A stretch of 32,000 nucleotides of DNA, from the NCBI GenBank assembly GCA_026625185.1, contig CP113000.1, positions 3,042,651 to 3,074,650 on the forward strand. Reading direction: 5' to 3'. The notes beneath the pieces were generated by a model. The model did no database searches. It worked only from the letters and a program-made list of their open reading frames with translations, and was not told the origin of the DNA. Below, one piece after another: positions 1 to 32,000 of this stretch. Made by a program: the position numbers and the translations under genes. Within the stretch, counting starts at the first letter, position 1. Each line of letters begins with the position of its first letter. Source of the DNA: Thermodesulfobacteriota bacterium. GTDB taxonomy: Bacteria; Desulfobacterota; WTBG01; JAGOGO01.

Positions 1-298
1 CAGTTTGTTTTTCCCCTCGGGGAATTAACCGTATCCCCACCTCGTCTCCAAAACTCCAAAAAGTAATGGACTTTTTTGCTTCTATAAAATAGTCCGCTTT
101 ATTAACGGTCTTCAGGGTCATCCATTCGTCCGGAAGTATTTCCAGCGTCTTTACCCAAACGATGTCAACTGGTGCATTAATTATGTTTTCATTCGCGGGG
201 CGCCTTACTGTCGAATAAGTCTAACAACCAAGTGTTCCTGAGCATAAGAGGACAGAAAGAACTATCACCATGTTAATAATTTTAACGTTAGACAGCAT
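1..298 (-). pseudogene. Putative lipoprotein/secreted protein gene interrupted by an in-frame TAG (223..221); the 3' end lies outside the window
   Basis: The minus-strand ATG at 298..296 is preceded by GGAGGTG (310..304). It encodes MLSNVKIINMVIVLSVLLCSGTLGC, a hydrophobic signal-like segment ending in Cys. A TAG follows, and the same frame then stays open for 73 more codons to the window edge (TYSTVRRPANENIINAPVDIVWVKTLEILPDEWMTLKTVNKADYFIEAKKSITFWSFGDEVGIRLIPRGEKQT). Confidence 0.35.
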
Positions 299-392
299 TA
301 TTACACCTCCTTTTAAAGCCGTTTATAAGCCTCCCCTTCCCTTCAGAAATTTATAGCCCAAACACTAATGGATTTAATAATAAGGAAATTTC

Positions 393-435
393 AAAAAAAA
401 ACACCTGAAAAGATTAGTAGCCAAAAGGTGTTTTT
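393..435 (-). terminator. Rho-independent terminator-like hairpin, symmetric but stronger on the minus strand
   Basis: An 8-bp stem AAACACCT (399..406) / AGGTGTTT (426..433) encloses a 19-nt loop. The A-run at 393..401 on the plus strand becomes a U-run after the stem on a minus-strand transcript. Confidence 0.5.
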
Positions 436-488
436 ATGGACATAAATTTATCCTCCCAACCAAAATAACTATAAGGTTTTTCCGGAGT

Positions 489-517
489 TTTATAGATAAA
501 TTTATTCATATTGTCAA
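489..517 (-). promoter_or_regulatory. Sigma70-type promoter candidate
   Basis: On the minus strand: TTGACA (517..512), a 17-nt spacer, then TATAAA (494..489). Confidence 0.4.
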
Positions 518-633
518 GAAAAAAATTGCTCACAATCGTATTATTTTCGGCCTCAGTTAGGTGGTCGAAAAACCAACCCATCCAATAAATATAAACAAAG
601 TCGTCCTACCGGAGCCTTTTAACATTATTTTTA

Positions 634-3033
634 TTATGAGTAGTAAAGTACCGGCTCTCTTAAAATAAGGGGGAGAGATTGGAAAGCTTTTTTTGCCAAC
701 GCGGGGTGGGTCGTTTCCAGATTTATGACCTGCCGAAGGTGGTCACCAGTCCTTAAAATAAGCATCACCAGATCACCTTCCTCAATCGGGAGGAGTTCCA
801 AAAGATCATCCCAGGAATAGCCTTTTGCCCAGATAAATAAGGCGATCGCAGGCCAAAGCTGCAAAGGCGGGGACGAAAAGCCTTGACTGAGTATCATTTC
901 CCGGAGGTGCTCGAGCTTAAGGATCATGGCGAAAAAAGCTTTTTCTAAAACGCGCGCTTCCGGAATTCTTCGCACCTCCACCTCTATCTCCTTTGGTTTA
1001 TCAGACACAAAGGGAGCAATCAGGCCGGCTAAAATTTCCGGGCTTACTTCCTCAAATGCTTGTTTGCGGATACACTCAGCGATGAGCAGGGGTTGGTCAA
1101 TTCGTAATTTCGAAGCCCAAGCCCCATCAGAAGTCAGATGGTTATCTGCAGTTACAAAACCCGTATCGCGCAAAAATGCGAGATGACGTTCAAAATCAAG
1201 CCAGAGCCAGTGACCAGTCTTCTCGATCTTTCGGGAAAGTTTTTTCATCCGGGACATGACACCTCTCACCAGGTCACTGCCCTGTGTATAACAGAGCGGA
1301 ACATGGACACAAACATTACAAACTTCTCTTTTTTCCCGGTGCGTGATTAACTCCGCAACTTTATTTTTATCCTTAAGGTCGCACTGACTTTGGGGCAGAA
1401 GTTTGCGAAGACGTTCCCAAAGGCTTTCCCATTTTTCTTCTAATTTTTTTTGTGATTTTCTATTTTGAAAAGTGGCAAATGACTGGTCTAATAATTCCCG
1501 AATCGCCACCGGACGGTAAGAAAGAAGCAGATTAAGGACCATGGAAAAATTGATTTGAATTTGACTTTCGATTGGTTCCGGTCGTGAAGAAAGAAGCGTA
1601 TCAATCAAATACGGGTCTTGAAATGCTCCCGGTATTACCAAGGCAAAACCGATATGATCCTTTCCTCTCCTTCCGGCCCTTCCGGTCATCTGGTGAAGCT
1701 CGGTTGCCGTTAATGGAGCAAAGTCAATCCCATTAAAGCGATCACTTTGAACAATGGCGACCGTTCGGGCAGGAAAGTTTACTCCGGCCGCCACCGTCGA
1801 GGTTGAAAAAATAGCATCTAACAAGCCCGCGTTCATCATTTTTTCGATGAGGATTTTCCACTGGGGAAGTTGACCCGCATGGTGGGAGACCACGCGGGAA
1901 TGAATTAAATCGGGTAATTGCCGATGACCGCGTAAAAAGGGAAACTCCTTGAGTAATGTTTCCAACGCCTCGTGAAATCCTTCTTCTTCCTGAAAACTGT
2001 TTTTTGGCGCTGCAGCACAGGTCGTAAGCGCCTGATCACAATCCGCCCGGGAGGTAAGAAAAAAGATTGCCGGAAGCAGGTTGTTAATTCTCAGGTGGTT
2101 TATTATCTCACCATACTGCTGAAGACCTGAAAACCTTCTTTTCCGCCGCAAACGGGAATCAGACTGCAAAAAATTTTTTATCGGCGGAAGCAAACCCCGA
2201 CGATCTGAAAGTGGTGTTATCTCTCCATTCGGGAAAAGGAAAAGGGGAAACAGTGGCACGGGCCTTGTTTCTGAATTGACGACCGTACAGAGAACACCGC
2301 GAATTTCAGCAAGCCAGTTTGCGATTTCTTCCCCATTTTCCAGGGTCGCGGACAGAAGCAATAATTTAACCCGATGGGGAAGATAAATCAGAACCTCTTC
2401 CCATACTACCCCCCGATCGGTATCACTTAAATAGTGCGCTTCATCGAGTACCGCCAGGTCAATGTTGAGGTCAGACAAAGAATACATTACATCATAGAGC
2501 TGATTGCGGAGGATTTCTGTGGTTCCCACAATCACGGGCGCATCGGAGTTTTCTTTCCGGTCTCCGGTTAAGATACCCACCTTGTCCTGGCCCAGCTCAT
2601 CGATGAATTCTTCGTATTTGGAATTTGAGAGCGCTTTGAGCGGGGCTCCATACCAGACCCGTTTTCCCTGTTTAAGATATTCTTTGATCGCTTCCAAAGC
2701 GATCCAGGTTTTTCCCGAGCCGGTTGGAGCGCTTACCAATACATCATTAAATTTTAATTTTTCAAGGGCCTCTAATTGGAAATCATCAGGCCGAAATGGT
2801 GTTTCCGATGGCACTCCAATTTGGGCAAAAATTTTCTTTAAAGTGGGATGGAGCTTGAAAGAAGTTAATCGTTTTCCTTTTTCCCTTTTTGAGGCAGAAA
2901 AGCGGTTTTTATGATATTTTCGTTCTTTTGATGAGAATTTTGATTTTGGCAAAGTTCTATTACAATCTTTTTGAAAAACTATTGCGGAAAATTCACTTTG
3001 ACAGGTTAGCGAAGATAGTAAGATCAGGAACAA
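634..3033 (-). CDS. Superfamily-2 DEAD/DEAH-box helicase, Ski2/HelY-like
   Basis: 799-codon ORF with the motifs APTGSGKT, DEAH, SAT, HHAGQLP and GRAGRRG, plus a long C-terminal region of Ski2/HelY type. There is no ATG upstream of motif I, so the true start is uncertain (TTG 3033 or TTG 2952). Confidence 0.85.
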   Translation of the reverse strand: MFLILLSSLTCQSEFSAIVFQKDCNRTLPKSKFSSKERKYHKNRFSASKREKGKRLTSFKLHPTLKKIFAQIGVPSETPFRPDDFQLEALEKLKFNDVLVSAPTGSGKTWIALEAIKEYLKQGKRVWYGAPLKALSNSKYEEFIDELGQDKVGILTGDRKENSDAPVIVGTTEILRNQLYDVMYSLSDLNIDLAVLDEAHYLSDTDRGVVWEEVLIYLPHRVKLLLLSATLENGEEIANWLAEIRGVLCTVVNSETRPVPLFPLFLFPNGEITPLSDRRGLLPPIKNFLQSDSRLRRKRRFSGLQQYGEIINHLRINNLLPAIFFLTSRADCDQALTTCAAAPKNSFQEEEGFHEALETLLKEFPFLRGHRQLPDLIHSRVVSHHAGQLPQWKILIEKMMNAGLLDAIFSTSTVAAGVNFPARTVAIVQSDRFNGIDFAPLTATELHQMTGRAGRRGKDHIGFALVIPGAFQDPYLIDTLLSSRPEPIESQIQINFSMVLNLLLSYRPVAIRELLDQSFATFQNRKSQKKLEEKWESLWERLRKLLPQSQCDLKDKNKVAELITHREKREVCNVCVHVPLCYTQGSDLVRGVMSRMKKLSRKIEKTGHWLWLDFERHLAFLRDTGFVTADNHLTSDGAWASKLRIDQPLLIAECIRKQAFEEVSPEILAGLIAPFVSDKPKEIEVEVRRIPEARVLEKAFFAMILKLEHLREMILSQGFSSPPLQLWPAIALFIWAKGYSWDDLLELLPIEEGDLVMLILRTGDHLRQVINLETTHPALAKKAFQSLPLILREPVLYYS

Positions 3034-3041
3034 TTAAATAA

Positions 3042-3057
3042 TTGGTTTTAAAACCAA
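3042..3057. promoter_or_regulatory. 16-bp perfect palindrome in the divergent helicase/nagZ intergenic region, a possible operator
   Basis: TTGGTTTTAAAACCAA read directly from the sequence; function unknown. Confidence 0.25.
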
Positions 3058-3175
3058 AAAAACCATGGTATCTTATTGTCCAGCTCCGCCTACCCGATGC
3101 TTTTTCGAGCATACTCTATGACCCTTTTATAAAATATATAGTATCACCAAATGTGGACAATGTGAAATAAAAATT

Positions 3176-4726
3176 ATGAACGTGCGATCAAAAATCGGCC
3201 AGCGGCTCATGATCGGCCTCCGGGGAACATCGCTTGATAAAGAAACTCGCGCTCTTCTCCAGGAACTTTCGCCCGGAGGAGTCATTTTGTTTTCTCGAAA
3301 TATTAAAAATCGTGATCAAGTTAAAAATCTGATCCGAGAAATCAAAAAAGAAGTTAACCCCCCTCCCCTTGTCGCCATTGATCACGAAGGAGGTCTGGTT
3401 GTCCGGTTCTTTGACGAGGTTACGATAATGCCGGGAAACATGGCGTTAGGCGCTACCGAGTCTTCTGAATTGGCATATCAACAGGGCGCATTAACCGCTC
3501 AGGAAATTAAATCCATTGGTTTTGATATCAACCTTGCACCGGTGGTCGATGTGGCAACCAATCCGGATAACCCCGGAATAACCATCCGTTCTCTGGGCGG
3601 TGACCCTCTAAAGGTAACCGGATTAGCAGTTGGCTTGATTCAGGGAACTCAATCACGGGGTGTAGGAGCAGTGGCAAAGCACTTTCCCGGAAAGGGAGAG
3701 GCAAGCAAGGACGCCCATTTTGACCTGCCCAAGGTTGACCTTTCCTGGGACGAGTTACATGACCTTCACCTCTTTCCTTTTCGTGAATGCATCAAAAACG
3801 GAGTTGCCGGGGTGATGTCCTCACATGTCATCTACTCCAACCTCCCCGGTGTTGATGCGGTGCCCGCAACGTTTTCTTCCGCACTCATAAAAGAATATTT
3901 GCGTGAAAAATTGGGTTTTAAAGGAGTTATTTTTTCTGACGACCTGGAGATGGGGGCGATCACGAAATTTTTCCCCTTTGAAGAAGCAGTGGTAAAAACC
4001 ATCCAGGCCGGGCATGATATGATATTAATTTGCAGCGACTATGAAAAACAGCGCTCAGCCTTTCAAAGTCTCATCACCGCTTGTGAGCAGGATAACGGTA
4101 TTTTGTCCGGCATGGAACATTCTCTGGCAAGGATCCAACGGTTAAGAGACTTTTCCCGTGCACCTCAGGTTCATGACGTTCAAAGCACTGCTCAGGCCTC
4201 CACAACCCTGGCTAAAAAGATTGCCGAACAGTCCATTACGCTTATTCGGGGGCAAGTACCCGTGCCGATCAATCCTGATAACAAGGCTACCATCTACGCG
4301 ATCATTCCTGTTCTCGCAAAGCTTGAGTCAATTGAAGATGGTTTTGAAGCTGGAAAAAGAAATTTTATCGTAAAGACTCTCCAAGACAAATTCTCAGGAG
4401 CAATCAAAACTGACTTTGTTTCTTTAGATCCTACTCAAGAAGAGGTTGAAAAAGCCCTCAAGGAAGCGAAAAAAGCGGCGCTGATTCTGGCTTTTATTTT
4501 TAATGCTAAATTCAACTCCGGTCAGAAGCTTCTTCTCAAAAAATTGAAAACCCGTCCCCAGAATACTATCTTCATTCTGCTTCGAAATCCTTTTGATTTA
4601 CAATATCTGAATACCGGCCAAACCGCGTTCATTACTTACGGCTATCGCAAAGTCCAGATTGAGGCGGCAATCAAAGTGCTTGCCGGCGAAATCCCGGCTT
4701 TAGGCAAACTACCGGTTAAGCCATAG
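3176..4726 (+). CDS. nagZ: Glycoside hydrolase family 3 beta-N-acetylhexosaminidase (NagZ-like, two-domain form)
   Basis: 516 aa with AIDHEGGLVVRF and KHFPGKGEASKDAHFDLP, which match the GH3 NagZ signatures (IDxEGG, KHFPGxG...D.H). An extra C-terminal domain is present. Confidence 0.85.
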   Translation: MNVRSKIGQRLMIGLRGTSLDKETRALLQELSPGGVILFSRNIKNRDQVKNLIREIKKEVNPPPLVAIDHEGGLVVRFFDEVTIMPGNMALGATESSELAYQQGALTAQEIKSIGFDINLAPVVDVATNPDNPGITIRSLGGDPLKVTGLAVGLIQGTQSRGVGAVAKHFPGKGEASKDAHFDLPKVDLSWDELHDLHLFPFRECIKNGVAGVMSSHVIYSNLPGVDAVPATFSSALIKEYLREKLGFKGVIFSDDLEMGAITKFFPFEEAVVKTIQAGHDMILICSDYEKQRSAFQSLITACEQDNGILSGMEHSLARIQRLRDFSRAPQVHDVQSTAQASTTLAKKIAEQSITLIRGQVPVPINPDNKATIYAIIPVLAKLESIEDGFEAGKRNFIVKTLQDKFSGAIKTDFVSLDPTQEEVEKALKEAKKAALILAFIFNAKFNSGQKLLLKKLKTRPQNTIFILLRNPFDLQYLNTGQTAFITYGYRKVQIEAAIKVLAGEIPALGKLPVKP

Positions 4727-4742
4727 CCATTGGGAAACCGTG

Positions 4743-4764
4743 GGGGCACGGCACGCCGTGCCCC
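4743..4764. repeat. GC-rich perfect hairpin (REP-like palindrome), possibly the nagZ transcript end
   Basis: GGGGCACGGC-AC-GCCGTGCCCC lies 17 nt after the nagZ stop. It is not followed by a clean T-run. Confidence 0.4.
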
Positions 4765-4867
4765 TACTAAAAAATTTCTTCTATTGAAAAGATTAAAAAT
4801 TTTAGGTATGATTTAAAAGTTATAAGATGTTTTTTATGTAAACCTCGTTAGAAGGCTTTCACACGGG

Positions 4868-4907
4868 TCCTTTATCCCGTTAGAAAATTTTCTAACGGGA
4901 TAAAGGA
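4868..4907. promoter_or_regulatory. 40-bp perfect palindrome overlapping the Shine-Dalgarno sequence of the downstream dehydrogenase gene
   Basis: TCCTTTATCCCGTTAGAAAA|TTTTCTAACGGGATAAAGGA is perfectly self-complementary. Its 3' arm contains most of AAGGAG (4903..4908). The ATG is at 4915. Confidence 0.6.
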
Positions 4908-4914
4908 GAAGTTT

Positions 4915-6222
4915 ATGCTGAAAGAAAAGATAAAAAATAAGGAAGCACTTATTGGTGTCATCGGCATGGGGTATGTGGGTATACCACTCACATTGACCTT
5001 TTTAAAAGCAGGTTTCACCCTTCTCGGGTTTGATATTGATGAAAGCAAAGTAATCGCTCTCAACCAGGGAAGAAATTATATCAAACAGTATCCCCCGAAA
5101 CTGTTTTCCCCGTATCTCAAAAAAAAGAAGTTTTCCGCAACCGCAGATTTTACACGGCTTGCAGAAGTTGATTGTATCATCATCTGTGTCCCTACCCCTT
5201 TGACAAAAATGAAAGACCCTGACTTAACGTATATCATTAACACCACTCAGGCGATTGCGAAAACCCTCCATAAAGATCAGCTTATTGTTTTAGAAAGCAC
5301 CACGTACCCAGGCACAACCGACGAACTCGTGCTCCCAAAATTAGAAGAAAAAGGGCTCAAGGTTGAAAAAGATTTTTTCCTATCTTTTTCTCCTGAACGG
5401 GAAGACCCGGGAAACAAAAATTGGAAAACCGCGGACATCCCCAAGGTGGTAGGTGGGGTAGGACCCACATCTACCCTTCTCGCAAAAGAACTCTACCAGT
5501 CGGCGATTAAACGGGTGGTTCCGGTATCATCAGCTCGCGTAGCCGAAATGACTAAACTACTCGAAAACATTTACCGGAGTGTGAACATCGCTCTGGCAAA
5601 TGAAATGAAAATCATCGCTGACCGCATGGGGATTGACATCTGGGAGGTTATTGAAGCTGCTTCCACCAAACCATTCGGTTTCACTCCCTTTTATCCCGGA
5701 CCGGGACTGGGCGGACATTGTATTCCCATCGACCCCTTTTACCTTTCCTGGAAGGTGCGGGAATTTAACCTTACAACCCGGTTTATTGAACTGGCGGGCG
5801 AGATTAACACCAGGATGCCTGAATATGTGGTGGAAAAAACCATGGACGCCTTAAACGCGCACAACAAACCGCTCTCTCAATCAACGGTCCTCATTTTAGG
5901 GGTGGCTTATAAAAAAGACATCGATGACATGCGTGAATCCCCGGCCTTGGAAATTATCAATTTATTCCAAGAAAAAGGAGCACGGGTGCTCTACAATGAC
6001 CCCTTTTTTGATAAAATCCCTTTGGTCCGGAGAGGAAAGTTTAACCTGAAATCAGAAGAACTTACTGAAAAGCTTCTCCAAAAAACAGACTGTGTGGTGA
6101 TTACCGCCGCTCATTCCTGCTATGACTATAAGTGGATTGTAAAACACGCCCATCTGATCATTGATACCCGGAACGCAACCCGCGATGTGCGTGAAGGACT
6201 TGAAAAAATTGTCAAGGCGTAA
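4915..6222 (+). CDS. Nucleotide-sugar 6-dehydrogenase (UDP-GlcNAc/UDP-ManNAc dehydrogenase family)
   Basis: 435 aa with an N-terminal Rossmann motif GVIGMGYVGIPL and the catalytic region GGHCIPIDP typical of the UDP-glucose/GDP-mannose dehydrogenase family. Confidence 0.85.
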   Translation: MLKEKIKNKEALIGVIGMGYVGIPLTLTFLKAGFTLLGFDIDESKVIALNQGRNYIKQYPPKLFSPYLKKKKFSATADFTRLAEVDCIIICVPTPLTKMKDPDLTYIINTTQAIAKTLHKDQLIVLESTTYPGTTDELVLPKLEEKGLKVEKDFFLSFSPEREDPGNKNWKTADIPKVVGGVGPTSTLLAKELYQSAIKRVVPVSSARVAEMTKLLENIYRSVNIALANEMKIIADRMGIDIWEVIEAASTKPFGFTPFYPGPGLGGHCIPIDPFYLSWKVREFNLTTRFIELAGEINTRMPEYVVEKTMDALNAHNKPLSQSTVLILGVAYKKDIDDMRESPALEIINLFQEKGARVLYNDPFFDKIPLVRRGKFNLKSEELTEKLLQKTDCVVITAAHSCYDYKWIVKHAHLIIDTRNATRDVREGLEKIVKA

Positions 6223-6236
6223 GCGCCCGGCCCGCT

Positions 6237-6815
6237 TTAAAGTTTTGACCGAATTTTTTTCCAGAGATCTTCTTTGCCTTCTCCCGTGACTGCGGAGAAA
6301 AACACTATGTGGTCATCTTCTACCTTGAGCATCTTTTTTACCAGGAGCTTCTGTTGATTTCTCCGGCCAAAGGGGATTTTATCTATTTTCGTCAATACCA
6401 CAACTGCGGGGATTTTGTAGAATCGTAACCATTCCAGCAAATCACCATCGTCCCGAGAAGGCTCACGCCGGCAGTCAAGAATAACCACCACGAGTTTTAA
6501 ATTTTTTCTGCTGGTTAAATAAGTCTCAACCATTGGTTTCCACTGTTTCCTTATTTCCCCAGGAACCTTTGCGAAACCATACCCCGGAAAGTCAACAAAA
6601 TATAATTTTTGGTTTATGGAAAAAAAGTTAAGCGATTGGGTTCGCCCCGGTGTGGAGCTGGTACGCGCCAGGTTTTTTCGATTAACCAAGGTATTCATGA
6701 GCGAAGATTTTCCGACATTCGATTTCCCAGCGAATGCTACCTCAGGCAACGTATCAGGGGGGTAGCCCGCTTGTTTAAAAGCACTTGTGACAAAATCAGC
6801 TGAGACTACTTTCAT
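6237..6815 (-). CDS. engB: Ribosome-biogenesis GTPase EngB/YihA/YsxC
   Basis: 192 aa with GKSNVGKSSLMNTL (G1), LARTSSTPGRTQSLNFF, DFPGYGFA and TKIDK (G4). Its start overlaps the birA stop (ATGA). Confidence 0.9.
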   Translation of the reverse strand: MKVVSADFVTSAFKQAGYPPDTLPEVAFAGKSNVGKSSLMNTLVNRKNLARTSSTPGRTQSLNFFSINQKLYFVDFPGYGFAKVPGEIRKQWKPMVETYLTSRKNLKLVVVILDCRREPSRDDGDLLEWLRFYKIPAVVVLTKIDKIPFGRRNQQKLLVKKMLKVEDDHIVFFSAVTGEGKEDLWKKIRSKL

Positions 6816-7855
6816 TCTGACTCCTTACTTCTGACTTCTGATTCCTGACTCCTGTCTTCTGTCTCCTGAATCCTTAGCGAAACATCTCCCGCAACGATCT
6901 TTTCCCTTTTTCCATCGGGAGCAAGCAGGATAAGGGCGCCATCCCCATCAATTGTTTCCGCGATTCCGGTTTCCGGGCGTCCGTCTGAAAAAATAGTTAC
7001 TTTTTTTCCGAGAATAATGGAATAGGAGAGCCACTCATCCCTTATGCGCTTAGTCTCACCCGATAAAAAACATTTATAAAGGCAATCCATCTCCTCTAAT
7101 ATCCGTTTAAGAATGGGAAGGCGCTTCTGAACCCTTCCTGTTTCTCGTTTAATCGAGGTAGCAAGATTGCATAACTCCGGATCAAGAGAAAGGTCAGCGT
7201 TTACATTAAGACCAATTCCTACCACGACCCATTTAACTCGTTTCTGATCAAGAGAAACATCCGTTAACGCCCCGCAAATTTTCCGGTGATTAACATAAAC
7301 ATCATTGGGCCACTTTATTCCCGCCTTAATTTTAAAAAGGGTGTTAAGGGTCTTGCAAACCGCAAGCGAAGCAAAAAAGGTCATTTGGAAAACTTTTGAA
7401 GGAGCCACTGAAGGATAAAACACTACACTGAATAAAAGATTCTTTTTGGGTGGAGATACCCATTGCCGTTTTAGCCTTCCCTGCCCTTGGGTCTGATAGT
7501 CAGCAATAACCAGGGTGCCATCAGGAACACCGTGAACGGCAATCTCTTTTGCCTGAGCATTGGTAGAATCAATTTTGGGGTAAAAAAACACCTGTCGGCC
7601 AATAATGGTGGTCTTTAATCCTATGGTAATGAAAGGGGGCAAAAGCTTATCCGGCACAGAAACCAAGCGATAGCCTTGACCAGGTCGGGACTCTATTTTA
7701 CACCCCAGCGTGCGGAATTTTCTGATTTTTTCCGAAATCGCAGTCCGGGAAATTTTAAGCTTCCGGGCGATCATCGACCCGGAATGAAATCCGGAAGAAG
7801 ATGCCAAGAAGTTTAAAATTTTACTACCGATTTCTTTTTTCATAATGTCGTGCAA
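6812..7855 (-). CDS. birA: Bifunctional biotin-[acetyl-CoA-carboxylase] ligase / biotin operon repressor BirA
   Basis: 347 aa with an N-terminal HTH (ISRTAISEKIRKFR), GQGRLKRQWVSPP, KWPNDVYV and a C-terminal GDVSLR. A 19-aa acidic/Ser-rich tail follows. Confidence 0.9.
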   Translation of the reverse strand: MHDIMKKEIGSKILNFLASSSGFHSGSMIARKLKISRTAISEKIRKFRTLGCKIESRPGQGYRLVSVPDKLLPPFITIGLKTTIIGRQVFFYPKIDSTNAQAKEIAVHGVPDGTLVIADYQTQGQGRLKRQWVSPPKKNLLFSVVFYPSVAPSKVFQMTFFASLAVCKTLNTLFKIKAGIKWPNDVYVNHRKICGALTDVSLDQKRVKWVVVGIGLNVNADLSLDPELCNLATSIKRETGRVQKRLPILKRILEEMDCLYKCFLSGETKRIRDEWLSYSIILGKKVTIFSDGRPETGIAETIDGDGALILLAPDGKREKIVAGDVSLRIQETEDRSQESEVRSKESE

Positions 7856-8010
7856 TGATATTATTTATATAAGTTTTTTTACTGCGTTGCATTCTGATCA
7901 ATTTTCTTATATCATCTTTAAAAAAAATACCAAAACGAATACAATTATCTTCTTTTAATTTTATTCTTTATTGGAAATGAGCTTTTACCCAAAACTGAAA
8001 GAGGCTAAAA

Positions 8011-9822
8011 ATGAAAATGGAAAAACATCATAAATTTTCAATCTGGTATGTGTTAATAGCGATTTGGGTTGTCCTGATCGTGCATGATGTTATGGTCAAC
8101 ATGTTTTCGATTGAACACATACCATACAGCGATTTCATTAAAGCGCTCGAACAAGGTAAGGTGTTGGAAGTGGCGATTACGGCTGATCGGATCCAAGGAA
8201 AATTAAAGACCACCCAAGACGGTAAAGAAGTAGAAAAGATGTTCACCACCGTTCGGGTAGACCAAAACCTTTCCCAGCTTCTGGAAAAATATAACGTCAC
8301 CTTTAAAGGGATAATGGAAGATAATTTTTTAAAGAATCTTGCTTCCTGGATAATACCCATTTTCATTTTTGTCGGCATCTGGTATTTTATGATGCGCCGG
8401 TTAACCACTCAACAAGGAAGCTTTCTCTCATTGGGAAAGAAGGCTAAGGTCTATATGGAGGACGAGGTTAAGGTAACCTTCAATGATGTCGCCGGAGTAG
8501 ATGAGGCAAAAGAAGAACTGGCGGAAGTTATCGAGTTTCTTAAATTTCCGGGTAAATTTACGAAATTGGGAGGAAAGCTTCCCAAGGGGGTATTGCTCGT
8601 AGGCCCTCCCGGCTCAGGCAAAACTCTCCTGGCGCGCGCCGTCGCCGGAGAAAGCAAAGTCCCTTTTTTCAGTATGAGTGGTTCGGAATTTGTGGAACTG
8701 TTTGTGGGTATGGGCGCAGCCCGGGTACGTGATCTTTTCTCCCAAGCAAAGACGAAAGCGCCCTGTATTATCTTTATCGATGAACTCGATGCGCTCGGCA
8801 AAGCGCGCGGCCTCGGTTTTACTGGCGGCCATGATGAGCGGGAACAAACCTTAAATCAACTTTTAGTAGAAATGGATGGTTTTGACCCTACCGTGGGCGT
8901 GATTCTTATGGCAGCTACGAACCGACCTGAAATTCTTGATCCGGCGCTTTTAAGAGCGGGACGGTTTGACCGCCACATCTTGGTTGATCGTCCCGACAAA
9001 AAAGGACGAGAAGATATCCTCACGGTACATCTGAGAAATATCACCGTTGACTTTGATGTCGATATTGCAAGCATCGCTGCAATGACCCCGGGTTTTGTAG
9101 GTGCTGATTTAGCCAACCTGATTAATGAGGCCGCTCTTCTTGCTGTACGTCATAACAAAGAAAAAGTAGGCATGATTGAATTTCAGGAAGCGGTTGAGCG
9201 GATCATGGCTGGTCTGGAGAAAAAAAATCGCCTTATTAATCCCAAGGAACGAGAGATCGTTGCTTATCATGAGATTGGCCATGCGCTCGTTGCTCTCTCT
9301 TTGCCGGAAACTGATCCGGTCAAAAAAATATCTATTGTCCCACGAGGGGTAGCCGCTTTAGGATACACCCTCCAAGTGCCAACGGAGGATCGGTTTTTAA
9401 TGACGAAAACCGAGCTTTTAAACAAAGTAGCCGTTTTACTCGGAGGAAGAGCAGCCGAAGAAATTCACTTTGAAGATATTTCCACCGGCGCTCATAACGA
9501 CCTCGCCAAAGCTACTGACATTGCCCGAAGCATGGTCAAAGAATACGGGATGAGTAACGAATTGGGCCAGATTTATTTTGAGCGTGAACATCAGCCAAAA
9601 TATCTTGATGCCGGGCTTCCCACCGGAAAGGACTACAGTGAACAAACAGCTAAGACCATTGACGAAGAAGTTAAAAAAATAATCGATGCCCAGTTTTACG
9701 TTGCCAAAGACATCTTAACAAAACACAAAAAAATCATGGAACAAGGCGCAACCCTGCTTTTAAAAGAAGAAAACATTGAAGGCACAAGACTTAAAGAAAT
9801 GCTTTTAGCTGACCAAAAATAA
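8011..9822 (+). CDS. ftsH: ATP-dependent zinc metalloprotease FtsH
   Basis: 603 aa with two N-terminal TM segments, Walker A GPPGSGKT, the [22 protein letters not shown] and the zinc motif HEIGHAL. AAGAGG sits 6 nt before the ATG. Confidence 0.95.
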
Positions 9823-9830
9823 ATTTTTCC

Positions 9831-9859
9831 TTGCAATTTGGGTAAATCTCATTATATTA
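9831..9859 (+). promoter_or_regulatory. Sigma70-type promoter candidate for tRNA-Asp
   Basis: TTGCAA (9831..9836), a 16-17 nt spacer, then TATATT/ATATTA (9853..9859), about 60 nt upstream of the tRNA. Confidence 0.4.
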
Positions 9860-9919
9860 TAACTCAATTGGAAATAACTTATTGTAATTCCCACTAGTTA
9901 TTTGGAAAAGCTACAAATC

Positions 9920-9994
9920 GGGGGCGTAGTTCAGTTTGGTTAGAACGCCGGCCTGTCACGCCGGAGGTCGCGAGTTCGAGTCTCGTCGTCCCCG
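9920..9994 (+). tRNA. tRNA-Asp (anticodon GTC)
   Basis: Manual cloverleaf: acceptor GGGGGCG/CGTCCCC with one G-U pair; D-arm GTTCAGTTTGGTTAGAAC; anticodon stem GCCGG/CCGG(A) with loop CTGTCAC (GTC). The T-arm is GCGAG-TTCGAGT-CTCGT and the discriminator is G. CCA is not encoded. Confidence 0.9.
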
Positions 9995-10010
9995 CTTTAA
10001 TAAAAAAAAT

Positions 10011-10043
10011 GGCTTTAAGAGAATTTCTTAAAGCCTTTTTTTT
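10011..10043 (+). terminator. Rho-independent terminator after tRNA-Asp
   Basis: A perfect 10-bp stem GGCTTTAAGA / TCTTAAAGCC with a 5-nt loop is followed by T8 (10036..10043). Confidence 0.8.
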
Positions 10044-10127
10044 AATGTCTAAAATAATTATTCCCCACACTATTCCCCATACTTTCGATAAAAATCAGAG
10101 TAAAAAGAAGTGAATCTTTTGAAGGGG

Positions 10128-10160
10128 AAAAAATAAAAAAGGGCCTCGCATTGAGACCCC
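10128..10160 (-). terminator. Rho-independent terminator of the DsbA-like gene
   Basis: The minus strand reads GGGTCTC-AATGC-GAGGCCC (7 bp, one G-U pair) followed by TTTTTTATTTTTT, about 40 nt after the TAG stop at 10198. Confidence 0.65.
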
Positions 10161-10197
10161 TTAATTGTATGGCTTAAATTCTTATTTACTTATTATT

Positions 10198-10812
10198 CTA
10201 CTTTTCCGCCCCGTTTCCTTCCACAAGTTTTGCCAACGCCTCATAGGGCTGTGCGCCAACTAATTTATCTTCGTTAATCACAAAAGTAGGAACAGCCGTA
10301 CTCCCTTTCTCCCGCGAAAGGTTCCAGTCCGCAACAACGGCAGCTTTGAATGTTCTTGACGCAAGAACTGCTGCGGCTTCTTCCCTCGAAAGCCCAACAG
10401 ATGTGGCTAAATCGACCAGCACCGGAATTTTTAGTATGTTCTTTCCCTCTACAAAATAGGCCTTGAAAACCGCCGCATGGAATTCATCCCATTTATTCTT
10501 CGATTCAGCCCAAAGACCCAATTCCTGAGCTAAACGACTATTATAGGTTTTTTTCATTTCTCCAAAAGACAATCATAGTTCGGTCGCAGTTTTTCTCAAG
10601 TGGCGCCTCATCTTTTCTATATCTATTTGGTAATCAGCAAAAAGCTGGTCAACCAAAAGTCCCTCCTCCGGTATCCCCGGATGAAGAGGAAAACCCCGCC
10701 CCCGAACAGGTATTGCATATTCTTGATTAAGTTTTTCAATACGCCCGGTAATGAAGTAGCACCAAGGTCAGATGTAATCGAAGAATATTTCAAGAGTTAA
10801 AAGTAATGGCAT
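10198..10812 (-). CDS. DsbA/FrnE-family thiol:disulfide oxidoreductase with two in-frame TGA codons; putative selenoprotein (UPWC motif) or recent pseudogene
   Basis: One continuous frame of 205 codons runs from ATG 10812 to TAG 10198. It reads MPLLLTLEIFFDYI[TGA 10770..10768]PWCYFITGRIEKLNQEYAIPVRGRGFPLHPGIPEEGLLVDQLFADYQIDIEKMRRHLRKTATEL[TGA 10575..10573]LSFGEMKKTYNSRLAQELGLW..., and the remainder is the 124-aa track ORF. Family resemblance holds on both sides of both TGAs, and there is no frameshift. Confidence 0.55.
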
Positions 10813-10912
10813 TTCTTTTTCTTCTTTAGTTGAAAAACATTACAATGTTAATACTGATCCGTATAAGACCCGTGGTTAAGAATTTTATAATTTTATGGTT
10901 GGCCCCTTTCTT

Positions 10913-11755
10913 TCACTTTGGAACACGCTCAAGAAATTTCACCATCTCTGTCAGCACTGGTATCTGGCCTTGATCCTGCAAATGCAAAAGATGACCAACA
11001 CCCTTAATCTGGGCGCAGCTTACATTGCTGAAATCCTGTTGAAGCCTGGAAATTTCATCATCCGTCATTACCGCACCCAGCTTTGTCTCACCCCGAATGA
11101 ACATTACGGGACAATTAATCCTCGTGAGTGCCTGTTTATAGTCATAACCTTTGGTAAAGCCGCCAAAATCAAATAACAGGTTATTGAAAAAAGTGGGATC
11201 AAGCTGCCACAGGCATCCGGCAAAAAATAAAATCCATGCACTGGTTACACCTGGATAATCTATATATTTGTCTGCTAACGACAAGGATAGTTCTTGTTCA
11301 GTTTGCGACGATCTCTTCAGATCCAACCAAATACTAAACATGTCCCGGCTTGAATCTATAATCCTTTTATAGTTATCCAAGGTCAAAGCTGGATCTTCAA
11401 TGATCAGAGCTTTCACCTTTTCTGGGCAACGAGCGGCGACCATGAGCGCTATCACGCCGCCAATGGAGTGACCTATCAGAACGGTCGGCGCGTTCAATTG
11501 TTTTACAAATTCCACGTTATCTTCTGTAAAATCTTCCAGGCGATAGTTCCCGGCAACCCAGCCTGATTTGCCATTCCCTCTCAAATCCAAAGCATATATA
11601 TGCCATCTTTGAGATAAGCTTGGGATAAGAGAAAGATATTCTTGCCAGCACCAAGCGCCCCCGTGCAGCATGACTAACGGTTCGCCCGATGAAAAGCCAT
11701 AATCAAGATAATTTATTTTCACCTTTCCGGTATCAAAGAATTTTTCTTGGTCCAT
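10913..11755 (-). CDS. Alpha/beta-fold hydrolase
   Basis: HGGAWCW oxyanion-like region, nucleophile elbow GHSIGG and a C-terminal GVGHLLH. The ATG at 11755 is preceded by GGAAAGGTGG; the track start GTG 11764 is less likely. Confidence 0.8.
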   Translation of the reverse strand: MDQEKFFDTGKVKINYLDYGFSSGEPLVMLHGGAWCWQEYLSLIPSLSQRWHIYALDLRGNGKSGWVAGNYRLEDFTEDNVEFVKQLNAPTVLIGHSIGGVIALMVAARCPEKVKALIIEDPALTLDNYKRIIDSSRDMFSIWLDLKRSSQTEQELSLSLADKYIDYPGVTSAWILFFAGCLWQLDPTFFNNLLFDFGGFTKGYDYKQALTRINCPVMFIRGETKLGAVMTDDEISRLQQDFSNVSCAQIKGVGHLLHLQDQGQIPVLTEMVKFLERVPK

Positions 11756-12149
11756 ATTTACCACCTTTCCTTTTATAACTGCAGTCCTAACTAACCAAAA
11801 TTAAATGATAAAAATCTGTTTTGAGACAAGAAAGGGAACGGCTCTAATGGCAATACCACATCCTATAACCTTTCAGCATTAATCAATTTATTATTCACAG
11901 AACAGTGTTTTTATTGATCTGTAATGATTAAAAAACAAACTTAATTTCTTAGTGGTATAGGGGAGTGGAGGGAATTAATTCCAATTGGCAAAATTTTTTC
12001 AAATTTATTTTCAGCCTCCAAAGGCCTTACAAAAAAAAATCTTAAGATGCATGGTGAAGCGAGGCTGTCACCAGAGAGAAAATTACATCAGCATAGGGTT
12101 ATCCCACGCCGATCAGGAAAAGGAATAATATTAACCCAAAGTGTTCGTT

Positions 12150-13451
12150 TCATTTTTTGTTCGTCAGATAAATACTTCTCAACCTATCCAACCGATCTTT
12201 TGAAAAGAAAATGCAATCAGTTTTTTTGGCCTCACCAGAAGCAATATCATTTGCCAATGCTTTGCAACTAGGCGCACCGCATAATCCGCAATTAAGGCCA
12301 GGCAAAGTGGTGAGGATGGCTTCAGCTTCCTTAATTCTTTTAATGCGTTCTTTAAGGTTACCCATATCTCCTTTGATAGAACGCGGCTTGAGGGGTGCTT
12401 TGAGGAAAAAATCTTGGGAGGAATAACGTTTTTCTACTTCTGCTTCAATGACTGGACTTTTCTCCGGAAGTTCGGTTACCAACCGATGCAATTTACTGCG
12501 CGCAACATAGAAATTATCAACCGTGAGATTTCCGTTGGTACACCCTCCCCAGCACGCATAACATTCCAAAAAGTCCACTAAGCGCATTTTGCCTTTTTCG
12601 ACGTCATCAAAGACGTGGATAACGTTTCTTAGACCGGTGAGGGGAATATAATGAAAACCATGAAGGTTCCGGCGTTGGCCCCTCAACACCCCTTGAAACA
12701 TTTCTGCGCTAAAAAAAATATCTTTTTCCGGGATTTTCGACTCGCTTTCTTTAGAAGACTGTGCATAGGTTAAAATAGCATTGTAAACATCTGAAATGCC
12801 GATACCGCCGTCCAGATAGCTTTTAGCCCCCTCGGCGGGCTCGACAATAGAAATGCTTTTGGCCTGGCATGGTGTCACATGGATCGCCGCTACTTCATCT
12901 GTGCTGATGCCGAGCATTTTTGCATATTTGCGCTTGGCCTCGCGGCCGGCGAGTTCACGCTGCACCTCAATCGGAAGCAATTGGCCGATCATCCCAGGAT
13001 AGGCAACTTGGATGAGTCTCACAATAACAGGACAATAAGGTGGTATTAAAGGGAAGGGACCTTTCCATTGAGCAACAAATTCCCGGATGGCCTTATTGAC
13101 AAGCGCATTTTCAACCGATAGAATATAAACAGCATCAAAACCGATAGATTTGAGCCCTTCTATAATTTGAGCGGAAGATATACCGTCCGGGAACTGGCTA
13201 AAGAGAACGGGCGAAGGAACCGCAACTTTATATTTATTTTTCCACACGGCTTTTAAAGAGTGGGTGGTAGCGGATATGGCCCCAGAAGGGCATGCCTTCA
13301 GGCAATTGCCGCAATCAATGCATAATTCAGATATAACTTCGGCTTTGCCGTCCTTGACACGGAGGGCTTGCGTAGGGCATCTCCCCATACAGGCAAGCTT
13401 GCCCCGGCATTTATCACGGTCGATTTTAAAGGCATGAGTTATTTCACGCAT
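12150..13451 (-). CDS. [FeFe]-hydrogenase-like Fe-S protein: 2x[4Fe-4S] ferredoxin domain, H-cluster-like domain and a C-terminal RnfB-type Fe-S domain; putative sensory/regulatory
   Basis: CRGKLACMGRCP and CIDCGNCLKACP mark the ferredoxin domain. PPYCPV, VTPCQAKS and ECYACWGGCTNG resemble H-cluster motifs L1-L3. LNCGLCGAPSCKAL...C marks the C-terminal domain. The likely start ATG 13451 overlaps the upstream stop. Confidence 0.7.
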   Translation of the reverse strand: MREITHAFKIDRDKCRGKLACMGRCPTQALRVKDGKAEVISELCIDCGNCLKACPSGAISATTHSLKAVWKNKYKVAVPSPVLFSQFPDGISSAQIIEGLKSIGFDAVYILSVENALVNKAIREFVAQWKGPFPLIPPYCPVIVRLIQVAYPGMIGQLLPIEVQRELAGREAKRKYAKMLGISTDEVAAIHVTPCQAKSISIVEPAEGAKSYLDGGIGISDVYNAILTYAQSSKESESKIPEKDIFFSAEMFQGVLRGQRRNLHGFHYIPLTGLRNVIHVFDDVEKGKMRLVDFLECYACWGGCTNGNLTVDNFYVARSKLHRLVTELPEKSPVIEAEVEKRYSSQDFFLKAPLKPRSIKGDMGNLKERIKRIKEAEAILTTLPGLNCGLCGAPSCKALANDIASGEAKKTDCIFFSKDRLDRLRSIYLTNKK

Positions 13452-13890
13452 TGGAGTCAAGCCTTATACGGGCTAAAAGCTTTGTTCCTTTACCGACATC
13501 GGATTCTATTTTAAGAACGTCAGAATTTTTCTTGATATTTGGCAGCCCCATTCCGAAGCCGAAACCCTTTTCACGCATCTCGTCGGAAGCCGTCGAAAAC
13601 CCTTCTTGCATGGCCTGCTCGATATCCGGTATTCCAGGACCTTCATCCGCCACTTCGATATCGATTGCTTCATCAGTAATGACAAAACTGACCGTGCCTA
13701 TATTGGCATACATCACAACATTCATTTCAGCCTCGAATGCCACCACTAAAGCACGGCGGATGATGTCAGAATCGATCTCAAGCCCTTTGAGAATCGACTT
13801 AATCTCAGTTGATGTCTCACCCGCGGTATCGAAGTTATGGCCATAAACCGTAAAAACCCTTTTAAATAGTTCTTCTGAGTATACCGTCAC
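13444..13890 (-). CDS. Small histidine-kinase-like ATPase (HATPase_c, anti-sigma-factor/Ser kinase-like)
   Basis: 148 aa with ADEGPGIPDIEQAMQEGFS and GFGFGMGLPNIKK (N/G1/G2-box-like). The GTG start overlaps the upstream TAG. Confidence 0.7.
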   Translation of the reverse strand: MTVYSEELFKRVFTVYGHNFDTAGETSTEIKSILKGLEIDSDIIRRALVVAFEAEMNVVMYANIGTVSFVITDEAIDIEVADEGPGIPDIEQAMQEGFSTASDEMREKGFGFGMGLPNIKKNSDVLKIESDVGKGTKLLARIRLDSNA

Positions 13891-14234
13891 TACATAGCGC
13901 CTTTCATGTTATGTTCGCGCAAAATTCCGCATACATCGAACATCCCAAATTCGGTAGCCATCACCACAATATTTTTATCGCGCGCCAGGGCGATCAATTT
14001 TTCATTCGGCAACTTTCCGCGGATATACACAATAGCCCGCACATCGGCAATATAGGCGGTCCTAACGGATTGAATATTGGTGAGACCCGTGACCATCAAA
14101 GCACCGGGAGTGTGAAATGCCAAAATTTCACTCATGCCGTCAGAAGCCAAGACCGTATCTACTTCAAGGGACAAATCCAGATCACTAGTCAAAACGGTGC
14201 CGTGTAGAATATCCTTAATTTCTTCTAGCCTCAT
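13890..14234 (-). CDS. DRTGG-domain protein
   Basis: 114 aa with SDGMSEILAFHTPGALMVTGLTNIQSVRTAYIADVRAIVYIRGK, which fits the DRTGG domain pattern (LVTGG-like core). Accessory genes of this kind accompany HydABC-type clusters. Confidence 0.75.
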   Translation of the reverse strand: MRLEEIKDILHGTVLTSDLDLSLEVDTVLASDGMSEILAFHTPGALMVTGLTNIQSVRTAYIADVRAIVYIRGKLPNEKLIALARDKNIVVMATEFGMFDVCGILREHNMKGAM

Positions 14235-14312
14235 CTTGTCAGCATCCTCATCAGTAGTTTGTGCTTAGGAAATTATTTACTCACCTGACAGATCTAAAAT
14301 GTTACCCACTCC

Positions 14313-15710
14313 TTATTTGCTCCCGAAAAGCGTTGCATGCATGGATTTGGCAGCCCGGCGCCCTGCGCCCATGGCGCTGATCACTGTAGCCGCGCCGGTG
14401 ACCACATCACCTCCGGCCCAGATCCTCTCGCGGGAGGTCTTCCCGGTCTCTTCCTCAGCCACAATATTCCCTTTCTTGCCAACAGCCAACCCGGGGGTGC
14501 TCATCGGGATCAATGGATTCGGGCTATTGCCGATGGCGACAATCACGGCATCGGCCTTCATTTTAAACTCGGAGCCTTTTATCGGAATGGGACTTCGGCG
14601 GCCGGATGCATCGGGTTCACCGAGTTCCATTTTAATACACTCAATCTCTGTCAACCATCCCTGCTCATCACCGGTTAACCTCACCGGCAAAGTCAGGTAG
14701 TCGAAAATCACACCTTCCTCTTCGGCATTTTCCGCCTCTTCCGCCCTGGCCGGCAATTCTTCTTTGCTTCGGCGGTACACAATATGTGACTCATCAGCAC
14801 CGAGGCGCAGGGCGGTTCTTGCCGAATCCATCGCGACGTTCCCGCCCCCAAACACCGCCACGCATCTCGGACGCTTCATGGGAGTATCATAGGCAGGGAA
14901 CCGGTACCCTTTCATGAGATTACACCGGGTGAGATATTCATTGGCCGAGTAGACACCATTGAAATTTTCCCCGGGTATGTCCATGAACCAGGGCAGACCG
15001 GCACCGGCACCCACGAAGACCCCGTCAAATTCTTGCAGAATGCTATCAATGGTCCTGGTCTTTCCGACGATGTAATCCAGATAGAGTTTCACTCCAAGAC
15101 TTTTGACATATTCGACCTCTCGTTTGACAATAGCCTTAGGCAAACGGAATTCAGGGATACCGTAGGTCAAGACACCCCCCGCCTCATGCAAGGCCTCGAA
15201 TATCGTTACGGCATACCCAAGCAGGGCGAGATCATTGGCCACCGTAATTCCGGCAGGGCCCGAACCAACAATGGCAATCTTCATTCCGTTCAAGGCCGCC
15301 ATGGCCGGGGTTTCAGTCTTGCCGCGAGCTGCCTCCCAGTCCGCTAAAAACCGTTCGAGCCGGCCTATGCAAATTGATCCCCCTTTCTTGCCTAAAATAC
15401 AGTGAAGCTCACACTGTTCCTCCTGCGGACAGACGCGTCCACAGACGGCCGGGAGGGCATTAGTCTCTTTGAGCTTTTTAATGCCGGCAGCATAATCGCC
15501 GGCGACAATGCATTCGATAAAAGCAGGGATGTTGATACCCACCGGGCACCCTTCGCGACACAACGACTTTTTACAGTGAAGGCATCGGCCGGCCTCTTCC
15601 CGTGCCAACTCTTCCGTGTAACCAATCGCCACTTCGTCGAAATTTTTGACGCGCTCAAAAGGCTCTTGCTTCGGCATGTGCCGTCGCTCATAATCGATTT
15701 GCTTGGCCAA
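14313..15710 (-). CDS. nfnB: NfnB: NADH-dependent reduced ferredoxin:NADP+ oxidoreductase large subunit (GltD-like)
   Basis: 465 aa with an N-terminal 2x[4Fe-4S] region CLHCKKSLCREGCP...CGRVCPQEEQCELHC and the dinucleotide folds IAIVGSGPAGITVA and VAVFGGGNVAMD. The TTG start is preceded by GGAGGGAG. Confidence 0.85.
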   Translation of the reverse strand: MAKQIDYERRHMPKQEPFERVKNFDEVAIGYTEELAREEAGRCLHCKKSLCREGCPVGINIPAFIECIVAGDYAAGIKKLKETNALPAVCGRVCPQEEQCELHCILGKKGGSICIGRLERFLADWEAARGKTETPAMAALNGMKIAIVGSGPAGITVANDLALLGYAVTIFEALHEAGGVLTYGIPEFRLPKAIVKREVEYVKSLGVKLYLDYIVGKTRTIDSILQEFDGVFVGAGAGLPWFMDIPGENFNGVYSANEYLTRCNLMKGYRFPAYDTPMKRPRCVAVFGGGNVAMDSARTALRLGADESHIVYRRSKEELPARAEEAENAEEEGVIFDYLTLPVRLTGDEQGWLTEIECIKMELGEPDASGRRSPIPIKGSEFKMKADAVIVAIGNSPNPLIPMSTPGLAVGKKGNIVAEEETGKTSRERIWAGGDVVTGAATVISAMGAGRRAAKSMHATLFGSK

Positions 15711-15728
15711 TTTCTTCTCCCTCCACCA

Positions 15729-16562
15729 TCAATAGTGAGATGCACAACCGCTCTTGTGCAATGGGTAAACCTCTTCCGGATTGTAGGTCCGGCGCCGGTT
15801 CAGAAACTCAACCCAATCCACGTCACGACCATCAAAGTCCGGACCATCCACACAGGCAAATTTGGTTTTGCCCGCCACCGAGAGTCTGCAAACGCCGCAC
15901 ATGCCGGTGCCGTCGATCATGATCGGATTCATATTAACCATTGTCTTGATAGCCATCTCCTTGGTGATCTGCGACACCTTCATCATCTGAAAAGTACAGC
16001 CGTTGACGATGATTCGATCAGGCCGGATCTTCTCCATGGCAATTATCTCAGGGAGCCGGGCAAGATGTCCCTTATAGCCGCTGGTGCCGTCCCGGGTGAT
16101 TTCGATGACGCGCTCTGAAAGGGGTTTAAACATCTCCTGCCAATAAAGCAGATATGCGCTTCGTGCCTCGAGGATTGTATATAGGGTGTTGCCGGCTTCT
16201 TTTAATGCACGAGCTATGGGAAAAACACTTCCAATGCCATAACAACCACCAATGCATAGCACGGTTCCAAAATTCTGGATCTCTGTTTCCCGGCCAAGAG
16301 GACCTGCAAAGGTAGGGATCTCCCCACCCGGTTTAAGTCTGGCCAGCTTTGCCGTTGAGGCCCCAACTTGCATAAATATAGAGGTTACCGTGCCTGCCTC
16401 CCGGTTCCAATCAGCAACTGAAAGCGGCACCCGTTCGCCGGTTTCATCCGGTCGCACGATTACAAAGTTGCCTGGTTTAATCGAGTTGGCAACCTCCGGT
16501 GCCTCGACGATAAACTCATGCAGGTTGGGCACGATCATCCGGCGTTCGATTATACGATACAT
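15729..16562 (-). CDS. nfnA: NfnA: small subunit (ferredoxin-NADP reductase/PyrK-like, FAD plus 2Fe-2S)
   Basis: 277 aa with an FNR-like fold (RPLSVAD-type RVPLSVAD, GGCYGIG) and a C-terminal cluster motif GTGMCGVCR...C. GGAGG lies 6 nt before the ATG. Confidence 0.85.
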   Translation of the reverse strand: MYRIIERRMIVPNLHEFIVEAPEVANSIKPGNFVIVRPDETGERVPLSVADWNREAGTVTSIFMQVGASTAKLARLKPGGEIPTFAGPLGRETEIQNFGTVLCIGGCYGIGSVFPIARALKEAGNTLYTILEARSAYLLYWQEMFKPLSERVIEITRDGTSGYKGHLARLPEIIAMEKIRPDRIIVNGCTFQMMKVSQITKEMAIKTMVNMNPIMIDGTGMCGVCRLSVAGKTKFACVDGPDFDGRDVDWVEFLNRRRTYNPEEVYPLHKSGCASHY

Positions 16563-16637
16563 TCTCTGCCTCCAAGCGATAGGTGCTTCTTTAAAACCGG
16601 TTTTCTTTTGCGTTTTTAAAATAACTATTTCTTCAAC

Positions 16638-19166
16638 TCAATATCTATTGCTTTCTACTGCTCCTATACTCACCCTGATCGGACTGGATTCCAAACCGTA
16701 AAGCAACTCAAGCCCTTTACAGTCCGAGAGGCCCCCGAAATTTACCGGATGAGAAAGGTAGGCCACTCCAACCGGGCATTCCGAATCCGCCTTGGTGGTG
16801 ACAATGAGTTGCTTGCCATCCACAATAAGGCTCACCTCCTCACCGGCCGCAAGCCCCCGTTTGGCCAGATCATCCGGATGCAGGCGCAGCCCCCGCTCTA
16901 TTGCCAGTTCCTTTAAGCCCTCCACGACATAGGAGAGATCGATCCCTCGGTGCTGAAAACCGGCCGGCTCGACGACCAGGAGCATTTCCCCTGTGCCGAC
17001 AGGTGAATGATCCCTCTTTTCGATAGTAAGGTCGCTCGTGGCTTTCAACAAACGCGGCTGCCGGTCCGGCCTGGCGGGAAAGCCGGGTATGGTCTCATGG
17101 ATTTCCCTTAAGATCTCTTCTTCATTTTTAAACTGCAGGTCCTCGCTGTCCAGTTGTTGACCCAGTTCAGAAAAGATCTTCCAATCCGGTCGCACGAAGC
17201 CGGTCACCGCGCCATCGGGCAGGTTTTCTATCTTTACAAGCTCCTGGACCCGGCCCTCGATATTGGTCAAGGTGCCTCCGGCCTCGGCAAAACTGGCGGC
17301 CGGCAGAAAGGCATCCACCGGGAACGGCGGGTAATAAATATCCTGACTGATCAGATAATCGCAATCCGGCCGCTCCTGAAACGGGGCCTGGCCGACAAGG
17401 TAAATCACCTTGGGCCGTTTCTGTTTCTTCATCACATCAGCGAGGGATATTCCTTGCTTTTTGGATTTGGCCCCTCCGGGAAGCAGCTCACCAAAGGCGC
17501 CAAGCTCAATGGAACCGCGCACATTGCTGCCGTGGTAAAGAGGCACAAAAATTGTGTCCTTGCGCTTTGCCAATTGGAAAATCGCATCAACCAATGCGGT
17601 GTTGTCGCCATATTCAAAAACAGTCGGAGAAATAATGACCGCCAGGTTCTCACCCTTATCCAGTGACTCTATTGCCTTTTTCAATCTGTCTTCATCCAGA
17701 CCGGCCTGCTTGGAAATGGATTTTAAACTGCCCTTCTTTCCTCCGAGGCGTTGCGCCATAAAACTGAGGAGCATTCCTTCCGCGCCGGGCCTGGGCCGCA
17801 GCCAGTGATCAGTATAGCGGGCCAGGTTCGAATCCCGGGCATCGATGGTCACCAGATCGGCTCCTTTCTTAAGAGCGCGACGGATCTGAACTCCAACCAC
17901 TGAAAAATAGAAACGGGAATCGAGGCCTACCGCTATAATGGAATCCGCCTCGGCAATGCCCTTGATGGAAATGGGGAGCGAAAAGAGCTTGCTCCACAGA
18001 CCCAGGCCACCAGGGAGACTCAAGCGAGCGGTGGAATCAATGCTGTCACTTCCCAGGCAGTGCCGCACAAACTTCTGGGCAGCATAAAGGCTTTCATTAG
18101 TAAGATCGCCGGAAACAACCATGAGGAATTCGTCCTTTTTGAGGCCCTTGAGTTTACTAACCACCTCTGTCTGGGCCTCAGGCCAGGTCACCTCGCGGAA
18201 GTATTTACCGCGTCTGAGCATCGGTTTTTTGGCGCGCTCGTGATAGTGGGTTGCCTCCGGCAACGAGAACCGGCCTCGCACGCAAAGCTGACCGTCATTG
18301 ATCTCGCTATCGAGATTGGGGTAGACTTTGGAAAGCCTTCCGCCCTTATGATGGAGATCAATCTGGCAACCGATGCTGCAAAAGGGACACGTGGAAATCT
18401 CTATCCCGTCAGGCTTTCCATCCCACTTGGAGCTTTTATCCGCCAGGGCGCCGGTCGGACAGACCGAAACGCAGGCACCGCAGAATTCACAACCGGCCTC
18501 CACGTGATTCTTGCCAAAGGAGGGCCCGATTTGCACCTTGGGCCCCCGGTATTTGAACGATAGAATCGAAGTGCCGCGCAACTCCTGGCACATCCTAACG
18601 CAGCGCCCGCAAAGGATGCAGACATTATAATCCCGGTCAAAAAAAGGATCATCATGCTCTGCTTCATAGCCGCGGTAATAAACCGGATAGGTGATTTCGG
18701 CCAAGCCGATCCTTTCCACGACGTTTTGCAGCTCACACTGATTGTCATTCGGGCAATAGCGGCAGCCGGTGCTCACGCCGGTTTTTCGGATCGTATATTG
18801 ATACTGCTTGCATTCCTCGCTTTCACCGCAAACCAGACAACTCGAGGGATGCTCACTCAGGATAAGCTGCAGAATTTCCTTGCGCATGTCCCTCAAAGTC
18901 GCGGTATCGGTCAGTATCTTCATGCCCTCCTCAGCAATGGTGCTACAGGCCAGCGGATATCCGCGCATCCCCTCAATCTCGACGATGCACATGCGGCAGC
19001 CGCCAAAAGGGCTCAGATCCTTGTGCGAGCAGAGAGAGGGGATGTAGACGTTGTTCAGTTCCGCAACCCTGAGTACTGTGGCCCCTTCCGGGAAAGAGAC
19101 GGTGCGGTGGTCGATTTCCATCTTAAATGTTTGTATTTCCTTTGATCGGCTAAGTTTTTCGGTCAC
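16638..19166 (-). CDS. NuoG/FdhA-like Fe-S and molybdopterin-fold subunit lacking the catalytic Cys/Sec (SfrA-like)
   Basis: The N-terminal 2Fe-2S motif is CRMCIVEIEG. The His/Cys cluster motif is HPSSCLVCGESEEC, and a second copy follows (CRYCPNDNQCELQ). Two further ferredoxin-type motifs are CILCGRCVRMC and CEFCGACVSVCP. MopB Fe4S4 motifs are STCPFCSIGCQIDL and GQLCVRGRF. A C-terminal Molydop_binding-like barrel is present. The start is uncertain: GTG 19166 with GAGG upstream, or ATG 19121. Confidence 0.8.
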   Translation of the reverse strand: MTEKLSRSKEIQTFKMEIDHRTVSFPEGATVLRVAELNNVYIPSLCSHKDLSPFGGCRMCIVEIEGMRGYPLACSTIAEEGMKILTDTATLRDMRKEILQLILSEHPSSCLVCGESEECKQYQYTIRKTGVSTGCRYCPNDNQCELQNVVERIGLAEITYPVYYRGYEAEHDDPFFDRDYNVCILCGRCVRMCQELRGTSILSFKYRGPKVQIGPSFGKNHVEAGCEFCGACVSVCPTGALADKSSKWDGKPDGIEISTCPFCSIGCQIDLHHKGGRLSKVYPNLDSEINDGQLCVRGRFSLPEATHYHERAKKPMLRRGKYFREVTWPEAQTEVVSKLKGLKKDEFLMVVSGDLTNESLYAAQKFVRHCLGSDSIDSTARLSLPGGLGLWSKLFSLPISIKGIAEADSIIAVGLDSRFYFSVVGVQIRRALKKGADLVTIDARDSNLARYTDHWLRPRPGAEGMLLSFMAQRLGGKKGSLKSISKQAGLDEDRLKKAIESLDKGENLAVIISPTVFEYGDNTALVDAIFQLAKRKDTIFVPLYHGSNVRGSIELGAFGELLPGGAKSKKQGISLADVMKKQKRPKVIYLVGQAPFQERPDCDYLISQDIYYPPFPVDAFLPAASFAEAGGTLTNIEGRVQELVKIENLPDGAVTGFVRPDWKIFSELGQQLDSEDLQFKNEEEILREIHETIPGFPARPDRQPRLLKATSDLTIEKRDHSPVGTGEMLLVVEPAGFQHRGIDLSYVVEGLKELAIERGLRLHPDDLAKRGLAAGEEVSLIVDGKQLIVTTKADSECPVGVAYLSHPVNFGGLSDCKGLELLYGLESSPIRVSIGAVESNRY

Positions 19167-19173
19167 GGTAACC

Positions 19174-21045
19174 TCACGATTCAATGATGATGGCATCGCC
19201 GGCTATGGCGTCAAAACGACAGATTTCATAACAAGAGCGGCACTTGATGCACTTGCTCTCATCCAGATTATGCACCTCGGAACGGGGTCCGGTGATCGCC
19301 CCGGTCGGACAGACTTGGACACAGCGCTGGCACCCCGTGCACTTCTCCTTGATGATACGATAAACGACCAGGTCGCGGCACACCGCTGCCGGACAACGCT
19401 TGTTTACGATATGCGACAAGTACTCCTCGCGAAAATATTTGAGGGAGGTAAAAACCGGATTGGGCGCGGTCTGGCCAAGACCGCAGAGTGAGGCGCCCTT
19501 GATTGCACCGCCCAGCTGTTCCAACTTGGCCATGTCCGCGATCTCGCCCTTGCCCTTACATATCTTTTGGAGAATGTTGACAAGATGCCGGGTCCCGACC
19601 CTGCAGGGCACGCATTTTCCGCAAGATTCGGCCTGCGTGAAGCTTAGAAAATACTTGGCAGTGTCCACAATACAGGTATCTTTATCAATGACAATCAGGC
19701 CCCCTGAGCCCATGATCGATCCGGCCTTGCCCAGATTCTCATAATCAATTGGTGTGTCCAAGAATTCCTTTCCCAGACATCCTCCGGAAGGGCCACCGGT
19801 CTGTACGGCTTTGAACTCCTTGACCAGACCCCCGCCAATATCGAAAATCACCTGGCGCAACGTAGTACCGAGCGGGACTTCGATCAGTCCGGTGCGCCTC
19901 ACCTTACCGACCAGGCTGAAGGTCTTGGTACCCTTTGAGGTCTCGGTGCCGTATTGCGCATACCATTCGGCGCCGTTGCGGATGATGTTCGGTAGTGTCC
20001 CCAGCGTTTCCACGTTGTTGATAACGGTGGGTTTACCCCAAAGTCCGGATACGGCCGGAAACGGCGGCCGGGTGCGCGGCATGCCTCTCTTGCCTTCAAT
20101 GCTTGCAATGAGGGCGGTTTCTTCACCGCAGACAAAGGCGCCGGCACCTTCCTTGATCTTGATGTCAAAGTTAAAGTCGGTTCCCAGGATATGATCCCCA
20201 AGCAGTTCCATTTCCCTCATGTCCGCGATAGCCCGTTTCAGCCGTTCAATGGCCAGGGGGTACTCTGCCCGGATGTAGATGAAGCCCTTGGTGGCGCCCA
20301 GGGTGTAGGCGGCGATCAAAATGCCTTCCAGCAGGGCATGAGGATCACCCTCGATCAGTGAGCGGTTCATGAAGGCCCCGGGATCACCTTCATCTGCATT
20401 GCAGATTAAATAGCGTTCATCGCTTGCGGTTTCCCGGCTAAAAAGCCACTTGCGCCAAGTGGGAAAGCCTGCACCGCCCCTGCCGCGCAGACCCGCGTGC
20501 TTGACGACGTCAAGCACGTCCAGCCAGGGCAAGGAAAGGCTTTTTTCAATTGCCTTATAACCATCGCGGGCTAGATAGTGATCCATATCTTCAGGATCAA
20601 TGATGCCGCAGTTTCTGAGGACGATCCGGACTTGGGAACCAAGCATGGGGTGCTCGAAAAATTTCGGTACCTTGTCAATGGTCGCTTCTCCGAAATGACC
20701 CAAGAGGCGTGGTTTATAAATCTCTTTTTTCTCAAAAAACGAATCCAAGAGATGATTAATAGTAGCCGGACTCATATTGGAGTAGCTGATGCGCGGCTGG
20801 CCAGGCATCTGAATGTCAACCAGCGGCTCCAGGTAGCATGGCCCAATGCAGCCGACCCGCATCAATTCCGCGGCTATGCTTTTATTCTGTAGGTAAGATT
20901 CGATGGCGGTGATCACCTCGGCCGCTCCGGCCGCCAGCCCACAGGAACCGGCGCCCACATAAATCAGAGGGCGTTTGTTGTTTTGGAGTTGAATCCACTT
21001 CTTTTCCGCTTTATGACGACGTTCTTCGATCTTATTTTTGTTCAT
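19174..21045 (-). CDS. NuoF-like NADH/FMN subunit of HydB type (extra N-terminal thioredoxin-like 2Fe-2S domain and C-terminal 2x[4Fe-4S] domain)
   Basis: 623 aa with GSCGLAAGA...GCIGPCYLEP at the N-terminus, GLRGRGGAGFPTWRKW at the FMN/NADH site, ESCGKCVPCRVG for the N3 cluster, and C-terminal CTGCQRCVQVCP and CIKCRSCYEIC. Confidence 0.9.
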   Translation of the reverse strand: MNKNKIEERRHKAEKKWIQLQNNKRPLIYVGAGSCGLAAGAAEVITAIESYLQNKSIAAELMRVGCIGPCYLEPLVDIQMPGQPRISYSNMSPATINHLLDSFFEKKEIYKPRLLGHFGEATIDKVPKFFEHPMLGSQVRIVLRNCGIIDPEDMDHYLARDGYKAIEKSLSLPWLDVLDVVKHAGLRGRGGAGFPTWRKWLFSRETASDERYLICNADEGDPGAFMNRSLIEGDPHALLEGILIAAYTLGATKGFIYIRAEYPLAIERLKRAIADMREMELLGDHILGTDFNFDIKIKEGAGAFVCGEETALIASIEGKRGMPRTRPPFPAVSGLWGKPTVINNVETLGTLPNIIRNGAEWYAQYGTETSKGTKTFSLVGKVRRTGLIEVPLGTTLRQVIFDIGGGLVKEFKAVQTGGPSGGCLGKEFLDTPIDYENLGKAGSIMGSGGLIVIDKDTCIVDTAKYFLSFTQAESCGKCVPCRVGTRHLVNILQKICKGKGEIADMAKLEQLGGAIKGASLCGLGQTAPNPVFTSLKYFREEYLSHIVNKRCPAAVCRDLVVYRIIKEKCTGCQRCVQVCPTGAITGPRSEVHNLDESKCIKCRSCYEICRFDAIAGDAIIIES

Positions 21046-21484
21046 CGAGAATCCCCTGAAGTTTCAAAACAGACATCTGGGCATAGATTTTAGTATCTAA
21101 GGTAAACACCGGAGCAAGCGCACAACAACCCAGACAGGCCACCCGTTCAAGGTCGTACTTGCCATCTTTTGTTGTTTCTCCGGGATTTAATTCAAGCCGG
21201 CGCTTCACCACCTCGATCATCTGCTCGCCTCCCTTGACGTGGCATGCGGTGCCCAGACAGACTCTGAGATGATGCTTTCCCCGTGGTGTGAAGTGAAATT
21301 GGGCATAAAAGGTGGCAACTCCGTAGATCTCGTTTTCAGAGATCTTGAGCCAGCGCGATATCCGGCTTAATGCGTCCTGGGGTAGGTACCCATAAACCGA
21401 CTGGACTTTCTGTAATACGGGTATGAGATCCGCGGGCTCTCCCTTGAATTCCTCTTCAATCGTTTCTATCGGGCTACTGGCCAT
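21032..21484 (-). CDS. NuoE-like [2Fe-2S] subunit (HydC type)
   Basis: CLGTACHVKG and CLGCCALAP. The ATG at 21484 is preceded by AGGAGGA with 8-nt spacing. The 3' end overlaps the nuoF-like start by 14 nt. Confidence 0.9.
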   Translation of the reverse strand: MASSPIETIEEEFKGEPADLIPVLQKVQSVYGYLPQDALSRISRWLKISENEIYGVATFYAQFHFTPRGKHHLRVCLGTACHVKGGEQMIEVVKRRLELNPGETTKDGKYDLERVACLGCCALAPVFTLDTKIYAQMSVLKLQGILDEQK

Positions 21485-21733
21485 GGTCAATATCCTCCTC
21501 TAACACGCAATGCGGCCATTTCAAAGATGGACGTTTTCCAAGATAGTTTCAAAACGGCTTTTTAACTTCAATGTGATCAAGATATCTTCTCTAATGCCTG
21601 ACCACAAGGAAATAACTCTCACAAGAAAGATGGGTTTGAAACAGCCTCTTCTGTGCTAACTTTAGCTCCCCGTTTCTGAATTTATTTCTCAACAGCTTAA
21701 TTGAATTATAGTAACCTGATATTTTTAATCGGA

Positions 21734-21778
21734 ATGGGGTAACGCAGGGAGCCAGTAAGACGACCGGAGTTACCCCAT
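21734..21778 (-). promoter_or_regulatory. Long hairpin in the untranslated region upstream of the nuoE-like gene
   Basis: A perfect 10-bp inverted repeat ATGGGGTAAC (21734..21743) / GTTACCCCAT (21769..21778) encloses a 25-nt segment. That segment can form a second 5-bp helix (CCGGU/ACUGG). A perfect TATAAT (minus strand, 21710..21705) lies just downstream. Confidence 0.35.
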
Positions 21779-22209
21779 CGCCGGCAAAAACGAAAGAAGT
21801 TCGCCATGAGTGTAGGCGAAGATAAAAATATCTTACCAAATAGTTTAACTGAGGGAAAGAAGAATAATGGCAATTTCAAGCCAGGTCCACCAGAGTCTGT
21901 ACATTGAATTCTGCCGGATAGGGGAGAGTCTGTTTTGCAAATGGCCAAGAAAGAAGAATAGGCAGATTTAGCCCACCGCATACTTGCCGTAATCCCTTGG
22001 AATTTGGATTTGTTTTTCGCCTCTTTTCCCGCGGTATATCGCATTTTGCTCTCTGCCAATCTGATGACAATGGGAAGGAAGTAAGCCATCAAAATAAAAA
22101 CATCTTGATACAATACCTAAAACTAATAATTCTTAATTCTAAACCAATGTCAGTGTGTGGTGTAATTATTCTTTGAGTTGAGTCATTGGCTCAGAAACTC
22201 GGCAGCAGT

Positions 22210-22539
22210 CTACTTGATACCGAGTTCAATGAGTTTGGACGCGAATAGCCAGGTATCAACTTCCGTACTAAAAAGTGCGATGCCAGCTTTACTTGCAAGT
22301 CCCACTACGTCCTCGGCAGGCTTTTTCCCCTTGGTGAAGACGATTGCCGCAACATCTACCAGGTTTGCAGCGGCAATAAGGCTCTTGTGGGTCTGGAGTG
22401 TAATCAAAATTACATTGGCCTTGGCGTTGGTGATAATATCGGAAACCATATCTGAGATATATACTCCTTCAACCTCCTTATCTGTGTATTGATTGACAGA
22501 TTCAAGCCCGCTTTTTTTTTCGAGTTCGGATAGCTTCAT
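22210..22539 (-). CDS. DRTGG-domain protein (second paralog)
   Basis: 109 aa with DMVSDIITNAKANVILITLQTHKSLIAAANLVDVAAIVFTKGKKP, a layout similar to ORF 13890..14234. AAGGAG lies 5 nt before the ATG. Confidence 0.7.
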   Translation of the reverse strand: MKLSELEKKSGLESVNQYTDKEVEGVYISDMVSDIITNAKANVILITLQTHKSLIAAANLVDVAAIVFTKGKKPAEDVVGLASKAGIALFSTEVDTWLFASKLIELGIK

Positions 22540-22573
22540 AATATCTCCTTACATATTTATATCAACGCACTAT

Positions 22574-23095
22574 TTAATAAATCTCGGTAAGTCCCGTGTC
22601 GGCCAGGACTATGCCTCTACATCTATCAACACTGCAACACTGAATGCACGGCACAATAAGAATCTTCTTGCCGGGAGCCTTGATGTTCTGGTTGAAATAT
22701 TTATTGAGTGCCTCTATGCTTTCCTTACTGACACATTTCCCCGAAGAGTGCGTGCTGTCGGCACAGAGAGCTACATAAACCCAAGTTCCCATGCCTTCCT
22801 TTTTGGCAATCCTGGCAACATTGCATTGCGGGTCTTCACAGGTTGACATCATCAGACCCACCATGTCATCAAGCTTTGAAGTTTTGCCGCATTTTGTGCA
22901 CTTGAAATTGAATTTCACGGCCTGTGAACTTCCAAAGTACGCCCAAAAATGTTCACCTTCCTGATATTCATCTTTCGGGGCAACAACCTCGGTAGAAAAA
23001 AACGAAGACCGGGCTTTACATCTTGTACAACCCTCCACAACAAGATATCCGTAACGGATGTCGGCCATTTCCCACTTGTGAATACAACTACCCAT
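22574..23095 (-). CDS. Cysteine-rich protein of unknown function (zinc-ribbon-like CxxC pairs)
   Basis: 13 Cys residues, including CTRC, CTKC, CEDPQC and CIQCC...C. The ATG at 23095 is preceded by GGAGG (23107..23103) with 7-nt spacing; the track start at 23128 lacks an SD. No family recognised. Confidence 0.55.
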   Translation of the reverse strand: MGSCIHKWEMADIRYGYLVVEGCTRCKARSSFFSTEVVAPKDEYQEGEHFWAYFGSSQAVKFNFKCTKCGKTSKLDDMVGLMMSTCEDPQCNVARIAKKEGMGTWVYVALCADSTHSSGKCVSKESIEALNKYFNQNIKAPGKKILIVPCIQCCSVDRCRGIVLADTGLTEIY

Positions 23096-23116
23096 TGGTG
23101 GTCCTCCATTTCTTTT

Positions 23117-23139
23117 GATAGACATCATGAATGTCTATC
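23117..23139. promoter_or_regulatory. 9-bp inverted repeat in the leader of the Cys-rich gene
   Basis: GATAGACAT-CATGA-ATGTCTATC lies about 10 nt upstream of the SD. Confidence 0.3.
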
Positions 23140-23279
23140 CGAATTAGACAAAGACCTCTTTTCACCGTTTTACAGCTGTTTATGATCACTCTTTTTTTCA
23201 TTGGACAGGTTTTTGGCACTAATTTTTCTTATACCAACTTAAAATAATTAAAAAAAAAACGCATCTTCCGGTTGAATTT

Positions 23280-23309
23280 TATATATCACGGAAAAACCCG
23301 TTATGTCAA
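23280..23309 (-). promoter_or_regulatory. Sigma70-type promoter candidate (extended -10) for the Cys-rich/DRTGG genes
   Basis: On the minus strand: TTGACA (23309..23304), an 18-nt spacer ending in TGA, then TATATA (23285..23280). Confidence 0.4.
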
Positions 23310-23607
23310 GATAAATTGTTTCTTTTTGAAGTCTATTTTTTATTAACATAAAAACCCGGAATTTCCCGAACTGCTTTCAACCGACCGTCTCGTCTGGCTT
23401 CGGGATACACCAAAGCCAAACTGGGTTTTCGCAGGAGGGTATACTGACATAAATATCTTTATTTGTCAAATTATTTATTGCGTTTTTATTAATTAAAAAT
23501 GGTTTATTTTTTTTATCTTTATCCCCTTTAAGGTGAAAGAAAGACTACCAGCACCCATGCCATAGTTTAACAGTACAAATTATTACTCCTATTATTTCTA
23601 TCCTTGA

Positions 23608-24390
23608 TTACTTGGCAGATGGATAGTCTTGGTCAGATTGCAGTTTTCCTTCCTCGTCATACGTTTTTCTTTTTATCCTCAGTCCGTTTTGATAGGTGTC
23701 CAGAAATTGTATCTTCCCGTTCAGGTAATAAGTTTTACAGACACCATCCAACTTTTCATTGTTGAAATTCGCCTCCGCCATTAACTCACCGCTTTCAAAA
23801 TATAACTTCGTTATTCCTTCCTGTTTGTCGTTTTTATAGTTCCGCGCAGCTTTTAATTTTCCATTTTCATAATATTCCTTGTCTACCCCTTCCTGTTGCC
23901 CATTGATATACTTCTCTTCTCCCATTAATTTCCCGCTTTCATAGTATTCCTTAACTATCCCTTCCGGTTTCCCGTCCTTATAGATAATCTCTTCTTCTAA
24001 TTTACCGCTTACATAGTAACCTTTACTCAATCCTTCCGGTTTGCCATTCCGAAAGATTACCTCTTTCTTCAACTCCCCATTTTCATAATATTTCTTACTA
24101 ACACCTTCCAGCACCCCGGCTTTAAAATTCACCTCTCCTTTTATCTTCCCACTTTTATAATATTCTTTCGTCATTCCTTCTTGTTTGCCCTTTTTGTAAA
24201 ACGACTCATACTGCAATTTTCCGTCTTCATAATATTTTTTACTGATCCCTTCCAGCATTCCGTTGTTATAATTCCATTCCGCCTTTACCCTACCGTTCGT
24301 GTAATATTCTTTTTTGATTTCTGCCAACCCAAGCACAGGCCTAATCAAGGCTATCATAGATAAAAATATTAAACTTCTTTTGATATTCAT
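23608..24390 (-). CDS. Secreted MORN-repeat (YwqK-type) protein
   Basis: The signal peptide MNIKRSLIFLSMIALIRPVLGLA is followed by about 10 repeats of the Y(Y/F)xxGKLxxExxYKNGKxEG pattern. The ATG at 24390 is preceded by GAGGAG; an alternative ATG lies at 24405. Confidence 0.8.
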   Translation of the reverse strand: MNIKRSLIFLSMIALIRPVLGLAEIKKEYYTNGRVKAEWNYNNGMLEGISKKYYEDGKLQYESFYKKGKQEGMTKEYYKSGKIKGEVNFKAGVLEGVSKKYYENGELKKEVIFRNGKPEGLSKGYYVSGKLEEEIIYKDGKPEGIVKEYYESGKLMGEEKYINGQQEGVDKEYYENGKLKAARNYKNDKQEGITKLYFESGELMAEANFNNEKLDGVCKTYYLNGKIQFLDTYQNGLRIKRKTYDEEGKLQSDQDYPSAK

Positions 24391-24680
24391 AGCAATACTC
24401 CTCATCCTTTCTTTAACAAAAAAATCCGGGAATTCCTATCGCTCATAAACAAGCTCCTTTTCATTATCCTATAGGCATTAGTGTCAAAAATTGTCTGAAT
24501 AGAGTAAGAATATTGAGTAGAAAGTTTAAAGCATATGCGTTACCAAACCGACTAAAAATCCCTTGCTATTTGCGATTGGGATCTATTGAGCATGTCTACT
24601 TTTTATCAGCGCTGGTCCTAAATCCAGATCATCATCGACATATAAAACTTAAGAGCACCTCTAATAATTCCCAGTTTGTC

Positions 24681-24743
24681 ACTCCCGCGAAGGCGGGAGT
24701 CCGGTAATTTCGATTAGTTTTGGATTCCTGTTTTCGCAGGAAT
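24681..24743. repeat. Pair of REP-like palindromic elements
   Basis: The two hairpins are ACTCCCGC-GAAG-GCGGGAGT (24681..24700) and ATTCCTG-TTTTCG-CAGGAAT (24724..24743). Spurious translations of this region give the VTPAKAGV / VIPAKTGIQ-type peptides typical of such palindromes. Confidence 0.5.
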
Positions 24744-24949
24744 GACATTTATAGAGGAACCCATAAATATCCTGTCTCATGATTTTTTAAAAGTGAAGCT
24801 TATGTCCTCAAGGAGGGTTAATGGAACAAATAGGCAGAAGTTCTCGCATGTCAATGACACTAAAACAAAGGGCCTAACATTTAAATCCTTTTCATCAAAA
24901 ACTTTCCTTTCATTTGCAAGCGTCTTTCTGGGTCCCTTCCGTGCCAGCT

Positions 24950-25804
24950 TTAGCCTTTTTCTGGCAAATTTTTTAACCGTGCATAAGAAAAAACCGGACC
25001 ATCCTTGCAAACATAAAACGAACCGACATTACAGCGTCCGCACTTTCCGATGCCACACTTCATACGGTTTTCAAGGGTTGTGTAGATTTGCTCATCCTTA
25101 AACCCAAGAGCCAGGAGGTTCTTGATGACAAACTTTATCATTACTGGTGGCCCGCAGGTGATTGCGATGGCGTTTTCCGGGGATGGTTTTAAACGAAGAA
25201 GATTGTCAGGAACAACCCCCACGAATCTATCCCAACCGGCCTCTGGTACATCGATTGAAAGATGAACCCGAACATTCCTCCTCTGCCAAAAAACTGACTG
25301 TTCTGTTTGGAAATGGTCCTCACGGTAACAGAGGTCTGCGGTGGTACGGGCGCCGTAAATAATGTCTAACCCTCCGAATTCTCCCTTTTTGTCAAGAACA
25401 TACTGAATAATAGACCGTAAGGGCGCCTGGCCGATCCCCCCTCCAATGGTAATGATATTTTTCTGATACCATTCGTCCAACGGAAAGTTGTTTCCGTAAG
25501 GACCACGGATGGTGATCAAATCCCCTGCCTCCAGTTCGTGAATTGCCGAGGTTACCTTTCCCAGCTTCATGACACTAAAGTTGAGAAACTCCTTATTGGT
25601 AGGCGAGGAGGCGATCGATATCATGCTCTCCCCTACCCCGTTTATTCCCAGCATGGCACACTGACCGGGCTTGTGCTGAAACCTTTCGCGATATGCTTGG
25701 TCTTCTATCACCACCGCAAAGGTTTTGATGATCCTTTCGCCTGTGGTTTCCTGTTTAATGCTTTCAATCTTAGCTCGACGTGGAAGATATGGATTTTCTG
25801 TCAT
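24950..25804 (-). CDS. FlxA-like FAD/NAD(P)-binding oxidoreductase with a C-terminal [2Fe-2S] cluster (AsrB / sulfhydrogenase-gamma-like)
   Basis: 284 aa with an FNR-like fold (GGGIGQAPLRS) and C-terminal CGIGKCGRCNVG...C. The start overlaps the upstream stop (ATGA). Confidence 0.75.
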   Translation of the reverse strand: MTENPYLPRRAKIESIKQETTGERIIKTFAVVIEDQAYRERFQHKPGQCAMLGINGVGESMISIASSPTNKEFLNFSVMKLGKVTSAIHELEAGDLITIRGPYGNNFPLDEWYQKNIITIGGGIGQAPLRSIIQYVLDKKGEFGGLDIIYGARTTADLCYREDHFQTEQSVFWQRRNVRVHLSIDVPEAGWDRFVGVVPDNLLRLKPSPENAIAITCGPPVMIKFVIKNLLALGFKDEQIYTTLENRMKCGIGKCGRCNVGSFYVCKDGPVFSYARLKNLPEKG

Positions 25805-26817
25805 AAATTTTTTATTACCTTAAGGTTCGCGACAAGGTCTACGTTTTCCGGACACAGGGTGATACATCGGCCGCAACCCACGCAACCCGGCACCCCGTAG
25901 AGATCTATGTTTTGCTTAAATTTATGGTACATCCGGTTTTTCAGTCTCTCCGTTCTCGTGGGTCTCGGATTATGCCCCGAGGCATGAAGCGTGTACTCAG
26001 GGAACATACAAGAATCCCAAATCCTCAGTCGGTTAGCCCTGCCTCTGACCCTTTCGTCCTGAATATCAAAACAGTGGCAGGTCGGGCAGGTATAGGTACA
26101 GATACCGCAACTTATACATTTTCCCGATAACTCTCTCCAGAGGGAGTGGTCAAAGTGCTTTTCAATTTTACTCGCAATGCCCTCCGTGTCGATGGTTCTC
26201 CGAATTTTTTGGGGGGCCATTCCGGAAAGTTTCTCTTTTTCGGTTTGTTGCTGAGACGTGGGTGAAGAAAGAACCGCAGCCCCCTCCTTGGCAACCTGTT
26301 CTCCTTTTGAAGTGATCACCTCAAGGAAGTACTGCTCCCCCAGGTCGGTTAAAAGGATATCAAGCCCTTCGGGAGAGGAGGGATTGCCTCCCACCGAAGT
26401 GCAAAAACAGTTTGGATAAGGCTCTGAGCAATGGAAGCCAACGAGGAGGGTCGATTGTCTCTTTTGAAGATAATAGGGATCAGGATACTCCCTCTCAAAC
26501 ACCGGATCGAGCATATGAAACCCTCGGGCATCACACGGTCTGACCCCGAAAACAACCTGAGGCTTTTGCCCAACGCGGCCCTTAGGTTCTTTAGCTGCGT
26601 TGTTCTTGTCAAACACCAAGAGAATCTCACTTTGTGGAAAGATAACTCGCTTGGGCGACTGGGGTTGATTCTTAAGATCAAGCATGGCCTCCTTAGGGTT
26701 AGTAATGAGCTCGAAAACCGTAAGACCAACCTTTCTCACGGGAGCAAAAACTTCATAGTTCCGCAAAGCACTTAGAAATTCGTTTAACCTGTTCTTTTCA
26801 AGAAGAAAATGTTCCAT
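25801..26817 (-). CDS. FlxB-like Fe-S protein (AsrA / sulfhydrogenase-beta-like)
   Basis: 338 aa with CISCGICTYTCPTCHCFD and CVGCGRCITLCP. Confidence 0.7.
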   Translation of the reverse strand: MEHFLLEKNRLNEFLSALRNYEVFAPVRKVGLTVFELITNPKEAMLDLKNQPQSPKRVIFPQSEILLVFDKNNAAKEPKGRVGQKPQVVFGVRPCDARGFHMLDPVFEREYPDPYYLQKRQSTLLVGFHCSEPYPNCFCTSVGGNPSSPEGLDILLTDLGEQYFLEVITSKGEQVAKEGAAVLSSPTSQQQTEKEKLSGMAPQKIRRTIDTEGIASKIEKHFDHSLWRELSGKCISCGICTYTCPTCHCFDIQDERVRGRANRLRIWDSCMFPEYTLHASGHNPRPTRTERLKNRMYHKFKQNIDLYGVPGCVGCGRCITLCPENVDLVANLKVIKNL

Positions 26818-26828
26818 TTAGTTTATAC

Positions 26829-27806
26829 CTAAAAAATAAAATCATTCGGATCCTTGGGGTTAAAACTTGCAAATAATGGTTTATCATCAAGGTTACTTCC
26901 TGCAGTGTATTCAAAAATGTTTTTTATATCTTTTTCGAGCTTGCGGTTAAGAAGCATCAAGGGGAGATTAACCGGGCACACTCGCTCACACTCACCGCAG
27001 CCTGCACACCTACCGGCAAGATGGTATGATCGCGCGAGGTGAAACATAAGGTTTTCCGAAAGGTTCACTGATCGATTCACCCACTGGGGAGAAACTCTCT
27101 CGAGAATACAATCATCACAATAACAAAGCGGACAAGCATTCCGGCAAGCGTAACAGCGAAGACACCGGGCAAATTTATCCTTCCAATACTCATGCCTTTC
27201 CTCCAGTGCCATTTTTTCCATCTCTTCGATGTCCGAATAAGCTGCCCCCTTTGAGTCAACTAGGTCTTCCAAAAGAACATCGTACACTAAAGGATTGGGA
27301 AAAGCGCAGTGCTTGCAATGATCTGCCAACAATTCCTCTTTGGGTACCTCATGCGATTCATTGTCAAAGCGAATATAATACATCCCTTCGGCTTCGGTGA
27401 CCTCCGTGCAATTTCGGGCATCAGGGAACTTTCCCTCGATTTTCTTCAGGTCAATTGTTCCTCGACAGGGTACGCCAAGAATGACTACCTGTTCCCGCGG
27501 GATTCCTCTCTCAGCAAAGAGCTGGATGAGGGCTCTACTATCGCACCCTCTCGCCACAATTGCTATCTTTTCACCTCCGGTTTCTTTATTCCCCTCAAGT
27601 AACACCCCCTTTTCTAAGGTTAAATAATTCACTAAAGAAAGCGAGCACAGTGGGGAAAAAAAGAGCTGGTCGGCCTCGTCCCTGGTTCGGATAAAAATGG
27701 GAGACACCCTAAACCCGATGCTGTCTTTACCATAACCTATAAGGCAAGCGACATCTTCACGGGAAAAAACTGCTTTTGCTTCGTTTACCAGTTTCTCCTT
27801 ATCCAT
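26829..27806 (-). CDS. FlxC-like Fe-S protein
   Basis: 325 aa with CLRCYACRNACPLCYCDDC and CAGCGECERVCP. The N-terminal half resembles that of the preceding family (VARGCDSRAL). Confidence 0.7.
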   Translation of the reverse strand: MDKEKLVNEAKAVFSREDVACLIGYGKDSIGFRVSPIFIRTRDEADQLFFSPLCSLSLVNYLTLEKGVLLEGNKETGGEKIAIVARGCDSRALIQLFAERGIPREQVVILGVPCRGTIDLKKIEGKFPDARNCTEVTEAEGMYYIRFDNESHEVPKEELLADHCKHCAFPNPLVYDVLLEDLVDSKGAAYSDIEEMEKMALEERHEYWKDKFARCLRCYACRNACPLCYCDDCILERVSPQWVNRSVNLSENLMFHLARSYHLAGRCAGCGECERVCPVNLPLMLLNRKLEKDIKNIFEYTAGSNLDDKPLFASFNPKDPNDFIF

Positions 27807-27811
27807 AAAGT

Positions 27812-28228
27812 TTACTCGTCAAAAGTAGTAAGTGGACCAAGTTTCTTAATTTTTTCAGTTATTTCCTTAACAACATTCGAAAACTTTTTCCCCTCTGATG
27901 CTGACACCCAACTCATCTGTAGCCGCTCGGGATTTATTCCCACAAATTCCAAAAGATTCCGGAAAACAAAAATCTTTCTCCGGGCAAGGTAATTGCCTTC
28001 CATATAGTGACATTCACCCGGATGACAGCCGGAGATCAGCACCCCGTCCGCACCGTGACGAAACGCCGCTGCCACCATCAGGGGATTTATCCTTCCGGTG
28101 CACATGACCCTGATTGCCTTCAGGTTCGGAGGATAATGGAAGTGTGAGGTACCGGTAAGGTCAGCCCCTGCATAGGAGCACCAGTTGCAGAGAAAGGCCA
28201 TTATGTTGGGATCAAATTTCTTAAGCAT
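27812..28228 (-). CDS. mvhD: MvhD/FlxD-like [2Fe-2S] protein (methyl-viologen-reducing hydrogenase delta subunit family)
   Basis: 138 aa with FLCNWCSYAGADLTG, IRVMCTGR and ISGCHPGECHY. The start overlaps the hdrA stop by 8 nt. Confidence 0.9.
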   Translation of the reverse strand: MLKKFDPNIMAFLCNWCSYAGADLTGTSHFHYPPNLKAIRVMCTGRINPLMVAAAFRHGADGVLISGCHPGECHYMEGNYLARRKIFVFRNLLEFVGINPERLQMSWVSASEGKKFSNVVKEITEKIKKLGPLTTFDE

Positions 28229-30191
28229 ACTCTTCTCCTAATGCAGCCACCATAGATAATATTTGCCGATCAGCAAAGGATTTCTGTTGAATCGCACCGG
28301 AAAGACAAACCGACGCGCACACTCCACAGCCCTTGCAAAGCACCTCATTTACTGAGGCAACCTCTAATACCCGCCTGCCTCGTTTAACCTCTCTGAGCTC
28401 AATCGCATCAAAAGGACAAGCTTCCACACAAAAACCACAACCCCGACAATCACTCTCCTGCACGAATGAAGTCAGTGCCTGAATAATTACTTTTCCCGTA
28501 GAGAGCGGAATCAGCGATTTGGCTGCCGCCGCACTCGCCTGGGCTACCGAGTCGGGAATGTCCTTCGGTCCCTGACAACAGCCCGCCAAAAAGATGCCAT
28601 CGCTCGCAGAATCAACCGGACGAAGCTTGGGGTGGGCTTCCAGGAGAAACCTGTCCGGAGACTGGGAAAGTTTCAACAGGCTCGCTATTTGCGCAGTCTG
28701 CTTGTTGGGAATAATTCCACTTGCCAAAACTACCAGATCAGCCTCCACCTCCACTAACTCTCCCTGAAGGGTGTCCTCTGCCTTGACCACGAGTCGATCT
28801 CCCCTTCGGTAGACCTCCGAGGGATTTCCCCGCCGATACTTTACCCCTTCCTGCTTTACCCGATCGTAGAATTCCTCGAACCCCTTCCCAAAGGCCCTCA
28901 CGTCCATATAAAAAACGGTGATAGTCGCTTGGGGAAGCTTCTCCCGAACCAGATGGGCCTGCTTTGCCGTATACATGCAGCAGACCCGGGAACAATATTC
29001 ATTCCCTACCGTCTTGTCGCGGGAACCAACGCACTGGATAAACACCACATCCTTTGGCTTTTTCCCGTTGATGATGATCTCTCCCGTGGTCGGTCCGGAA
29101 GCATTGGACAGCCTCTCAAACTCTAAGCCCGTAATCACATTGTCATAAAGATGGTATCCATACTCTGGCTTCGTAGTTACGTCAAAAAGATCATAACCAG
29201 TAGCTATAACAATTGTTCCCACCTTTACCTCTACCAACTCTTCTTTCTGGGTGAAGTCGATCGCATTGGTCCCTTGCTTGCAGACCTCCAGACACTGGGT
29301 GCAATCTCTCGTCAGGAGATAGCGGCAGTGATCCGGATCAATTACATAGCAGGCTGGCACTGACTGTGGAAATGGAATGTAGATGCATTTCCTCTTGGAC
29401 AGGTTCAAATTAAAAGAGTCAGGTACTTCAATGGAACAGTATTGCGCACATTGCCCGCAGGCATTGCACTTTGTCTCGTCAATGTAGCGAGGTTTTTTCT
29501 TGATGGTGACTTCAAAGTTCCCCACAAAACCTTTGACGGCAACAACTTCAGAATAGGAAAAAAGTTCTATGTTTGGATGATTGCCCACGTCCGCCATTTT
29601 CGGGGTGAGGATGCAGGCAGAACAGTCGAGCGTGGGGAAGGTTTTATCTAACTGAATCATGTGTCCGCCGATACTTGGCTCTTTCTCTACCAGGTAAACC
29701 TTGTACCCCGTATCAGCAATGTCTAATGCCGCCTGAATTCCGGCAATACCTCCTCCAACCACTAACGCCGCCGGGGTTACCTCAACTTCCTTTTCCTCAA
29801 GTGGCTCCAACAGGGCAGCTTTGCTCACTGCTGCTGCCAGCAGCTTCTGGGCCTTCTGCGTAGCTTTCATTCGATCTTCGTGAACCCAGGAACACTGCTC
29901 GCGAATGTTTGCTATTTCAAGGCAATGGGGATTAAGTCCAGCGCTCCGCAAAGCTTTTCGAAAAGTAATTTCATGCATTCGAGGAGAACAGGCGGCCACC
30001 ACCACCCGGTCAAGGCCGTGCTCCTCGATATCCTTTTTTATTAGCTGTTGACCAGGTTCAGAACACATATATAAGTAATCCCTGGCCACCCGAACGCGCG
30101 GCAGTTGTTCAGCAAATTTGGTGAGCTTTGCTACATTTACGTTAGCCTTGATATTTACCCCGCAGTGACAAATATAAACACCTAACTTCAT
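28221..30191 (-). CDS. hdrA: Heterodisulfide reductase subunit A-like flavoprotein
   Basis: 656 aa with N-terminal GVYICHCGVNI...REQCSWVH, the FAD fold VVGGGIAGIQAALDIA, an inserted CNACGQCAQYC and C-terminal CRGCGFCVEACP and CKGCGVCASVC. All Cys codons are standard, with no in-frame TGA. Confidence 0.9.
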   Translation of the reverse strand: MKLGVYICHCGVNIKANVNVAKLTKFAEQLPRVRVARDYLYMCSEPGQQLIKKDIEEHGLDRVVVAACSPRMHEITFRKALRSAGLNPHCLEIANIREQCSWVHEDRMKATQKAQKLLAAAVSKAALLEPLEEKEVEVTPAALVVGGGIAGIQAALDIADTGYKVYLVEKEPSIGGHMIQLDKTFPTLDCSACILTPKMADVGNHPNIELFSYSEVVAVKGFVGNFEVTIKKKPRYIDETKCNACGQCAQYCSIEVPDSFNLNLSKRKCIYIPFPQSVPACYVIDPDHCRYLLTRDCTQCLEVCKQGTNAIDFTQKEELVEVKVGTIVIATGYDLFDVTTKPEYGYHLYDNVITGLEFERLSNASGPTTGEIIINGKKPKDVVFIQCVGSRDKTVGNEYCSRVCCMYTAKQAHLVREKLPQATITVFYMDVRAFGKGFEEFYDRVKQEGVKYRRGNPSEVYRRGDRLVVKAEDTLQGELVEVEADLVVLASGIIPNKQTAQIASLLKLSQSPDRFLLEAHPKLRPVDSASDGIFLAGCCQGPKDIPDSVAQASAAAAKSLIPLSTGKVIIQALTSFVQESDCRGCGFCVEACPFDAIELREVKRGRRVLEVASVNEVLCKGCGVCASVCLSGAIQQKSFADRQILSMVAALGEEYA

Positions 30192-30212
30192 GTTGTTTTT
30201 CCTGTGCTTGGG

Positions 30213-31349
30213 TTAGTTCAATACCAGGTCAATGATCTCCATAATATCCATCACTTTGAGTCGCTCTTCATAGCGGCCAATCTTTATCGCGTCCTCAAGC
30301 GTTAAAAGACAAAATGGGCAGGAAGTGGCAATAACCTCAACTCCTAAGTCAATGGCCTCTCTGACCCTCAGGTTGGCAGTTCTATCTTTTGCATCAAAGG
30401 CTTCGATCCACATCCGTCCGCCACCCCCTTCACAACACAAACTCCGCTCCCGACAGCGGTCAAACTCAACATAGTTTAGACCGGGAACACGCTGAAGTAT
30501 CCTTCGAGGTTCATCAAAAACCTGGTTGTGTTTTCCGAGAAAACATGGATCATGAAAGGCCACCTTCTTGGTAAACTCCCCGGTAAAAGCAAGACGGCCC
30601 TCGGTGAGCAACTCGTCAATTTTTTGGGTATAGTGTTTTACTTCCACATCCAAGCCGGGATAATCATGGATAAAACTGTTATAACAATGGGGCGAGGTGA
30701 CCACTATCTGCTTGATGGGGTATTTCTTAAAGTTTTCCAAATTTTTCTCCCTCAGCGCTTCAAAATTCCAGAGGTCTCCTAACCTCTTGATCTCATTGCC
30801 GCAACAGACTTCCTCAAGCCCTAAAATACCAAAATTTACTCCTCCCTTATTAAAAGCTTTAACAATAGCTCTCGGCACTTTCTGAAGCCTTTGGTCAAAG
30901 GCTGGGGTACAGCACACGTAATAGAGGACTTCTGCATCCGCGATGTTTTTTACCTCCAACCCTCGCGTCCAGTCAGTCCTTGAATCCTTTCCCATTCCCC
31001 ATGGATTCTTGCGAACATCGATACTTTTGAGGACATCCCTCACCTTTGCCGGAATTTCACCGTCTTCTACCAAAACACTCCGCAGGGTAAGCACCATTTC
31101 CATCGGGTCAACTCCTTTGGGGCATCGACTCATACAGGTCCCGCATGCAGAACAGTTCCAAAGATAGTCCTTGTTATGGGCTACTTCTTCTCCTTCAGTA
31201 TATAACACTTCATTAAGAATGCGCCGCACATTAAAGGTTTTGCAAACCAGGGCAATCGGGCACCCACCCGTACACTTGCCGCATTGGATACATGGAAAGA
31301 GTCGTTCCCGGCCAATCGTTACTAATCGTTTCCATTCTTCTTCCGGCAT
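30213..31349 (-). CDS. Fused HdrC/HdrB-like protein (HdrD/BamD-like; 2x[4Fe-4S] plus two CCG domains)
   Basis: CIQCGKCTGGCP and CSACGTCMSRCP mark the HdrC part. EEVCCGNE and SLCCEGGGG are the CCG motifs of the HdrB part. The ATG at 31349 is preceded by AGGAAAGG; the track start is GTG 31358. Confidence 0.85.
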   Translation of the reverse strand: MPEEEWKRLVTIGRERLFPCIQCGKCTGGCPIALVCKTFNVRRILNEVLYTEGEEVAHNKDYLWNCSACGTCMSRCPKGVDPMEMVLTLRSVLVEDGEIPAKVRDVLKSIDVRKNPWGMGKDSRTDWTRGLEVKNIADAEVLYYVCCTPAFDQRLQKVPRAIVKAFNKGGVNFGILGLEEVCCGNEIKRLGDLWNFEALREKNLENFKKYPIKQIVVTSPHCYNSFIHDYPGLDVEVKHYTQKIDELLTEGRLAFTGEFTKKVAFHDPCFLGKHNQVFDEPRRILQRVPGLNYVEFDRCRERSLCCEGGGGRMWIEAFDAKDRTANLRVREAIDLGVEVIATSCPFCLLTLEDAIKIGRYEERLKVMDIMEIIDLVLN

Positions 31350-31436
31350 AAAATCCACCTTTCCTCACAAACAATCGCAGAACTAACGGAAGAGAGACTT
31401 TTTAAATTGTCCCTCCTCACCTGGCTCATATTAGGT

Positions 31437-31475
31437 AAAAAAAAAGTAGCTGGATATGCCCCCCCAAGCTACTTT
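31437..31475 (-). terminator. Rho-independent terminator-like hairpin between the ferredoxin gene and the hdr cluster
   Basis: The minus strand reads AAAGTAGCTTGG-GGGGGCATAT-CCAGCTACTTT (11 bp with one bulge). It runs into a T9 stretch. Confidence 0.55.
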
Positions 31476-31644
31476 CTGGTAGTCTTGTCAATTCTAAAAA
31501 ATGTTAGTTGAGCTTTGTAATATCCTCGGATCCACCCTTAGTAAAAAACCAAAAATTTTTTGATTATCAGCCTTATGGGAAAAAATAAAACACGGTACTA
31601 ATTAGGATCAAAAATTCGCCTCTGCATCCCCGTAAAGGCGTAAT

Positions 31645-32000
31645 TTAGATTTCCATAATAGATAAAGCCCCTTTCTCACAAACTTTGACGCAGTGCGGGT
31701 CTGGTGGATCGCCACAGAAATCGCACTTCAAAGCTACTCCGGTGTCCGGTTCGGTAAACCACGGTCTCGCCGGACAGGAAGATCGGCAAAGCGTGCAGCC
31801 ATCATATTGTTGCCCTGCGATAACAACATCGAATTTGGAGGTACATTCCGCAGTAGTAGTTGGTCCCGCAATGATCAAAAAAAATCGTTGTTCTTCTTCA
31901 TCCTCAAAAACCCGTATGCGGGACTTTTTGGGGTTAACCTCGTTGGTGTAATGCTTCATAGAACATGCTGTCTCACATTCTTGACAACCAGTACACTTAC
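31645..32000 (-). CDS. 4Fe-4S ferredoxin-type protein, 5' end outside the window (CooF/AorA/BamC-like)
   Basis: The frame stays open to the window edge. Upstream of the track's Met it reads KCTGCQECETACS. Later motifs are NPKKSRIRV, CTLCRSSCP and KCDFCG...HCVKVCEKGA. Confidence 0.7.
   Translation of the reverse strand, partial: KCTGCQECETACSMKHYTNEVNPKKSRIRVFEDEEEQRFFLIIAGPTTTAECTSKFDVVIAGQQYDGCTLCRSSCPARPWFTEPDTGVALKCDFCGDPPDPHCVKVCEKGALSIMEI

Follow-up and report, generated by a model that had tools for sequence, protein, structure and literature searches.

Closest described systems

The closest described systems to the gene cluster studied here are the Stn/NfnABC (Nfn-Bfu) transhydrogenases of Sporomusa ovata, Caldicellulosiruptor saccharolyticus and Thermococcus sibiricus (PDB 8OH5, 9BOV, 9N5U). 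The cluster lies in the window, by which we mean the whole 32,000-nucleotide stretch that was analyzed, and it has in common with these enzymes a NuoE-like and HydB-type NuoF-like core, a NuoG-like subunit with an FDH-like domain (pterin-free in Stn/NfnABC) and a GltD/NfnB-type NADPH/FAD module with two [4Fe-4S] clusters. The substrates NADPH, NADH and ferredoxin are probably also shared. In Stn, however, the GltD module is inserted in BfuA to give one protein of approximately 1170 aa, whereas the window encodes a BfuA of 852 aa and, as a subunit of its own, a canonical NfnB. An NfnA homologue is lacking from Stn (PMC10482914) but always present in clusters of the window type, where it is sometimes fused to BfuA. 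Furthermore, the window NfnB carries the NfnB-type Glu (LERF) at the position of a Lys in StnC that was reported to be strictly conserved (PMC10482914).

The second group of relatives consists of NfnAB (NfnSL) from Thermotoga maritima and Pyrococcus furiosus (PDB 4YLF, 5JCA), which match the window proteins over their full length (214–234 bits for NfnA and 483–544 bits for NfnB). They have in common with the window proteins every Fe-S ligand, the position of the Glu ligand and the Arg beside the bifurcating FAD, and nfnA likewise precedes nfnB with little space between the genes. The characterized NfnAB enzymes are free heterodimers that use soluble ferredoxin, whereas nfnAB of the window type is nearly always located 3' of nuoE-nuoF-bfuA. 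The soluble, NADPH-dependent 'Fe(III) reductase' SfrAB of Geobacter sulfurreducens reportedly consists of an FdhA/NuoG-like subunit without the catalytic residue and a GltD-like NADPH subunit. A figure legend in PMC7483475 refers to SfrAB homology. As described, SfrAB has neither the NuoE/NuoF core nor NfnA, unlike the cluster in the window.

The class II benzoyl-CoA reductase BamB-I ('Bam-Bfu') contains a Bfu/HydBC-type module, BamGHI, and a second flavin-based bifurcating module in one complex (PMC9304861; bioRxiv 10.64898/2026.04.10.717634), and thus provides a precedent for the serial coupling of a Bfu core. The second module of 'Bam-Bfu' is of the HdrA type and feeds a benzoyl-CoA-reducing tungsten enzyme, whereas the window encodes NfnAB and no further catalytic subunit. 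The NAD-dependent formate dehydrogenase FdsABG and the Fdh-Bfu enzymes (PDB 6TG9, 9WXB) display the same NuoE/NuoF/NuoG-FdhA architecture as the window cluster, and FdsA is the best match to BfuA, but the active-site Cys-His is absent from the window BfuA. The extra N- and C-terminal domains of BfuB are missing from non-bifurcating homologs such as the Fdh of R. capsulatus (Schut et al., PMC9304861), unlike in the window, where BfuB has both.

Against this background, we consider it moderately probable from the sequences that the products of the five genes assemble into a single soluble iron-sulfur flavoenzyme, a multi-subunit member of the Bfu (HydABC/NuoEFG-type) family in which a complete NfnAB is the NADPH module. 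An earlier note on this DNA had put forward such a composite of NuoE, HydB-type NuoF, FdhA-like and NfnAB subunits as a candidate, which gains support from near-obligate synteny, gene fusions, the top-ranking co-divergence of BfuA and NfnA and a dead FDH site.

Gene organization and transcription signals

All five open reading frames were found on the minus strand, from 21490 to 14313, as described in the earlier note, and their domain content agreed with its account according to Pfam, NCBIfam and PDB sequence matches (Table 1). The reported spacing was also reproduced, with a 14-nt overlap of nuoE and nuoF, 75 nt upstream of nfnA and 18 nt, tggtGGAGGGAGaagaaa, upstream of the nfnB TTG. A 7-nt gap with GAGG had been placed before a GTG start of the FdhA-like gene, and 7 nt with TGAGG are indeed present 5' of GTG 19166. 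The start of bfuA is nevertheless ambiguous, being either this GTG or ATG 19196, which is used in public gene calls of P0001. For nuoE, the gene is called from a TTG at 21490, and the ATG 21484 of the earlier note lies two codons inside. GC3 is raised, to 0.55–0.64, in precisely these five genes, as compared to 0.42–0.52 for every other gene in the window.

Table 1. Positions of the core genes, flanking genes and signals in the window.
Feature	Position	Strand	Characteristics
Cys-rich orphan protein, conserved accessory gene	22574..23128	-	likely true start M12 at 23095, giving 173 aa
Upstream DRTGG-domain protein, 109 aa	22210..22539	-	65–74% identical to the DRTGG gene before nuoE in L094, L096, L013
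NuoE-like / BfuC subunit, 152 aa	21032..21490	-	thioredoxin-like [2Fe-2S] domain; PF01257 161 bits, NF005722 NuoE 147 bits
NuoF-like / BfuB subunit, 623 aa	19174..21045	-	Pfam: Complex1_51K, NADH_4Fe-4S, Fer4 x2
NuoG/FdhA-like BfuA subunit, 852 aa	16638..19196	-	Pfam: Fer2_4, NADH-G_4Fe-4S_3, Fer4_Nqo3, Molybdop_Fe4S4, Molybdopterin
bfuA-nfnA spacer, 75 nt	16563..16637	-	nfnA ribosome-binding site GGAGG; 12-nt palindrome 16593-16604
NfnA small subunit, 277 aa	15729..16562	-	FAD/NAD(H)-binding, PyrK-like, [2Fe-2S] site; NF004862 331 bits
NfnB large subunit, 465 aa, TTG start	14313..15710	-	GltD-like, NADPH/FAD site, two [4Fe-4S] clusters; TIGR01316 566 bits
Downstream DRTGG-domain protein, 114 aa	13890..14234	-	PF07085; syntenic in L001, L002, L004, L006, L013, L094, L096, L097
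HATPase_c protein, 148 aa	13444..13890	-	PF02518, PF13581; weak SpoIIAB match; syntenic with the cluster
Sensory-type [FeFe]-hydrogenase-like protein, 436 aa	12150..13460	-	Pfam: 2x[4Fe-4S], H-domain, C-terminal PF04060 Fe-S domain
Terminator-like hairpin and T-run after the last gene	12087..12113	-	11 pairs; top terminator-like score in 11500-23500

The earlier note had named the 75-nt gap as the place where a promoter or terminator would indicate separate transcription units. Neither a promoter-like nor a terminator-like site was found there, and the gap displayed no stable RNA structure (fold z-score 0.58) and no Rfam hit. Across the scanned region from 11500 to 23500, no terminator-like site was found in any intergenic gap from nuoE to the terminal hairpin. 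The gap between bfuA and nfnA is 160–375 nt long in some relatives, enough to accommodate a separate promoter.

The predicted bifurcating core and the NfnAB pair

BfuB consists of an N-terminal Trx-like domain, an FMN/NADH site, an N3-type [4Fe-4S] region and a C-terminal 2x[4Fe-4S] domain, the last of which had been claimed earlier and was recovered by Pfam as two Fer4 domains. The full-length matches to BfuB chains in the PDB were 9bov_B (747 bits), 7t2r_B (736 bits), 8oh5_B (734 bits) and 9n5u_B (718 bits), with Csac NfnB as the most similar protein. The N-terminal domain contains three Cys only (C35, C66, C70), a pattern that is also present in its closest relatives, Csac NfnB and S. ovata StnB. 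The corresponding site in Csac NfnB binds Zn and not [2Fe-2S] (PMC11829005). Thus, of the thioredoxin-like 2Fe-2S domain proposed in the earlier note, the fold is confirmed and the cluster is uncertain. The bifurcation site of Bfu enzymes has been described as an FMN/Fe-S 'flavobicluster' rather than the flavin alone (PMC11829005).

The top PDB matches to NfnA were 5jca_S (234 bits) and 4ylf_A (214 bits), and the motif DGTGMCGVCR...FACVDGP is conserved. NfnB scored 544 bits against T. maritima NfnB (4ylf_B), as compared to 244–310 bits against the GltD domains of Stn/NfnABC, and has conserved Cys motifs, IGRLERF (E119) and GIPEFR (R188). The residues that have been linked to autonomous bifurcation are thereby retained, and the fully canonical NfnAB pair could therefore act alone.

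Conservation of the five-gene arrangement

The order nuoE-nuoF-bfuA-nfnA-nfnB was observed in 20 of the 21 loci with a BfuA at least 35% identical to that of the window, including Desulfobacterota and Planctomycetota MAGs, in a sample that is biased because the loci were mostly found via BfuA. In BfuA relatives for which 900 nt or more of downstream sequence was available, nfnA followed bfuA in 20/21 cases at this identity, in 10/23 at 31–35% and in 2/24 below 31%. The independent look-ups from the NfnA side placed all three NfnA relatives (Acidobacteriota, Aminicenantes and Krumholzibacteriota MAGs) in the same cluster, with bfuA and nfnA separated by 2 nt in one locus and overlapping by 1 nt in another. 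Synteny in other genomes was among the checks proposed in the earlier note, and in relatives the gene sets are almost always found together. Conservation across phyla places the arrangement far outside what chance would produce.

At least two independent in-frame fusions of BfuA and NfnA were identified. In the first type (P0081, 1153 aa, and P0120, 1140 aa), BfuA is joined to NfnA by a linker, the start Met of NfnA is gone and nfnB is the next gene; P0120 has the full cluster context, and the contig of P0081 starts inside the preceding gene. In the second type (828/830 aa; L060:9031-11523 and L062:4792-7278), the FDH-like domain is shortened. An AlphaFold2 model of a natural fusion had a pLDDT of 70.7, a pTM of 0.58 and a disordered linker, and no docking geometry can thus be claimed from it. 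The distance matrices from 20 loci gave the highest correlation of the ten subunit pairs for BfuA-NfnA (r = 0.962), above nfnA-nfnB (0.904) and nuoE-nuoF (0.914). All five genes correlate strongly (r = 0.84–0.96) because they share a phylogeny, and the ranking of the pairs is suggestive, not decisive.

These observations bear on the interpretation that a single operon encodes two independent enzymes, a stand-alone NfnAB and a separate BfuABC whose third partner is elsewhere or unknown, linked by co-regulation and by shared NAD(P)H and ferredoxin pools. NfnAB is self-sufficient by sequence, nfnAB occurs in many gene neighborhoods, including beside bifurcating hydrogenase genes (PMC6405883), the gaps between bfuA and nfnA reach about 375 nt in some relatives, and a similar neighborhood was interpreted as a formate dehydrogenase and a separate Nfn in a metagenomic study (PMC6349859). 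Two enzymes that merely share an operon are, however, difficult to reconcile with the gene fusions, with near-obligate synteny for the BfuA clade across phyla and overlaps or 2-nt gaps in some lineages, or with BfuA and NfnA as the tightest co-diverging pair. In addition, the FDH site of BfuA is dead, and BfuABC by itself would therefore be without a third-substrate site. We regard the two-enzyme interpretation as rather unlikely.

Flanking accessory genes

The conserved string exceeds the five core genes and extends from 23128 to 12150, with the Cys-rich orphan and one DRTGG gene upstream, and the second DRTGG gene, the HATPase gene and the [FeFe]-hydrogenase-like gene downstream. Most loci have the orphan upstream of the cluster (34–72% identity by tblastn). 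Its family comprises 168 hits, all named 'hypothetical', two of which are fused to DRTGG. Several of the hits are on contigs with the same lengths as contigs listed for BfuA homologs. No Pfam match to the orphan was found, and its AF2 model (pLDDT 84.5) gave no fold match in the PDB. The HATPase_c protein resembles, by sequence, an anti-sigma factor or serine kinase.

In principle, the [FeFe]-hydrogenase-like protein could supply the third, catalytic module, in which case the cluster would encode an NADP-linked HydABC-type hydrogenase to which NfnAB is accessory. In favor of this, the protein keeps all four Cys ligands of the H-cluster (YCP, TPCQAK, ECYACWGGC) and is syntenic in many loci. However, a Tyr replaces the proton-transfer Cys of 'TSCCP', and the matches to H-domain models are weak (72 bits in Pfam; 78 bits in NCBIfam, with a cut-off of about 406–450). 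The gene always accompanies the DRTGG and HATPase genes, sits upstream or downstream of the cluster depending on the locus, is lacking in many clusters of the five genes (among them L009, L010, L019, L023, L027, L028 and L030) and is also found beside a different type of Bfu cluster (L075). This is the behavior of a regulatory or sensor module, and a catalytic role in the enzyme is highly improbable. We propose that the DRTGG, HATPase and HydS-like genes on either side of the core form a regulatory module, which we take to be of the kind carried by Bfu hydrogenase operons. Co-location of sensory-type and bifurcating [FeFe]-hydrogenase genes has been reported (PMC11406978).

The formate dehydrogenase-like subunit

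BfuA has the ligands for clusters A1-A5 and, in addition, a CxxCx5C motif (C145, C148, C154), all of which are invariant in 18 homologs. The segment 'ARLS-LP' aligns to 'ARVCHSP' in FdsA, with the Cys/Sec-His pair deleted. This motif is missing in every nfnAB-linked homolog in the alignment, whereas relatives without nfnAB linkage keep CARLCH or CARL(U)H. The absence of the Cys/Sec-His site suggests that the cluster contains only nicotinamide and ferredoxin substrate sites. That the first three genes encode an NAD(P)- or ferredoxin-linked (bifurcating) formate dehydrogenase that Nfn merely adjoins is barely credible: homologs are publicly named 'formate dehydrogenase alpha subunit', the closest PDB sequences are FdsA-type formate dehydrogenases (1e-80) and fdhA with nuoE/F-like genes has been interpreted in this way (PMC6349859), but the catalytic pair kept by true formate dehydrogenase relatives is deleted, BfuA scores 172 bits against TIGR01591 with a cut-off of 666, and the homologous domain in Stn and Csac NfnABC is pterin-free and inactive (PMC10482914, PMC11829005).

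A model for a proposed BfuABC-NfnAB enzyme

In the single five-subunit enzyme that we favor, BfuC and BfuB would form the FMN/Fe-S bifurcating core that reacts with NADH and ferredoxin, and BfuA would serve as a catalytically dead, cluster-rich scaffold and wire. The third-substrate module would be the complete canonical NfnAB heterodimer, in which NfnB would contain the NADPH/FAD site and NfnA would add a second site for NAD(H)/FAD. NfnA is predicted to dock on the C-terminal FDH-like domain of BfuA, and the [4Fe-4S] pair of NfnB may exchange electrons with the cluster chain of BfuA instead of, or besides, free ferredoxin. The A4/A5 clusters of the FDH-like domain in Stn/NfnABC are an unexplained dead-end branch (PMC11829005, PMC10482914), and it is plausible, by analogy, that this branch of BfuA is the docking and wiring point for NfnAB. 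There is precedent for a GltD/NfnB-type module on a Bfu core, fused into BfuA in Stn/NfnABC (PMC10482914, PMC11829005), and in loci of the L066 type such a module is fused to BfuB. The enzyme would interconvert the NADPH, NADH and ferredoxin pools, as in Nfn and Stn, and possibly has two coupled bifurcation sites. We infer its physical assembly, wiring, substrates and reaction direction from these comparisons.

The earlier note had held that a match to an already characterized complex would speak against the idea; no description of such a five-subunit complex was found in the literature searched, and no such subunit set in the PDB. The combination of a Bfu core and nfnAB is common in uncultured anaerobes. 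The known third modules of Bfu enzymes are a hydrogenase, a formate dehydrogenase and a fused GltD domain, where the proposed enzyme would have a whole NfnAB.

Layout of the core gene string

The five core genes are tightly packed on the minus strand from 21490 to 14313 and encode, in this order, a NuoE-like protein (BfuC), a NuoF-like protein (BfuB), a NuoG/FdhA-like protein (BfuA), NfnA and NfnB. Their identities were assigned from Pfam, NCBIfam and PDB sequence searches and agree with the five subunit types that the earlier note had read in this string. The spacings it listed also match the sequence. The overlap between the nuoE-like and nuoF-like genes is 14 nt, the candidate GTG start of bfuA at 19166 follows a 7-nt gap with GAGG (public gene calls place an ATG start at 19196), 75 nt separate bfuA from nfnA, and an 18-nt gap with GGAGGGAG precedes the TTG start of nfnB. 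The 75-nt gap was searched for promoter-like sites, terminator-like sites, Rfam families and stable folds, and none was found; a promoter or terminator at this position was the feature named as speaking against a single transcription unit. The same spacer contains a perfect 12-nt palindrome, AAAACCGGTTTT, which forms no stable hairpin and could be a protein-binding site.

The five core genes are also set apart by composition. GC3 is 0.55-0.64 in exactly these genes, as compared to 0.42-0.52 in all 20 other genes of the window, accessory genes included, and the shift is weaker in relatives. Expression-linked codon bias may account for it, or else the core block may have been replaced through gene transfer.

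Features of the core gene string and its surroundings
Feature	Length	Position	Strand	Characteristics
CCG-domain HdrB/C-like protein		30213-31358	minus	
HdrA		28221-30191	minus	
MvhD/FlxD-like protein		27812-28228	minus	
Two Fe-S proteins		26829-27806, 25801-26817	minus	
NAD-binding FlxA-like protein		24950-25804	minus	
MORN-repeat protein	265 aa	23608-24405	minus	low GC (0.36-0.37), strongly skewed stretch
Cys-rich orphan	173 aa	22574-23095	minus	
Upstream DRTGG protein		22210-22539	minus	
Stretch between upstream DRTGG and nuoE	720 nt	21491-22209		
ORF within this stretch		21706-22113		
NuoE-like (BfuC)	152 aa		minus	thioredoxin-like [2Fe-2S] domain, PF01257 161 bits
NuoF-like (BfuB)	623 aa		minus	FMN/NADH domain, N3-type cluster region, C-terminal 2x[4Fe-4S] domain
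NuoG/FdhA-like (BfuA)	852 aa		minus	Fer2_4, His-ligated cluster, Fer4_Nqo3, Molybdop_Fe4S4, Molybdopterin
Second C-x2-C-x5-C motif of BfuA		18735-18762		C145, C148, C154
Palindrome in bfuA-nfnA spacer	12 nt	16593-16604		
NfnA	277 aa		minus	NF004862 331 bits (cut-off 220); top PDB match P. furiosus NfnI small subunit
NfnB	465 aa		minus	TIGR01316 566 bits (cut-off 472); 544 bits against T. maritima NfnB
Downstream DRTGG protein		13890-14234	minus	
HATPase_c protein		13444-13890	minus	
[FeFe]-hydrogenase-like protein	436 aa	12150-13460	minus	
Terminator-like hairpin after last gene		12113-12087	minus	

Subunits of the Bfu core

The Pfam domains of BfuB are Complex1_51K, NADH_4Fe-4S and two Fer4 domains at residues 561-615, and its residues 28-614 align to the full-length BfuB chains 9bov_B, 7t2r_B and 8oh5_B. 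The top PDB match was 9bov_B, the NfnB protein of Caldicellulosiruptor saccharolyticus (Csac; 747 bits), ahead of NiFe-HydB at 736 bits and S. ovata StnB at 734 bits. The N-terminal Trx-like domain carries three Cys in the pattern of Csac NfnB and S. ovata StnB, and the corresponding B5 site holds Zn in Csac NfnB, and the Stn model has [2Fe-2S] there (PMC11829005). Two extra domains had previously been claimed for this subunit. The C-terminal 2x[4Fe-4S] domain and the N-terminal Trx-like fold are both present, while the 2Fe-2S assignment of the latter has to be widened to a three-Cys B5 site with either [2Fe-2S] or Zn. With an FMN/NADH site, B1, the C-terminal B3/B4 domain and the N-terminal B5 domain, BfuB has the features that define this subunit in the Bfu family; non-bifurcating NuoF and FdsB proteins have neither of the two terminal domains (Bfu family scheme, Schut et al. 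2022). BfuC, encoded beside BfuB, displays the motifs CLGTAC and CLGCC of the C1 [2Fe-2S] site.

In BfuA, the catalytic 'ARVCHSP' of R. capsulatus FdsA is aligned with 'ARLS-LP', and the TIGR01591 score is 172 bits against a cut-off of 666. We aligned 85 relatives from the sampled loci. The Cys/Sec-His pair was missing from every BfuA homolog with nfnAB downstream, whereas CARLCH or CARL(U)H was mostly kept in distant relatives without nfnAB. The cluster ligands, on the other hand, were invariant in 18 homologs, namely those of A1 (C56/C67/C70/C84), A2 (H116/C120/C123/C129), A3 and A4 (two CxxCxxCxxxC motifs) and A5 (C270/C273/C277/C305). BfuA is thus predicted to carry A1-A4 and the optional A5 and to link the core to a third-substrate module, as in the Bfu family. 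A HydABC-type identity was rejected, as BfuA has no Fe_hyd_lg_C domain and the H-domain protein of the cluster is separate and of the sensory type. Under the classification of PMC9304861, the enzyme would be 'Type 3', given the extra subunits and the presence of A3.

Just C-terminal to the H-x3-C-x2-C-x5-C motif that is canonical for the His-ligated cluster, BfuA has a second, invariant C-x2-C-x5-C motif, which ordinary FdhA and NuoG proteins lack. Judged from the PDB alignments, it lies approximately where the GltD domain inserts in StnC. These three Cys may bind an extra cluster or a metal, and the region is a candidate docking point for NfnB.

The NfnAB pair

All cofactor ligands are kept in NfnA and NfnB. 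The Cys pattern of NfnB, as well as IGRLERF (E119) and GIPEFR (R188), is common to the window, T. maritima and P. furiosus proteins. The Glu of LERF is the proximal-cluster ligand and the Arg of GIPEFR lies beside FAD N5, and both are tied to bifurcation of the NfnB type (PMC10482914). NfnB is accordingly predicted to be a GltD-like subunit with an NADPH/FAD site, two [4Fe-4S] clusters, the Glu ligand and the Arg. The gene immediately before nfnB encodes NfnA, a PyrK-like subunit with an FAD/NAD(H) site and a [2Fe-2S] cluster. NfnA matches 5jca_S and 4ylf_A and retains the D-x4-C-x2-C...C motif, and an identical protein is encoded in a Thermodesulfobacteriota MAG.

Conserved gene order, fusions and co-divergence

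A scan with the BfuA protein against one genome per species yielded 11 loci, seven of them with enough downstream sequence. The order nuoE-nuoF-bfuA-nfnA(-nfnB) was found in all seven, which belong to Desulfobacterota and Planctomycetota MAGs with BfuA identities of 51-79%. A further 80 loci came from a metagenome scan with a BfuA alignment. Among loci with 900 nt or more of sequence beyond bfuA, nfnA came next in 20 of 21 at a BfuA identity to the window of at least 35%, in 10 of 23 at 31-35% and in 2 of 24 below 31%. Co-occurrence of the two gene sets in related genomes, the test proposed for the composite reading, is thus seen as the same five-gene order across phyla. The best 120 relatives of NfnA were 75-100% identical. 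Three of them, from MAGs of Acidobacteriota, Aminicenantes and Krumholzibacteriota, were looked up, and each is part of this gene cluster. All ten genes are present in two of these loci, and the contig of the third is truncated upstream. In one of the three loci bfuA and nfnA are 2 nt apart, and in another they overlap by 1 nt; some other relatives have gaps of 160-375 nt.

The gene cluster is abundant, and the search with BfuA returned more than 120 sequence clusters at an identity of at least 63%. Two of the best 120 homologs are in-frame BfuA-NfnA fusions, P0081 (1153 aa, from an NCBI assembly) and P0120 (1140 aa, from a JGI metagenome). In both, a linker of approximately 30 residues joins BfuA to an NfnA whose start Met has been replaced, and nfnB comes next. 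P0120 is found in full cluster context, and the contig of P0081 starts inside the preceding gene. A second type of fusion occurs in a distant lineage with a BfuA identity of about 43%, at two loci from the BfuA scans (L060:9031-11523, 830 aa, and L062:4792-7278, 828 aa). Here, a shortened FDH-like domain is joined directly to NfnA; nfnB is next to the fusion in L060, and the L062 contig ends right after it. As classical Rosetta-stone evidence, two fusion architectures on four contigs indicate that BfuA and NfnA act in contact with each other. The AlphaFold2 model of the P0120 fusion, built from a 60-row alignment, was of low confidence (pLDDT 70.7, pTM 0.58), with low-confidence Fe-S domains and a disordered linker, and hence unusable for docking.

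Pairwise distance matrices of the five proteins from 20 loci correlated for all pairs (r = 0.84-0.96), as expected from shared ancestry. BfuA-NfnA was the tightest pair (r = 0.962), ahead of nuoE-nuoF (0.914) and nfnA-nfnB (0.904).

Conserved flanking genes

The conserved same-strand unit exceeds the five core genes and consists of the Cys-rich orphan, a DRTGG gene, the core five, a second DRTGG gene, a HATPase_c gene and the gene for the [FeFe]-hydrogenase-like H-domain protein. The H-domain protein retains all Cys of the H-cluster, but its proton-transfer Cys is replaced by Tyr ('PPYCP' versus 'TSCCP'), and it ends in a PF04060 Fe-S domain. It is always accompanied by DRTGG and HATPase_c genes, and we regard it as a putative H2 or redox sensor in an operon that encodes no hydrogenase. 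DRTGG and HATPase genes go with bifurcating hydrogenase operons. Sensory-type (group C3) [FeFe]-hydrogenase genes are usually located beside bifurcating (A3) ones (PMC11406978). Among the loci of relatives, the DRTGG, HATPase and HydS-like genes shift position or are missing. We read the three as a regulatory module, which possibly senses H2.

The Cys-rich protein has ten invariant Cys and a His. Its family is narrow: 5.8 billion proteins contained only 168 matches, each annotated as 'hypothetical'. Several members are on contigs that match those of BfuA homologs in size, and two are fused to a DRTGG domain. It belongs to no Pfam family, and its confident AF2 model (pLDDT 84.5, pTM 0.79) had no fold match in the PDB at E <= 0.001. 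The protein may be a metal-binding regulator or a cluster-specific assembly factor.

The 720-nt stretch upstream of nuoE corresponds to a gap of about 90 to 520 nt in relatives and shows no conservation in them. The ORF that it contains had no Pfam match and no tblastn match in eleven genome loci, and is thus probably not a gene.

Neighbouring genes and a different type of cluster

Upstream of the cluster, a minus-strand gene string of the Flx/Hdr type (24950-31358) resembles flxABCD-hdrABC of sulfate reducers, which places two bifurcation-related gene sets within 10 kb. The MORN-repeat stretch lies between the Flx/Hdr genes and the five-gene cluster.

At L066, another locus from the BfuA scans, a NuoF-like protein carries a GltD-like domain as an in-frame C-terminal fusion (L066:5451-8570, 1039 aa). 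Clusters of this type contain, in this order, nuoE, the NuoF-GltD fusion and an intact FdhA (CARLCH or CARL(U)H), and have no nfnA. The fusion was checked in L066 and is implied by the reading frame in L042, L053, L068, L072, L075 and L083. A Stn-type identity was rejected for L066, as GltD is fused to NuoF and followed by a catalytic FdhA. A GltD module is thus joined to a Bfu core in yet another, third manner, and the product may be an NADP-linked bifurcating formate dehydrogenase.

Discussion

In the known Bfu transhydrogenases, Stn and Csac NfnABC, the third-substrate module is a GltD/NfnB-like NADPH domain inserted in BfuA, and the FDH-like domain holds a dead-end branch, clusters A4 and A5, that is unexplained (PMC10482914, PMC11829005). 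In these Type 1 Nfn-Bfu enzymes, StnC/NfnA is one chain of some 960-1240 aa, with the GltD insert placed by the structure papers at roughly residues 92-565 (PMC10482914, PMC11829005). In contrast, BfuA of the window has 852 aa and neither a Pyr_redox nor a Fer4_20 domain, and its alignments to 9bov_A and 8oh5_C start at chain residues 570 and 601, past the insert. Stn has no NfnA homologue, and the Lys ligand of its proximal GltD cluster, K170, is strictly conserved in StnC (PMC10482914), whereas NfnB of the window has Glu (LERF), the column equivalence being taken from that paper and not from an alignment. The cluster is therefore not of the Stn/NfnABC type, since GltD is outside BfuA, NfnA is present and the proximal ligand is Glu. 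SfrAB, as described in PMC7483475, combines FdhA-like and GltD-like subunits but lacks the NuoE/NuoF core present here. The predicted enzyme agrees with the Bfu family as defined, a family in which NAD+ and ferredoxin are reduced in tight coupling by a third substrate, and it includes a bona fide NfnAB.

Nfn and Stn/NfnABC have been regarded as alternative, nearly mutually exclusive links between NADPH, NADH and ferredoxin (PMC7483475, PMC9304861). A precedent for coupling of a Bfu module to a second bifurcating module is provided by class II benzoyl-CoA reductase (PMC9304861). In Margulisbacteria and Saganbacteria, fdhA was reported with nuoE/F-like and Nfn genes 'in close proximity' and was interpreted by the authors as formate dehydrogenase plus a separate Nfn (PMC6349859). 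No description of a complex of BfuABC with a separate NfnAB was found in the PDB or in the searched literature, which left out most subscription journals; within that scope, the view that no characterised complex has all five subunit types still holds.

Based on synteny, fusions and co-divergence, which support the composite enzyme proposed in the earlier note, the cluster most likely encodes one soluble BfuABC-NfnAB enzyme with the separate NfnAB as its NADPH module. With a dead FDH-like domain, BfuABC would have no third substrate of its own. NfnA would be anchored on the FDH-like domain of BfuA, the [4Fe-4S] pair of NfnB would exchange electrons with the BfuA cluster chain, and BfuBC would react with NADH and ferredoxin, such that the enzyme balances the NADPH, NADH and ferredoxin pools.

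The main rival is that the operon encodes two independent enzymes, a free NfnAB heterodimer and a separate BfuABC. NfnAB looks self-sufficient and the wide bfuA-nfnA gaps in some relatives agree with such a separation, but the BfuA-NfnA fusions, the near-obligate synteny, the co-divergence and the missing third substrate argue against it, and we consider it rather improbable. A hydrogenase built on the H-domain protein is unlikely in view of the sensor features and patchy distribution of that protein. Formate dehydrogenase is excluded by the active-site test, as the Cys/Sec-His motif is absent from BfuA of the window.

Within the single BfuABC-NfnAB enzyme, the two bifurcation sites may act in series, since NfnB retains the bifurcation-type residues. 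In this two-stage scheme, which we put forward as a speculative and on balance doubtful extension, the FAD of NfnB would split NADPH electrons between NfnA, where NAD+ is reduced, and a low-potential branch into BfuA. Electrons of this branch would undergo a second split, between NAD+ and ferredoxin, at the flavobicluster of BfuBC. Summed up, the scheme would be 4 NADPH + 3 NAD+ + Fd(ox) -> 4 NADP+ + 3 NADH + Fd(red, 2 e-), a 4:3:1 stoichiometry that differs from the 2 NADPH per NADH per Fd of Nfn and Stn. At physiological potentials of -380 mV for NADPH and -280 mV for NADH (PMC9304861), an acceptor could be pushed to about -680 mV, and in reverse NADPH would be made at half the cost in reduced ferredoxin. 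If true, this would be the first serial coupling of Nfn-type and Bfu-type bifurcation sites, and it would give the 'dead-end' A4/A5 branch a function.

Electron-bifurcating enzymes set the energy economy of anaerobes that live near the thermodynamic limit. In this cluster, a complete Nfn and a Bfu core seem to be united in a single enzyme, and the same arrangement is found in MAGs of Desulfobacterota, Planctomycetota, Acidobacteriota, Aminicenantes and Krumholzibacteriota. For expression and cryo-EM, the natural fusion proteins could serve directly as constructs. If such a complex exists, it would add a new type of module to the Bfu family, correct a widespread 'formate dehydrogenase' annotation in reconstructions of sediment and wetland anaerobes, offer a natural system for studying the coupling between two bifurcation sites and suggest a role for the side-branch clusters of the FDH-like domain in Stn and NfnABC.
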